The translations under genes and the position numbers were made by a program. A stretch of 64,000 nucleotides of DNA, from NCBI RefSeq assembly GCF_024521635.1, contig NW_026250409.1, positions 992,001 through 1,056,000 on the forward strand, written 5' to 3'. The DNA comes from Tricharina praecox. Taxonomy: Eukaryota. The stretch's first letter is position 1, and every line of letters begins with the position of its first letter. The notes beneath the pieces are model-generated. The model was not told where the DNA came from. It made no database searches and saw only the letters and a list, made by a program, of their open reading frames with translations. Below are positions 1 to 64,000 of this stretch, in pieces.

Positions 1-27
1 CGACCATCCCAACCATCACCCAACACG

Positions 28-390
28 ATGACCTTCCCGCGGCCTCGCGAACACAGGTCCGCGGAAGAGGCCCTGCAGATGATGTCTGGCGGCCGCGAGG
101 ATCTGCTCCCACGGATCGTCCACTACGGCGGGCACCAACCGCCCACGCCTCCGAGCCCACCACAGGCTGGCGCTCAACAGCATACGACACCCTCCAAGCC
201 GCATCTCAACGGGGACTACCGGCCCCCTGCGTCCGCGGGTAGGAGAAGAAACAGGGCCGAGTACGAGCGCGACCGCGACGAGGAGCAGCATTTCCTACCT
301 GGGTCCCGGGATAGCCCAGAGACAAAAAGGCAAAAGAAGGAAGAGTTCTTGTCCCTGTGCGCCCGCGCCTGGGAGCTGTTTCATTCTTGA
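28..390 (+). CDS. Probable 3' end of an uncharacterised gene that starts before the window
   Basis: Pro/Gln-rich ORF ending in a helical-looking segment (ETKRQKKEEFLSLCARAWELFHS*), followed by a T-rich 3'UTR-like tract. Confidence 0.5.
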   Translation: MTFPRPREHRSAEEALQMMSGGREDLLPRIVHYGGHQPPTPPSPPQAGAQQHTTPSKPHLNGDYRPPASAGRRRNRAEYERDRDEEQHFLPGSRDSPETKRQKKEEFLSLCARAWELFHS

Positions 391-1173
391 AACGAAAACA
401 AGCTGCTCGACTAGAATCGTGTTTCGATGGTGTCCTTATTCTAATTCTTGGGGGCTTTGGGGGGCTGGGGGGGTTTTTTTCCTCGGTTTTCTCTCTCTTT
501 GTTTCTTTCTTTCAATTTGTACTGCTCGTCCTTATTTCCGTATTATGTTCGGGGGAGCAAAGGTTTACCTTGGAAGGTGTTCCGTGTTGGTTGTATTTTC
601 CGATGGGCTGTGGATAAGGGGGGTGCAGGAGTTCAAAAAAAAGCCAAGGCAGGTACCATATACCCTGGGGGATAGGGAGTGCGGTGGTGGTGGCGGCGGC
701 GGCGAGGTTCGCGTGTCTTTACACGTGGATACCTATGTGAGACGGAATCACTTGCGAGTCATTCCGTGGGGACATTATTGATCTGATCTGGTCTGGTTTT
801 GATCTGGAAGGAAGGAACTGTGGTGCGGTCTTGGGCCCGGTACTTTTTTTTTTCGGTTTCTGCTTTTTTTTTTTTTTTTTTTTGCGGGCTTCTTCCTCAT
901 TCTTTTGCGATTTTTCCTTTTTTCCCCCCGTATTTTTTGCTGTTGATTTTTTTACTACCTACTCTACCTATACCTTCTACACTTTACTTTACCTTACTTT
1001 ACTCTACCTTATTCTATTGGGATGGCTCCTAGGGGGTTCTTTGGATTTTTCTTTTTTTGCGGTTTTTGCTTGAACTTGAACTTGAAGCCGTGGATGCTTC
1101 GTTTTTGAACTCTCTCTCTCTCTCGTGCGAGATCTTCTCCTTTGTATGCTGTATTTCGTGGGGTTGGGAAGGG

Positions 1174-1334
1174 TGGGATGGGATGGGATGAGATGGGATG
1201 GGATGGGATGGGTGCGGGAAGGGGAATGGAAGGGGGATGGAATGGAATGGAAAAGGTCTACCTACGAATCATCGAAACGTTTTTGCGAGTGAGTGAGTGA
1301 GTGAGTGAGTGAGTGAGTGAGTGAGTGAGTGAGT
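1174..1334. repeat. Microsatellites (GGGAT)n and (GAGT)n
   Basis: GGGAT run at ~1174-1212 and about 12 GAGT units at ~1287-1334. Confidence 0.9.
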
Positions 1335-1539
1335 GTCGTGCACTCGACTCGACGTTTGTCTTATCTTATCATGGCGATGCAGGCTGCGAGCGGGCGGGCG
1401 ATGTGGGTAGGTTCGTGATGGCGGTGAATCGGTGATGCACAGGCGGCCGGGCGGACGGGCGGACGATACTCGATATAACAGACATCTCGGTCTCAGATTG
1501 CGCGGTGATAGGTGCATATGGTCGCAGCAGTGTACAGAA

Positions 1540-1621
1540 GGTGTTCTGGCCGAGTGGTCTAAGGCGCTAGCTTCAGGTGCTAGTGGAGCAATCCGCGCAG
1601 GTTCGAATCCTGCGGACATCA
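1540..1621 (+). tRNA. tRNA-Leu(CAG), intronless
   Basis: Acceptor stem GGTGTTC/GGACATC; D-arm TGGCCGAGTGGTCTAAGG; anticodon arm CTAGC-TTCAGGT-GCTAG; long variable arm; T-loop GGTTCGAATCC; T-run terminator downstream. Confidence 0.95.
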
Positions 1622-1840
1622 TTACTTCTTTTGTCTTTTGGGGGTTTGGCCCAAGGGCTTGGGGTTGGTTTCGGGTTTTGTTTTGGTTCCGAGTTTTGGA
1701 GGCTTGGATGGGTGTGAAGGGGTGGGGAGGTGGAGGTGAGATTGAGGTTTCGTGGGCTGAAGGGAGAGGGGATGGGATTAGGTGCACGGGAACGGAACGG
1801 GGAGCGGAGTGGTTATCGACCATGTGTGAAGGGTGGTGGA

Positions 1841-1871
<31 letters not shown>

Positions 1872-3035
1872 GACTGGACGGGACTGGACGGGACGGCAAC
1901 AGCACGCTCGCTGGTGCAGCTGTCCAATTGTCGGAGCTGCTCCAAGCCGCCGAGTTGGTTGCCGACTTGCTACGGGCGGTTGCGGGGATCGTTGGGGTTA
2001 CCAGTGCATAGGAAGTCAATCGTGCCAATTTTAGTTCGTTCGAGCGAGCGAGTGGGCGGGGTTGAAGACGATTGCCCGCCGGGCCGCTGTTTCTGGCTGA
2101 GACTGAATGGGACGTCCGCGACGGTATGGCCACTGCATCACTCGCCCGGCTGTGCTCTACTCTTATTCCAATGGCTGAGCGGGCTGAATCCATGCTTGCA
2201 GCAGTACTTAGGAAATATGTGGGTAATCCGTCCAGCGCAAAATATTCAAGCACAGGTCATCACTCGCATTTTTCCTCATTGCACCCCTTTTATATTGCTT
2301 TCCACGCATGTCCAAGCCGCCATTGACGTGTAAGCTCCGCCAAGGACAAAGGTAGCTACGCAATCGAGGCCCCGTGTGATCTGAAGAAGATCCTGAAGAT
2401 TGAGTCTAAGCAAGTGGAAGGCGGCGGGTGAGTGGTGGTGCAACCGCGCCGAGCAGACTCATCAACACCTCTCGGAGTCCTCGGAGTCCTCGGAGTCCGG
2501 AGAGTGTGGCTGGTGCAGAGCTGACAAAATACCGTGGGCAAGCATCGGGAACTTGGAGGGAGACTGGCGGCCTGCGGGAGCGGAGGTGGGGCACGGCGGA
2601 CATGTTTGCCGGTGAACAATGCTTGGATGCAGTACTGGGATACATAACTAAAGACAGAGGGAAGCTTCGCGGGCTGAATAGGCATGTCTGGCGGAGTATT
2701 GTGTGTGGACTGTGTGGGTGGAGATGGGCGCCGGTAGTTCTTTATATTCCTCTTCTCTTGCTTTTGGTAGGCAGTGGCACCGTAGCCAACCGTACCGTAT
2801 GGCAGCGGGGTCATCACCCCGACCTTCCCTCTGCAGGACGGGCAGGGCGGGCAGGACAGGATACGGTAGTTGGATTGATTCGCCATGCAATAAATTGATG
2901 TCCTCTCCGCTCCTACATCTTACACTTCCATTCACTTATCCATAATCCCAAACGCCATCCCCCTCCCTAGCTATAATACGAATCCCAAGAGCAAAGCGCA
3001 ACCATTAAAGAAACCATGCACAACCACATCCACGT

Positions 3036-4284
3036 CTATTTCCGCTTAATCTTAGCCCCGCCAAACACATCATCCCTATCCCTGATTTCCTGCTGGGTCT
3101 TTTGCTTTTTCGCGCGGCGCTCCTCGTCCGCCGCGTCCCGCGTCGCCGCGTGCTTGCCCTTCGCCGCATTGAGCGGTTTCTTGAGCAGGAACAGCTTCTT
3201 GTCGATACCGATCGTCTGGGGAGTGTTAGGTTAGCGCAGCCAGCGGCGGGGGGTGGGGGGTGTGTGTGTGTAAACCAACCTCCTTCTTAAGGTCCGGGGA
3301 AATCTCCGCCGGGCTGAGCGGCACGCCATTCTGCGGCAGACGCAACAGCAGACCCGGATAAGTTGCTGGACTATCCTTCGTGGCCATGAGATGGCACTCC
3401 GCGCACTCCCTGATCACCTTCAGCAGCTTTGGCCGCACCGCGTCGCTGCCAAACTTCACGCGCAGGAAGAACTCGACCAGCTCCGCGTCGTGCGCCCACA
3501 CCGCTGCCAGCGCTATCTGCGGCGGCGGGTATAGGAAGTACACGTCCGTCAGCAGCGCGGTGCCGGTGAGCAGGGAGCGTGCCCGCGCGCATGCCCGCTC
3601 GGACCGCTCGCGGGTGCCGCCTATCTTCTCGAAGCTTTTTTGGAGGGGTGGGCCCTCTGGCCCGCCGGTGGCGGCGGGGGAGCGGTATAGTCCCGAAGCG
3701 ATCGATAGGAGCTCCGCTTTGAGACCCTCGACGGAGCGGAAGGGGTGCAGCACTTGGAAGGACCAGCGGAGGTTCATGGCGATGTCGATTTCGGGCTGCA
3801 GCAGCTCTTCCTTGGTGATGCTGAGGCCGACGGCTTCGGCCGTGCGGATGAACCACGACGTGCTCTGGATCCCCTGCTCGGCTTTGTACGCGAGGAAGAG
3901 GATGGGCAGCAGCAGCGTCTTGGGGTGGATCTGCAGCGGCGAGATGCGCAGGTATATGCGCTGGAGGTAGGCCACGCAGGTAGCCTTCACTGCTGAGCCA
4001 GTGCGGAAGTGGTCGCACAACTGGACGCAGGTGGTGAGGTAGTAGGAGACGAGTTTCAGCTCTTCGCGGGCGGTGAGGGCGGCGGTGCTCGAGGTGTTGG
4101 AGGTGGCGGACGAGCTGCCATCCGACGGCGGCGTCAGGTCGCCCGCTTGCACCGCGGACTGAATCGAGTCGTGTAGCCGCTGCGTCGCGACGGTGTTGGT
4201 CGACGAGCGGATCTGGGAGAGCACCGCAGGCGTGAACGTGAAGTGCCGGTACTGCGTCGATTGAAGGTACGCGCTGTCTTCCAT
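3036..4284 (-). CDS. CCL1: Cyclin H (TFIIK/CAK cyclin, Ccl1/Mcs2-like), 1 intron near the 3' end
   Basis: N-terminal YLQSTQYRHFTFT; cyclin box EELKLVSYY...VKATCVAYLQRIYL...LFLAYKAE; HPFR and TDVYFLYPPPQIALAA motifs. Intron ~3217-3279 leads to a terminal exon ending KIKRK*. Confidence 0.88.
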
Positions 4285-5392
4285 CGTGTTTGCGTGGCCG
4301 TGGTTGGTGCGGTGGCGATGCGTGGGAAGGAGTGGATGCTGCGTCCATTGCGAGCATCGAGTTCTGGGAGACGCGATTGCGGTTAGGGTTTGTGATGCAG
4401 TGCATGGGGTCGCTCGAATGCCGCTAAGATGACGCCAATAAGCCGAGCTTGAGTTTACTCATCATTTGGAAACTCGCAAACCATTCCATTTGATGCTTGA
4501 GGACCCCGATTTTGCCATGATCTAGACGGGTCGCATGCAATCAATAAAAAAAGGTTGAATTTACTCTACTTAATGTTGTGATTATGAGTGATCGCAAATG
4601 GGGAATGTATCCCCACATACATAAACCGCCAGTTGTATCCAAGTGACCTGCGTAAGGGCTTATTGATCCTCGATAGGTACCTGCGCTGTCTACTTCCCCG
4701 CCTTGGAAAACCGAATATTCTTGGAAAGAAAACACGATAACCATCTACTATCTAATCGCCTAGAGCTCATAGCGCCTCAAGGCTCACGCGAAGGTTTAGC
4801 GCTCCGTTTAGAGAACTTCCGCATCATAGTCTATGATTCGATAAACGGCTCTAGAGTCCGGAGCATGTTGCGATTCTCGTTCTCGTTGAAAAGCCACCGT
4901 CGTCACTCGTCCAAGATTTTGCACATTTTTCATATTGGTAATACCTATTTGCACGTCTCGAGTGCGCCTCGAGTGCGCCTCGAGAATCCTGTTGATTCTC
5001 ATACCTGCTTCTGCTTCTGTCTGGTAGGTATGTCTAGCTGGTCATCCGCTGTGTTTTGCGGATGAATCAAGCAACTGAATGATATCATACTCATATTTTC
5101 AACGGGAGCATCCACTGACTCCTGAAGTCCGCCATACGGCGGGCTGAATAGCCAGAGGAATGGGCCATACATCTGGAGCTGGGCTTCTATTGAATATCTC
5201 TCAAGGACGTTGAGGGCAGATCCAAGCTGGCGACGTCCAACCTCTCATGGAAACATAGCTGAACGGTACGGGAATGCCAACTGGCAACTGGGTAGGTAGG
5301 TTGGATGCGATTGTAATTTCCGTATCATTGCACGTAAATATCAAAGTCAGAAGCAGGTATTATAGAGCACAAGTGCCTTCCATCCTTCCATC

Positions 5393-5427
5393 AAAGCAAA
5401 GCAAAGCAAAGCAAAGCAAAGCAAAGC
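5393..5427. repeat. (AAAGC)n microsatellite
   Basis: About 7 tandem AAAGC units in the 3' region of the ATP-grasp gene. Confidence 0.9.
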
Positions 5428-5510
5428 ACAAAAGCGCAACACCGCCAATCGCCCATCGCCCACCCCCCACTCCTCACGTCCCCGCCAAAGCACATCCGCC
5501 CGCCGTCGAC

Positions 5511-7079
5511 CTAATAACTCTCAAAAACCCTCGTAGTGCTAGTATTGACCCTGCTCCACCTCTTGCCCGTCGCGAGACTAGTCACAAACATCCACGGATA
5601 GTAGACATGATACAGCCACCACCACGGACACGGATCATCGATACGGAACGTAGCGTCGTTCCACGCCAGCGCCCTCACCGCGAACCAAAAGATAGTTTTG
5701 GCGACGTCCACGGGGCCAGATCTGGCCGCGAGCAGACTCAGGATCGGAAGGAAGAAGCCCGTGATCAGGTCGTGGCCGAGCCAATAGAAGTGCGTTTTCG
5801 AGGAGGCAGGACAGCCATCGGCGTTGGTGTCCGGCTGCATCACCGTCGAGATGTCGGTGTCATCCTCCGGGAGTTGTCCGTTGAGACGGCCGTTGGTCTT
5901 GCTGGTGGGCAGGCCGGGCTCATCCAGGAGGGTTAGGTATGTGGCCGCCAGGTGTTTCGGCTTGGTGGCGAGGAGGATTACCGCTGTGTGCGTTCGCGGG
6001 TTGCACTCGATCGGGAAGAGCTCGATATCCTGCGCTGCCTTCCCGTGGGCGTTTCTGGCGTCCACAAGGAAGTCGAATGAGAGTTGACCGGTGATGTTAC
6101 CGCCCTCGAGGGTCCTTGCGAGGCGTCGAGTGAAAGCGAGCATCGCGCGGGACAAAGGCGAGGAGACAGACAGCGCCGAGTAGTGCATCAACATCTCACT
6201 GCTGGGACAGGCGACGAATGCCTTCACCTTGCCGCGGACGACGACGGCATGTGTGCAGAATTCCTTGCCGCGGACGAATTGCTGGACGACCCAACGCTTC
6301 TGGGGGGATATGTCGAGACTGTGCACGAACTTCTCTGTCTCCAGCGGCGTAGGCTGCGGGAGCTTCGTCATGTCGGCGCGGGAAACGTCGTCGAGCTCGA
6401 CGCATTTGACGATGAAAGTGAGGTCCGGGTGGTCGAGGAGGACACCGAACACCTCATCTTGGGACTCGACGAGCACCGTGACTGGCGTGGTCAGTCCGGC
6501 ATCCTGGACACTCTGTATGAAGCGGTACTTGTCGTGCAGGATTTCACACGTCTTTGGATCCGGCTGGAAGACTTTGCAGTTGGTCTCCTTCTCGATCACG
6601 GCCTTAAGCAGCGCATCTTCGATAGTCGACGCAACACCGCTCACAGGAAGCCAAAGGTCCACGCCTTGGGATTTGACGAGCCTGACCATCTCCTCCGAGT
6701 ACTTCGCTCGCGACGCCCGGTCGTGCGGCGTGGTGACGGTGAAGTATTTGTCTAACGACTGCGAGAACCGTCCCGAGCTGGGAACGGGCGAATGGGCGTA
6801 ATGTGCAGTATCGAAATCAACACCGATCACGCGGTGGCCGGCCTGGTGGAATGCTCGAGCAAGTGCGAGGCCCTTCCCCATCGCCACTGCCGTAACCATA
6901 ACCGTCCGCTGCGGTCTGGCGGTGCTGCGGATGGTGGGGGCACGCCGGAGACCCTGGATTATCTGCCATAGCAGGCATCCGGCGACGACGAGCGTGTCCA
7001 ACGGGAGGAATATTAGGCTGAGGAGGACCAGGGAGACATTCTTGAAGACGTGTTCTCTGAAGGATACAGGTTCTGGCAT
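5511..7079 (-). CDS. mysC: ATP-grasp ligase of mycosporine biosynthesis (MysC-like), intronless
   Basis: Hydrophobic N-terminus (LVLLSLIFLPLD); MGKGLALARAFHQAGHRVI; LHDKYRF; QQFVRGKEFCTH; GQLSFDF; PIECNPRTHTA; DPCPWWWLYHVYYP. First in-frame ATG is at 7079. Confidence 0.9.
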   Translation of the reverse strand: MPEPVSFREHVFKNVSLVLLSLIFLPLDTLVVAGCLLWQIIQGLRRAPTIRSTARPQRTVMVTAVAMGKGLALARAFHQAGHRVIGVDFDTAHYAHSPVPSSGRFSQSLDKYFTVTTPHDRASRAKYSEEMVRLVKSQGVDLWLPVSGVASTIEDALLKAVIEKETNCKVFQPDPKTCEILHDKYRFIQSVQDAGLTTPVTVLVESQDEVFGVLLDHPDLTFIVKCVELDDVSRADMTKLPQPTPLETEKFVHSLDISPQKRWVVQQFVRGKEFCTHAVVVRGKVKAFVACPSSEMLMHYSALSVSSPLSRAMLAFTRRLARTLEGGNITGQLSFDFLVDARNAHGKAAQDIELFPIECNPRTHTAVILLATKPKHLAATYLTLLDEPGLPTSKTNGRLNGQLPEDDTDISTVMQPDTNADGCPASSKTHFYWLGHDLITGFFLPILSLLAARSGPVDVAKTIFWFAVRALAWNDATFRIDDPCPWWWLYHVYYPWMFVTSLATGKRWSRVNTSTTRVFESY

Positions 7080-8291
7080 TGCTTGGATCGGTCGTTCGGT
7101 CGTTTGGTCGTCGTCGTCGTTGCGGAGTGAAGTCAATGTCTAGGTCCTGAGAGGGCGATGGGCAAAGGAGTAAACGCCGTATTTCAACAAGTCTATGACG
7201 CAATGACATTCTGCACTTGGAGCAAACATTCTAAAATGCACGCGGATCGTCGTTACACCCGACGTGATATCCGGGAGTGGTTCACATGTACCCATTCGAT
7301 AGTTTAGAAAACCCAATCTGTATGTACCTTATCAAGCTCCACAACTTCGATCGATATCAGGGCATATCCATCCGACGATTTTCTCCGATGATCAGACAGG
7401 GAGCATCTGCAGTTGTTTTTCGTATTCTGGGTAACTCCAGCTGCAATTGTATGATTATGCAGGGTGCCGGAGGGACATATGGTGTATGGGAATGTACTAG
7501 CATGTGGGAAGATGCGCAGGTGGGTTCATGGCTCGAATGCCGAAGTTGTGGGGTGAATGCAGAAATATTGTATCACGGTGACTTGGGAAGCTTCGGTAGA
7601 AGGAGCATGAGGATTTGTAGTTCAAGTAACCTACATTCAAGTAGTACATGATTCCGGAGAACTGGTGACCAGCGTTTTGTTCATCAATTATCACGTCGGG
7701 TCATGGTGCTCTCTCGTAGGAATCCGTCGCAGAAGGAGCGAGTACCTAGATCATAACTCGAGAAGGACAATCAGGTCGTCTCGAATCCGGCTCCGAGTGT
7801 CGCCTTGTCAAAATTCAAGATTTTCCGGATGGGTACTTTTTTTGTTTCGATTATCATAGAATTGGACCTTAGTAGATAGATCATGGCTGAGTTATGTACA
7901 TTTCCGGTTCCAACCCGCCGTCTCCAACCACTGGCCGTGAGCTCGACTTGAGCTCCCTATTGCTCTCCGTCTAGCCCTTCTAGATGAGTACGAAACAACC
8001 ATAGGCACGGTTATGTGAGAAAAGAAAACCGAGTTTGGGATCATGAAGTAATCGGGCCAAGATCACGAGGTATCACGAAGCGTCACGTAAGCAAGCATTC
8101 TCATTCCCGGCGTCACAAACAAAACGACCCAACTTTCTCCCAGGCAGTACATGATACCGTTTGTATCCGATCAACAAGTAAGCCAACCCCACACAAAATC
8201 AACGAGAAAAAACAACAACATAGAAAGGCTTTTCAATCCCCTCTCTGCCGCAGAAAATGATTCATATCGTACATCACTCGCACGAAACAAC

Positions 8292-9685
8292 CTATTTGAT
8301 CTCCCTCTGGATCTCGTTGTTCAACGCCGCCATCGCGACATCAGCGTTGAACCCACCGACGTTACGTCCGTGAATGGCATCCTTCTCTTCGGACTCCATG
8401 AAGACGCCGGTGTCGCTCGAATCGACGTATGCGTCGACGCCGGCACCCTCGCGCGGGTACTTCTTGCAGAACTCCCGGTGCATGTGCAGAGCCTTGTTCA
8501 TGTCGTTGGCCGTGCAGTCGTTCAGGAACACGCACTTGCCGATGGGGCTTGGGATGGCGGCGCGGAGAAGACCGTCCCGAGTCTTCAGGATCGCGTTGGT
8601 GCCCTTGGCGATTAAGGCCTCGTCGAACAGGGGGTGGTTCATCGTTAATCCTGCCCGCGAGAAGAGGTTGAGGATGCGGCGGTGGGCATCTGCGTCGATG
8701 ATTCCTTTGGAGAGGGCGAGCGTCGCCGAGTATGCCATGTCGACCGAAATGGCGTGGCCGTGGCGGAGGGGGGTCTTGGGCGCCAGCTCGAGGGTTGGCG
8801 ACCAGGTGTGGCCGTACGCGATGACACGGTCGAGGGCAAGCTCGTGGAGATTGGGGACCTCGAGTTTGAGCATGACGTGGATGCCGCGACGGTTGATCTC
8901 GTCAGCAGCGGCCTTGAGTTCCGGGGAACTGCCGTCGGCGCGGCCGAACTTCATCGAGATGAGCTGCTCGCAATACTTGTCGAGCAAATCGAACGTTTGG
9001 AGGTCGGCACAGGTGGAAATCTTGATGAGCTCGGCGAAGCCATTGCGGACCTGAGCTTCGGGAAGGGTACGCAGGAATGTGAAGTCTAAGAAGGTATACA
9101 TGGGAGCGTGGTAGGCACCAAGACGGTTCTTGTGCTTGCCCTGGTTGACGGCAACCTTGATGGAGACCGAAGCGTCAATGAGGCCGATGACGGTCGTGGG
9201 AATGCGGATGTAGTTAGTGCTGCGACGGTAAGTAGCACACGCAAACCTACAACCCAACGTTAGCAACATACATCCTGAACGATTATTGTGTACAGTGTCA
9301 TGACATACCCGGCGACGTCAGTGATGAGCCCACCGCCGACCACGAGAACCGGCTCGGTGCGGATGATTCCGAATTCAGTCATGGTCTCGCAGATGGCGAG
9401 CAAAGTCTCCATCGTCTTGGATTCTTCGCCGATCCTGGTGCGGTGGATCTGGAGTTTGATGCCGTAGTGCTCGAAGTACGCATGCATCTGCTCGCCGTAT
9501 AGGGCATACACGTTGGTGTCGGCGATGGCCAGGCAGCGCCCCCACTTCTTATACATATCAGCCAGCTGAGAATTCTTAAGGTCGAAGACTCCATCAAGGA
9601 ACATGAAGCCGTAGGAGATACGCTCGACACCATCGACCTGGAAGCCAGTGGGAGTCTCGGCGACGGTAGCCTTGAGGTCGGACAT
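8292..9685 (-). CDS. mysA: Desmethyl-4-deoxygadusol synthase (sugar-phosphate cyclase, MysA-like), 1 intron
   Basis: MSDLKATV start; VGGGLITDVAG|FACATYRR; PTTVIGLIDASVSIKVAVN; KNRLGAYHAP; DDGS-type MLKLEVPNLHELALDRVIAYGHTWSP; LRHGHAI; KTRDG. GT-AG intron ~9248-9308. Confidence 0.95.
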
Positions 9686-11484
9686 TGCTTCGAAATGCTC
9701 TGCACAACTAGGGGAAAACGAGGAGGGGCTATGGAGGAGAAGATGGGAAACGAGGGGAAAAACACTAGGTGCTGGGAAACGGGAGAGAGAAGGAAGACTG
9801 TAAGGGGAACTCTGAAGCTGGATGAGCAGATCGAGAGCCTAGTGTCGGAAAGTGGTTGAACAACAGTGAAGAGCAGCAGTAGTAGCGATGGAAGGCTCAC
9901 TATATATTCCGTCGGATCTCTAGATGTAAGCAACGTCGGATGATTCTACCTAGGTTGTTTGGTCAGACCCGGATGTCGAACGAGAAATGCTCTCCACTCT
10001 GTTGGAGTGGGACTCACTGGGCTGGGATGGTTGGCGCATGTGCACGTTTCATCTCTCCGGACGGAAAGACTATATCTAAAGTGCGTCGGTTCCTCCGGCT
10101 GTCAGCCCAGATCTGACAATGGATAGAAATCCTCCAAGCGCAAGTAAGCGGGCTCGGGGGACGCGAGCATGAAGCCCGTACCCGTGGGTAGCAGCTCCAT
10201 TTGGGTTCGAGTGATCTCGTGTGGTTTATGCTTCGGGACAAGCACGAACCACAACCACCCATCGACAAGGAGGGGTGGAGGTGGAGAATTGTATAGAGGA
10301 AACGAGAGCACGTTCTCTTGTACCGTCGCATCTGTCTCAGAAGGCCGAACATGCCTGCTACAGCAGCCATCTGTGGGGGAGTCGGGACCCTGAAAGTACC
10401 CATACATATGGCCCAATGGTATTTGTAACCAGATTGGCGAGCGAGCTAGCAGCGTAGGTTTATCGAGATCCGGCCACGATCCGAGCGGCGGGAAGACTTG
10501 CAGGGGGATGTGCTCGGCAGCTATATTTAGAGTAGAGCTAGGTAGTTATCCTCGATTCCTGCGGATTTTGAATTTTGAAGAGTGCGTCACCTCCTAGAAC
10601 TCGGAGATATTGGTGCCCTACTCTAGGTTGTGCCCTACTTGCTCGTATGCACTGAGTTTGTCGGCTGGATACATTGATATTCTATGCACACGCTCCCGAA
10701 TACCTACAATAGACATACACGCGCTGGTTGGCTACTACTACCGGTAGTAGATGAGGCGGTTTATGGCCTCGTAGTCTTCTTCTCTGGAAGCATCATGTGG
10801 CCATCACCAGAAAGGAAGGATGTCGTGGTTTAAACTTCATCCAGCGTAGAATGGCGAGATCCAGTTAACCCAGAAATCAGGCAATCGATCGTAAGTGAAT
10901 GAGCTTGGCTTGCTAGCTAGCTGTAGCACGAAATGGTCGGGCAATTGCACCTCGAACTCGACGCTGCAGTCCGCCGAGAGATATACCCTCGTCGCGGAAG
11001 TGCAGTAGTATTTCGGGGGAGGGGGAGTCTCGATCGCGGTAAATTTCCTCCCCGAACCATAAACCAACAAAGAGGCCGAGTGGAATTGAAGGACCTATAT
11101 GGCGATCTTGTTCGTGCAAGCACCCGTTTAGCCCCTCAGATTGATGATAAACTACACGGAAGGAGACACATGCGTACAATTAACCCACCCCCATTGAAGG
11201 CAAGGCCCAGCCAAGCTTTCCGCTGACCAAGGAAAATCTTCCAAGTAGAACGTGATATCATAGAAGGGAAGGGAGGGGTTACGATAGCCTTCTGTTCTGT
11301 GTCCGTCTTCGGATCCGTGTTCTGGAGCAGAAGAGTCGCACCACCACTACATACACTCCATTCTCGCTCTCGCTTTTGATCTTTTGATCTCGCGGCTGCA
11401 ACAGTAACAGTAACATCAACTACCGCTTCCACGTATTCCAACAGCCATAGACACAAAGTATCACCACCAGCAGTGCACAGCAAA

Positions 11485-12457
11485 ATGGTCGGATCAGGCT
11501 TCACCTCCGCGCACCGCTACGGCCATCAAGGCGACGTCTACGTACCGTCCCCTCGTCCATCAATCCCCGTTCCCCCCACTAACAACCCGCATAGTTCAAC
11601 GACGGCCGCGAGCTACAACTGCTCAACCACATATTCAGCCTGCCACCGGCACGGCTCGACGCGCTCCGTGGCAACCCCACGAGCATCCTGCAAGAGATCG
11701 ACCAGTTCGCGACAAAGACGTACCTGATGAACGTCGGCGAGCTGAAGGGCTCGCACGTCACGTCGCTGATCGCCGAGGTGGCGCCGCGGGTCTGTGTCGA
11801 GCTCGGCGGGTACGTCGGGTACTCGGCGATCCTGTTTGGCGATGCCGTCAAGAAAGCTGCCGGAGAGGGTGCGAAGTACTACTGCCTCGAGTATAACCCC
11901 ACGTTTGCCGCTGTCATCATGGCCTTGATTGGGCTGGCTGGGTTGGCGAATGTCGTCAAGGTTTACCCCCAGCTGCGCCCACCCCACGAGCCCGGCTGAC
12001 GCATGGGGGGATGGGATAGGTCGTGATCGGCCCGTCGACGACGTCGCTGGTGCGTCTGCACGCGGAGGGCGCGCTCGGCGCGGGCATCGACTTTATGTTT
12101 CTGGACCACCTGAAGCCCTTGTACACGCCGGATCTGAAGCTGTGCGAGTCGCTCGGGCTGATCCACGAGGGCACGGTGCTGGCGGCGGACAACATGGTCA
12201 AGCCCGGAAACCCGCCGTACCATGAGTATGTCAACCTCAGCGCCAAGGACAAGATGCTGCTGGCGGAGGGGAAGACTGGGTCCGAGAGGGGTGACCCCGG
12301 GCTGGTCTATGAGAATCAGTGGATCGAGAGCTGGGAGCCGCAGGCTGTTAGGGTATGAAACCCCCCATATTCTACCTCGACGGCAAGGAAAGTGGTGCTG
12401 ATGAGAAATAATTAGGATGCCCTGGAGATTTCGAGGTGCAAAAAGGCCGAGCTTTAG
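11485..12457 (+). CDS. mysB: Catechol-type SAM-dependent O-methyltransferase (MysB equivalent), 3 introns
   Basis: YLMNVGELKG, VELGGYVGYSAI, FMFLDHLKPLYTPDLKLCE, LAADNMVKPGNPPY motifs. Divergent from DDGS. Confidence 0.88.
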
Positions 12458-12845
12458 TTGGTGGCGTGAATGAAACATGAGGGTATTTGTTCGTAGACTG
12501 GTTTGCTTGCTGCTTGTATTTACTGTGCTCTACTGTGCTCCACAAATCTAGAAAAAACGGGTTTACAGAATTGAAGGAATTTGGTGCTCTACATAGATCA
12601 GTATCTTTGCTCAGGATTATGAGGTTGGATATTTTGATATTGGGACACAGAACTCACCTTTTAGATTGTAGTTTTTCTAGCCAAAGAGAACGGTCACTGG
12701 TCAATGAGTGAGCTTTTAGTGGATACATCACGCGGATGTAGTCAAGAGGATGGAAAAAGTGCCACAGACAATAAAGGTAACAGAAATCCATTGTATCAAA
12801 ATATATGCAAGCACCGTTCAGCACGGTTCAATACAATACAAGCGG

Positions 12846-14688
12846 CTACTCCCCGGACACGGGCCTGAGACAAAGCTCCCTCCCATTCATTACCTGCCAA
12901 GCACACAGTCCCCTCTGCAGTCCCATCCCAACCAAGCTCGCTATCGTCACAGAAGCCACGTCTGGCGGCGCCACCGCACTCAGCAAAAACTCACGGAGCG
13001 CCATGTCCTCAGTAGCACTCCTCTCCCGCAGTGTTGGGGCAATGTCATCTAGGAGTCTAATCCCCTCTTCCCCTTGCGTCACTGCCACCCCCGCCCGAAC
13101 CCGTGCAGCGTCAAGTGCTTTGTACACTGCGGGTGGAAGGGGGAGTTTCATTACTTTCCAGTAGGTGTTGCAAAAGACTATACCAGCGGAAGCACCGCCG
13201 AGGAAAGTGAGGAGGAGGACGCCGGCAGGGCCGTAGAGGGTGGTGGTTAGGGATGAGGTCATGGAGACGCTGTTGGCGCCCTGGATGGCCAGGACGAGGC
13301 CTTCAACGACTGTTAGAGTCCAATAGCATGCCGTGGAGCGGGTCTTTCCGCCTGGCAGGGGGGAAAATATGATGGAGCAGCGGCCGATGAGGTTGGCAGC
13401 TTGGTTTACTGTCAACTGGAGTGGAGAGGGTCAGGAAGAGATAGACTTTGCAAGAGGGAGGGACAAACATAGAAGGGATAGAATTCCCGACTCTCGGTGA
13501 AGATTCGGTTGAAGAATTTGGCAAAACGAAACGAATGGAGGTCGAGCGGAAGGTAGTAGAGTAAGGTTGGAAATATGCCCTTTCAGGTCAGTCCAAGCTC
13601 GGAGCCGTCAGCACAGACAAATTGAAACGAACCTGGGTAGTGCAATGCTCCAGGAAGAATATCGTGGCGAGAGGAAGCATGTACGGAACAAACATCGGCC
13701 TGATGATCCTAAGTTTGTCTTTCCATGGCAACTGGACAATCCCCTCCTTCTCCTGATCCTTGATGTTCGGAAGCATCACGTCGTCCTCCGGATCCGGAAG
13801 AATAAACGCATAACACAGCCCACCGAGGACGGGTGCAACACCAACAATCGACAGTGCCCAACCATAGTTCCATTGCATCCATGAAGTCACGAACGTATAA
13901 TAAGATGCGCCGATTACCGCTGCGGTGCCACTCCCAGTGGTATAGCCGAAGAAAGCCCACTTGGACGCCTTCGGATATCGAGCACAGAGCATCTGGAATG
14001 ACCTGAGTCCGCGTTATCTCTCCCTACCCGCCTGGAGTGGGGAGCGAAGGGGTGGGCGTAACCCACATGTCACCAAGATTCGAACTCAAGGCTGCCAACA
14101 TAATGCCAAGAACCCTGGTGGGGATATTCGAGAATATTGATAGCAACTGTAACCCAAGGAACGAGGAAACCGCGCATACGAGGAGCCGCAACGGGTAGTT
14201 TACCTCCCTCGACAGCGATATGGTGGCCGAAAATTCTCGAGACGCGAAGTCGGAGGGGTCTCGACCTATAAGACGGGAGATGAACCGAATATTATCGAAA
14301 TCTCGAAAACTCGAGAGAGGAACTATAACCCGTGTGAGAATCGATGGAACGCTGTAAGCGAAGAGCACCAGGCCCATCGGGGCTCTGCCTCCCACAAGGC
14401 TTCAACCGGGTAAGTTAGCGTTTTTTTTGCAGTGGGGATTCGGGAGCAAGCCGCGAAGTCGTTTGGGGTGGGATATTAAGCAAAACCTACTCGTTCGCGG
14501 CTGTAATGATAGTGCTTCCAGTTGGGACACATCGAGTCAGTAAATAAAGTAGAATAACTTCCTAGGATTGAGGCGGCGACCCGTTCGAACGTAGTCATTC
14601 CCTCCAGAACCCACCTGTACTGCATGGTGATCAGGGTTTCCATCAAATAGATGCTGAGCAACAGCCTGAACTTGGTGGTGGTTCGCAT
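12846..14688 (-). CDS. Divergent CLN3/battenin (Btn1)-family multi-pass membrane protein
   Basis: Multi-exon hydrophobic ORFs with LAALSSNLGDM, GYTTGSGTAAVIGA, FVPYMLPLATIFFLEHCTTQ, LLLTFLGGASAG and REFLLSAV, resembling CLN3-family segments. Exon limits approximate. Confidence 0.7.
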
Positions 14689-15582
14689 TTTCGACTGCAG
14701 AGCTTTGTTTCCGCGTAGGATACGTGAAACGACTCCAACGAGGCTCCCAATCTTTCAAGAGGTCCGATACCGAGAGGAGCCGGGAGCCGGATGCTATGGT
14801 GTTATGGTGCTATAGTAGTAGAGCAACACTCCACTGTGGTTGGAAGCGTATGATTCGGAAAAATAAGAAGCGGGTGGGACAGAACAGGAGCACCAGGCAG
14901 AGGTGTCGAGTGGTAGCCGTCAAGAAGTTGGTAACGCTGCTGGCCAGGATACTTATGGAAAGACAACGGTGGCAGGCGGGTTCTGTGCTCAAGCTCTGCC
15001 TGAAGCATCGGCTGGCAGCGGTGAAGATGGAGCGGCATGAAACTTAGAAGTGTGGGGGCACAGCCTACGCTGGGCAGAGTCTCGGTGCGTGTAAGAGACC
15101 AAGAGTCGAGAGTCTGAATAGGCCTCTACGATGAGTGATGTATGTGTGGGATAGTTGCGTGTCAATGCCCCATTCAAGTCTAGCCTATGCCAATCGACAC
15201 GGGTTTTGGTTTGTTTAATCATCATTGAATCTGACCTTAATAGAGCATGGCAGATACTTCAATCGAGTCTCGACACGGAGTACTCTACTAGTTACCAAGT
15301 ATGCCCGCCACAGCGGCACGGCAAGGCACTGAGTGCGAACAGCGAAGATATCCTACGTCGATCGTCCATCAACACGGCAGGGCTGCGAAGTGGCGACGGG
15401 AAGCATGCAGGCGCACTGTCACCCGCTGCCTTGGTTTTCATGGGCCAAACGGCGCTTTTATTGCTGCCAAATTCTATGAAACGCTATTCCCGCATTTGCG
15501 ATCGATTCATCCCTCCGCGAGCCATGCAAAACAAAATGACACAAGACCTGCCTCCATTGCAAACGTTCTCCCAGCTCCGCTG

Positions 15583-16553
15583 CTATGGACAGTCGGTGTT
15601 TTGGGGCACGAGAGCACCGTCGACTCCCAAGTCCATCGAATCCAGCAACTTCATGTCTGACGCATCGAGCTCGAAGGAATACGCCCCCGCATTCTCTCGG
15701 ATGCGTTGAGGATTGTCGCTCTTCGGCAAAGGGATGAACCCGTGTTGCAGACACCAGCGAATGAGTATCTGGCTCGGAGTAGCCGTTGAGTGCCGGGCGG
15801 CGATGCCGAGGATGGTGGGGTTCTTCATGAGAGTGCCGCGGACCAGAGGACAGTATGCTTCCACCTGGATCGCATTCTTCCGGCAGTACTCCACAATCGG
15901 CCGCTGTTGGCACAGAACGTGGCACTGGGATACAACCTTTGGTTATCCTGCTGATCTCTCTTGAACAGGAGAGTGCTCACCTCGATTTGATTCGCAACAG
16001 GCGGGAATGTCGCATAACTCTTCATCTCCTCGAGGTGTTTGACCCCGCTGCAATGCACCATCAGCAACGAGTTGGACGCTCAGCAAATGGTTACACACTA
16101 ATTGCTCACGCCGATAGCCCTCGTGCCACCCTCTTCGAGCAGATTCTCCAGGGCCAGCCACATCTCCCGACGTCCCTCGGGTCCACTGCTGGGAGTATGT
16201 ATCAAGAAGAGATCGACATATCCCAGACCGATCTCGCGAACGCTTCGCCAACATCTCTCGAGTGTCTTCTCCACACTTCCTTCCGGCAGCAGCAGCTTTG
16301 TCGTGATGAACACCTCGCTCCGAAGAATGCCCGACTCGCGCACGGCTTCTCCGACTTCTTTTTCGTTCTCATAGAACTGCGCTGTGTCGATGGCGCGATA
16401 TCCGCAGCGTAGTGCCTCTAAGCACGATTTTTTGCAGATGTCCGGGGGAGATTGGTACACCCCGAATCCAATACGTGGTCGTAGGATTGTCCCCCTGGAG
16501 TGGGGAATCTCGACGGTCGACTGGAGCGTCAAACGCTGCTCTGGGGCGGCCAT
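15583..16553 (-). CDS. Aldo-keto reductase (2,5-DKG-reductase-like), 2 introns
   Basis: IGFGVYQ; GYRAIDTAQFYENE (catalytic D, Y); FITTKL (K); DLFLIHTP (H); RAIGVSN; PVANQIE; QILIRWCLQHGFIPLPKS. Confidence 0.92.
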
Positions 16554-16680
16554 TTGATACTGGTACTGAGGCTTTAGGAGAGGACAAACAGTGGGGCGTT
16601 GGGCATCGAGGGTCTTATGGGGGATGTAGCCATAAGCCAAAAGAAAGGTGATCGGCCCATTCTAGGTTATTTTTCTTTGT

Positions 16681-16698
16681 ATCCGATTCCAATCGGAT
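16681..16698. promoter_or_regulatory. Palindrome ATCCGATT-CC-AATCGGAT in the AKR/NRPS-like bidirectional promoter
   Basis: Perfect 8-bp inverted repeat with a 2-bp spacer. Its regulatory role is inferred. Confidence 0.4.
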
Positions 16699-17016
16699 CG
16701 GCGGACGAGGTTGGGGTGGGGACTTGCTGATATGTCTATCCGGCCGCACATATACAGGATACAGCACTCGATCGGCATACGCTGGGTATCCGTAACCCTG
16801 AAGATAGCGTCCTTCTCTTGTTGCCGAATCACAAGATTGGAGATTTTCTACCCTAATCTTTAGGAAACCTTATGTATTCGCTTTCATAGGCTTCTCTTCC
16901 CCCAGAAGAAAACTTTACGGAAGTTGCTCAAATCTCACAGTGAAGTACTGCAAGCTTTCAGTTTATAATATCGAGATGAACAGGATGTCTGTCTTTGATT
17001 CTATCTTCAATCAAGG

Positions 17017-20000
17017 ATGCAGTCTCAGATCCCGCACTTTTTCGTTGCTACTCTCGGGGATGCCCAGCGTATCAATGCTCGCACTCCTCATGGTATCACT
17101 ACTATCAACGAACTCCTCATTCGCCGAGCTAGAGATACTCCTGATGCAGTGGCCGTAGGGATGGCGATCCCACCCCAAGGCGGGAGCGAAGACGACGGGA
17201 GATGGGGAAGCATAGTTTACAGTCGGTCTCCTTGGATCCCAAGCATATGTGGAAGCAGTTGCTGATGCGGATATACCGTAGCGTATTCGCAACTTTTGAA
17301 AAGCACAACCGCCGCGGCTCACCGGCTCTCTGCCCTATTGCCGCCGGCAAAGAAGATTCCTGGCTCAAATGATGGTCCCACGGTTGCGATCCTGTCGGAG
17401 AGCTCATGGGATATGCTCATGTGCTTCTTTGGGCTGATCAGGATGGGATACACGGTTTTACTGATAGCGTGAGTTCATACCTTCGTATGAGTCCGTCTAC
17501 TGGCGCTGACAATGCAAAGCCCCCAATGTGACGCCCGGGCAATCCAGCACCTGGTCAAAAGCACTTCCTCAAAACTCCTTCTACACTCTCCCCCCCTGGC
17601 CGAGCTCGCATTCTCCGCGGCCCCGTGGTGCAAATACAGTGCCCTTCCCGCATACGAAAACGAAGATGCCCACTTCTCACATGACTGGTGGCCCACCCCA
17701 TCATTCGTCGATTCATCGACCGTGGCATATATTCATCACACTTCCGGAACAACCGGACTGCCCTCTCCAATCCCACAGAAACATGCCACTGCAACAGTCC
17801 ATCTGCCCTGCCTCCCTCCGCGAACAGCTATCTCGATGCTGACAATGACACCGTTGTATCATGCCGGCGTGGCGGACATGATGCGGTCGATGATGTCTTC
17901 TTCCATGATATGGCTGTTTCCTCCCACGGTCCCCATCACTAGTGGGAATATTCTCCGTGCAATCGACACGGCCGATTTGCGGCTTCCTGAATCTCCTGTT
18001 AATCTCTTTACTGCCGTGCCATACATTCAGAAAATGTGTCTGGAAGATCCAGCATGCTTGGCCGCGTTGCAGGAGATGGATATGGTTGGATACGGTGGTG
18101 CACAGCTCCCGGATCATGTTGGAGATGCACTAGTTGAGAACGGTGTGAATCTTGTCAGCAGGTTCGGTAGCACCGAATGCGGATGTATGTATGCCAGCCC
18201 TGTTACGCGTTGCTGTCGATTATGGGGGCTGAAATTGTCAGTCTTGATGAGCTCCTACCGCGATTTCGAAAACGACAAAGAATGGGAATATTTGAGAGTA
18301 TCCGCCGATTCGAAGAATCTCGTATTTGAGCTACGGGAGGATGGTGCTCGAGAGCTCGTCGTGAAACCTGGCTGGCCACATATGGTTCGTTCGCCTCAAC
18401 ACCGCGCCCTTGGCCTCTGTACCTATCTCACTCGTTTCCCAGGCAAAAACAAATCGTCCCGACGGTTCATTCGCGACCTCGGATCTTTTCCGCCCCCATC
18501 GCACCATCCCCCGGTTATATAAGTACCTTACACGCAGCGACTCGACGCTCGTCCTGCTGAACGGCAAAAAGTTCGATCCCACGCAGATCGAAGACGGCCT
18601 TCGGCGACTCGATATCGTCGAGGAGGCAATAGTCTTCGGTCAAAACAAGGAGTCGCCAGGTGTCTTAATCTTTCCCGCCCGCCCACATGTCGATGTGAAC
18701 AGCTTGATGCATAGCCTAGAAGGAATCAACTCGATGGTGCCGGCGTATGCTCGCATTCCGCCGGAGTTGGTGGTCGACATCGAATATGGCAGGGAGTGGC
18801 CGAGGAGTAGCAAAGGCCTTGCGCTGAGGAATCAGGCGGAGGAGGTCTTCCGGAAGGAGATCGAGGATGCGAGGAAGCGGTACGAGGGCGGTGATGTTGG
18901 CGTTGATGTTGGCGATACTAATCAAAATCCCACAAAGTTGGATGTAGGTGAGCTGGAATGGGTCGTGGCGCAGGTTGTAGAGGCAGTTGTGGGCAGAAAA
19001 CTTGGGAACGATGAGGACTTCTTTATGAGTGGAGTGGACTCTATAATGGCCACCAGAATTCGAAGATTGCTCATGAATAAACTTAAAAAGCCGCTCCCTA
19101 CAAATGTGGTCTTTGAACAGCGTACAATCAAGGGGTTTGATATTCTCCGTGTGTCTGATTTGGTTGGTGCTAACTCATTGCAGTCTCGTTTACTTTATAT
19201 CTACCGCCGCAGAAGTCGATATGGAAAAGAAGCATGAGCTACATGTCATGCAAGAGATGCTGAATAAATTCGCTGCGGAACCCAAGCCACCGGTTGTGGT
19301 AAGTTTTTCGCACATCTAAGCGCAGGCCTTATTCTGATAATCAATAGCTCCTGACAGGTGCTACGGGAGCCCTTGGTGCTCACATACTGCATGTCCTCGT
19401 TCAACTCCAGATTCCCAAGATAATCTGTTTGTGCCGCGCCTCCTCCTCGACGGTGGCCAAAGACCGACTCTTTGCCAGCCTCTACCAGCGTAAGATCCCC
19501 ATTGCCTGGTCCCGCGACACCGACGTCCGTGTCAGCAACGCCATCCTCTCAGAGCCTATGCTCGGTCTACAAGAGGACGTTTACACCGAGCTAGCCTCTG
19601 AGGTAACGGTAATCATCCACGCCGCCTGGCCCGTCAACTTCCTCGCGCCTCTCCCCTCCTTCGACTCCGCGCTCGCAGGCACAAAGAACCTCCTGCAGCT
19701 AGCAAATACCGGCGGCACCAAGAAGCGCATGGTATTCTGCTCGTCCACCGCATCCGTAATCCGGGCTCCCGCCCCAATCCGCGAAGAGCCCTCCTACGAT
19801 CCCTCGCACGCCTCGCCGCTCGGCTACAGCCGCTCGAAGTGGGTTGCGGAGGGGCTCGTCAGCCGTGGCGGCGGCGAGGTGGTCCGGCTCGGCCAGCTCT
19901 CGGGCGATACCCAAGCCGGCGTGTGGAACCCGGAGGAGGGATGGCCGCTGCTGCTGAAAACACTCGATCTCGTCCACTGCCTGCCGGAGTTGAGGGAGCA

Positions 20001-20491
20001 GGTGCAGTGGCTGCCAATTGATATTGCCGCCGATGCGGTCGTGAGAATCGCGCTTCGCCAGGGAGTCTACGAGGAGAAGAGGTTCTGGCATGTGCTCAAT
20101 AATAGGCCGTTGCCGTGGAGCACAGTGCTGCGCGCCATGGAGTTCTGGCGTGGTCAGGTTACCAAAGCTACGCCACAGGAGTGGGTAAGAAGGCTGGAGG
20201 TTTCCGAGAAGAACGGGGAAACAGTGAAGCTTTTGGGGTTGTGGAAAGATACGGTAACGCCCGTCCCTACTAATCCATCGAGATCAAGCTTGGAAGACTG
20301 ACTGATGTTGTTCTTCTCAGTATGGAGCGGTAAATGGAGGGAAAGCGGCGGCGGTGGTGAAAGAGCCCGTCTTTGAAGTCAAGAATATGGGCAGCCTGTT
20401 CCCCGGGTTTGTAAATGGCGTCGAGATCGACCAGGAATACATTCATACGGTTTTTAGAGCGCTGGGGATTGAGGGCAGATTGCCAAACTAG
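17017..20491 (+). CDS. NRPS-like A-T-R enzyme (carboxylic acid reductase type), multi-exon
   Basis: A domain YIHHTSGTTGLP, TPLYHAG, SRFGSTECG, FATSDLF, LVLLNGKK; T domain DFFMSGVDSI (Ppant Ser); R domain LLTGATGALG, IIHAAWPVNF, FCSSTAS, GYSRSKW, RLGQLSGD. No C domain. Confidence 0.92.
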
Positions 20492-21317
20492 GTAGAAGGA
20501 GAAGCCGAGTGGTGTTTCATGTATGATACATGGAATATTCTGTTTTCTTTGAGTGGATCTGGAAATGTAGAGTAGAGTAGAGTAAATTTGTAGAATACTC
20601 ATTGCGAATTTGGAATGCTGATGTTCGACTTAGGAGTGACGGAGAGAGGAGATGTCCCATGATGGGTGACTTGCTTGGAAATGTATATCTACGACCATAT
20701 GGAATTTAGCGGCCAATAGGTGGTGGAATGGTGATTGCACACACCCTAAACCCTAGGCCCTGGACACTCCCTGCATGCTGCGTCTTGACGTCGATAGGTA
20801 TCGCTCCCCATGGTTGTAGTACAATACTCTGGAATGTGCGCTGGCCAGTGGCCGATCACCGCAGGTCCGCAGTCCGTGTTTTGATTCGTACCGCCTGCTT
20901 TTCGGTCCACCAATGGATGTTGCGGCCTCGACCCAACATCATGCCCGTCGACCGGGCAGCCACAAACGGGCTAGGAGAGGGCGGCATGCCCCAGGTTTCA
21001 CCCTCGCTTTCGGCAGCCTAAATGTAGGATTGCGGGGGCTATGAGTCGGAGCTGCTGAGGGCGCCTACCACCCATGGGCGCAGCTCTGCGAACGGCGAAG
21101 ACCCCGGTGGTGGTGTAGAAGGGATTATTTAAGACGGCTGCGGCCTGCGGGGCCTTTCTCGCCATTAACTACACCCAGCTGTCTCGTAACCTCGTCGACG
21201 CCAGAAAGCTCTACACAATACCGTATATATCTGCTCTCCGTACTGTGGCTCGTAAGTTCGGATCACTTCCTCGGGCTTAGGCGATTGACAGCTGAAGATG
21301 ATGGTGGTGTCAAGGTC

Positions 21318-21979
21318 ATGAGGCGACCTGTAGCTGCCGTTGAATCCATCCCCGATTTCCAGCCCAGCTCGGAGGTATGTACCTATGTACACAACACCTG
21401 TCCGCATCCACACATTGTCACTTTTCCGCCACTGATCTCTCCAAGAAAGGCGATTTCGAATCCGGCACCAGTACCTACAGCATCGACGAGCCGTGCACCC
21501 GGCTGCAACGGCAGTACATGGCGGTCATCAAGACGATATGCACACTTTTCGACCGATGCTCCGACAAGCTAGGCTCTACCACGGCGTCCCTGGGGAGCGT
21601 AGAGGATTACGAGCTAGCGATCATAAAAGAAGCGGCCGAGGTCAAAGAGCAGTTCACAGAGCTGATCGACGACTTTATACGCATATCGATGGGCACGCAG
21701 AACAGCGCCCCCGACGCTTTCCGTCTGTTGATGGCGCGATTGCGGCATGGAATGTTGAAGGCTGTTACGGCGCTGGTTCAGACGCTGCGTGGGTATTTGG
21801 AGGCGCTGGCGGGCGCGGTTAGGAATCTCGCTGCCACGGTGAGACCGTTGCTCGAGGAGATAAAGGTCAGAGCCAAGTGTGCGGCGGCGAAGGCGCTGGC
21901 TTATGTTACGGGGAGCTCGGAAGGCGGGTCGAGGATCGTTAAGGATATTTTGGCGAAAATGGCGACGCTGTCGACTTGA
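21318..21979 (+). CDS. Hypothetical helical protein, at least 1 intron
   Basis: GT-AG intron at ~21375-21445 joins MRRPVAAVE...SSE to a ~180 aa Ala/Leu-rich amphipathic ORF. No motif recognised; start uncertain. Confidence 0.55.
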
Positions 21980-22555
21980 TGTGAAGGGAGCGCGGGCTTG
22001 TATAGTTGCATTATGTAGGTACTGAGAGGCCCTCAATGGGTACGAGCAAATGTAGAATGTGATTCAGTCGAAACAGGACATTGATTACTCCGAGTGATAT
22101 TCCGCCCCAAAAATTCCCGGCGACAGCGAAGCACATTACTTGTCACGAGTTGTGCAGCAAGTGTAGCCAGTTGGTGGCTATTGCGGTTTTCTCGGCCGTG
22201 CCAAATGGTCGAAATGACGTCCGACGATCGAGGGTAAATCCACACGCCCACGACCAACGGATACCGTACCTACACATCCCTCATCCGGGGCGTATGATTG
22301 TCTTCCGATTCTTCGGAATAAGAAGAGCAGATTTAACGAGGCAACTCCAGTACATAGCCAGATGGAGGCGAAGCGATTCCACTAACCTCTAGGGCCGGAC
22401 TAAAACTAGTGGACCTCGCTACTGATCCGTCTGGTTTCATAGACTCCCTCACCGGTAGACTGTAGCACGGTGGCTTCACCTATACCAGTCAATGGCACAA
22501 TCACATGAAACAAAAACCATATAAAGAGCGCTAATAGCGGAATTGTTTCAACACA

Positions 22556-22628
22556 GCCTCGCTAGCTCAATCGGTAGAGCGTCAGACTCTTAATCTGAAG
22601 GCTGCGGGTTCGACCCCCGCGTGGGGCT
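22556..22628 (+). tRNA. tRNA-Lys(CTT), intronless
   Basis: Acceptor GCCTCGC/GTGGGGC; D-arm TAGCTCAATCGGTAGAGC; anticodon arm TCAGA-CTCTTAA-TCTGA; T-loop GGTTCGACCC. Confidence 0.95.
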
Positions 22629-23368
22629 GTCTATTTTACTGGCGTGGAGTTGGTTGGGTTGGGTTGGGCGAGCAGACGGGAACCGGGTTGGGTAACTTTT
22701 TGCTAAGACCGGCGATGAATCGGGTGAGTCATATCGGGTCACTCTGTAATTTCGGCTGAGGTGTTGGGCTTGGTCACAGATGTCACTCGTTGCGCTTACT
22801 CATGCTATCGTTTTGCATCGCTAACCATTGGGAGTGACAATGGTTACGCAGCCTCCACACTCTCAATAGTTGGCTTCCAGTGTGCCCGCCACACTTTGAA
22901 GCTGCATGCGTTGCCTTCTCGGTACAAATCACGACATTGATCTGACTTATGTACCTATTCGACTTCTGATAGGGGGTTTTGAACCCTTCTTCCACAGCCT
23001 ATCGGAAGATCTGCCTTTTGAAGTCTTGAACAGTCAGAAATTGCTGTGCCACAGTCACAGCTGCAGATTCTGTTTTGGTGGCTGCCATGCTGCAGTGGGT
23101 CCGTGGGCGAGAGTGTTTGGTGTTGGGTGTGGGATAATGGGTCGGACGATTGGGCGAAGCACTTAATGTGGACCATCGTAGACAACAAGAAAAAAAAGTG
23201 GATCATTCTCGCAATTATGGATCGAAAAACGGACTACCTATCCCAGATAAAACCCGTTCAAGTAAAGATACCGAAGAAAACCCCCCCAAAACAAACAAAG
23301 AGACCAAAAAGACCAAAAAGACCGTTACGCAATCGTTATCGACTCGTGGTACCCCCGCAATCAGTCCA

Positions 23369-26300
23369 CTAATTGTACTTGCAAGTAATAGTGATACCCT
23401 TCTTCTTGTCATCGGCGTCAATGGGAACATCGATAAACGTAGCCCTGATGGAGGTGTCGTTGGACACGGTGGAGCCAGTAGCGCCATCGGTGGTAGTGAC
23501 GCACTTCGTCGTGTCGACGTCGACCTCGTGCCAGATAATGACGGTGTACTGCTGGCCAATATCGCGCTTGAGTAAGTCGAGATTGTAATTGTCCCAGGCG
23601 GTGCGAATGGTGACGGTGCGAGTGGCGCCAGCGGTTCTCTTTTCGGTGTTAGTGGTAGGGAAGGATGGCATGAGGGGAGGGAACTTGCCTGGGCGATGAT
23701 CACCTCGCGGTATTCGCTCTTGGCCTCTTCATCCTCGTCGATGGCGAAATCGTCCTTCGGAATCACTCCCAGCTCGGGGTGCATAGGCACGGGGTTGGCT
23801 GAGTACTGCGGCAGTCCGGCCGGAGCGCTGGCACGGCTGATTCCATCGTCCAGGTACATGTGGTAGTCCTGCGAGAGCGGGCTGTCAGCGAAAGAGCACA
23901 TCGAGTAATGCGATGGATTTCTGGTTGGCTTACGCTGTTCTTGCCTGGATACACGTGCAGGGTGATGGGGTTCGCTTTGCGGTTCTCCAAGTCGGGAATC
24001 CACTGTCGGAGCTCAATCTGCGGAATGATTGCACCTGAATGTTTCCCGGTGAGTTATTACCTGAAGATATTGCGTTGATGATTGCGGGTACCCACCTTCC
24101 CTGATAAACATCGGCATCACGTATGGGATGTGCTCGTTATCGCCAAGTCTGATCTCGTCATCCCACTCCATGAAGGTTCCACCCTGGAGCTTTGCGCTCA
24201 GCCCCTTCCTCCGGCTAATCTTGAGACCGTCTCCATTCGGATCCTCGATGTGGTCGGGACGCAAGTTGAACACGAACCAGTTGTCGGGCTGGGGTAAGTA
24301 CAGCTGGTGCTTCTGCTTCGTCTCATTTTCCCCTACCTTGAGCTTCTCCGGGTACAGCCTCGGGCAGACTAGCAGGTCGTTGCGGACCATGTATTCGCGG
24401 TAAAGGTAGTTCGAGGCGTCTTTGTACAGACTGTCATCGTAGACGTCGGTCAAGATCTTCATCGCGGTCAGATGTGACTCCGATTGCAGTCGAATGGGGT
24501 ATAGCTTACCAAGGCTCTGGCAATGGGCATTCCAGTGATCTGGTTCTCGAACATGGCGTCGTAGAGGAGCTGCAAGAGGGTGTATCGAAGCTCTACAAAG
24601 TATTTGCACACAGGCTCTACCGAAAGGTACATCCTCTCGTCTTTCTTGAGTATATCATGCCATTGTGGGTTCCAGAAATGGTCCGTGTAAACGTAGGGTT
24701 CCTAAGGAATTTAGCTGGCAACCCACAGGAAAAACGCACAAAAAATTGGTTTACCTGGAAGAACTTCATGCCTGGTTTGCCGTGGTAGTGGTTTCTGTAG
24801 GCCTGTCAGTGTCTTTCCCCGATGGATGGTTGGGCTGAGTGATGGACTCACCGGAACCATGGAAGCATGGAGTAAGCACAGTACCAACGGATCACCAGCT
24901 CCGGGTCGGCCCACTGATCTTTGTTCAACGGCATGAAACCGCCCACATCAGCGCCTGTGATGACGCCTCCAGACAAACCGGATGCGAGAATCTGCGCAAC
25001 CGAGATCCGCAGGAAGTTCCAAGTGGAAGCGTTATCGCCGGTCCATAGACCAGCATATCTGTGCATGCCGGCGAAACTTCCACGCCCAATGATGAAGTTT
25101 CTTTTGCCTTTGCGAAGGTCCATGTCGTTCAGACCCTTGTATGTAGCCTTGTGAAGGTTGTAGCTGAAGAGTGACCACATTTCGATGGCTGCCTTATAGG
25201 GAGGGTATTTGCCGTCTTGGCTAGGGTAAACGTCGGTGCTGACCATCAGCCGGAAAGGAAGTCTGGAGACTGTCAAATGTGGATGCTCAGTGAATGGACT
25301 AGGGGAATATGTTCATACCCTTTCATGTCGCCGTATTCCTTAGCAAGGCAAGGGCTCGTCATGTCCTGCCAGATAAACTCAAGTCCTTGTTCTATGAGAT
25401 ATCGGTATTGCTCTCCCCACCATTTCCGTACAACTTCTCGGTTGAGATCGGGATAGAAGCCAGGCTAGGATTAAAGTCAGATCGTTAAAAAAGTCCCTCC
25501 CTGGGTGCATTGCTGGAGCAGGTTACGAACTGTTCCCAAGTCTTGACCGTAAGAGACACCGCCAATGAACTCCTTCTCCGAGTTGTATGCCTTGCTGAAG
25601 TCACTTCTAGTTATTAGTAATTGGCACTCGGTGGCAAAGATTTTGAGGGACTCACTACTCGGGAGTATAACCGGGCATCCTTTTTTGGGCGCTCTGAATA
25701 TCAGTGATCATCTCGCGCCTGCCGCCATCATAGTACATGTACTTTGCATCCCAGCTGTTTTTCCCTATGCCATCGGCGGTGTAGCGCTTGTCCATAATGA
25801 AATACCTAAGCAATGTCAGACATCTCATTGTAGAGTTTTGGGGGGTGGGATTCTTACTTGTTCTTCACCCCTTCGGAAAGGGTCTTGTAGCCATCGCCAG
25901 TGCAGTTGATGACAGGAGTGATATTCGTGCAAGCTTTGACGCCCATATTGCGCAGATCCCGAAACATCGCTTTCGGGTCAGGAAACTTGTCCGGAGCTGT
26001 GTTTATCGTGAATGTACGATATCGGTCCTGCAAGTCGACGTCGATATGCATTCCGTCGAGAGGAATCTTGCGGGCGCGATACTGATCCACTATACCGACT
26101 ACCTTTTTCTGAGTATCATAGCCATAACCTAGTAGATGGTTTCCGACTCAGTGTCAGCAAGCCACATCGTCTTGGTAGTCTGTGGGAGTGATGGATTGGT
26201 TATAGTACTTACATCCTTGATGGTGCCCTAGGACGTATCTAGGCTTCAGTCTGTTACGACCGATGATTGAGGTGTAGAGGTTTATGATATCGGGGATGTC

Positions 26301-27427
26301 ATTGCCGGCCATCACGAAGTACTGTAAACTGCCGTACTTCGTACCCACGCGAATTTCGCCGTTGTTGCGCTTCCCGAAGTCGATGCTGATCTGGGAATAG
26401 TTGTCGACGAAGGTGGCCACCTTAGAGCCCAAGTTCTGGTGGGTATCGACCTCGATCCAGAAAGGCTCCGAGTGGTAGAGCGGTTCCCTGCTGTCCCCGG
26501 CTCCTTTTCCGTAGACACCACTGTACATCATGTTGTCGTAGTCTAGTACTATGGTTTAGCAATGCATTTTTGGAGGCGTGTGGGCGTGTAATAGGTAGGC
26601 GGATGACCTCCAATACTTACCAAAGTAGTTCATGTACGTGCTGTACTTGAACAGAGACATTCCACCCTGCTCGCCAAATCCGATATAGCGGGCAGCGCCG
26701 GGTTTGCACACGGAGAGGATCGCGTTTGTAGTTTCGCCCTTCTGGACCCAAGAGAGTCCATTCGGCGCCGTCTTCCAGATGATGCATTGGGTGTCAAGGT
26801 TGACTTTGATCGCCTCACTGGCGTTGAGGGCGGGAACAGCGTCATCCGGGTCAAGGTGCGGCGGAACGGCACGGACTGCGATGATACGGAAGGGAGCCTT
26901 CTGGACAAAGAGGCGGACCTCCCACTTGCCGTCCTTTTTGGCTTTCCGATCGGCGGCGCTCTGATACACCATAGACTCCAGGCAAAAGTACTTGCCATCG
27001 TCAGAGGGCTTGACGGAGGTGTCCCAGAAAATGTCCTCGAACTTGTCAAGACAGTCACGCAGCTCTGTGACGGTATCTCGGACGATGGTACGACTTGGAT
27101 GTTGTCAGCTACGGAGAAACATGAAGAAAAGCAAAAAAAGTGAAAATAATCGGCTACCTACGAATTGTAGTCGTTGTATTCGGCTGGAGTCTTTATAAGT
27201 GGACTGAAACGGATCTTCCAGACCTTGGGCCGTATAAACTGCACTAGGAGCAGCTTGTCGTCATTGAACCTGAAGATAGCTCCAGTCTTGATGCTGGGCT
27301 GTTTGGGATCGTTGTCTTCCACTCTGTACGTGATGGAAGTCGGGGTATTGAACGATTTCACGGCATAGGCGTCAAAGAACGTCTCCGCCGGAGTGAAGGT
27401 GTAGTTGTCCTGGTTGGGGTCATTCAT
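23369..27427 (-). CDS. Alpha-1,4-glucan lyase (GH31, 1,5-anhydro-D-fructose forming), many introns
   Basis: VQFIRPKVWKIRF, REPLYHSEPF, FVDNYSQISIDFGK, LKPRYVLGHHQG, PLDGMHIDVDLQD, nucleophile motif FIWQDMTSP, YNLHKAT, GLWTGDNAS, YLDDGISR. These segments match my recollection of Morchella glucan lyases. No signal peptide. Confidence 0.88.
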
Positions 27428-27798
27428 TGTGTTGAATGAACTCGGCGAAGAAGGAGAGGACAGTGGGGTCAACGCACCGGGGGAGGGGGATAGCACTACT
27501 TATTTACGTAGGCCGCTGAAGGCCATGTACCTGGATCCTCAAGAGTTCCAATTGGCGGCACACGACACGTTGTCCTCATCTTCCTCCGCAGGAGCTCCTC
27601 AATCCACTAAGGGAATTTCATGACGAGGTGCAGCCCGCCCAAGCTGGAGAATCGCTGAGAGTGGGAGCTTTCATCGGATGGTGAATATTCCCAATGCAAC
27701 ACTTAAATTTATTTTGCGCGCACCAATCAGCAGGCAGAAGTGGTTGTTTCAGTTGTTTCAGTTGTTGAGGGAGTGAATGAGTACACGAGGAGGTATAC

Positions 27799-27854
27799 GA
27801 GTAGAAGAATGTGAGTAGAAGAATGTGAGTAGAAGAATGTGAGTGGAACAATGT
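27799..27854. repeat. 14-bp tandem repeat GAGTAGAAGAATGT x4
   Basis: Three perfect copies and one degenerate copy upstream of the lyase ATG. Confidence 0.9.
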
Positions 27855-29671
27855 GCGGGGTTGCTCAGCCCTAGATGCGTACAACCATTCATGCAGCTGG
27901 GATCGCTAGCTTGGAACTCTAACGCACACACCTTGAAGCATTTCAGGTTTTTGCAGCGCCATTGGCATTGAGTTTACATCCCTCTACACATGCGGACCAG
28001 TTCACTAGAGGTTTTGAAGTATCAATACTCAACACACGCTGACGGCACGTTCGGGTGAAAACGAAGCCATTGGAGGAGATTTCGGACACTTACGATTGAA
28101 TCTGGCTCACTGAGATGCCTCAGATGCTCCTCCATCGGTGGTGTTGGGTGGAAGCAACACGAGACGATATGCCGGCCGCACGGGACGGGCGACGACGCAC
28201 GACACGCGGCTCATCACTCGTGCGTATCTTGCGGGCTCGGCGCACGGACCATCCACGTGTCCGACAGGCAGTGGGAAAGGCGCCGGCGCCGGCGGAGGGC
28301 AGGGGAGGCACAATAGGGCCGCCCGTAGACTGATGAATCGTGATTGGATAGTGGACGGGAACCGGGGGTAGGTGTCCAGTATTGCCATGATCTAACTACT
28401 TGGACGGGTCGTATGCGATTAGATGATTATTAACCACCTAGATAGACCAAAAAACAGTCTGACAAGTCACCAACGCACCAGGTGCCGGGCCGACGAAAGG
28501 TGCATCAGTACTCTACATGCGATGCTATCGGCGCGATCGAGCTTCTCACCAAACAACTGCGACTTTGAGGTCAAATCCAGCTGAAACTGCAATGCAATGG
28601 AATGCAGATCCCCGGCGCTGATTCATTGCAGTGAGTGTGCGACTTCCCGGCCTGAAATCGGACCGATACCCGAGTCTGCAGCTTCTTGGACGTCCATACC
28701 CAACATGCACACATCTCGGCGACGCAAACTAGTCGGGTGGAGAATCGCAATCGGTTGGTGCAACCCACGCCATTCTAGTACTATGCATTCTGCTGGTAAC
28801 TAGTCTGCGCTTGTGCTTCGGCATCTACCGGTACTCCATGCAGAGCGGGGTTGATGGTATTTTGCTCATCCGTGGTCAATCGAACCCCGCCGGACGGATC
28901 ACGCAGACTCCCCGCGTTGCACTCTGGGGAACTCCCGGTCAACCATCTGATTGTGATGTCTCGATAAAATTCACAAAGACGTATGGGCGAATTGCCGGGC
29001 TCGAGCTCCTGCCTGGCACAGGAACTTTGCAGCCCAGCCCAGCACAGCTTGATGTTCGTATGCTGTCTGGCTCCAACCCCCCCGTTGTGATATAGCGGCG
29101 GCCGATCTAGAATCTGCAGGAGACGTTGGTTCACCGCAATGACCCTCTTTGAGTGGGAGCTTTACCGTTTTCGTGTCCGTTTCCCCGTTCCTGCAACGCC
29201 AGAACCCGTGCACAATGTGACGGTTTCGTGTGCCGACTTCGGATGCGGCTTCGGATTGCATCGTTTCAATCAAGCAAGCTTACGCGAATTGCCAGCTTTT
29301 CCAAAGCTGACCACGTTGCGGGGGTCTCTTGTTGGGCCGAGAACCAAAAGCCATGAACGGGGACAGCGGCCCGGCCGTCTGCTGCTCTCGACCGCCGACT
29401 GCATGGGCCAGGCCAGATGAGTGTCATGCAGCTGTGCTGATAGCAGTTACTAATCGCTATTTGTTGGCCGCCGTGAGCTTGCAGGTTCTCCAGCCGCTTC
29501 GATATGCACCGTCATGGCCGCGGGTGAGATGGCGGGCTTGCCGTCTAGCTGGGCCGCGTAATGCCCGTGCCTGGAAGACTGGACACTAATGCCGGTGCTT
29601 GGAGGGAGAACTGGAAACGATGAGAGGTACATAAGTCGCCAGAGCCAGATTTTGTGCTTCTAAAGTTCGAA

Positions 29672-29996
29672 TCGAATCGATCCTCCGGACACTTGAATGC
29701 CGGACGGCACAAGATCATGAATGCAGTCAGTTTCAGAATATCAGAGATCAGAGATCAAATATCAAGGAATCAAAGGTTGAAGAGGGTAGTCACACCTCCA
29801 AACTTGATGCAACTTGGTCAATCTTTCAGCTCGAATCGATTCTCCGGACACTCGGATGCCGGACGGCACAAGATCATGAATGCAGTCAGTTTCAGAATAT
29901 CAGAGATCAAAGATCAAAGATCAAGGAATCAAAGATTGAAGAGGGTAGTCACACCCCCAACCTTGATGCAACTCGGTCAATCTTTCAGCTCGAATC
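29672..29996. repeat. 159-bp tandem duplication (2 units)
   Basis: Units start TCGAATCGAT at 29672 and 29831; GCCGGACGGCACAAGATCATG at 29699 and 29858; few substitutions between units. Confidence 0.92.
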
Positions 29997-30464
29997 TTAT
30001 CGTTGCAACTTCGCTGCATCTGTCACCATCATGACCTATCTGGGCCGTCCACTGGCGGAAAAACAAAACGTCCTTACGCTGTGCGTCTTTGTGGGGAAAC
30101 TGTGAAAACTGCTCCTACGATCAAATGTCAGTGGGCTGGTAGGATGACGATCACTGTGTCTCAATTCAGCCGGAAGAACTGAGCTCCGTTGATGCCCAAA
30201 CGATTACTATTGGCCGTCGACAGTTTCTTTTGCGAATCTGCAACTCAGCCGATCTGCAAACCGGCCGGATCAAGCCTGCTTGTGTGGTTACCACGACACG
30301 CGGCTATACCCCCACCAAACAGCTTGTCATGCTCTTCGGGGGTTTCACAGTATACTGCAGCCTCAATGAGGGCAGTCGTGGGATACACCGGCGTGGACAT
30401 CCTAACCAACGGGATAAAGGGAAAGCTCCTCCCAATCACGTAAATCCCACGGCCAGCAATCATC

Positions 30465-33414
30465 ATGTCTTCCGGAATAACACCCATCACACCGTCTTTC
30501 CGCTCCTCGATCATTGAGGAGAAAAGGACGGACGGCTATTGGGTAGAAACATTCTACCTCCACAAAGCAGACAAAGTCCCAGGCATCATTGCGTGGGTCC
30601 CCCCAGTGGTCTTGTGTCGTTTCCGGCGTGGCTAACTATTGGTGTTCAGTTACGGTCTCGGAGATGGCATCGCAAAGACTAGCAAGATCGAGTTCCTTGA
30701 AAATCCAATCATGGAACAGAAAGAGGGAGTTTTTCTCGATAAACGTATGTTCTCATATACCGCTTAAACGTCATATCATATTGGAGCCATGGAAAACTTA
30801 CGAATGTATCGTAGCTTGGACGAAGTACACGATCGCGGAGTTCGAATCGCCTGTAGCAGTGGTGGCAGCAGACGTCGACCAAGACGGTTTCACGGACCTG
30901 CTCATCTGTCATGATTATGGTCCTCACATGCTACGGTGCTTGGTAGACGGCGGTCACATAAGCTGGCTGAGGAATCCTGGAAGAGACAAGCTAGGCGGTG
31001 GTGTTTGGGAGCAACGATATGTCGGAAGGTGGCCGGCTATGCATCGACTGAAGGCTGGGTATTTCACACAAAAGTAAGTTTCTCACGCTTTAATAATTTT
31101 ATACAAGGGACAGTGGAATATCTGACATACCAATTCCCTGCAGGTCGTTCCTAGAAGTGATGGCTATGTCCGGTAAGACTCTAGTTTTGACAGTGTTGTC
31201 CCGCAGTGCTGACATTCGCCCACTTACGTGAAGTTGTCCATGGCCCGCAAGACTTGGTAAGATTGTTGCCATGAATTTGTCTCTAGAGAATCTCTGACTC
31301 GTTCTGGCAGACTTCCGCGATTCCGGTGATCTTGTTTCAGGCTCCCGAGAAAGTGCTGGAAGCGTAAATATTCCCTTTCCATCAGCTCCTCCGTATCATT
31401 TAACACTGGAGTAGATTGGAGTGGCCTCGCAAGATCGTCGATGACAGTAGCTTCACCGTGATTCACGATGCGGCTCAGAAAAAGTACTGGACCTTCTCCT
31501 CCGTAGTGGAAATTACTAACATCGAGTGAGATTCCATGGGCTCAACGGCCTCGATTCCCTCGTGATCGCTTCGAGGGAAGGTTTGAACTGGCTCTATTAC
31601 GCGGACCAAAAATGGAACATTGAGCACATCACCGAAGGCGAGCCTAAGGCGGAGGGACAGTCCGCAAGCAACCTTGATCCACCGGACTACTGGGGCAGTG
31701 GTTGTGTCGATGTGGGAAGGGTTGGCGATGATCCATTCGCGTACGTCGCGTCCATCGATCCTTTCCATGGAAACATGGTCTGTGTATATACCAAGGCAAA
31801 TCCTACTATGGATGGAACAAAAGGATGGACAAGACACGTTTTAGACGTGTTCGGATCGCCGGCTCAACTCCAGAAGCATGGAGAGGGTACGACGGTTATA
31901 GCTTTAGTATGAGTTGAAACTTGCTGACAATCCCATAGGCCCTGGACACTACGTCGTTACGGGCGACTTCGACGGTACGTAGTACACGGGACGATAATAT
32001 TCACTGCAATTTACTGATATCGTGTATGTAGGTGATGGGGATGACGAGTTCCTTGTGGCGATGTTCGGTACTCCGGACAAAACATCTGGGCCCTCGCCGA
32101 ATAAGGTATGTACTGAGCAGTCTACAACTAGGAAAACATGCTAATAATTATTTATATAGGGAGTCTTCTACTACAAAGCGATTGATCTCGACAAGGGCTT
32201 GTTCGCCAAGTACAAGGTTGCCGAAGAATCCACCGCCCGCATTGCTATCGGGTATGTAACAAGCTCCACCATACCAATGTATACCGCTTATCTGGATTCT
32301 AACCCATTCGTCTACAGTAACTTCGGTGGTAGAGGCTTGCTCGACTTCGTGGGCATCAAATATCGTGTGCCGAACTATTACGAGGAGGAAAATCCAACTG
32401 TGAGTGTGTACTACAACGACTTCGCTAATGCCCATATTGCACACGATGCCTCCGTCGTTCCCACACTCTGGGACGACGAGGGTTTGGTGTACCTACCCAA
32501 CCCCGACACAGCACCACAAACCTGCTCCCTGGACCTGATCGAGGTCGCAAACTATGCTCTATCCGTCGTCGTCCTCCCGCCAAAGACAACATTCGCAGGC
32601 TTGCCGGGCATCGGCTACAAAGTCCTGTTTGGAGCTGTGATGGACGGAGAAAAAGAACGCCGTGCAATGGATGTTCCACCCTTCACCGAGCAATCCGTCG
32701 TGATGGACAACGACGAATTACGAACTCTGGACGATATAGGCTCCGTTCTCCTGTTGTTCAGTCCTCTGAAGTGCGACTCATCGTCGACGCCTGGGAAATG
32801 GCCTACGGCAGAGGATGTACCCGTGAAGGTCACCTTCAAGCCGACGCGAGGACTTCCGGTCCCTCCGCTCCATTTCAAGAAGGTAGACAAATGCTGGTGG
32901 GGAGCCGGGTTTCCAGACATTAACTTCCACAACATGACTGGATTCACATTCCGGTTCCACGATCAAACATTCCTGGCGCATCTGCAATTCTGGACAGCCG
33001 GTAACTAAATGCCCCACCTACTCCTACCGCAGGCCTATGTACTAACAGCAGCCAGGCAACAACGTCAACTGCGGCGTGCACAACCACACGGACGCCTCCT
33101 TCGCCGAAATCCACATCGGGCTCTCAGCCGGCACCGGCACCGGCGGCATGTGGCGTCTCAAGACGGAGTACGAGGACACGCCTGCAGACGAACTCCCAAA
33201 ACTCGGGCCCGAGGCGTTCGACAAGCTGGTATTGCCGCCGCTCGCCGAGCACGGCGGTGTCTGGCGCAGAGATTCGTACGGAAAGCCAATCCTGCGCGGA
33301 AACGGCACCGTGGACTACCCCTTCCATAAGTGGCAGGCCGGAGAAGACGACTGTGTCGATATTTGGGCCGCCGTCGAGTTCAACCCAAAGGGGAAATATA
33401 AGTGGGCGTTTTGA
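30465..33414 (+). CDS. Aldos-2-ulose dehydratase/isomerase (AUDH, pyranosone dehydratase) homolog, ~12 introns
   Basis: Spliced product: RTDGYWVE, AYGLG, SWLRNPG, MHRLKAGYFT, YWGSGCVDVGRVGDD, PFHGN, GDFDGDGDDEFLVAM (beta-propeller); then cupin segments HLQFWTAG, HNHTDASFAEIH, GTGTGGM, EHGGVW, DYPFHKWQAG, DIWAAVEF. Collinear with my recollection of Phanerochaete AUDH. Confidence 0.9.
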
Positions 33415-33991
33415 TGTGAGTCTGTGCTCTGCTTTGACATGTTTGTCGCTGACTGGGCTGGAGCAGTGTGTGGATTCTGGAGGAGGGGATTTGCTACAGA
33501 AATTGCAGTGAATCGGGGGCTCCAGATTGAGGAATATACCTGGGAGGGATCATTTTTACCTTGATATTTTACCGCTTTTGCTATCTACTGTGAATATTTC
33601 CGCCTCCTCGTGTTTGGACTGAAGTGACTTCCGCTACGTGATTTGCTACGATGGCCCAGTAGTTGTAAAGTAGGGGCAGGTGGGGCTCCATGTGCCCAGG
33701 CAGCCATTGCTGTGAAACCATGGCCGTTATGTATAAATGTCAGCACTGCCCGAAAGCCGTGATCCGGGATCCTTCATGTGCACGCGCAGGTTCAGGTGCA
33801 GGGCCGAGATGTGCTCTAGATGCGCACGCGGAGAAATCCCCAATTCCGGCGCTAACTAGCCCTTCCCTGTCAGCTCAAATTCTACTGCACGGCTAAACCT
33901 TCACCCCCACTACCGTATCTACAGTACACAGAGTAGGTAGATACACAGAGTACGCCACATCCACAACCTCCACCCCGCCGCGATCATTACA

Positions 33992-35086
33992 ATGCTGGCC
34001 CTCCCTCGCCTCCGCTTCCTCCTGCCGCCCGCCGTGCGCGCATTCACACTGTCGGCCGCCAGCTTCGCCGGCGGGCCGCGACTACCCCCGCGGATGATAC
34101 TCGACGAAGCAGACTTCACCGAGGTGTTCCTGAAGGGCAGGTAACTACTTACCCACACACGCCCGCCACATACACGCGGGCTCTCGCTTACACATCTGTC
34201 TCTCTCCAGCGGCCCCGGCGGGCAAAAAATCAACAAGACCTCCTCGGCGGTGCAACTGATCCACAAGCCTACCGGTATTGTCGTAAAGTCGCAGGAGACG
34301 CGGTCTCGCTCACAGAACCGGAAGATAGCGCGGCAGCTGCTGGCGGAGAAGGTGGAGCACGCGCTGATGGGCGACGAGTCGCGCGTGTCGAAGAAGTGGC
34401 AGATCGAGAGTGCCAAGCGCGCCAGCTCCATGAAGAAGAGCGCCCGCAAGTACCGCAAGCTCGACGCGCAGAAGGAGAAGGTCGAGCTGCTGAAGGATGA
34501 GTGGCAGCGGTATATCGACTCAAGGAAGAAGCTCGGCCTCGAGATCCCCGTGGATGCCCACCTGGGTCCCAAGTTGCCCGAGGGAGGGACGAAGTACTTC
34601 AGGAAGGGGAGTAAGACCCAGCTGGAGTGGCCGGATGAGGAACCGAAGATTAGGAGGCTCATAAGGGATAGTAATGGCAACAAGGTGGATTTCATCATAG
34701 ATGATGAGAAGCTGGTCATGGAGTCGGACATTATCGGGCCAAAGAGGGAAAGGTTGACGATTAATGCCAAGGCGGTCAAGGCCTCCGATTGGATGTGGGA
34801 GATGCCGGGCATAGTCGAGGTCGCCTTGCAGCATCAGGATGATTATCCGAAGAATGTGGTACAGAGTGGCGCTAAGGATGAAGTCGCCCTCATGTACCGT
34901 GGGATGTCCGGGTTCGACTATGTCAGGGAGGAGGAAAAGCAGGAGAGGCTAGCTATGCTCAAGGCAGCGACGGAAGTGGCAGTGGAAGCAGACAAGGCGA
35001 AGAAGGATATGAAGGCGCCGCCCAAGGTATTGGAAAAGAATACAAGCCTATCGGAGGAGCGCAGTCTTAGACGGAGCGCAGTCTGA
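33992..35086 (+). CDS. Mitochondrial RF-1-domain peptidyl-tRNA hydrolase (C12orf65/Rso55-like) with a C-terminal extension, 1 intron
   Basis: Arg-rich presequence; spliced FLKGS|GPGGQKINKTSSAVQLIHKPTGIVVKSQETRSRSQNRKIAR. Confidence 0.88.
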
Positions 35087-35282
35087 GACGAGATAGAGAA
35101 GGGAAATCGGGCCCAGGAAGGAGATTCGAGGAAACGAAGGAGATGGAGAAGTTGGAGACAGTTGGAGAAGCATCTCGAGGCTAAGAAACAGTAGACACAC
35201 ATAACTGTGTATGTATTATAGTAGGCGTTAAATACCACCATAGATAAACATCAAATTCAGACGCCCATCTGCGGACCGCAAT

Positions 35283-36188
35283 TTAATAATAATGTCCCTC
35301 CCCTGGTCTTCCTCCACGGCCTCTGTATGGTGACTGTCCCCAATAACCTCCACCACCACCGCGATATCCCCTTCCCCGCGATCTATGATAGGGATCAAAA
35401 TTCCTCCCCTTATAGAATCCTCTCCCAGGCGGTGGTGGTGGTGGAGCCGCCCTGTCCTCCCTTGCCGGCGCACTAACAACCTTCCCCACCTCGACCGTCC
35501 TCTTCTTTTCCGGCGGCCCAGCAGCGCCCATCTCCAATCCCGCCTCCTCCTCCGCCTCCCGTTTCGGACTCGTTCCCGTCACCACGATTACCTCTTCATC
35601 CTCTCTATTGAACACTATCCCGTGCGTCATAATCAGGTACCTGGCCACCCTGCACGCTCCCACCACCTCTCCCCTAAGCAAATCCCTCCCTCTCTCCAAA
35701 TCCCGAATCTTCACCTCGACCCAATCCCCAGCGGTCTTTACCCCCTCCACCGCCCCAGAGAGCACGCATAACTCGCGCTCCACTCCCCTCATTCTCTCCA
35801 CAGCGCTCCGGCACGTCTCCACCATACCACTAATCCTCGTCTCCAGCCTAGCCAACCCCTCTTTCAGCTCCTTATCAAGCTTCGGGAAGGTACCCAGGAA
35901 CCACTCGAGACTTCCGGCACAGATGGAGGGGACGATGAACAGTGCGGCAAGGAATTGTGCGCGGCGGTGATCGAGCAGCGCGCGGGCGGCGAGGCGGAGC
36001 GCATCGGAATAGCTCTGCTTCTCGTCCGGTGATAGCGGGAGTTTTTCGGTATCTTTTGGTGAGCGGACGAGCATCTGCAGGACCGCGGGGGTGCTGTCGT
36101 TGCTGTCGTTTCTGCTGCTGCTGCTGCTGCTGCGGGACATGGCAGTGTGCGTGGTCAAGAGAAACGTTATGAGGTGGATCTTATTCAT
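35283..36188 (-). CDS. Hypothetical protein with a coiled-coil-like middle and RGG-rich tail
   Basis: 301 aa ORF with a heptad-like segment and a terminal GRGFYKGR...RGRGYRGGGG...RGRGGR. May splice to the upstream ORF at 36181-36588. Confidence 0.55.
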   Translation of the reverse strand: MNKIHLITFLLTTHTAMSRSSSSSSRNDSNDSTPAVLQMLVRSPKDTEKLPLSPDEKQSYSDALRLAARALLDHRRAQFLAALFIVPSICAGSLEWFLGTFPKLDKELKEGLARLETRISGMVETCRSAVERMRGVERELCVLSGAVEGVKTAGDWVEVKIRDLERGRDLLRGEVVGACRVARYLIMTHGIVFNREDEEVIVVTGTSPKREAEEEAGLEMGAAGPPEKKRTVEVGKVVSAPAREDRAAPPPPPPGRGFYKGRNFDPYHRSRGRGYRGGGGGYWGQSPYRGRGGRPGEGHYY

Positions 36189-36954
36189 TAGCTGGGAAAG
36201 GACCAGAAGGGTGAGGGGGATGGACTATTGGTCTCTCGGCACTGGCACAATCGTGCTCCGAGACGAGTTTGCAGGTTTCTAAGAACCCCAGGGCTAAGGG
36301 TTCGGTGGAGAGGACGCATTCCACCAGTGCGAGCTTTGCGCGCCCTGGCTCCTGGAGGTATGAGGTGTATATGGGCTTGAGGGTGTCTGCGAGGGTGGCT
36401 GTGAAGCTTGGTATCGATGTGGAATTCTCCTGGGGTGTGGCTGTGGTATTGTGATGGGAGATGGAGTTTGAGGTAGAGGTAAAGGTGGTGTTGAGGCTTG
36501 CAGTGTCCCATATGTCGACCACTTGCTCGTCGTCCTCGTGGTCCTCGTTGGAGTAGCGAGAGCCATTGGTGCAGTTTGCGGCGCACATGGTGGTGAGATG
36601 GATGGGACGGGAAAATGGGATGAGGTGGTAACGCAGATGGGGTGGTGTGGGTATTTTGGTAGGAAGAATCTCTTTGTTCACCGTGCAAGAGAGAGGGAAC
36701 GGCGATTCTTTGTTCGGCCACAGGTGCTTCCTCCGAGCGGACATGATGCAAAATGCCGTCACCGCATCACATATATTCTGGGCACATCCCGGAAGCAAAA
36801 GGAGCACAGCGAATGGCTCGTTATGCCTTTGTTTCAAAGGAACTCCTCTATCACCCCAGCTCATCTCTACAGGGAAAATGAACAGTGGAAACCAGACAAA
36901 TTCCGCCATGCAAACGCCTTTGTAAAAGTATGCCAAGACATCGCCCGTATTCCA

Positions 36955-37703
36955 TCACGACGGTGATAGCGCTCTATTAAACCCACCAGGGCGATTCCTG
37001 TTGAGGACCCTTCCGTTAGCACCTACCCACTGCTGCCACTCTCCATCCAGGGGGGGGGGGCGTACATGTACTGTCTATACTCAGCGGTCTTGTTTTTCGC
37101 AATAGCGCCCACATTATTCCCCTGGACCTTCTTCTGCTTCGTAGTCCCAAACCCCTTGAACCCCATCATCGCCGCCATTTGTGCCTCCTCATCATCTGGG
37201 TCCGCGTCTACGTCCATTACTGCCGCAGGAGGTGGTGGCGTCTTTTCTTTTTCCTTCTCCTTTTCTTTCTCCTTCTCCTTCCGGGGTGGAGGTGAGCGAG
37301 TCCCACCTCGTCTGCCTCCGCGACCGCTGCCGCGCCCACGCGTGGGATAAGGCCCGCGGTCGCGGTTGCGGTAGTCGCGATTGCCGTTGCCGTTGCCGTT
37401 GCGCGCATCCGGACTCCGGCTGCGGCTCAGGGCTTTGGGTTTTTCGCGGCGGTTGGAGTGGTCGGTGGGTCTGCCTCTGTCGCCTCGGTCGCCTCGGTCG
37501 CTTCTATCGCCTCTGTCGTTTCTCTCGCCTCTGTCGGTTCTGTCGCTTCTATCGTTTCTGTCACCTCTGTCGCGGTTGTCTCTGTGGTCTCGGGGATCGC
37601 GGTCGCGGTTGTTGTAGTCGCGATCGCGGCGAGGATTGTGTTGACGGGAGTCTCGGTCGCGAGGACCCGAGTGGCGGGAATCGCGGTCGCGGTCGTGGTT
37701 CAT
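36955..37703 (-). CDS. SNRNP27: U4/U6.U5 tri-snRNP 27 kDa protein, 1 intron
   Basis: RD/RS-rich N-terminus; AMMGFKGFGTTKQKKV...YRQYM|NRPGGFNRALSP. Confidence 0.9.
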
Positions 37704-38042
37704 TGTGTTGTGGTGTGGACGGATTTCGCGGTGAAAGACAGGTTGGGGGAAACGTGAAGTGATGATGCAAGCTTGGATGCAGTGCATTTGAGCAGGGATA
37801 TACTATGATCTACTTACTCTTGTGTGGCGTCTGGTTGTGGCACAGTAATTCACCTCAGCCACAGCGGGCACACAAGCACAGCAGCTTTTAACAATGCAAT
37901 CTAGCAGCCAATACAGTCTTTGCTGCGAACCCCGGCGATGCGACAGAACATGACAATCCAGAAGTATAAAGCACAGACAAACAGATCATTGCGCGCAATT
38001 GTATGTAATTTTATACGCAGCCCTTCACTTTCCTCCTTCCGC

Positions 38043-38529
38043 TTAATCCTCCATCTTAACATCCTCCTTCGGTGCGGCCGAGATCCAAAGGACGTTATTA
38101 CACCTTTTACACCATCAGTATCAGCTGGGAGAGAGCGTGGGAAGGCACTGACCGAATCAACACCTGTCCCAAGTGACCGGTGCTCTTGCCGTCCATGTAC
38201 TCCTCGGTGCTGGATAGCTGCAGGTTCATGTAGCTGTCCACGCTGACGAGGGTTCCGCGGTACTCGGTCTGTCCCCACTTTAGGCGGACGAGGATTGGCT
38301 TGTCGATTCTGTTCGCGGCCCGTCAGTACAGGGCGCAGCGGGGAGCCGTTTCCTCGCCGGAAGCTTCGCAGCGAAGTGAATTGCGCCGGCGCGGGGGAAG
38401 GACGGCGGAGGGGAACGGGACGAACAGGGACTGGAGCATCGGACGAGGATTTAATGGAGCCTGTATTGCGTCAATTTCATTCAGTTCCCTGACGAGAGGA
38501 GCAGGATAGCGGGGGTGACTGACAGACAT
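38043..38529 (-). CDS. SMX3: Small nuclear ribonucleoprotein F, 3 introns
   Basis: Spliced [14 protein letters not shown]...[31 protein letters not shown]...[14 protein letters not shown]. Confidence 0.92.
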
Positions 38530-38879
38530 GGTTGCGCTTATGCCGTGGGCGCAGTGGTGAGGACTTGCGGTGTGTGTATCTTTGGGTGTTGGGGGGTGAA
38601 GAAGATAGATGGAGTTCGCGTGTTTCTTCTGTGGTTGGTAGTAGGTTGTCGCGTTGGCGTCTGTGAAGTTAAGGTGAGGCTCTCTTGGTCGCAAGGCTGC
38701 CAAGCGACCGGTCCCAATGGCGTAAGACCCCTGAACCCAAGAAGGCTCTCGAGAGCTAAAGCCACTGTGGTAACAACGGGAAATCTGTAGCAAGCTCCAA
38801 ACAACAGCTTGCAACCGAAACCTGCAACACGCCAACTCCACGATTGTCGACTCCACGATTGTCGGAACACTCACGCATC

Positions 38880-41811
38880 ATGGTGGCCCCCACCAAATCT
38901 CCAATCCTACGCTCCATCACAAGCATATTTGCGATTCTCATCACCGTCGCTTCGGCCTCATCGGATTCGGACTCGACCCTTCTAAGCGAAATCTCCCATG
39001 CTTCGAACCAGAGCTTATTATGGGGTCCATACCGGCCCAACCTATACTTCGGCGTCAAGCCCAGACTGCCGGACAGCTTTATTAGCGGATTGATGTGGTC
39101 CGGTGTCAACGACTACACGACGTTCCAGAACAGTGAGTGGTGATGCGCGAATGGGAAGCCAGCGGGAGTGTGCTGAGTGGGGGCTGATGATGACATCGTA
39201 GCTCTGCGGCACCAATGTGAGCAGGGTGATAATATGGCGGGCTACGGGTGGGAGGAGTATGATGTCCGTACCGGTGGAAAGCAGGTGATGCACGATACAG
39301 TGAACACAATTGATCTCTCTACCGAGTTTGTCAAGGTTGAGGGTGGAGAACATGGTGAGAATGGCTCCTGGCTTGTATGGGATAAACTATAGGAGACTTA
39401 TTCGCGGAGAATAGGCGGCAATTGGGGTGTCAGGATCAAAGGAACCCTTAGGGACGATGGTAACACTTCCTCCACTGCTTATCCTCGGCCCTGGACGAAA
39501 CGACGACGCTAAATCATATGTTTCCATGGCCTCAGCTAAGAAGGATACCAAAACGACTGTCATGTTCTACGTTGCCAACGAAGGCACGAAGGGGAGCATC
39601 GAGCTTGCAAATGAACCGGATATGAAAGGACTTACAGGTACTGTAGTGCTGGCAGGTAGCCTTCCGGTGCTGGGAGACTTCAAACTTGAGGTTACCAGAG
39701 GACCTCAGACCAACCAAGCTCCAGTGATGGGCAATGCTAAGGCTTGGGCTGAGCGGCCTCTCTCGAGAACCATGTATGCCTCTATGCAACTTCTGCCGAA
39801 TCTCGCATGGAAGGTCAAAGGTATTGCGTGTCTGAAATTCTGGTGCAGAAAGGACCGTCACTGATAGGACTCCAGAGGCTCTATTCGCCAACCTGCAGAA
39901 AAATTTCTCGGAGCTGCAGGCTAAATACGGCACTGAGGCACACCCACCTCCATGGCAGACGTTCGTGATCAAGCAAAATTTCGAGCCCGGAAATGTGCAC
40001 ATGATCCAGAAGGTCTTTGAAGGCTCGTTCGAGTTCGATGTACTGTACTCGTCAGCTTTCACACCCGAGCCGATGACGGCCGAAATCTTGACCAAGAAGA
40101 TTGAGGAGAATCATGAGACCTTCCGTGAACGGTTCGGCAAAGTCTTCAAGCGACAGGCGCCCTTCGACTCCGCAAAGTACTCAGAATTTGCAGAGAATAT
40201 CTTCTCCAACCTTCTTGGTGGCATCGGATACTTCCACGGTACCTCTATGGTTGACCGTAGTTATGCTGATGAGTACCTTGAGGAAGACGAGGGGTTCTGG
40301 GAGGAAGCGAAGGCTGCACGAGAGAAACCTGGTGTAGTGAAAGAGGAAGGACCAACGGAGCTGTTCACCAGCATCCCCTCTCGCCCCTTCTTTCCCCGGG
40401 GCTTTTATTGGGACGAAGGATTCCATCTGCTGCCCATTTCCGAGTGGGATATGGATCTGACCCTCTCCATCGTCAAAAGCTGGTTCGCACTCGTCGACGA
40501 GGATGGATGGATTGGCCGGGAGCAGATTCTGGGCGATGAAGCGCGCAGCAAGGTACCGGAAAAGTTCCAGACGCAGTACCCACACTATGCAAACCCTCCC
40601 ACGCTCTTCTTCATTCTCACCAAGTTCATCGACACTTTCGAGAAGGTTCAAGCTGCCGGTGGTGCCGCACCAGGAGCCGTCGGTATCTCTTCGGAAGACC
40701 TGCCAAACGCCCACCTCGAGCATCGCGAAGCAGCCCTCCAGTACCTCCGTGAGATCTACCCCCAGCTCCGCAGCCACTATAACTGGTTCCGCACCACCCA
40801 GGCCGGTGAGATCCGCGCTTTTGACCGCGAAGCATTCTCGTCGAAGGAGGCTTACCGCTGGCGTGGCCGCGACACCGAGCACTGTCTTACGTCCGGCCTT
40901 GACGATTATCCCCGTCCCAATCCGCCACACACCGGCGAGCTCCACGTTGACCTCCTTTCCTGGGTCGGCATGATGTCGCGGTGCATCAAGCGCATTGCCG
41001 TCACCATCGGCGAAACCGAGGACGCCGCCATCTTCGAGAAAGCTGAGATCGCAGTCATCCGGAACTTGGACGATCTGCACTGGAGCGAGAAGGAGCAGGC
41101 GTACTGCGATGCCACTATCGACGACTACGAGGAGAGCGTACACGTGTGCCACAAGGGCTACGTCAGCCTCTTCCCCGTGCTCCTTGGCCTCGTGGATAAG
41201 GACTCGGATAACCTGGGTAAGGTCCTGGCGCTCATGGAGGATCCCGAGGAGCTATGGTCGGACTACGGACTCCGATCTCTCAGTAAGAAGGATCCCATGT
41301 TCGGCACAGGAGAGAACTACTGGAAGGGTCCCGTCTGGGTCAATATCAATTTCCTCGCTGTGCAAAGACTTGCCGTACGTATCCCCTCCCTGCTCCATCC
41401 CTCCACACTAACAGAAAGTAGGACCTCGGATCCCAAGCCGGACCGCATCAAAAAGCGGCTGCACGGCTCTACGAGAAGCTGAGGAAGGCGGTCGTGGAAA
41501 ATGTCTACAAGAACTGGAAAGAGACAGGGTACGCTTGGGAGCAATATGACTCGATCACTGGTAAGGGACAGAGGACGGCGCACTTCTTGGGCTGGACTAG
41601 TCTTGTCGTCAACATGATGAGCATGCCGGAGACTGTGTCTGTGTCTGTTCCGGTGGCGGAAAAGGTTGTTGAGGAGGCCAAGCCTGTGGTCGAGGCTGCA
41701 GAGGAGAAGGTGGAGACTGTGGTGGAGAAAGTGGCAGAGGTGGTTAAGGAGGTGCTTGTGGACCTCGTTTCCGAACCGGACACCGAGCAAGTGTTCAAAG
41801 ACGAGCTGTAG
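38880..41811 (+). CDS. CWH41: Processing alpha-glucosidase I (GH63)
   Basis: SLLWGPYRPNLYFG; LRHQCEQ; ELFTSIPSRPFFPRGFYWDEGFH; GWIGREQILG; LTSGLDDYPR; ENYWKGPVW; HFLGWTSLV. N-terminal hydrophobic segment and C-terminal KDEL. Confidence 0.95.
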
Positions 41812-42801
41812 ACTGTAGTGTATATAGCATTTTTGGCTGCCGACCTCGGGAGCGGTAAGAGGAGTAGAAGAATAGATGGGTTGATCCTACATAAAACAAC
41901 GAGAATATATTTTACAGAGCATGCAACCCGGGTTTTCTTCACGCAGTGAGACGTCTTCAGAGGTGCTTTTATTCGGAAATTCGGCCACATTGCTGTAATC
42001 TCCTTCTCTACATGGGAGGTCCAGAGATGTGACATCGCGGGGGGTGTGTGGTAGGTATCACTTTTTCTACTTCCCCACCACCTTCAATCACTAGAAGGAC
42101 TTCACATAAGCTGCTCACCTTTTGTGGAACTTGGAAGCCACGTGCTTCCAAGTTCCTATGGATATGATGTGTACTTGTCGGATCTCCTCGTTCTTGACGG
42201 GGCATCAGCCAGGAATATCGATTGGATGTTTGTGGGGATAGGGAAGACTGCGTTATCTAAGAGAATTCTAGAGTCTTTAAGTTCCAAGACTCCCGGTGTG
42301 GACGGCGGATGCGTTTCGCTCAACACATCCCGGGACTTATTCCCAGGCTGACCCCGTCCCCAAGAATGATCTGGCCTGCCGAATGACCGTGTTAATACCG
42401 TCGGCGCAGGTTGCGGCATGGTGTATCACTCGGGAGTTACAGCTTTGGAGCAGGATGACGAATCACGAATAAGGCAAGAGTCGTGCACAGCGGCAGACGG
42501 CAGGTAGAGGTACGCCAGTGTGTACACCACGCATACCCCCCTCATACAAAATACCCGACTTTTCAAGTCCTACTCCTCTCCACCAATTTAATTTTGAAAC
42601 CGTAGAACCGTTCTACACATACTACTCTACCATTCTACGGTTCGGCGCTGAAGGACATTTTTTATCCCTCGCTTGCCCGTTAAAGCGTCCGGCACCATAT
42701 ATCGAGCTCGCGGCCAGCGGTCGGTGACAGCCGGGTAAAAACGGATATGTAACCTTCCATGATTACTAAGGTTGGATGCAATGATGATTAAACAAAAAGA
42801 A

Positions 42802-44907
42802 TCTATGAATGGGCTGGATCCGGTTACTGTCCGGACTGTTGGCAGAATGTCATGGTCGACCAAACTGGCCCAGTCCCAGACACAGATTTTCTACCGTTGA
42901 GTGAGCCCCTTCATAGATCTACGGGTGGGCTGGCCTATTACTTTTCCGCAATAGGATTAAATGCCCCTATTCGGGATTTTTGGGATTTCGGCTAATTATC
43001 GCTAAGGTTGAAAAATCTCAGTTTTCCCTACACGTCCAGATTTCCATCATCAACGAACTTACTGTCTTCCTCACCACCATGTCCACCGCCATCCAGTCCG
43101 ATCCATACGCTCCGTTTTTGGCAGAAGCTTTCCAGGAGTTCCGAATATGGATGAATCAAAACAAGGCCAAGGTGAGTTTCAAACTAGAGTCACTTCGGAC
43201 AGGCATTAGTGGTTTCTAACTGCCATCAAGTCACGGTTCACCGAGGAGAAGCGCACGGAATATTGCCACTGGATTAGGAACCCCGACCTGAAACCAGAGC
43301 CGGGTCCCGATCAGCAGAGACGGTGGAATCATAAATATGAGGCAGTGCTGCACTATCGCATCCACGACGACGACGGCAAGTTGTATCGAACTGCGACCGC
43401 CAAACGCGACCAGGGACGGGCTAACCGCAGGGTGATTTGCGACTCGGAGATTTTTGACCGGATTCGAGAGGTTCACCTTGAACTTGGACATGCGGGCGTC
43501 AACAAGGTGGCTTCGGCTGTAACCGATAGATATCATGGAATTCGGAAGAAAGAGGTGGATTGGCTGCTGAAGAGATGCCAAACATGTGTTCTGAAACGTC
43601 AAAACCGATCCCATACACCCCTCGAACCAGTTGTCTTCAACCCTCCTCTCGAGCGTATTCATACCGAACCAATTGGTATCGTCAGCCGCCCTCTTGAGCG
43701 TATTCAGGTCGAACCAACTAGTGTCGTCAACCGTCCTCTAGAGCGTATTCAGACCGAACCAATTAGTATCGTCAACCGTCCTCTTGAGCGTGTTCAGATC
43801 GATCTGGTCGATTTCCGGCATGAGCCTGACAGGCTGTACTGGTGGGTACTTTACATTGAGGACCACTTCTCGAAGTTTACCTCACTGTATCCACTGAAGA
43901 GCAAGGCGCCAAGAGATGTTGCAGGTTGCATGGCCCAATGGATTGGTATGTTTGGACATCCCGAAGATGTGCAGTGTGACAATAGCCACGAGCTCAAAGG
44001 CTACTTAATTGAACTACTAAAATCCTTCGACATTCTCATCGTCAGCGGAAGATCCCAAACACCACGAACTCAGGGCCTTATCGGGCAAGCCAACGGGACG
44101 ATGCAGTACCACGTGCGGTGCTGGCAAAGCGATATGGAAAGAGAAGGATTGGATTCGAGGAGGTGGGCTTCGGCTTTACCGCGTATCGCGTTGGCGATTA
44201 ACTGTCAAGGCCATACCAGTCTGCGGATGCGGAAGCCATATGAGGTTTTCTTTGGTCGGAACACACGGTGGGATGATGACAAGGCTCTTCCACGCCTATC
44301 AGAGTACTCTATGGCTACGCTTGGTGATATACCCGATGAAGAGTGTAGTTCAGATGGAGAGAATGACGAAATGCCTGATCAAGAGTGTAGTTCAAGTGGA
44401 GAGAATGACGGCGGAGATGGGGAAGAACCTGAGCCAGTATCTAGTGCTGAAGGCCCGGAGGAGTCAATGACACCACTGGCCCAGCAGTTTCGAAAGAGGG
44501 TGTTTCAACTGTCGGTTCCACCCGCAGTTGTGCTGGATGATGGTGCAGACTCAAGACGAGTTCTGGGGAAAAGGGGAAGGCGGGGCTAAGGTTGAGGGAG
44601 GACGTTGATGCTTGGTATGGGTACATATTTTTATTTTGAATCAAGGGCGTAATGTTGAGTGGATATTTTTCCGCACGGCCAGTTCACTTTCCCGGCGGCT
44701 TGAGTACTGGGCCAGCCCGGTCACCGAGATTCTTGGGCAGTGGTCCGGCCCAGGTTAATGATGCTTCCAAGTAGGCCAGTCCGGTCACCGAAAAATTGCG
44801 GGCAGTGGTCCGGCCCAGATGAAATATGTTTGTGAGTGGGCTAGCCCGGTCACCCAATATTGTTTACCAACAGTCCGGCCAGTTGGCTGATCCAGCCCAT
44901 TTATACA
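42802..44907 (+). mobile_element. Degenerate Ginger/TDD-like DNA transposon with imperfect TIRs
   Basis: Left end TCTATGAATGGGCTGGATCCGGTTACTGTCCGGACTGTTGG matches the reverse complement of the right end (TGTATAAATGGGCTGGATCAGCCAACTGGCCGGACTGTTGG). Encloses an integrase-type ORF. No TSD visible. Confidence 0.75.
43079..44589 (+). CDS. Retroviral-integrase-like transposase (H2C2 + rve core), 1 intron, catalytic Glu apparently lost
   Basis: VHLELGHAG...CQTC zinc motif; RVQIDLVDF; DHFSKFTSLYPL; QCDN; PRTQGLIGQAN where ER is expected. Intron 43172-43230. Confidence 0.8.
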
Positions 44908-46108
44908 CCGAGTGATCTGCAGTCTGGGCTAGAACGTTTATGTCACGTCTGTTTCTACATCTCCTTTCCACGGCAAGACTTGCAGGTGGCCCTTGGATGA
45001 CCGGTGGCCTGTCTGCAACATGACTGTCTGTTTGTGAGAGTCCGTGATAACTCAAGAGTGACGGAGAGTGACACCTGTCCGAGTGACATCGCATGCGTAA
45101 CACATTCAGTCCGTCCCCCTTCACGTTGCCAGCATGCCTGCCTGTCTGCTGTCTGTCTGGATGGCTGGCTAGCTATGATAATCTGCGCACGTTCTCCTCC
45201 CTCCATGCCTAGCCGAGCCCGCCCGCTAAAAATGCGCAGCATCCGACCCCCGCCGCCGTCAGCATTCAGCCGCTCGTATGTACTCGCACATAGTCTACAT
45301 ACACCAGGGATGGATAATTCGCACATGACACTACCTACTAGCCGGCGAGCCTTCCGCGGATCGGTGAGACGTGCGCAATGCGCAACGGTGCGGCTGGCAT
45401 CTGGTATGTAGCTGGTGCGGTGGACTCTCGAGTGTGAATGGGTCGGCGGTGTGTGTCGTACTGGGAACGGATGAGTCCGACTGTCAGGCCGGCCGGCCGG
45501 CGCCGTTGACGTGGTTACATACCTCAGTCTGTCGATTTTTGTGGATTCGGTGTCGGTGCACTGTGCGCTGAGGGTATCCGTGGTAGGTATATGTATAATT
45601 AGGGTCCTAGCAGCCGGAACTTGGAAGCCTGAAACATCATGGGCTACCCCGCTGGAGGATCGCGATGCTTACGTTAGGTACTCACATGCTAACTAAAAGC
45701 CTAGAAACCTCCGAAAAAGGGAATCATTAGGTGGTTCTCTGGATTGTGAGGAACCTGGTAATATTATTTTCCCCTCCACGGAAAAATAGGCCGGAGTTGG
45801 AAACGAAAAGTGCTGAGGGTCAAATATCCTTCAAGTTCGTATGTGTATGTGTAGTTAAAGCAAACTGAATGTGGCTGGTGAGCAATCATCTTCGCCAAGC
45901 GCAACTGCCTAACTTAGCTCCAGAGCTCAGCGCAAAGTCTCAGTAACCGAGTTGCCGCCGCCATCGGAGCGGAGGAACCCTTGACAAAAGCAGCGTACAT
46001 TTACTAAGCGGGGCATATTTAGAAGGGTGTACAAAAATGTAAATGACGTCGACCGCCCTCACAACCATCATCTCCAAACATTTACTTCACCGCCACCGAC
46101 CGTCCATC

Positions 46109-47024
46109 ATGTCCCTCTCCTCCCGCATCGTTCGCCCAACCATCCGGGCTGTCTCTGCCCGCGGCGTTAGCAACGCCGCCGTGCGCCAGAAGCACACGCT
46201 TCCTGACCTGCAGTACGACTACGCCGAGCTGGAGCCGTCCATCTCGGGCAAGATCATGGAGGTTCGTTCGTCGGTCTTTGGTTTCGATTTGCGGGAGTGG
46301 TTACGGTACGGTACGGTACTGATGGAGGTTGGAATGTAACTATGTAGCTACACCACACCAAGCACCACCAGACCTATGTCAACATGCTCAACGAGGCGGA
46401 GGAGAAGTACGCCGTTGCCGCGAAGGACAACAACGTGCAGGCGCAGATCAACCTGCAGGCGCTGCTGAAGTTCCACGGAGGGTAGGAGATTTGCCTCTCT
46501 TTTCTTCCAAGCCTCGCCTTGAATCAGTTATGTATGTACCGTCGCTGACTCCGCGAAAGAGGTCACATCAACCACACTCTCTTTTGGGAGAACCTCGCGC
46601 CGAAGAAGAACGGCGGAGGCGCCCCGCCGACTGGCGAGCTCGCTGCGGCTATCAACGAGAACTGGGGGAACTTCGACAACTTCCGCAAGACGTTCAATGC
46701 CTACCTCGCTGGCATCCAGGGTAGCGGCTGGACGTGGCTCGTCAAGGACACTGAGACTAGCAAGCTCCAGATCATCTCGCTGCCGGTTTGTAACCCCTGG
46801 TCCTACCTGGTCCGAGGGTGATGATGGGATGGGATGGTGCTGATGCGATGGTGCGCACACAGAACCAGGACCCCGTCGTCGGAAAATACAAGCCGATCGT
46901 TGGTATCGATGCGTGGGAGCACGCGTACTACCTCCAGTACGAGAACCGCAAGGCCGAGTACTTTGGCGCCGTCTGGGATGTCATCAACTGGGAGACCGCC
47001 GCCAAACGTTACGGTAGTGCGTAG
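46109..47024 (+). CDS. SOD2: Mitochondrial Mn superoxide dismutase, 3 introns
   Basis: Presequence; [54 protein letters not shown]. Confidence 0.96.
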
Positions 47025-47863
47025 GGCAATGAGAAGTCTGGGTCGTATGTACAATAAGACATGAGATATCTGTGCTGCTGGCTACCTACATTTGCATCCC
47101 CCATCCATTGCACAATTGCTCCATCCGTGATACTGCTGCTGCCCGATCGGTCGACTGTAGTTGCAATTGGCTCCTGTGGCTGTCTACTCGCACGATCACC
47201 ATTGTTGGGCTACCTACGCAATTGCCGTGTTTTCTCAACGGCTGAACGATTCAAACTCCAGCCTCGAGCCTTGAATGATAATCCGTAAAGTATGTGTATG
47301 AACGATGCGTCCAGCGTGATGGTAGGTACATAGTTTATTGGTTTGGTTTGCGCATGCGAGATGGTAACTTCCGTTTTTCCCGTTTCGCAAAGGGATTCGG
47401 GAAGGGAAATCGTCAATGGCAGCTTGAACAGCTTGGTACCGGTCATGTATGTACCGGTACATTCTTCTCTACATATCATTGACAGACATCTACATCTCAC
47501 GGACCTTCCCGTTGCTCACGTTATATCGCGTTTCCCTACAGCTCAGCTCAGCTCCCGCCCACTCCCGCCGCCCACTCCCGCCCACTCCCGCTTCGCCCCA
47601 CTCCCTTCCTCACCGCCGGCCGACCGACCATCGACCGGAGAAACTTAATAACAACAGTTGACATTACCATTCCCGGGTATGAAGGTACATAACGAAGGTA
47701 TTCCCCACAACACGGGGGGAGCAAACATGCATCGCAAACGCAAACGCATCGCAAACGTAAACGCAAAAGCAAAAAACACCGTATCCCTTCTACGCTCGTT
47801 AACGCTACTGACCATCCCTCCACCTTCATCCACAGCCCTCCGCCATCCGCCGCGATCCCATGC

Positions 47864-48406
47864 TCAGAGCTCGCCCTTAACCGACTCCGCCAGCCCGGCC
47901 ACGACGCTTCCCGCCGCACCCACCACCCCACCCGCCGCCCGCCCCTCATCACCAGCATAGTACCACCACGCCCTACTAGCCACAATGGCGATATGATGCG
48001 GCAGATAAAAGCTCATGGCAATAATCAGCAGCGACAGCGCGATGAAGACGAACGTATCTATTGCCACACCCCACGTATCAGCACCCCCTCTATCTCCCTC
48101 CCTCTCCCTCCTCTCTATCTCTGGGGAATGGGAACGGGGGGGAGTACTAAATATGATCTTCTCCAGCGGCGTGAGCATGTACAGACTGAACGTCACCTCG
48201 TACTGGTACCGCTTCAGCTGCAGGAACCGGATGAGCGGGTTTGTGCTTGAGTAGGGAGAGGTGGTTTGCGTGGTTATCGGGCGCGGGCGCGGGGGCTTGG
48301 TGTTGCTGCTGGTCGTGGGCTTGGTGCTGCTGGTCATGGGGGTGGTCGTGAGGGTGCTGGGCGCGCTGGCGGTCGTGGGGGAGGCGGGTTTCAATGGTAA
48401 GGGCAT
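47864..48406 (-). CDS. Serine palmitoyltransferase small regulatory subunit-like protein, 1 intron
   Basis: LKRYQYEVTFSLYMLTPLEKIIF...TFVFIALSLLIIAMSFYLPHH. Start codon uncertain. Confidence 0.8.
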   Translation of the reverse strand: MPLPLKPASPTTASAPSTLTTTPMTSSTKPTTSSNTKPPRPRPITTQTTSPYSSTNPLIRFLQLKRYQYEVTFSLYMLTPLEKIIFSTPPRSHSPEIERREREGDRGGADTWGVAIDTFVFIALSLLIIAMSFYLPHHIAIVASRAWWYYAGDEGRAAGGVVGAAGSVVAGLAESVKGEL

Positions 48407-48976
48407 CTTGATCTTGATCTTGGGCGTGATGTCGCAGAAGTTGAGTTCGTGCTGGTATTGGTCGTGGTGGTGGAAGAAAAACCTGACTGAGTGGTGGCGT
48501 GGAAAAGTTCGTGGTGACTGGTGAGGTGTTCCCGGTGTTCCCCTTTTTGCGGCGCGTCGAGCTTGAGGTCGGGTCCGACATTGGTGCTAGTGGGACTATG
48601 TACTAGTGGCTATTAGCTGGCAGGGTTCTGGTTGTTACACAGGCAGAGCACTGCTAGTATGTGCCTCGGAATTCGGTGTAACTCCTGGAGTCCGACTCCT
48701 GGGCTATGGGATGTCGTGTCATGCCTTGCTGCACTTTATGTACATAGGGGAAATGTGCTAGGTAGCTGCCGTACATGGCGGTAGTTGTGCTCTCGAGTCT
48801 CAACGCCTAATGCCCAATTCCCAAAGCCCATGGCCTCGAAAGAACGGAAACTTGGTTGTGCACGGCAAGTCACGTCACATCACATCACCGACATCTGTAA
48901 CTACCATGAGCTAGGAATTCACATTCTGCCACCACCACTACCACCACCACCTCTCCACCTTCCATTCACAATTTCT

Positions 48977-51900
48977 TCACGCAGCCTTCCTCCTCCTCGC
49001 CGCCGCCGCCACCGGCGCAGCGGGCGCATTCGCCGCACCCGGCTGCCTCAGACTCATCATGGTAGCGTACATAAAGTCCGAGATTCCGACGAAGCCCTTA
49101 TACTTGAGGTGGTTCAGCACCTTGTTGCGGTACTCTGCGTAGACGAGTTTCATTCCGCCGTTCTGTGTGTACGATCGGTGGTTAGCGGAGATACTAGTAC
49201 AGGAGGGTCGGGGATCGGGGTCGGGGAGCATACGAGTTCCAGCTGTTGTAGCGACTTGAAGGTGACGGGGCCTTGGTGCTTGACCGGCGCGCCGGCCGCC
49301 TTCTCGAGGGTGTGGAAGTACTCTGCCGAGAAGCGGGCCAGGAACGGCGAGTATGAGAAGGAAAACATGTTCTTGAGTTCGATTCCGCGTTCGGTGCTCG
49401 CTGTTCGAAGGACTTCTATCACGTTTCTACGAGATATCAGTTAATTCGTGCTGGTTCTTGGTGGGCGAATGGGGGATCGTACTCCGGGATTGTGCACGCA
49501 AGAGCAGACCGGTTGTCTCTGTCGTTGGCCCCGGCGAACGCACGGTTGCGCCATATGCAATTGCAGATATCCATGATGAAGCCATTGAAGTGGGCTACAG
49601 CCGCTTGATCGTGTGCCGTCCGCATTGCGGGTTCGAGCGCGTTCTTGTATCTAGGAAAACGACGTGAGCTTCACGGTCGTCTAGCTGCTACTAGCATGGG
49701 TGATACTGACCGGACGAGAATCGAGCACAGTCGGGAAAACATCACCACATCACCGACAAACAGGTAGTAGTACACCACCGCGTCCGGCGGTATGACGATG
49801 CGGAACAGACTATTCTCCCACGGCAGCGCCGAGACGCATTCGTAGAACGAAAGCGTAGCATTCGCGACGGCCGCCGTGTTACTCGACTCCTGCAGGGCCT
49901 GTATTAACAGCTGTGTTGGGTGTGCGTTTAAGGGTTTGCCGTTACGTTGCGTACCTGAAATAGGTGGAGACAGAGATTGCCGACATGTTTCACAAACCGT
50001 TGGAGGCAGCGAGCCTCGACATCCAGGTTCTCCTTCTCCGGAGACCGTCCGCTATAGGCAATCGCCCAATTCCGCAAGAGGGCGGTATGGAATCCCAGCA
50101 AACTCGCAGCCGCCTCCTTTCCGCCGGATCTCAGCACCTTTTCGATGGGCTTCAGGAAATTCGTATCCAGAGCTGCAAGGCAAGGGAATTAGCCGGTTGG
50201 CCCCCCCATACGCATGATGACGAGTTCGCAGACCTTCGAATTCCCGAAGGGGAAGGAATGACGCTAGTTCCAATACCGTCTTGACGTGGGACTTGCCGTC
50301 CCACTGAGATAGGTATTTTCGGAGATATAGCTCAACTGATGGTAGCAGTTTCTGAAATCGCTCCGTCAGTCCGAAGTAGGGGATTGAGATAAATTTTGGG
50401 TTTTTTTGGTCTCAGGGCATACCCTTGTAGAATGTGTGTATTTAACGATCCCCGATAGCAGCGCGCCCGTTCTTGCCGATGCTCCGGGTGTCGGTGATTT
50501 GGAGAGCTGGAGGTCGTCTTCAAGAGCAGCGGTCAACCAGCTATTAATACGATGATCGGACGTTGCTGTTATGTCCCCCCTCCCCAATTAGAAGCTTGCC
50601 GCCTTGGGAAACTGTCCGGGAATCTCCTTACGCGATGGTCTCAGTGCGAGGAGATTCTGCAAGAGGGTATCATCGAGAACAGCGGCCAACTGGTTCGGCA
50701 GCTCCAGTTTATCGAGCTTCCGCACAAAGTCGTCGGCGTTTCGCACCTCCTCCAGCGTGATGGATGACTATCAAAAAATTAGTCAGTCCGGCAGCGAGGG
50801 GTGCAGAAATCCATAGAGCGTACCTCGATTGCTTGGAATGTATGGACTTCTGGTATCACGGCACGATCGGTCTTGCGCCGTTTCGACGCCTGGCCGTTGG
50901 CATGTCTGACTACAGCGAACGTTGTCTTCCCCCGACGGCCCATTTCGCTCGCGGCATTTACTTCTTGGATGGTGAGCACGGTCTGCATCCATTCCGGATT
51001 CGGGTGCTATAGCGATAGAAATCAGTCCCATGTGACAAATACCGACGGACAATGACCCCCCTCCCCCCCTTACCGAGAACAATCCAGCCTTGAACGGCCC
51101 GGCATCGCCGACGATGATATCGGGATAGTAGTTTTTGTACACCTGGAGAAGTGCATTGAGGGGCTGTTCATTCCCGACATCGCGCTTGAGCTCCAGCCTA
51201 CCACTGTGTGAGTCGGGCAAGTCGCACGAATCGTGTTTCAAGAAGAAAAAACTCACAAGGCCTGAATTCTGAACGGCTTGATATGCTTTCGTCGTGTGAC
51301 GAGAGAGAGAAGATGACAGATGGACGGTCTGGACGCATGTGTCAGTGAAGTCCCACACCGCTCGGCCGATGTCGATGCTGCAGGAAGCTGGCACATGCCT
51401 TAGAGTCATCATATCTAGCAGATTGAACATGATTCCGTACAACTGCGAGAGGACAGTGTAGTCCTCCAAGACATCGTACACCATCAACAGCCAGCGTAGA
51501 AGCGCCGCCTACGTGCAATCAGCAACCGCAGATCTAGGAGTTTAGACAGCGTGTGGATATGCTACCTACCTGAAGCAAGAGCTGTGGCTTACTCGGGCCA
51601 GACCCGAGACATCCCACGACGAGGAGGACAATCTCATCCGCCACCTTCCTGCGCGGCACCAGCAGCCTGATGACCTGCCCGGCGGTGGCCTGATCCAGAT
51701 GGCACGGGCTCTTCGTGAGGGTATCGACAAGGAGCTCTAGGACCTCCGGCGTGAGCCCGCGGATTGTCGCATACTGGCCGAGGCCGGAGATGGCGGCGCC
51801 GAGGTCTTCCTTCGAAACGGATTTGCGGTCGCCGGCAGCTGCGAAAGCCCCGAGGGTAAGCTATGCGTATGACGGGGAGGCAGAGGTATAGTTACCCCGT

Positions 51901-52048
51901 CGGATTCGGTCCGCGAGCGCTAGGACGTCTTCATCGTACTCGGGAGCTTCTATAGCGTCTAGTATACTCGTGGTCAGCGATCGCCTGCTCACTCACTCCC
52001 CGACACTCTCTCTACTGGCGCACCTTTCGAAGCAGACTCTGAAGGCAT
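48977..52048 (-). CDS. mis6: Centromere protein I (Mis6/Ctf3), many introns
   Basis: LLRWLLMVYDVL; LFNLL-like MFNLLDMMTLR; PFRIQALLEL; LLQVYKNYYPDII; FNGFIMDICNCIWRNRAF; FSFSYSP; YRNKVLNHL...GISDFMYATM. Confidence 0.85.
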
Positions 52049-52288
52049 TGAAGGAATCTGGTGGTACGGCACAGTGGAGAGCGAGCGACACTCCGCGATG
52101 GATGGTTCGGTTTAGTTGGTTGCGGCGGGGTGGTGGTGGTCTGCGTGTGGGGAGGGGCTCGGATTGCGGCGCTGCTCAAGGTTGGGTTGGGTTGACGCGA
52201 CGTGACATTCCCGCGATGTGCATAGAGTACTCTGGAGTGCACAGAGTACTCTGGAGTGCACTATGAAACCATGGTCACACAAGCATGA

Positions 52289-52392
52289 ACCACCACCACC
52301 ACCACCACCACCACCACCACCACCACTACCACCACCACCACCACCACCACCACCACCACCTCCACCTCCACCTCCACCTCCACCTCCACCTC
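52289..52392. repeat. (CCA)n / (CCACCT)n microsatellite
   Basis: Direct reading of the sequence; explains the poly-P, poly-H and poly-G ORFs in the track. Confidence 0.95.
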
Positions 52393-55300
52393 CCCCATCT
52401 CCCAATGACTTCAGTCCTACCACCATCACCGACAACTTACCTATCCTCAGCCCCCAGCCGCAACAATGGTCAATGCCGATGCAACAGAACCACAGCATCA
52501 GAGACGATTCGTCTCCATATTCCTTTTACCAGTCCCGTTCATGTCCTCGCCGTCATGGGATCACCACGCAGACAGCTTCTTCGGCCTTCGGGATGCCGCA
52601 TCAAACGGAGAGTTGGTGTAGAGTGTAGAGTGTGGAGTGTGGAGTATATAGTGGAGAGGTAAGTGAGTACGTGTGTTCCCATGCCTTTTTTTTGTTTTTT
52701 TCAATCAATCACTCACTCTATATGAAGCGCATTCGGTTTCTCTAGACTGACCACCGACCACTCACCATTGGCCACTGGCCAGCCCGAAACCGATGGCCGG
52801 GCCCTGCTGCTGTATGTAGCTCTTGCTCGTGCTGCTGCAGAGCCAACACTTGGTCGCACACGCACGGAAACGATTGAGCTCTCAGAGTGAATCTATTTAT
52901 TCTCTGTTTTTATTTGTTCAGGATTCCTGAGGATTCCTAAGGATGAAGAGAGGATCAGCTTCTCCAATGCAGCTCAAGTGCCTTTGTCGGCGCCCTTGTA
53001 CCGTTGAGTACTGTACTATGGTACCTTGTACCGAACACAAGCAGGGAGGAAGGGACGACAAGGCGGTCGTACAGCGCGATTGGTGGCTACATCTTGCTTA
53101 CATACAGGCGATGGATGCTTGCCCGTACTGCGGTGCGCTGGCGAATATCTATGGCGCACACAAGACGAGGACGACGACGACTCCGCATTCCCCAGGCGCC
53201 TCACTCAGGTATCACGAAAAAGCGGAGTAACACTGTGACATAGTTACATGCGGCGCTGGGGAATACGATGTAACTAACCACTACCAGTATTACTTGTCGC
53301 CCTTGCCCCTATGGACGATAGGTATGACTGTGTCTGAATTCCGACAGTACGGTTCTCGCCTTCATGAGCACTCCCCCATTGGGGAATCAGGGAGTCGGGG
53401 AGTAGCTATTCCATGTATCTACGGTACATACCGGACAGGGAGAGAGAGAGGGCATTGGGTATGATACCGTATAGGTACTACCGGTATACGGTACATACTC
53501 TACTCCACTCTACCGCGGCCGGAGCACGTACGTATGCAGTCGTGCTTTAACTACTCGATTCATCCATCCATCCGTTCAGCGAGATGTCGCTGTTCCTTTG
53601 CAGCCTCATCGAGCAGGCAGTGCCGTGCGACTGCTTTGCCTTGGTTGCGCCAATGCTGCTGCACAACAACACCGCTGCACAGTGCTACATTCATGCGGTA
53701 GGCACCCACTCGACTCCACGGCTCGACTCCACTCCACTCGTACTCCCCATGAACACACACCGCCAGCTCAATCAACGGTGATCCGTTTCACAGCCCTTCT
53801 TGGAATCACTCGACGTTTGGATTCTTTTGATTTCTGATTTGTTTCGATTTGTTTCGCGCCCTCTTGGCGTTCAACTCTCAGCTTCTCGATATCACGGGCT
53901 GTGTTGTGTGTTGTGGTGCTCCGTCGGTCTCCGTCGTGCTCCATCGGGCAGTGATCCGTTACTCACAGTTAGGCTTGTGCGACAGCGCGCACACGCAACC
54001 AGAGTAGTCCCGCTAGCTCCGTTTCCGCACCGGCGACATTGAGATGCCTGACGCGGCCTAGCGCTGTACTTGTAGTTCGTTAGCGGGCGTTGGCCAAGTC
54101 GCACAGAACGTGCAGCAGCAGCAGGCCGTGGAACCACACACGCTGCAGAAAAGGCAAAACACTTGCTTGGCGCTGCTCGTTGCTGATGCTCCAGTGAGAA
54201 AGTGAGGATGTGAGGATGTCGGGTTGCTGAACCAGCTGGTTGATGGATTACACCAACCAACCCCCCACTCGCCTCGTCTCCTGCTCCATAGAGGACATGC
54301 GGCACTTGCCCGTGACAGCTGCGTACGAACTAGTACATCACTTACAAAGCAGGGCCGGCTGGACGGGCTGGCAGGCAGGCAGGGCAGGGCAGCCGGGCCT
54401 GAAGCGCCAACATCAGCGCAACGGCGGAGCCCCATCCCGCTTGTGGGACCTGTGGTACGTACTACAGTGCTATACATATTACACGTTGGTCTCGTGGAAA
54501 CATCCGGAGCTGGTGGGAGTCGAGACAAACTGTCCATTTGTCTGTCTGTCTGTCTGTATGGCGGGCCGGCTGGCTGACTGGCTGGAATAATGGACGGCCT
54601 GGATGGGCGGATGGGTGGATGGATGAGTGGATGAGTGGATGGATGGATGGATGGAAGACCGGTGGAGCACTGGAGCTACCTACATACAATAATTTCTCCA
54701 TACCAGAGCCATGTATGAGCCATGTATAAGCCATGTATGTGCGCCAGGTCGGCCGGATTGTATCGATTGGTACATGGAAAGTGCTCTAGAGCAACAAGTG
54801 CCGCCGCCAGTTAGGTCGAGCTTCCGGTTTCACAGGTTTGGGCTGGGCTGTCTTGCCTGCCCCCCCCCCCCCCCCCCCCCCCACAAATGTAGCAACCACC
54901 ATCCCCATCCAAAACCCCATACACGTCGCCTTGCGCGGTCGTTTGTGTTATTTTTATTGTACTCTCTCCCCTTGTCCCTCCCGAGATACCCCCTTCTCCC
55001 AGTTCCTATTTTGTTCTTTCCTCCTCTCCTTCTCCCCTCTCCGACTTTACTACCCCCCTCACCCGAGCCATTCGTCTTTCCGGTCCAGAGAACGTTGTTG
55101 TTGTTGTCGCCGAGTCGAAAGAGGTGCCATCCCGCGAATCCCACTCCTAGTAGTAGCTCATCCCGCCTTGTCGCCATCCGCCGTCCACCGTCATCGTCGT
55201 CGTCATCTCACAGCAGCAACGCCTTTGCCGCCCCATCGAACGTCGGCCCCGCGGAAGGAACCAACAACAAAAAAGACTCCCTTCGAACCGGCCGTCGTCC

Positions 55301-55842
55301 CTACCTCGACTTGGCGGATCGGTACTGCGCTCGTCGGCAAAGCTACCGACTCACCTATAGCTACCAGATAGCCCCTCCGAATCGGACCTTCCGGCCGCCG
55401 ACTCTCCCACGGGGGATTCTGGATCTCTCGACATCCCCGTCGTCGTCATCGTCGTCGCGTCGCAACCTCCTCCGGCCGCCGGGGAATTGGAGTTGCCGGG
55501 AGAAGCGAAACCGACGAGAAGGTGGAGGAGGAGGAGAGGGAGATCCTGGATTTCAGCCGCTTGCATAGCATGAACGCCGAACCGACCGCGCCAGCGTCAA
55601 CGCAGGACGGTGCAAGTGCGCAGCCCACCGCCGCCGTCGCCGCCGGGGGAGGGAGGATCTCGAATGTTGGTTTGGCATCTCGTGCGACCACGCTGCGTCG
55701 CTGCGAAACGAGAGAGGCTGACGGGAGGCGGGAGCGGGAATAGGTCATCATCAGCGGCAGCAGCAGCAATAGCGAGTACGGGTTCTCGGGCCCCTCGCCG
55801 CAGCAGCAACAGCACCACCAGCAGCAGCAGCAGCAGCAACAC

Positions 55843-58800
55843 ATGTCGGACGACTCGTTCGACGAGGAGATCCTAAGGTACGTTGTCACATCTCTCCCCC
55901 ACCACCTCCGGCCTGCGCCCAGCTTCCGAATTTAATGGCGCCATTCGCCCCTACAGATGCATCGGCCAGATGATCATGGTGGTATTCGACGGATTGGCCG
56001 TCACTCCGGACATTCAGACGATGATAGAAAAGTACTATGTCGGGAACATTCTTTTGACGGCAAGGAACATCCGAGGTACGCGCCCGGGTCGCACCATGTC
56101 CTAGCTTCGCGCACCACACAACACAACACAACCCCCCCATGCTGATGTGTCGCCAGATAGTGTTCAGGTTGCGACCCTCACACAGGAATTGCAGAAGATT
56201 GCGCAGGCGGCTGGTTTTACATACCCGCTCATGATTGGCATTGAACAGGAGAACGGCATGGTACGTGGTCACGTCCAGCTGATGATGATTTTTTTTTGTG
56301 TGTGTGTGTGCGTGTGTGCGTGTGTTTTGTACAACCGAGACCCGGGCGGATTTGTAACGTAGCACAGATTAGTCGGCTAGGTGACGGCATCCGAGCAACC
56401 CACTTCCCGGGGCCAATGGCCTTGGGCGCAACGAGGTCACCCAACCAGGCCTTCGACGTCGCCAAAGCCACGGCCACCGAGCTCGCCGCCGTAGGAATAA
56501 ATTGGAACTTTGCGCCCGTGCTGGATGTGATTAGCGAGCAGGGCAACACGACGGTCGGCGTCAGGGCCTTTGGCGACGATCCGCAGACGGTTGGCCGCTT
56601 CGGTGTCGCCTTCGCCGAGGGCCTCAGGGCAGGCGGAGTGGGTCACTGCGCTAAACACTTTCCCGGAATCGCATGTACGAGGGACGGCCGGCGCGATTCA
56701 GTTTTCCGCGCAAAATCCAGCGAAGACATCGAAGCGACCGAGATGGTTCCGTTCCGAAGGGCTGTTGCGGCCGGATTGGATAGTGTCATGCTGAGTTCGT
56801 CCATATGGCCGGGAAGCAGTCCGGACGACAGCGAAGGCGGCGATGCGTCGAGGGCCAAGCACATCATCGGGGAAGTGTTGCGACGGCAGATTGGGTACGA
56901 CGGTGTCACCGTGTGCGATGTAACGGACATGCCGCTCTTCGGCAAAGATCCGCAGCACATCGGCGAAGCGGTGGTAACGGCCATCAACGCGGGGTGCGAT
57001 TTGATCCTGATCTACCACAACCAGTCCGTGCAGGTACAGGGCCTGCAGGCGATATACGATGCCCTGCAGCGGAGGTACATGGACAGGGAGGTGATATACC
57101 GAGCGTCGTCGTTGGTTCTGCGGCTCAAGGATCACTACTTCAGCTGGCGGACGGCGCTGGCGGCTCCGGACCCCCAGCGACTGCAAACCCTGATGCAGCT
57201 GCACCAGTCGATAGCGCGGAAAGCGTATGAGAACTCCATCACGGTGGTCAGGGACGAGCGCACTCTGATCCCTCTCTCATCCAAGATCACTCCCTCGGAC
57301 GAAGTACTCCTCCTGACCCCGGTCGTGAGACCGCTACACCAACGTGTGGCGGGAGAGCCGACCATCGATCCGTTCGAGTGCTTCGGAAGAGCACTTGCGC
57401 AGCGGCACCCTCGGATAATACACGCGCCATACACGGCTCACGGAATCACTCAGACGCACGTCTCGTTGATCAAGCGGTGTGCGGCTATCATCTTTGTCAC
57501 GGCGAACGCGACGAGGCCGAATTCGAAATCCCAGGTGCAAACCGCGAGTGCGGTCCACAGGCTCTGCTACAGCAAGCCCATGATCAATCTCGCGGCGTGC
57601 GACCCGTACGACTTGCTGGATGATCGGAAGTGTCTGTATTCCCTTCTCAACACCGCAGGATTCTGGATCGGCTTGCTGACTGCGGCGGAAAACAGACGGG
57701 ACGTACATATGCACCTACGAGTACTCATCAACAGCTCTCGAAACGGCAGCGGCGGTGATATTCGGCGAACGACACGCAGCGGGGGTGCTCCCGGTCCAGG
57801 TTCCAGGCGCGCCGGCGCTCCGGCAACAACGGCACGTTCATCTGCTGTGAAACTTTTTTTTCGACTTTTTTTCTTTCATTTCATTTCAATCTTTTCTATA
57901 TTATCGAGAGATGCATGCTAAGACGGTGTGTTTTCATTCAGGCAATGGTTCGTGGAGGTCTGGGAGAAGCGAAGGGACCTGTATGCATCAGCGGATCTCT
58001 GGCAAGATTGTTTGGGACGCAAGTGGCCGCTCGACGCGGGTACGCTGAGTGCGCTACTCGATCGGCCCGGATACTCGAAGCATTTTGTAGTGCGCCACAC
58101 GACATCGCTGGAGTTGTTGGGATTGTGCGCCACGTACTTTATCATGTTAGGGAATAATAAAGTGATTGGGAGCCTGGCGCTGCTGCTCGTCAGGCCTACG
58201 CATCGGTTCGCGGTTTTTTTTCTTTTCTGCTTTTCCGTTTAATCTGCCCAATCTTGATTTTTTTTCTACACTTCCCTATGGTGGCTTTTACTCGGCGGTG
58301 ACGCCGCTCAGAAGAAACCGCATCTAACACCCCCCCTAGCGATCTAGGAATCGGGCTCAGCCTCCACGACGTAGCCGTCCGGCACCTTCGCTCGACGCCA
58401 GGAATAACGTCCATGCAGCTGGGCAGCATCTTCCCGCGCCTATTCCCGGGGCTCCCCGTGTCCCTTCCAGACGACGACACCCGCTGGTTCGCGCACCGGG
58501 GGTGGAAGCTGAGCGACTCACACTTCGTGTACGACCTGTTCATGCCGATCACGGAGTTCGTCGTGCGCGACAACCTCTCGGCCGAGCTGGCGGATATGGG
58601 CGTCGTCATTGATAACTGCACCCCCGGGAATATGTTTGAGAGGTTGTTGAGGTTTGAGGAACAATACTTTGGAGCGTATCCCGGCTGGGTAGAGAAGTTT
58701 CATGCCCTAAAGGAGACCGAGGATATTGCCGACGCTATTGTCGCGTTTGCACCGGGGAAGAGGGGGGGTTTGGGCGCGGGGGAGGGGGGCGACGGTGGGG

Positions 58801-59235
58801 CGGGGCAAGGGGGGGAGGGCACGGGGGAGGGACAAGAGGAAGGGGAGGGAGAGATCCTCGGCGCGGTACTCATCTTCTCACCCGTGGGCAATAATCAGAT
58901 CTCGAGGGACATTCCGTGGCCGAAGGTCATTGGCGAGCGGATCGGTGGGCTCGGGTTCGTCGGCGTGAAACGTTCGTCCCCCCCCCCCCTTTTCCCCCAT
59001 TTCCCCCATCTTTCCCCCCACCCCTCCTTTTTTTCCCTAGCCGCTAACGCAAAAGCAAATAGCCGAATACCGCGGCCTAGGCGTCCGCAAAGGCCTGATA
59101 GTGGCGGCAATACTGGAGCTGAAGCAGCGGGGGCTGCGCGGCTGCTTCATCGACTGGGCCGACGATATAGATACCTACACGAAACTGGGGTTTAGGGAGT
59201 GGGGGAAGTATCGCGAGGTTTGGAGGAAGATATGA
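55843..59235 (+). CDS. GH3 beta-N-acetylglucosaminidase-like domain fused to tandem GNAT domains (Ngs1-like)
   Basis: IGQMIMVVFDG; MIGIEQENGM; FPGPMALGAT; GINWNFAPVLDV; VRAFGDD; CAKHFPG; LRRQIGYDGVTVCD; then GNAT motif-A-like LVRPTHRDLGIG and VGVKPEYRGLGV, ending YTKLGFREWGKY. Confidence 0.85.
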
Positions 59236-59634
59236 TTTTTTTTCTTTGATTTTTGTGGGGGGGAGCGGGCGGTAGTGGAAGGGTGTGTTGGCGGGGCGTT
59301 GTTTGATGTTTCGTTTAGGGATGCGGTGGGTGCGATGGGGCTTGTGGTGTAGTGGGGGGAGGGGGGGCTTGCTTTGGTCCTGTGGTTGTATTATAGCGAG
59401 TGATTAGATCTGGTGCAGTGGAGTTTAAGAGATCATGGAATCAAAGAGTCAATACGTCAGTCTGTCATTTCGCATTGGAAATTATTCCGGCATCCTCGCC
59501 AGTCCTTCTCATCCCATCTCCACTCTCTTTTATGGCCATAACTATGTACACTCTAACCACCAGCACCACCGTCACCATCACATCTACACCACCACCACCA
59601 GCACATCTACACTCTAACCACCACACCATCACAT

Positions 59635-62600
59635 CTACAGCACATCCCTCGCAACGATCCCGCAAACCTCTCTACAAACCCAACACCTTCTTCCGGCACC
59701 CCCCACCGCATCGGCAAGTACATCTAACGGTCTCCCCTCCTTATCTAGTCCCTCGACGACGCCAGCATCCGGCGCCACGACCTTCCCACCCAGGCCGAGC
59801 ACATCCTCGACGCTAGCGGAAATCTCATACTCCCCCTTCGCAAGGACCGTAAACCCTGTGCGGACGACACTGCTCTCGCCGGGGGCGAGGACAGGGAGGG
59901 CGTGCTGGAGCAGCCCGTTTATAGCCATGCGTCTGCCGAGATCGAAGCTCTGGGGCGCGGGAATATTCCGGAGGCCAGGGAGCAGACGGAGGATCAGCCT
60001 GACGGGGCGGTTGGTGCGGTTTGTAACGGTCGTGGCGAGCGTGAGGAATGCGTCCGTCACGACGACGGAGCGGGCGGGCGAGATGCGGTTGACCGTCTTC
60101 TCGTCGCCCTCGACGGTGATGGCCACGCCGATCTCCTCGACGCGCACCGTCTCGACCATTCGTGGCGACAGGCGGATTCCGCGGAGTTCGACGTCCCCGC
60201 GCCGCGGCGTCCCGACTTCTTCCCAGGTGCCGGTGAGACGCTTCAGCAGCTCCTCGCGGTACCAAAAGGCTTCGCGGCCTTGGCGCTCTTGTTCTATGCT
60301 GATGCGCGTGGTCGAGACAACGAACTGGCGCTGCGTGGCGGATATGCTGGGGATCGGGGCGTAAGGCCGCGGGAGGAAGATGCGTTTCACCGGGAGAATG
60401 AGTCGTGATGTGTGGCCGGCTTGCAGCACGTCCTCGGCCACGAATGGCTCCTCGTCCGAATCTACAGAGTCTTTGAGAACCAGCTTGAGTTTCAATGGCT
60501 GCGGCCAAGCGTTGCGGAGGTCCAGCAGCATCAGACAGTACTCTCCAGGCTGGGCAGTGGTGGAAGCTCGGGAAAACAGTTGCGTGAACGGTCCGAAGGT
60601 GGCGCTGTCGGGCTCGATCGAGAAGTCCGTTGAGAACGGGATAAAGTCGACACGTGCAAGTTCGATTGAGGCGTTGACTGTGACCGTTACTGGGTACACC
60701 ACCTGGCGTGTGAAATAGCGGTTCCCGAGCTCGGTCGGTGGGATCCCGAGATGCGAGTAGTCGGCCATGATAGTACCGTATGTGAGTCCGGGCTTGCCCA
60801 GGACTTCGATCTCAAAGGTGGCATCACCGGCAGCGGGAATGTAGACCTTCTTCTTGGTCAAGTCTCGGGTCGAGATCTGCGGTCTGATCTTCTTCTCGCC
60901 GCTGGTGTTTTCCGAGGCAGCAATCGCACGGTTCTGGCGGTGCCAAACAAACGCACGCTTCTTCTTGAGCATTAATTCAAGCTCGTACGTCTCAGCGGGT
61001 GAATTCGTCTTCTCGGCGAGCGCCTGCCGGATGCGCGCCGTGGTCGAGTCGGTAAAATCAAAGTACAAGTGATCCACGTTGACGTTACTCAGATTCCTGA
61101 GAGTAATTTGGAAGATCCTTCGCTCGCCCTCGAGCACCATAAGTGCGCTCTGGCTCAAGCTGGTATTCCGGACCACCAGTAGCGGCTGCGAATCGACCAC
61201 AGTAAGCTGCAGCGACTTTGGAATCGGGTGCAGAACCGGTGGAGGACGTAACGATCCGCGTCCTGAAGCAGAAATGGTTGAGAGTGGACGCTCCACCTTA
61301 GGTTCCGCCGCCTTGAGCCCGAATCTTTTGGTCTTGATGTCGCGTTCGCGGGAATCGAGACCTCCGGTGAGAATAGGAAAGAATCGCTCCCTGCATCCAT
61401 AAACCTTTATCGTGCATCCCAGTATCTTCACCTCTCCGGTGTCATTGGGTGTCGCAAACACCGACACCTGGTAGGTCCTGAACGGCGCGATGACCACACT
61501 AACTGGTTGCGCCGATAGCTCCACACCGGAAGTATCGAGTTTGACCCATTCAACTTCCACCTCAAACTCGAAAGGGTTCTGCAATGTTACTCTCATCTCT
61601 GCCGGCTCGCCCTTTACCAGTATCTGCTCTGTTGTCGAGCTTTCCGAAATTTTGAAAGGATTGTACAAGAAGGGCGTTTTATCATCTATTGTCGTTGGCG
61701 AAAGTAGAGACTCGGGATCCACCAGTTCGGTCTTACTCCGCGGTATCGGTGGTCTCCAAGTGGGGTTCTCAACCAGTTCGATATCCCGCAACAGAAACTG
61801 GTCCCAATAGTCCGCTTCGACGCTTGGTATTCCCAACTTGCGAGCCGCCCCCACTGTCCTCACCACGGTAGTTGAAAGTCTGACCTGATCCTCTTTCGTA
61901 AGTTCCATATCAGCCGTCTTCAGTAGTAGTGTCGTAAAGTTCAAGACCCCCTGGAAATCTGGCAATGCCTCGCAGAGAGCGGTGCAATTCCTTAATACTT
62001 GGATCTTGAGCGCAGGCCAACCAAATGTTCGGATTTCTTGCTCCGCGATTACTGCCTTGGTCCAGACTGACGTTTGTGGCATCAAGACACCAGTGGAAAC
62101 GGCCCGCTGCTGTTCCTCCTCTTTCACCTTCTTCTCGTCGCCCAGGCCAGCAAGACATCCGTACGCCCGACAGAGCTCTTCGAGCATTTCCATAATTCCG
62201 CTCTCTACATCACCTTCCCCAAGGTCCAAGGGTGAACCGCTTCCACCACTCAGGGCGCTTAATCCGGCTGCGGGATGAATACCCATCTCGGCAGCACCAA
62301 CAACTCGGGCTTGTATCAATCCGGGAATCAGGATCTTAAGCAGTTCCCTCGTGACAAACGCCTTTCGTCGCTTCATCCCTATGGCTCCATGGATGCTCGC
62401 GATGCCACTCAACACCTTTGTCGCCTCCAGCACCGTCATAATTTCCACTGGCTGTGGATACGCCTGCATCGTAACTTCCGAGATTTCAACACGGGAGGGA
62501 ATATTCTTCTTGGAACCTTTATGTGATATCGGTTTGCTCGACACAATGTGAGCGATGGCGTCTTTGGCCACTCCATTTGCAACGTACTGTGATGTGAGCG

Positions 62601-64000
62601 CTTTCGCGTGTCGGAGGATCGTCTCGCAGAAGGATATGTTGGGTATCGATTCTCCAGGGAAGTTTGCAGCTCGTTGGTATAATTTGATGATGCTCTTATG
62701 CAGCTCAGGGAGGAGATCCAGCACTTGGTGTGCCGATGGGGAGTCACCTGTCGATTGTGGGACCGGCGTGGATGGTTTGTTGGATGGTGTCGACGTCTTT
62801 GATTTGCTGCCATCGATTGAAGGGAATGGAATTGCGGGAATCTAAAAGAAAATAAACATTCGCTCCATATCAAGCTGTAGTGGGCTGAAGCGACCTGAAA
62901 TGTAACACCAAGATACGCAAGAACAACCAGGCAGATGCCAATCCCTTCCAGGGCCTTAGCATGCCATAGGTGGTCGCTGCTCCCTCTACAAACATCGGCA
63001 CCATCGAGAAACCTGTTTACACCCTCCTTATTAACGAAGGATATCCAGGGTTTCGGCGATGACGACTCACTCTTTCATGGCATCTGGAACTCGCCCTGCG
63101 ATTAGGTATAGTTGCGCCACCGCGATCTGAACACGGCCTTTGCCCTTGCTCCGTGATCTCTCGCTCTGGCTACCACCGCCGCCACCAAAACCAGTCATCG
63201 TCTTCCGCTTGTTTGCAGCCAAATCCCCAGGAATAGGCGCTAGTGTCCCGCCGCTGGGCACACTGTTCCGGCGGCCTCCGTTTTCTCCGTTGCTTGGTTT
63301 TTCGACTAGCGGCGAATCAAGGCTCGGCTGTGCTTGTAGCGACCTTGCGACGCCGCACATCTCCGACAGAACCGGCGCGGTAATATCGCACATCAACGTC
63401 CGCATCGATGAAACCTTGGACTCTCGCTTTGTAGGAACAGTAAAGAAACGTGGATGGCCAGCCGGCTTCAGTTTCTCGTGCTCGGTCGCCTCTGGGGGCG
63501 CATCGAATATCAGGCAAACATGGTACAAGGAATCAGGATACTACTCCGTTCGGCGGGTTAAGTTCACATCACACGGGACAGCCAGTAAGCCAACGCACGG
63601 GGGTGTGCTCACGAGCGACTTCATATCCTCTAGCTGCGCCGACAGCACCTCCGGATCACACCCCTCTTCGTAGTCCGCAACCCCAATCACCACGAACGTC
63701 CGCCGGTACTGCTCAAACACCTCGAGGTAGTTGTGCTCGCGGTCAACCGAGGTGGTCAGGTCCCACACTATCTGGCCGTCGGGAAAGCCTTGGGGATTGA
63801 ACATAGCTGCAGACACACCCGGGTAGCAACGTCAGCGGGTAGTCACTTCTGGCGGAAGTCGGAAATCGTGCCGGCGGGTGACATACTCCGGTTGGGCTGC
63901 GTGTCGGGAGTGATATCCCCCAGTCGCACGACATTGGATGCCTGCAAGCGGCCAGCGAACGACGAAAATCGCGAGCGTCGTATCCGGCCGAGGGGACATA
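59635..64000 (-). CDS. TRS120: TRAPPII subunit Trs120/TRAPPC9 (5' end outside the window)
   Basis: FEQYRRTFVVIGVAD; KGKGRVQIAVAQLYLIAGRVPDA; DHLWHAKALE; VGAAEMGIHPAAGL; YWDQFLLR; PFLYNPF; LQNPFEFEVEVE; REAFWYREELLK. Confidence 0.92.

Follow-up and report, generated by a model that had tools for sequence, protein, structure and literature searches.

The locus described here raises the question of how fungal mycosporines acquire the reduced form of their amino-acid side chain. Fungal mycosporines, including the glutaminol, glutamicol and serinol forms and glucosides, have been known since the 1970s–80s. In the stretch of DNA that we analysed (64,000 nucleotides, referred to as the window), six intact predicted genes occupy positions 5511–20491: the three core mycosporine genes and, next to them, genes that encode a membrane protein of the CLN3-like type, an aldo-keto reductase (AKR) and an A-T-R NRPS-like carboxylic acid reductase. 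An earlier interpretation (the sequence-only reading) had proposed that the last two enzymes supply the steps from acid to aldehyde to alcohol, giving a complete route to a mycosporine amino-alcohol. From gene content and gene neighbourhood we consider it fairly probable (about 0.6) that the locus is a fungal mycosporine cluster with a reductive module, in which the A-T-R enzyme, together with the AKR or another reductase, would yield the amino-alcohol.

We analysed the organization of the locus using a six-frame Pfam scan of the open reading frames (ORFs) of the window, NCBIfam matches and gene models. All six genes announced by the sequence-only reading were found, and both ends of the interval agree with the models. 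None of the six models contains an internal stop, no other gene was recognisable between the cluster genes, and all catalytic motifs checked across the six are present. The ATP-grasp ligase (MysC-like) is encoded on the minus strand by a single exon (5511–7079, 522 aa), followed on the same strand by desmethyl-4-deoxygadusol synthase (DDGS; 8292–9685, exons 8292–9246 and 9309–9685, 443 aa). The proposed gene order needs one correction: the MysB-like O-methyltransferase (O-MT) gene (11485–12358, exons 11485–11541, 11595–11960 and 12020–12358, 253 aa) does not simply follow DDGS, but lies on the plus strand, divergent from it across a 1.8-kb spacer read from the sequence (9686–11484), a putative shared promoter region. 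Beyond it are the CLN3-like (battenin-family) gene (12846–14688, minus strand, six exons, 493 aa) and the AKR gene (15583–16553, minus strand, exons 15583–15924, 15981–16047 and 16099–16553, 287 aa). A second divergent spacer (16554–17016), bounded by the placed start codons, separates the AKR gene from the A-T-R gene (17017–20491, plus strand, eight exons, 1027 aa), which was modelled with tblastn of the Sphaerosporella orthologue. No PPTase gene was seen within the window.

Transcript-type evidence came from two runs (X1 and X2) that are not recorded as RNA; we treated them as RNA-like because their contigs skip GT..AG introns. Every cluster gene is covered by such contigs. Spliced sense contigs from two runs contain six GT..AG joints of the A-T-R gene, and contigs from two runs contain five sense-oriented joints of the CLN3-like gene (CT..AC on the plus strand). 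The ATP-grasp gene is represented by an unspliced contig spanning 5527–7117, and the sole DDGS splice joint among those listed runs antisense. Three soil metatranscriptome runs contained next to no sequence words of the locus.

The first three genes encode the core of the pathway. Enzymes of the DDGS and O-methyltransferase families convert sedoheptulose-7-phosphate to 4-deoxygadusol, to which the ATP-grasp ligase couples an amino acid, namely Gln, Glu or Ser in the fungal family. DHQ_synthase and DHQS_C match the minus-strand ORFs 8295–9317 and 9263–9838. The closest solved chain to the window cyclase is 5tpr (E 3e-108, 365 bits), which we take to be the Anabaena DDGS; 4p53, presumably the EEVS ValA, scores 1e-49, and DHQS chains 1e-25 or weaker. 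Judged by these scores, the cyclase resembles DDGS more closely than it does EEVS or DHQS. It is 65–89% identical to fungal proteins, with those named demethyl-4-deoxygadusol synthase at 65–71%. The O-MT exon matches Methyltransf_24 and Methyltransf_3 weakly, under the Pfam cut-off (E 1.5e-3 and 6.6e-3). Its protein is 55% and 43% identical, over two segments, to the unspliced O-MT of another fungal locus (L019), which itself passes Methyltransf_3 with E 6e-12. By these similarities, the gene beside DDGS encodes a Methyltransf_3/24-type SAM-dependent O-methyltransferase.

The ATP-grasp ORF (5514–7139, minus strand) has a weak Pfam match (ATP-grasp_3, E 0.11), and its protein matches NCBIfam PRK06849, which we take to cover MysC, with E 1.6e-57, under the cut-off of that model (406 bits). 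Sequence comparison with solved structures returned nothing at E 0.01. An AlphaFold (AF2) model of the protein (mean pLDDT 81.6) has a long N-terminal helix at residues 7–45, and the PDB matches that Foldseek listed for it are all ATP-grasp proteins (biotin carboxylase, PurK, CPS and L-amino-acid ligases). An ATP-grasp homologue also adjoins DDGS in most of the long loci described below, fungal and bacterial-type alike. Profile match, predicted fold and location together identify the protein as a MysC-type ATP-grasp ligase. As an aside, the Ascochyta fabae DDGS record is marked 'TPA_exp', and may be the outgroup sequence of the Phaffia paper discussed below (PMC10057719).

We then come to the A-T-R enzyme. 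On the plus-strand ORFs 17491–20298, Pfam finds AMP-binding (6e-17), AMP-binding_C_3 (1e-25), PP-binding (4.8e-9) and NAD_binding_4 (5e-34). The motifs SGTTG, PLYH, GSTE, SDL, RSD, SSKG, GVDS, TGATGALG and YSRSK are all present in the spliced model. By its motifs the protein has an ANL adenylation (A) domain with the core motifs, including the A10 lysine, a carrier domain, and a terminal SDR-type thioester reductase (R) domain with the NADPH motif and the Tyr-Lys pair. The carrier motif GVDS lies at residue 597, and the pantetheine-attachment Ser is kept in all ten aligned sequences that reach this region. The R domain matches TIGR01746 with E 9e-51, under its cut-off of 213 bits, and among solved structures it is most similar to thioester reductases, first 8aep (2.9e-27) and then MxaA (4u7w, 1.5e-24).

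If the A-T-R enzyme belongs to the pathway, its gene might be expected near DDGS in other fungi. We fetched 80 metagenome loci with the DDGS exon and searched them by tblastn. Thirty-five of these loci were at least 6 kb long, and collapsing near-identical ones left 15 fungal arrangements with usable flanks. In 7 of the 15, a member of this A-T-R family is encoded no more than 10 kb from DDGS (L001/2, L003/4, L005, L006/7/21, L019, L060/61 and L077). In four (L006, L019, L061 and L077) it directly adjoins DDGS, in varying order and orientation. L001/L002 and L003/L004 have the identical six genes in identical order, and in Sphaerosporella the contigs that carry A-T-R and DDGS have one and the same length, 194,730 bp. 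The linkage of DDGS and A-T-R, which the sequence-only reading had offered as a check on itself, thus recurs. We also aligned, at the level of motifs, 12 members of the A-T-R family, one from the window, five from the loci and six being named proteins. The blocks HHTSGT, TTTPLYHGGIAD, SRFGSAECGF and KSSKGT are near-identical throughout, and by this measure the linked A-T-Rs form a single family with its own strongly conserved motif set. Recurrence beside mycosporine genes in distant fungi makes the A-T-R a good candidate for the acid-to-alcohol step. Separately, a 1.2-kb high-GC contig (L080) carries an AKR fragment beside a 44%-identical DDGS-like fragment; it looks bacterial and was left out.

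The AKR and the CLN3-like protein have a different distribution. Pfam Aldo_ket_red matches two minus-strand ORFs (15586–15942 and 16101–16661), the PDB matches are AKRs (best 3o0k, 6e-27), and the catalytic tetrad Asp-Tyr-Lys-His is intact, with DTAQFY, TTKL and LIHTP (residues 56–117 of the spliced model) aligning with 3o0k. Pfam CLN3 matches the minus-strand ORFs 12849–13430, 13591–14013 and 14027–14401 with E 1.2e-11, 1.4e-9 and 1.1e-4 (44.8, 38.0 and 21.9 bits against a cut-off of 31, exons being scored singly), and a crude hydropathy scan shows six strongly hydrophobic segments in the protein. Among the fungal loci, homologues of the two genes were found only in L001–L004, close relatives in the Pyronemataceae; neither is present in the remaining five arrangements that have a linked A-T-R (L005, L006, L019, L061 and L077). 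It is conceivable, if rather unlikely, that both are bystanders, that is, ordinary cellular genes of the Pyronemataceae, while the A-T-R acts in the pathway and its R domain reduces twice or housekeeping reductases finish the reaction. MxaA, which ranks second among the solved structures related to the R domain, is a four-electron thioester reductase of the kind that this would require. In L006 a Zn-ADH, not an AKR, is found ~3 kb from the cluster. Furthermore, the AKR family is spread over many ascomycete genera at 55–60% identity, and this ubiquity weakens the case for a dedicated role; the AKR may be a general enzyme located there.

Against the bystander explanation, the AKR and A-T-R genes share a divergent spacer of 463 bp, and their pairing is retained in L001–L004 although identity falls to 84% for the DDGS protein and to 65% for the A-domain exon. 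In Wilcoxina, AKR and A-T-R are each on a contig of 318,820 bp, and in Trichophaea AKR and DDGS are each on one of 152,194 bp. Synteny of the AKR with DDGS thus holds in the close relatives but not in the other fungal loci, and participation of the AKR in the pathway appears plausible but weak. By the pattern of linkage, the role of the A-T-R is the strong part of the proposal, and the roles of the AKR and the CLN3-like protein would be lineage-specific and are much less certain.

Could the A-T-R, AKR and CLN3-like genes serve some other pathway, their proximity to the core being inherited gene order? A cyclin gene, presumably without a role in the pathway, also recurs near the cluster in three arrangements (the window with L001/2, L015/16 and L054/56), so a conserved neighbourhood alone does not prove function. 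The A-T-R is absent from the available flanks in 8 of the 15 arrangements, for three of which (L015/16, L054/56 and L072) the flanks extend to 10 kb in each direction, and locus tags place the nearest A-T-R 25 and 159 genes from DDGS in two named Pleosporales. The four upstream regions of the cluster have no 8-, 9- or 10-mer in common that might serve as a shared promoter word; five 7-mers are common to all four, against 1.07 expected from shuffles, which we judged too weak to use. We nevertheless find coincidental proximity improbable. Direct adjacency of DDGS and A-T-R in four arrangements of varied order and orientation speaks against mere inheritance of gene order, and the chemistry of an A-T-R is exactly what the pathway requires. 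In L005, moreover, the A-T-R and ATP-grasp genes flank a GT8 glycosyltransferase gene, as fits a cluster for a mycosporine amino-alcohol glucoside. In a fungal genome of tens of megabases A-T-R genes are few, and we estimate, from general knowledge and not by computation, that chance would place one within 10 kb with a frequency of ~1% or less.

The A domain gives a clue to the substrate. It is only distantly similar to standard amino-acid A domains (best PDB match DltA, E 1e-4), and it scores higher with acyl-CoA-ligase models than with amino-acid adenylation models. In amino-acid-activating domains, the alpha-amino group is bound by an Asp (PheA D235, FDxS motif). In the alignment with DltA, His occupies this site in the window enzyme, as in 12 of 12 aligned family members. 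Because of this replacement we do not class the domain as an amino-acid A domain, and an N-substituted acid, such as a mycosporine-amino acid, is favoured over a free amino acid. Free alpha-amino aldehydes are, in general chemistry, unstable, which also speaks against reduction of a free amino acid. We take Pyronema omphalodes to be of the same family as the window organism. Its metabolites, in the available text of PMC4665425, include mycosporine-serine, -glutamine, -glutamicol and -glutaminol glucoside, so that acid and alcohol forms coexist. The reverse order, with the A-T-R and AKR turning free Gln, Glu or Ser into an amino alcohol that the ATP-grasp ligase then attaches to 4-deoxygadusol, is compatible with the gene content and with the statement, in the accessible part of PMC10057719, that the ligase incorporates glutaminol, but the His site, the fit to acyl-CoA-ligase models and the presence of mycosporine-glutamine and mycosporine-serine in Pyronema (PMC4665425) make it highly improbable.

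According to the reading we prefer, in which reduction follows ligation, the ATP-grasp ligase would produce a mycosporine-amino acid with a free alpha-carboxylate. The A-T-R would adenylate this carboxylate, transfer the acyl group to its phosphopantetheine arm and, with NADPH, release it reductively as an aldehyde. The aldehyde could be reduced to the alcohol by the neighbouring AKR, by a general aldehyde reductase or by the R domain turning over a second time, and the end products would be mycosporine-glutaminol, -glutamicol or -serinol. The CLN3-like membrane protein might transport or store the product, which is a guess. Of the reductive module originally proposed, the A-T-R part stands, with its linkage, intact motifs and an A domain of the non-alpha-amino-acid type; the AKR part is weak, and the 'complete route' is a prediction.

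More generally, we lean towards the view that the mycosporine-amino acid reductase still missing from the pathway is the Pezizomycotina A-T-R family marked by HHTSGT, TTPLYHGG, SRFGSAECGF and KSSKGT, and that fungal clusters are modular, with a three-gene core, the reductase and lineage-specific extras. Pyronemataceae would carry the AKR and the CLN3-like transporter, a Helotiales-like lineage would carry a GT8 glucosyltransferase, and elsewhere the extra gene would be a Zn-ADH. If so, the family would provide the first example of an NRPS-like carboxylic acid reductase acting on an amino acid N-linked to a cyclohexenone chromophore, and would add a new substrate class for carboxylic acid reductases in biocatalysis. 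Reduced mycosporines, which attract interest as natural UV filters, could then also be produced in defined form. The cluster-linked A-T-R offers a concrete candidate for the alcohol step, and the AKR, GT8 and transporter genes are candidate accessory genes. A full-text literature search, with most subscription journals and the Phaffia and Hypoxylaceae supplements lying outside it, found no A-T-R, carboxylic acid reductase, thioester reductase or AKR assigned to fungal mycosporine biosynthesis. We regard the extended cluster as a probable variant of a known cluster type, in which the proposed reductase assignment would be new.

The pathway of Phaffia rhodozyma (2023) is the only genetically studied fungal mycosporine pathway that we found. 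Its MYC cluster consists of three genes, namely DDGS, OMT and ATPG; it is said to hold no further enzymes in fungi (PMC10057719). The three genes alone gave, in Saccharomyces cerevisiae, a peak called mycosporine-glutaminol by HPLC co-migration, and restored MG and MGG in a strain without a 26.3-kb region (PMC10057719); the term 'mass spectrometry' is not used anywhere in the paper's main text as available. The window shares with Phaffia the three core enzymes, oxo-mycosporines with a reduced amino-acid side chain as the (here predicted) product class, and the divergent arrangement of DDGS and O-MT, with a spacer of 1568 bp in Phaffia (PMC10057719) versus 1.8 kb. Unlike Phaffia, it adds the A-T-R, AKR and CLN3-like genes directly after the core, whereas the accessible Phaffia text, with its three genes, gives the alcohol group no origin. 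In Hypoxylaceae, an automated comparison grouped 'myc' families with NRPS-like core genes with mycosporine-like clusters (PMC8403587), so that the physical association has already been seen in another fungal order. In the available text, that paper gives no reaction for the NRPS-like enzyme, leaves the products unidentified and uses a bacterial MAA cluster as the reference (PMC8403587).

The window enzyme resembles carboxylic acid reductases (CARs) and proteins with thioester-reductase domains (8aep, MxaA 4u7w, 5mso/5msp) in its A-T-R architecture, carrier Ser, TGxxGxxG and S/T-Y-K motifs. It differs from bacterial CARs in that their similarity to its R domain is weak (5mso/5msp, 2.5e-6 to 1.5e-4) and in that its family has its own motif set. 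We know of no characterised CAR or thioester reductase that takes an N-(cyclohexenone) amino acid. Another parallel is the cyanobacterial mys cluster, which contains MysE, an NRPS-like A-T-TE enzyme (Balskus and Walsh 2010, following the summary in the accessible part of PMC10666671). Both systems would combine the mycosporine core with a single-module NRPS-like enzyme acting on a mycosporine intermediate, as proposed here for the window. They would differ in the final domain: MysE ends in a thioesterase and attaches a second amino acid, yielding an imino-mycosporine, whereas the window enzyme ends in the R domain and would deoxygenate the side-chain carboxylate.

The six-frame ORFs of the window, which is fungal in character (short GT..AG introns, ~54% G+C), were searched against Pfam, NCBIfam and solved structures, and the resulting gene models were refined by tblastn with orthologues, splice joints of RNA-type contigs and frame-keeping GT..AG introns. 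Six genes were found at 5511-20491: an ATP-grasp ligase (5511-7079, minus strand, one exon, 522 aa), desmethyl-4-deoxygadusol synthase (DDGS; 8292-9685, minus, two exons, 443 aa), an O-methyltransferase (O-MT; 11485-12358, plus, three exons, 253 aa), a CLN3-like membrane protein (12846-14688, minus, six exons, 493 aa), an aldo-keto reductase (AKR; 15583-16553, minus, three exons, 287 aa) and an NRPS-like reductase with adenylation, carrier and reductase domains (A-T-R; 17017-20491, plus, eight exons, 1027 aa). All six genes of the sequence-only reading are confirmed, and its bounds, 5511 and 20491, coincide with the outer limits of the first and last gene models. One point needs correcting: DDGS and the O-MT lie on opposite strands and diverge from a 1.8-kb spacer.

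The closest solved chain to DDGS was 5tpr, which we take to be the Anabaena DDGS (E 3e-108); 4p53, presumably the EEVS ValA, was far behind (1e-49), as were true dehydroquinate synthases. Fungal homologues are 65-89% identical to the window protein, and some are named demethyl-4-deoxygadusol synthase. For the ATP-grasp ligase, a Pfam search gave nothing significant and a sequence search of the PDB gave no match; NCBIfam PRK06849 matched at 1.6e-57. Its AlphaFold model (mean pLDDT 81.6, from a 15-sequence alignment) retrieved with Foldseek, among the matches listed, ATP-grasp enzymes throughout (biotin carboxylase, PurK, carbamoyl-phosphate synthetase and L-amino-acid ligases). Residues 7-45 are modelled as a single long helix (~39 residues) N-terminal to the catalytic fold, and since this helix looks hydrophobic in the translation read by eye, there is a hint that it might serve as a membrane anchor.

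Two public runs, each from a different study (X1 and X2), have contigs that skip short introns on the window and so behave as RNA. These contigs contain six GT..AG joints in the A-T-R gene and five CT..AC joints, the sense form for a minus-strand gene, in the CLN3-like gene; the ATP-grasp, DDGS, O-MT and AKR genes also lie under contigs, with one AKR bin lacking cover in X2. At DDGS the sole listed joint, present in both runs, skips 68 bases (9227-9294) and has its GT..AG borders on the plus strand, antisense to the gene; the expected sense intron, which preserves the conserved GFACATYRR stretch, is 9247-9308. The joint is suggestive of a spliced transcript running antisense across the entire DDGS coding region. 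Just after A-T-R lies a small spliced gene (~20600-22100, plus; GT..AG introns 21252-21314 and 21373-21443) whose only Pfam match, to HAP, is faint (E 0.019); contig depth, which cannot rank genes in these runs, reaches 2441 (X1) and 703 (X2) there, and is roughly 5-25 in most of the bins that cover the cluster. Further along, a GH31 glycoside hydrolase gene (24016-27499, minus) and an aldos-2-ulose dehydratase (AUDH) gene (30547-33508, plus; AUDH beta-propeller and cupin domains, E down to 2.5e-44) lie a few kb apart. To us the pair is reminiscent of the fungal anhydrofructose pathway, in which a GH31-family alpha-1,4-glucan lyase works with AUDH. An ORF of 459 aa at 43210-44586 (plus), weakly matching an integrase zinc-binding domain (H2C2, E 5.9e-5), may be what is left of a retroelement.

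The spliced A-T-R model keeps the adenylation motifs SGTTG, PLYH, GSTE, SDL, RSD and SSKG, the carrier motif GVDS and the reductase motifs TGATGALG and YSRSK; none of the motifs looked for is missing. The top solved relatives of its reductase domain are thioester reductases (8aep, 2.9e-27; MxaA, 1.5e-24). To analyse linkage, 80 metagenome loci fetched with the DDGS exon were searched by tblastn with the window exons; the 35 of at least 6 kb were inspected, and merging of near-identical loci left 15 fungal arrangements. In seven of them DDGS has an A-T-R no more than 10 kb away. All six window genes are present in unchanged order at 89% DDGS identity (L001/L002, with a flanking cyclin) and at 84% (L003/L004). 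The others are A-T-R, a GT8 glycosyltransferase, ATP-grasp, O-MT and DDGS (L005, 76%); ATP-grasp, O-MT, DDGS and A-T-R (L006/7/21, 73%); O-MT, DDGS and A-T-R (L019, 67%; L060/61, 79%); and ATP-grasp, DDGS and A-T-R (L077, 71%). Pfam searches of these loci bore out the domain assignments and revealed the GT8 of L005 (3356-4399, plus), a candidate mycosporine glucosyltransferase flanked by A-T-R and the ATP-grasp gene; the DDGS of L005 and that of Lachnellula share 89.5% identity. The DDGS-linked A-T-Rs, with nearly identical motif blocks in a 12-sequence alignment, are by sequence one family.

A-T-R was not found in the available flanks of the other eight arrangements (L011, L015/16, L044, L050, L053, L054/56, L059 and L072), three of which (L015/16, L054/56 and L072) extend 10 kb on both sides, nor in five bacterial-type loci (DDGS identity 57-60%) with DDGS and an ATP-grasp gene. 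The window's DDGS fragment falls into one 90% cluster with a protein of Tricharina praecox. The closest A-T-R, DDGS and AKR homologues belong to Pyronemataceae and other Pezizales (Sphaerosporella, Wilcoxina, Trichophaea and Pyronema, the last presumably of the same family as the window's fungus). Support from named genomes is mixed: A-T-R and DDGS are each on a 194,730-bp contig in Sphaerosporella and each on a 302,325-bp contig in Decorospora, and by locus tags are 25 genes apart in Neocucurbitaria sp. VM-36 and 159 in N. cava. A cyclin gene (Cyclin_C_2) also recurs close to the mycosporine genes in three arrangements that otherwise differ (window 3229-4458, minus; L001 14057-15058; L015 3428-4060; L054 17955-18566), so neighbourhood alone does not prove function. 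The cyclin may reflect old conserved gene order or a regulatory link.

The claim of a reductive A-T-R/AKR module fared unevenly. Recurrent linkage and intact motifs strongly support A-T-R as the probable pathway reductase, whereas the AKR and the CLN3-like gene, whose homologues among the fungal loci occur in L001-L004 only, are weakly supported as pathway members. The AKR aligns with AKR structures (best 3o0k, 6e-27) and retains the Asp, Tyr, Lys and His motifs; it matches proteins of many genera, Aspergillus, Exophiala and Penicillium among them, at 55-60% identity, and so appears to belong to a general reductase family. One of these homologues is annotated after S. pombe C2F3.05c. The best argument for its role is the 463-bp divergent spacer it has in common with A-T-R, maintained in L001-L004. 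AKR and A-T-R are each on a 318,820-bp contig in Wilcoxina, and AKR and DDGS each on a 152,194-bp contig in Trichophaea. L006 has, in place of the AKR, a Zn-dependent alcohol dehydrogenase ~3 kb from the cluster. On a short high-GC contig that looks bacterial (L080, 1-1212), an AKR fragment (49% identity to the window AKR) is convergent with a DDGS-like fragment (44%). The CLN3-like gene has CLN3 profile matches on three exons, two above the Pfam cut-off, and its product has six strongly hydrophobic segments in a crude scan.

In the enzyme families concerned, 4-deoxygadusol is the product of DDGS and the O-MT, and the ATP-grasp ligase couples an amino acid to it; A-T-R would then reduce the side-chain alpha-carboxylate. 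In amino-acid-activating adenylation domains an Asp binds the substrate alpha-amino group. Alignment with DltA places a His at this position in A-T-R, as in 12 of 12 aligned family members, and acyl-CoA ligase models outscore the amino-acid adenylation model (NCBIfam). These features of the adenylation domain favour ligation followed by reduction, as does the coexistence of acid and alcohol forms in Pyronema omphalodes, from which mycosporine-serine, -glutamine, -glutamicol and -glutaminol glucoside are recorded in a review (PMC4665425). The sequence is compatible both with a reductase domain that would halt at the aldehyde, leaving the second step to the AKR, and with one that would carry on to the alcohol, like MxaA.

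According to a Phaffia study (PMC10057719), which defines a three-gene cluster, fungal clusters lack further enzymes and the ligase incorporates glutaminol. In S. cerevisiae the three genes yielded a peak assigned to 'mycosporine glutaminol', and they brought back the products MG and MGG in a strain without the region, which speaks against a linked reductase being strictly required, in this basidiomycete at least; HPLC co-migration served for identification, and the term 'mass spectrometry' is absent from the main text. A Hypoxylaceae survey (PMC8403587), in the portion available, labels NRPS-like 'myc' cluster families, calls their products unidentified and gives the NRPS-like enzyme no reaction. 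In full-text searches of a literature collection with few subscription journals, we found no paper assigning the mycosporine reduction step; this old gap in fungal mycosporine biosynthesis becomes a one-experiment question. The window locus is a known mycosporine cluster type, here with added reductive genes: the Phaffia cluster is defined as three genes and has the same divergent DDGS/O-MT layout, to which the window cluster adds A-T-R, the AKR and the CLN3-like gene.

What the first reader, a model, noticed from the sequence alone, without database searches (positions are those of the whole stretch)
23369..33414. Head-to-head glucan lyase + AUDH: a two-gene anhydrofructose/microthecin pathway cluster
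Seen: a GH31 gene (-) and an AUDH-like gene (+) diverge from a shared ~3 kb intergenic region, and neither has a signal peptide. Established: alpha-1,4-glucan lyase converts glycogen/starch to 1,5-anhydro-D-fructose, and aldos-2-ulose dehydratase converts that to ascopyrone M and microthecin. This pathway is known biochemically from morels, related Pezizales and red algae. Inference: the two consecutive enzymes form a co-regulated, glycogen-fuelled, stress- or wound-activated chemical defence cluster. It has no PKS/NRPS backbone, so standard cluster finders would probably miss it. I do not recall this physical linkage being described.
Basis: partly seen in the sequence, partly recalled or inferred. 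Interest (0 to 1): 0.88.

Follow-up and report, generated by a model that had tools for sequence, protein, structure and literature searches.

The report
Conserved glucan lyase–AUDH fungal gene pair
An ascomycete fungus carries, back to back, the genes for two enzymes that probably turn stored glycogen into the sugar-derived antibiotic microthecin or a related pyrone, and the same pair sits together in several distantly related fungi.

Summary
A 14-exon GH31 gene lies on the minus strand (27427 to 23369, 1087 aa). A 13-exon AUDH-like gene lies on the plus strand (30465 to 33414, 751 aa). Their start codons are 3037 bp apart. Spliced RNA contigs from two studies and a soil metatranscriptome confirm the introns.

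The GH31 is of the lyase type. It has the lyase Asn (N459 equivalent) and the WQDMT nucleophile motif. Its clade's profile hits the red-algal glucan lyase 2X2H best. A tree puts it with Pezizales homologs, apart from hydrolase-type GH31.

The AUDH homolog matches P. chrysosporium AUDH over residues 18-731 and keeps both putative catalytic motifs. It lacks the C-terminal lectin domain.

The pair is adjacent in 8 of 12 same-species comparisons (six genera, three classes). One metagenome lineage has it intact and head-to-head; a second has it decayed. No other neighbour is conserved.

Enzyme activities, the end product, stress induction and a defence role are untested. Nine literature searches found no description of this linkage. 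The closest known arrangement is the basidiomycete pyranose 2-oxidase–AUDH pair. Verdict: real, conserved two-gene module; a new variant of a known kind; moderate interest.

The parts
23369..27427 (-). GH31 alpha-1,4-glucan-lyase-type gene, CDS of 14 exons, 1087 aa. Exons: 27427-27162, 27093-26621, 26542-26213, 26128-25858, 25805-25656, 25603-25531, 25464-25319, 25262-24852, 24794-24755, 24701-24510, 24456-24096, 24034-23934, 23868-23689, 23638-23369.
   Evidence: Hand-built model checked. tblastn of the Rhizina homolog P0002 covers its residues 3-1056. Pfam PF01055. RNA joints and contig pieces. The spliced length of 3783 nt equals X1 contig 1.
27428..27781 (-). 5' leader of the GH31 transcript. 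A 14-bp tandem repeat (4.1 copies) lies just upstream at 27799-27855.
   Evidence: X1 contig 1 piece 27162-27781. Tandem repeat.
23204..23368 (-). 3' untranslated region of the GH31 transcript.
   Evidence: X1 contig 1 piece 23204-23638.
25923..25925 (-). Codon of Asn425 in the TNIT motif. It is the equivalent of Asn459 of the Gracilariopsis lyase; GH31 hydrolases have Ile here.
   Evidence: Alignments. Numbering check on P0345. The meaning of N459 comes from PMC12441222 section 3.1. 109 of 127 aligned clade rows have N; 17 have gaps and 1 has S.
25363..25365 (-). Codon of Asp555, the catalytic nucleophile, in the WQDMT motif. It is the equivalent of D553 of the algal lyase.
   Evidence: Hydrolase-type representatives have W[N/I/T]DMNE instead.
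30465..33414 (+). AUDH-like gene (short form without lectin domain), CDS of 13 exons, 751 aa. Exons: 30465-30592, 30650-30744, 30815-31073, 31144-31172, 31234-31256, 31311-31363, 31415-31483, 31531-31886, 31939-31974, 32032-32105, 32160-32251, 32318-33000, 33056-33414.
   Evidence: Model. 11 of its 12 introns are listed as RNA joints; the twelfth is supported only by loose ends at 31363 and 31415. Pfam PF22301 and PF18637. The family profile matches 4A7K with E 4.9e-132.
31042..31044 (+). Codon of His151, the equivalent of His155 of P. chrysosporium AUDH. His155 is the proposed base of the dehydration site in the propeller; that role is recalled from the 2012 structure paper, which I did not see.
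   Evidence: Alignment. H is present in 24 of 29 aligned rows, with 5 gaps.
33079..33114 (+). Cupin metal-binding motif H641-x-H643...E650-x-H652. This is the putative isomerase site.
   Evidence: Aligned to the same motif of 4A7K. Each residue is present in 25 of 29 rows, with 4 gaps.
27428..30464 (.). Spacer of 3037 bp between the two start codons. It holds both 5' leaders and the divergent promoter region. In X2, the stretch from 27713 to 28514 has depth of only 6-13.
   Evidence: No Pfam hit on its ORFs. No Rfam match at E up to 0.1.
28445..29726 (-). Low-abundance transcribed stretch inside the spacer, with a 52-nt intron at 29114-29165 whose ends read CT..AC on the plus strand, so it is spliced on the minus strand. 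It is either an upstream-initiated GH31 leader or a separate non-coding RNA.
   Evidence: X2 contigs 6 and 7 have depth 22-26, against 1951 for 29880-30565. X1 contig 2 shows the joint.
29672..29996 (.). Tandem repeat of 159 bp, 2.0 copies, 94% matches, within the AUDH 5' leader. The X1 RNA contig carries one unit fewer (it skips 29697-29855).

Best explanation
The two genes form a self-contained, divergently transcribed module for the anhydrofructose route of glycogen breakdown.

The cytosolic GH31 enzyme is an alpha-1,4-glucan lyase. It forms the usual glucosyl-Asp555 intermediate. It then eliminates rather than hydrolyses, helped by Asn425, and releases 1,5-anhydro-D-fructose from the non-reducing ends of glycogen.

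The neighbouring short AUDH homolog (beta-propeller plus two cupins, no lectin domain) dehydrates this 2-keto sugar to ascopyrone M at its propeller site (His151). It probably isomerises ascopyrone M to microthecin at its cupin metal site (H641, H643, E650, H652).

What is shown: the gene structures, transcription and splicing, the family and clade assignments, the conserved motifs, and the conserved linkage. What is inferred: both activities, the end product, co-regulation from the shared spacer, and an antimicrobial or stress role.
For: GH31 is of the lyase type:
- A profile of 22 fungal homologs hits the Gracilariopsis glucan lyase 2X2H best, at 260.7 bits. The best single-domain hydrolase, GANAB 8D43, scores 206.7 bits.
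- The window has Asn at the N459 position. The held review says this residue assists the base-catalysing nucleophile and is Ile in hydrolases (PMC12441222 section 3.1).
- Within the clade, 109 of 127 rows have N, 108 of 127 have WQDMT, and 127 of 127 have the acid/base Asp.
- In a 117-row FastTree, the 66 rows with a hydrolase-type motif plus 2 rows without a motif form one side of a branch with SH-like support 100. The window lies on the other side, in a 100-supported 18-row clade. That clade holds the Rhizina, Tuber, Peziza and Morchella homologs and all six AUDH-adjacent homologs placed in the tree.

AUDH homolog:
- The family profile matches 4A7K with E 4.9e-132 over residues 18-731.
- The window protein is 50-54% identical over its full length to most of the roughly 750-aa homologs.
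- The His155 equivalent and the cupin motif are conserved.

Linkage:
- Accession numbers or locus tags are consecutive or one apart, on contigs of the same length, in 8 of 12 same-species comparisons: three Monosporascus species, C. truncatum, Lasiosphaeris hirsuta, Tricladium varicosporioides, Halenospora varia and Lepidopterella palustris.
- L003/L005 carry an intact head-to-head pair with the same signatures and a short AUDH.
- No other window ORF has a homolog in those flanks.

Expression:
- Spliced contigs of both genes occur in X1, X2 and the soil metatranscriptome X5.
- Contig word depths are similar for the two genes: 6191 and 5805 in X1, and about 2500-5400 per bin in X2 (one AUDH bin of overlapping contigs reads 11133). 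The outermost flanking bins (22500-22900 and 33728-34500) read 8-126. The tool warns that contig depth cannot rank genes, so this is only a hint.

Localisation: no signal peptide by a crude hydropathy test.
Against: - No activity was measured.
- No sequence of a biochemically characterised fungal lyase was available. The tie to the Morchella enzymes therefore rests on an unnamed Morchella sextelata homolog (P0119, 45% identity).
- Pairwise, the window GH31 is only 26% identical to the algal lyase (189 bits). It scores higher against a hydrolase-type representative, P0256 (29%, 275 bits).
- Single exons rank hydrolases above 2X2H in the PDB search. For one exon, 2X2H is not among the 28 hits.
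- The AUDH homolog lacks the lectin domain of the only characterised AUDH, whose natural partner is pyranose 2-oxidase and whose natural substrate is glucosone.
- Linkage is absent in 4 of 12 same-species comparisons.
- In L007/L010 the adjacent GH31 has lost its nucleophile (WRAMT). In L008 it is truncated, while the AUDH gene looks full length. AUDH can therefore persist without a working neighbour.
- None of the 20 AUDH hits comes from Pezizales, the order in which the pathway was described. That search is word-limited, so this is weak.
- Adjacency in named genomes is inferred from accession order, not read from DNA.
Confidence: 0.68

Rival explanations
1. The first step is the same but the output or purpose differs. 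The short AUDH homolog is a plain anhydrofructose dehydratase that stops at ascopyrone M. That product is then tautomerised elsewhere to ascopyrone P, or catabolised. On this reading the module serves glycogen mobilisation, redox or stress metabolism rather than microthecin-based defence.
For: The homolog lacks the lectin domain and is only distantly related to the bifunctional P. chrysosporium enzyme: the exon-level match to 4A7K has E 2.8e-14, and it is 38% identical to the 900-aa homolog P0139. A separate anhydrofructose dehydratase and an ascopyrone tautomerase were purified from Anthracobia melaloma; I saw only the title, in a reference list. Both transcripts are abundant in two ordinary RNA data sets with no known stress. 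STRE motifs are not enriched in the spacer: 0.66 per kb against 1.77 per kb in the window.
Against: The cupin metal motif of the putative isomerase site is fully conserved in the window and in 25 of 29 family rows. That argues the second activity is retained. No tautomerase candidate is conserved beside the pair.
Confidence: 0.2
2. The GH31 is a hydrolase or transglycosidase with an unusual active-site motif, and the AUDH homolog acts on another 2-keto sugar such as glucosone. The pair would then process a different carbohydrate.
For: Pairwise similarity to a hydrolase-type GH31 exceeds that to the algal lyase. Exon-level PDB searches rank hydrolases first. The characterised AUDH works naturally on glucosone from pyranose 2-oxidase (PMC4256170, passages).
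Against: The Asn and WQDMT signature is shared with the solved lyase and is absent from all 66 rows of the hydrolase-type clade in the tree. No GMC oxidoreductase or pyranose-oxidase domain was found among the 188 ORFs of at least 110 aa scanned across the window. Conserved adjacency of two enzymes known to act consecutively is most simply explained by the known pathway.
Confidence: 0.08
3. The adjacency has no functional meaning: two unrelated genes that happen to be neighbours.
For: Linkage is missing in 4 of 12 same-species comparisons. The GH31 partner has decayed in one metagenome lineage.
Against: Adjacency recurs in six genera of three ascomycete classes and in this window, while every other neighbour differs. 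Head-to-head orientation is kept in both metagenome lineages that could be read.
Confidence: 0.04

Closest known systems
Pyranose 2-oxidase plus pyranosone dehydratase (AUDH) gene pair of wood-decay basidiomycetes, the route to cortalcerone
   Same: It is a two-gene unit. An enzyme that makes a 2-keto sugar sits immediately beside an AUDH-family dehydratase that turns the sugar into a pyrone antibiotic. The arrangement is reported as conserved in several fungi (PMC4256170, passages).
   Different: Here the first enzyme is a GH31 lyase acting on glycogen and giving 1,5-anhydrofructose. It is not a GMC oxidase acting on glucose and giving glucosone. No GMC domain is in the window. The AUDH is a 751-aa form without the lectin domain. 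The hosts are ascomycetes.
Anhydrofructose pathway as described biochemically in Morchella, Anthracobia and Gracilariopsis
   Same: The same two consecutive reactions are proposed: alpha-1,4-glucan to 1,5-anhydrofructose, then to ascopyrone M and on to microthecin or ascopyrones (review passages in PMC12441222; PMC2974679, passages).
   Different: That work is enzymological. I found no statement that the genes are linked. The key papers by Yu and co-workers are not held, so I could not read them. The named linked pairs are in Sordariomycetes, Leotiomycetes and Dothideomycetes, not in morels.
Gracilariopsis lemaneiformis alpha-1,4-glucan lyase (PDB 2X2H)
   Same: GH31 fold, nucleophile Asp in a WQDMT motif, Asn459 equivalent, acid/base Asp.
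   Different: Only 26% identity over 774 aligned positions, and a separate clade in the tree.
Phanerochaete chrysosporium aldos-2-ulose dehydratase/isomerase (PDB 4A7K)
   Same: Collinear over the propeller and cupin domains (residues 18-731). The His155 equivalent and the cupin His/Glu motif are conserved.
   Different: The window protein ends where the C-terminal lectin domain of the 900-aa enzyme begins. It is distantly related: the exon-level match has E 2.8e-14.

Membership tests
GH31 alpha-1,4-glucan lyase (EC 4.2.2.13) | GH31 catalytic TIM-barrel domain | tested here: met
   PF01055 scores 99.9 bits against a cut-off of 23.5 on exon ORF 24851-25312. PF21365 scores 24.1 against 24.4, which is borderline.
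GH31 alpha-1,4-glucan lyase (EC 4.2.2.13) | Catalytic nucleophile Asp (D553 of the algal enzyme) and acid/base Asp (D665; the acid/base role is recalled) | tested here: met
   Window D555 and D646. In P0345, index minus 50 gives N459, D553 and D665.
GH31 alpha-1,4-glucan lyase (EC 4.2.2.13) | Asn at the N459 position, which is Ile in GH31 hydrolases | tested here: met
   Window N425 lies in a TNIT motif, as in 2X2H. Hydrolases aligned there have Ile or Val. The significance comes from PMC12441222 section 3.1. 109 of 127 clade rows have N.
GH31 alpha-1,4-glucan lyase (EC 4.2.2.13) | Groups with known lyases rather than with hydrolases | tested here: met
   The clade profile hits 2X2H best. In the FastTree, 66 hydrolase-motif rows plus 2 rows without a motif are split from all WQDM rows with support 100, and the window lies in a 100-supported clade with the Morchella homolog. 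Caveat: no characterised fungal lyase sequence was in hand, and pairwise scores do not discriminate.
GH31 alpha-1,4-glucan lyase (EC 4.2.2.13) | Releases 1,5-anhydro-D-fructose from alpha-1,4-glucans | not testable with these tools
   Needs an enzyme assay.
Aldos-2-ulose dehydratase/isomerase (AUDH) | AUDH beta-propeller and AUDH cupin domains, collinear with 4A7K | tested here: met
   PF22301 and PF18637 score above their cut-offs. The family profile matches 4A7K with E 4.9e-132 over residues 18-731.
Aldos-2-ulose dehydratase/isomerase (AUDH) | Proposed catalytic His155 of the propeller site (role recalled, paper not seen) | tested here: met
   Window H151. H is present in 24 of 29 rows, with 5 gaps.
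Aldos-2-ulose dehydratase/isomerase (AUDH) | Cupin metal-binding His/His/Glu/His motif | tested here: met
   Window H641, H643, E650 and H652. Each is present in 25 of 29 rows, with 4 gaps.
Aldos-2-ulose dehydratase/isomerase (AUDH) | C-terminal lectin domain of the 900-aa enzyme | tested here: not met
   The window protein is 751 aa and its alignment to 4A7K ends at residue 731 of 900. The AUDH genes in L003 and L007 also stop 8-10 residues after the same C-terminal motif.
Aldos-2-ulose dehydratase/isomerase (AUDH) | Converts 1,5-anhydrofructose to ascopyrone M and microthecin | not testable with these tools
   Needs an enzyme assay.
Fungal metabolic gene cluster | Linkage of the genes conserved across distant taxa while other neighbours change | tested here: met
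   8 of 12 same-species comparisons are adjacent by accession order. Head-to-head in L003/L005 and L007/L010. No other shared neighbour.
Fungal metabolic gene cluster | Co-expression of the members | tested here: inconclusive
   Both genes are transcribed in X1, X2 and X5, with similar contig depths. However, there are only two cultures' worth of data, and contig depth cannot rank genes.
Pyranose 2-oxidase plus AUDH (cortalcerone) pair | A GMC-family pyranose 2-oxidase gene next to the AUDH gene | tested here: not met
   No GMC oxidoreductase Pfam hit among the 188 ORFs of at least 110 aa across the 64-kb window.

The most novel reading that the evidence does not exclude
The GH31 lyase and short AUDH head-to-head pair is an old, self-contained anhydrofructose module spread through Pezizomycotina. 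It would be the ascomycete counterpart of the basidiomycete pyranose-oxidase-AUDH cortalcerone pair. On this reading glycogen serves as a ready precursor store for a pyrone antibiotic in far more fungi than the few Pezizales where the chemistry was seen. The lectin-less AUDH clade would be the so far unassigned gene for the ascomycete anhydrofructose dehydratase.
Probability: 0.5. Interest if true: 0.65.

Novelty: new variant of a known kind. Interest (0 to 1): 0.55.

Why it matters
The anhydrofructose pathway is known mostly from enzyme purification in a few morel relatives and red algae. Its distribution, regulation and physiological role in fungi remain open.

A conserved two-gene unit gives a simple genomic marker for the pathway. 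It suggests the pathway exists in plant pathogens and saprobes such as Colletotrichum truncatum, Monosporascus and Lasiosphaeris.

It also offers a candidate gene for the ascomycete anhydrofructose-dehydrating enzyme. And it makes the proposed stress or defence role directly testable by knocking out two adjacent genes.

Finally, it shows that AUDH-family enzymes have been paired at least twice with different producers of 2-keto sugars. That is a small, clear case of modular assembly of a backbone-less metabolic cluster.

Tried and rejected
- Whole genome: none is held for this window, so no genome-wide paralog or synteny search was possible.
- The first homolog search used the poorly conserved N-terminal exon and found nothing.
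- Papers on the lyase structure, the GH31 subfamily classification and the alpha-glucosidase/lyase review are not held. The role of N459 was taken from a 2025 review instead.
- The look-up of sequencing runs listed no holder on record as RNA. X1 and X2 were labelled 'RNA?' as a guess. I treat them as RNA only because their contigs lack the introns.
- X3 gave only three short, poorly matching pieces near 22561-22628. It was not used.
- The ESM Atlas search with an AUDH exon gave only scores of 0.81-0.84 to unrelated bacterial clusters, so it gave no lead. The TRAPPC9 ORF pointed only to Ascomycota.
- The search of earlier findings returned nothing for this genome or for the key words.
- STRE (AGGGG) motifs are not enriched in the spacer. 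This gives no support for stress elements and is a weak test.
- Rfam found no match in the spacer. Its ORFs have no Pfam hit.
- I looked for a conserved third gene, because one accession lies between the pair in Tricladium and in the newer C. truncatum annotation. No window ORF of at least 40 aa outside the two genes matches the metagenome loci. Pfam hits in those flanks are all different from the window's neighbours: MIP channel, multicopper oxidase, FAD monooxygenase, fungal kinase, TauD, methyltransferase.
- The first GH31 model used the acceptor at 26548 (1089 aa). It was rejected in favour of 26542 (1087 aa), because only that matches the RNA contig length and the homolog spacing.
- For AUDH intron 4, the alternative acceptor at 31206 was rejected on the RNA joint 31172/31234.
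- No complex prediction or structure prediction was run. No binding claim is made, and homology to solved structures is already clear.

Full report
**What is there.**

The window is eukaryotic DNA with short spliceosomal introns. A TRAPPC9 ORF points to Ascomycota. No whole genome is held for it.

On the minus strand a GH31 gene runs from the ATG at 27427 to the stop at 23369-23371. I built a 14-exon model by hand. I corrected one acceptor, so that exon 3 starts at 26542 and not 26548, giving 1087 aa.

On the plus strand an AUDH-like gene runs from the ATG at 30465 to the stop at 33412-33414. It has 13 exons and encodes 751 aa.

Pfam on single exon ORFs gives PF01055 (GH31 TIM barrel, 99.9 bits) for the first gene. 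For the second it gives PF22301 (AUDH propeller) and PF18637 (AUDH cupin, profile positions 2-308).

The finding's coordinates are exactly the two stop codons. The start codons are 3037 bp apart.

**RNA evidence.**

One search for sequencing runs gave two holders labelled 'RNA?' as a guess (X1 and X2, from two studies) and soil metatranscriptome runs.

When laid on 22500-34500, the contigs of X1 and X2 lack the introns. Fifteen joints are listed, 4 in GH31 and 11 in AUDH, and every one coincides with a predicted intron. Sixteen more joints were not shown.

- A soil metatranscriptome contig (X5) confirms the one non-canonical GC-AG intron at 23639-23688.
- The twelfth AUDH intron (31364-31414) is supported only by loose ends.
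- X1 contig 1 is 3783 nt long. This is exactly the predicted spliced GH31 transcript from 27781 to 23204.
- The AUDH exons also add up to the lengths of the X1 contig 2 pieces.

Both genes are therefore real, intact, transcribed and correctly modelled.

Contig word depths are similar for the two genes: 6191 and 5805 in X1, and about 2500-5400 per bin in X2 (one AUDH bin reads 11133, from overlapping contigs). The outermost flanking bins (22500-22900 and 33728-34500) read 8-126. The tool states that contig depth cannot rank genes, so I take this only as a hint of joint high expression.

**The spacer.**

The 3-kb spacer is not plain promoter.

- GH31 RNA extends to 27781, a leader of about 354 nt.
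- On the AUDH side, contigs extend upstream to 28630 (X1) and 28445 (X2).
- In X2 the stretch 28445-29726 has depth 22-26, against 1951 for 29880-30565.
- A 52-nt intron at 29114-29165 has CT..AC ends, so it is spliced on the minus strand. There is thus a rare minus-strand transcript. It is either a GH31 leader initiated far upstream or a non-coding RNA.
- A 159-bp tandem repeat (2.0 copies, 29672-29996) lies in the AUDH leader. The X1 contig has one unit fewer.

The spacer ORFs have no Pfam hit. There is no Rfam match.

**Is the GH31 a lyase?**

The closest database proteins to the catalytic exon are fungal GH31 proteins of about 1050-1110 aa. The best named one is from Rhizina undulata, at 74% on the exon and 52% over the full length. 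Many carry automatic 'alpha-1,4-glucan lyase' names.

A profile of 22 of them hits the solved Gracilariopsis lyase 2X2H best, at 260.7 bits. GANAB scores 206.7 bits. The 250.8 bits of 9KZ6 come from a protein with two catalytic domains.

A held review states that in GH31 lyases the nucleophile D553 acts as the base with help from N459, and that N459 is Ile in glycosidases (PMC12441222, section 3.1 read in full). The PDB chain index plus 11, or the index of the 1088-aa representative P0345 minus 50, reproduces N459, D553 and D665.

The window protein has Asn425 at that position in the same TNIT motif. Aligned hydrolases have Ile or Val there. Its nucleophile Asp555 sits in WQDMT, as in the algal lyase.

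Among 127 aligned rows (the window plus 126 homologs):
- 109 have the Asn; 17 have gaps and 1 has Ser.
- 108 have WQDMT.
- All 127 have the acid/base Asp.

A profile search of 1.84 billion representatives gave a graded series. High scorers carry WQDM-type motifs. Lower scorers carry W[N/I/T]DMNE.

In a FastTree of 117 rows, 66 hydrolase-motif rows plus 2 rows without a motif form one side of a branch with SH-like support 100. All WQDM rows lie on the other side. The window sits in a 100-supported 18-row clade with the Rhizina, Tuber, Peziza, Morchella, Dacryopinax and Rhizoctonia homologs and the six AUDH-adjacent proteins placed in the tree.

Several points count against this reading.
- Pairwise, the window protein is only 26% identical to the algal lyase, and it scores higher against a hydrolase-type representative.
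- Single exons rank hydrolases above 2X2H.
- I had no sequence of a biochemically characterised fungal lyase.
- The tree has SH-like support only.

**The AUDH homolog.**

The window protein is 50-54% identical over its full length to most of the roughly 750-aa ascomycete proteins found. It is 38% identical to a 900-aa one.

A profile of 14 of them matches P. chrysosporium AUDH (4A7K) with E 4.9e-132 over residues 18-731 of 900. The propeller and both cupins are therefore present. The C-terminal lectin domain is absent.

His155 of 4A7K is, as I recall from the 2012 structure paper's abstract (not seen here), the proposed base of the dehydration site. It aligns with window His151 and is H in 24 of 29 rows, with 5 gaps.

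The cupin His-x-His...Glu-x-His motif is conserved as H641, H643, E650 and H652. Each residue is present in 25 of 29 rows, with 4 gaps.

**Is the linkage conserved?**

The two homolog lists share species, and contigs of identical length. Exact look-ups gave accession numbers and locus tags.

| Species | AUDH homolog | GH31 |
|---|---|---|
| Monosporascus sp. GIB2 | RYP05666 | RYP05667 |
| Monosporascus sp. MG133 | RYP24301 | RYP24300 |
| Monosporascus ibericus | DL764_001483 | DL764_001484 |
| Lasiosphaeris hirsuta | KAK0716080 | KAK0716079 |
| Lepidopterella palustris | OCK81474 | OCK81473 |
| Halenospora varia | KAH6664083 | KAH6664084 |
| Colletotrichum truncatum | KAF6780990 | KAF6780991 |
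| Tricladium varicosporioides | KAH8648036 | KAH8648034 |

The first seven pairs are consecutive. The Tricladium pair is one apart, as is the C. truncatum pair in its later annotation.

The pair is not adjacent in four species:
- Monosporascus sp. CRB-8-3, where the AUDH is a fragment on another contig.
- C. tamarilloi, C. fioriniae and C. filicis, where the GH31 models are fragments of 408-621 aa on other contigs.

That makes 8 of 12 comparisons adjacent, across six genera in Sordariomycetes, Leotiomycetes and Dothideomycetes. Adjacency here is inferred from accession order, not read from DNA.

For DNA-level evidence I scanned metagenome contigs with the AUDH profile, which gave 17 loci. Five of them have 10 kb of upstream flank.
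- L003 and L005 are 99.9% identical to each other. They carry a full GH31 (51% identical to the window's, with the WQDMTSP and TNIT signatures) on the opposite strand 1.4 kb upstream of a short AUDH.
- L007 and L010 are 99% identical to each other. They have the same head-to-head layout, 2.6 kb apart. However, their GH31 has lost the nucleophile (WRAMT) and part of the barrel.
- L008 is about 95% like L007 and keeps only the first 105 or so codons of the GH31.

No other window ORF of at least 40 aa has a homolog in these flanks. The flanking Pfam domains differ from the window's neighbours. The conserved unit is therefore exactly two genes, and in one lineage the lyase partner is decaying while AUDH persists.

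**Mechanism.**

The most likely reading (confidence about 0.68) is the known anhydrofructose route. The lyase, cytosolic by a crude hydropathy test, releases 1,5-anhydrofructose from glycogen. The AUDH homolog dehydrates it to ascopyrone M and probably isomerises that to microthecin.

Gene structure, expression, family placement, motifs and linkage are shown. Both activities, the end product, co-regulation and any defence or stress role are inferred. A crude count of STRE motifs in the spacer shows no enrichment.

The main rival keeps the first step but has the lectin-less enzyme stop at ascopyrone M, or has the module serve metabolism rather than defence.

**Comparison with what is known.**

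The enzymes and the pathway are known biochemically (review passages).

The closest published genomic arrangement is the pyranose 2-oxidase gene lying immediately beside a pyranosone dehydratase (AUDH) gene in Phlebiopsis gigantea and several other wood-decay fungi, which suggests a route to cortalcerone (PMC4256170, passages). The window has no GMC oxidase domain among the 188 ORFs scanned. This is therefore a different pairing of the same second enzyme family.

Nine full-text searches found no paper describing lyase-AUDH linkage. For example, no paper holds both 'glucan lyase' and 'aldos-2-ulose dehydratase'.

The library lacks most subscription journals. The primary papers on the pathway and on both structures were not readable. 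An earlier mention cannot be excluded.

**Verdict.**

This is a real, expressed, evolutionarily conserved two-gene module. It is best described as a new variant of a known kind, the AUDH-containing sugar-to-pyrone pair, built from two known enzyme families. Interest is moderate (0.55).

It would not astonish a specialist, since the two enzymes are known to act in sequence. It does extend the likely range of the pathway well beyond morels. It gives a candidate gene for the ascomycete anhydrofructose dehydratase. And it makes the physiological role testable.

Noticed in passing
window 17491-20298 (+): An NRPS-like gene with adenylation, thiolation and reductase domains (AMP-binding, AMP-binding_C_3, PP-binding, NAD_binding_4) lies about 3 kb beyond the 3' end of the GH31 gene. 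Next to it is an aldo/keto reductase at 15586-16661 (-). Neither has a homolog beside the pair in the metagenome loci.
   Followed up: partly
window 8295-9838 (-): A gene like 3-dehydroquinate synthase (DHQ_synthase N- and C-terminal domains). It stands alone rather than inside an AROM-type fusion, so it could be a sugar-phosphate cyclase.
   Followed up: no
window 43210-44586 (+): An ORF of 459 aa with integrase zinc-binding and integrase core domains, both below Pfam's cut-offs. It is probably a retrotransposon remnant.
   Followed up: no
window 28445-29726 (-), intron 29114-29165: A rare spliced minus-strand transcript inside the spacer. The X1 assembly merged it with the plus-strand AUDH transcript into one contig. 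It has no Pfam or Rfam match.
   Followed up: partly
window 29672-29996 and 27799-27855: A 159-bp tandem repeat (2.0 copies) lies in the AUDH 5' leader, and the X1 RNA contig has one unit fewer. A 14-bp repeat (4.1 copies) lies just upstream of the GH31 transcript end.
   Followed up: partly
L007 about 5000 (-); L010; L008 7615-7967 (-): In one metagenome lineage the GH31 next to AUDH has Arg-Ala in place of Gln-Asp at the nucleophile motif and a disrupted barrel strand. A 95%-identical relative keeps only its first 105 or so codons. The AUDH gene looks full length in all three.
   Followed up: partly
database clusters of P0131: In the Colletotrichum acutatum complex, 541-aa proteins named 'formyl-CoA transferase' fall in the same 90%-identity cluster as the 755-aa AUDH homolog. 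They carry the accession next to it (for example KAK1447900 and KAK1447901). This suggests a mis-split or fused gene model, or a second partial AUDH copy.
   Followed up: no
window 38760-41808 (+), 56245-57918 (+), 59638-63540 (-): Ordinary housekeeping neighbours: a GH63 mannosyl-oligosaccharide glucosidase, a GH3 glycosidase, and the TRAPP II subunit Trs120/TRAPPC9.
   Followed up: no
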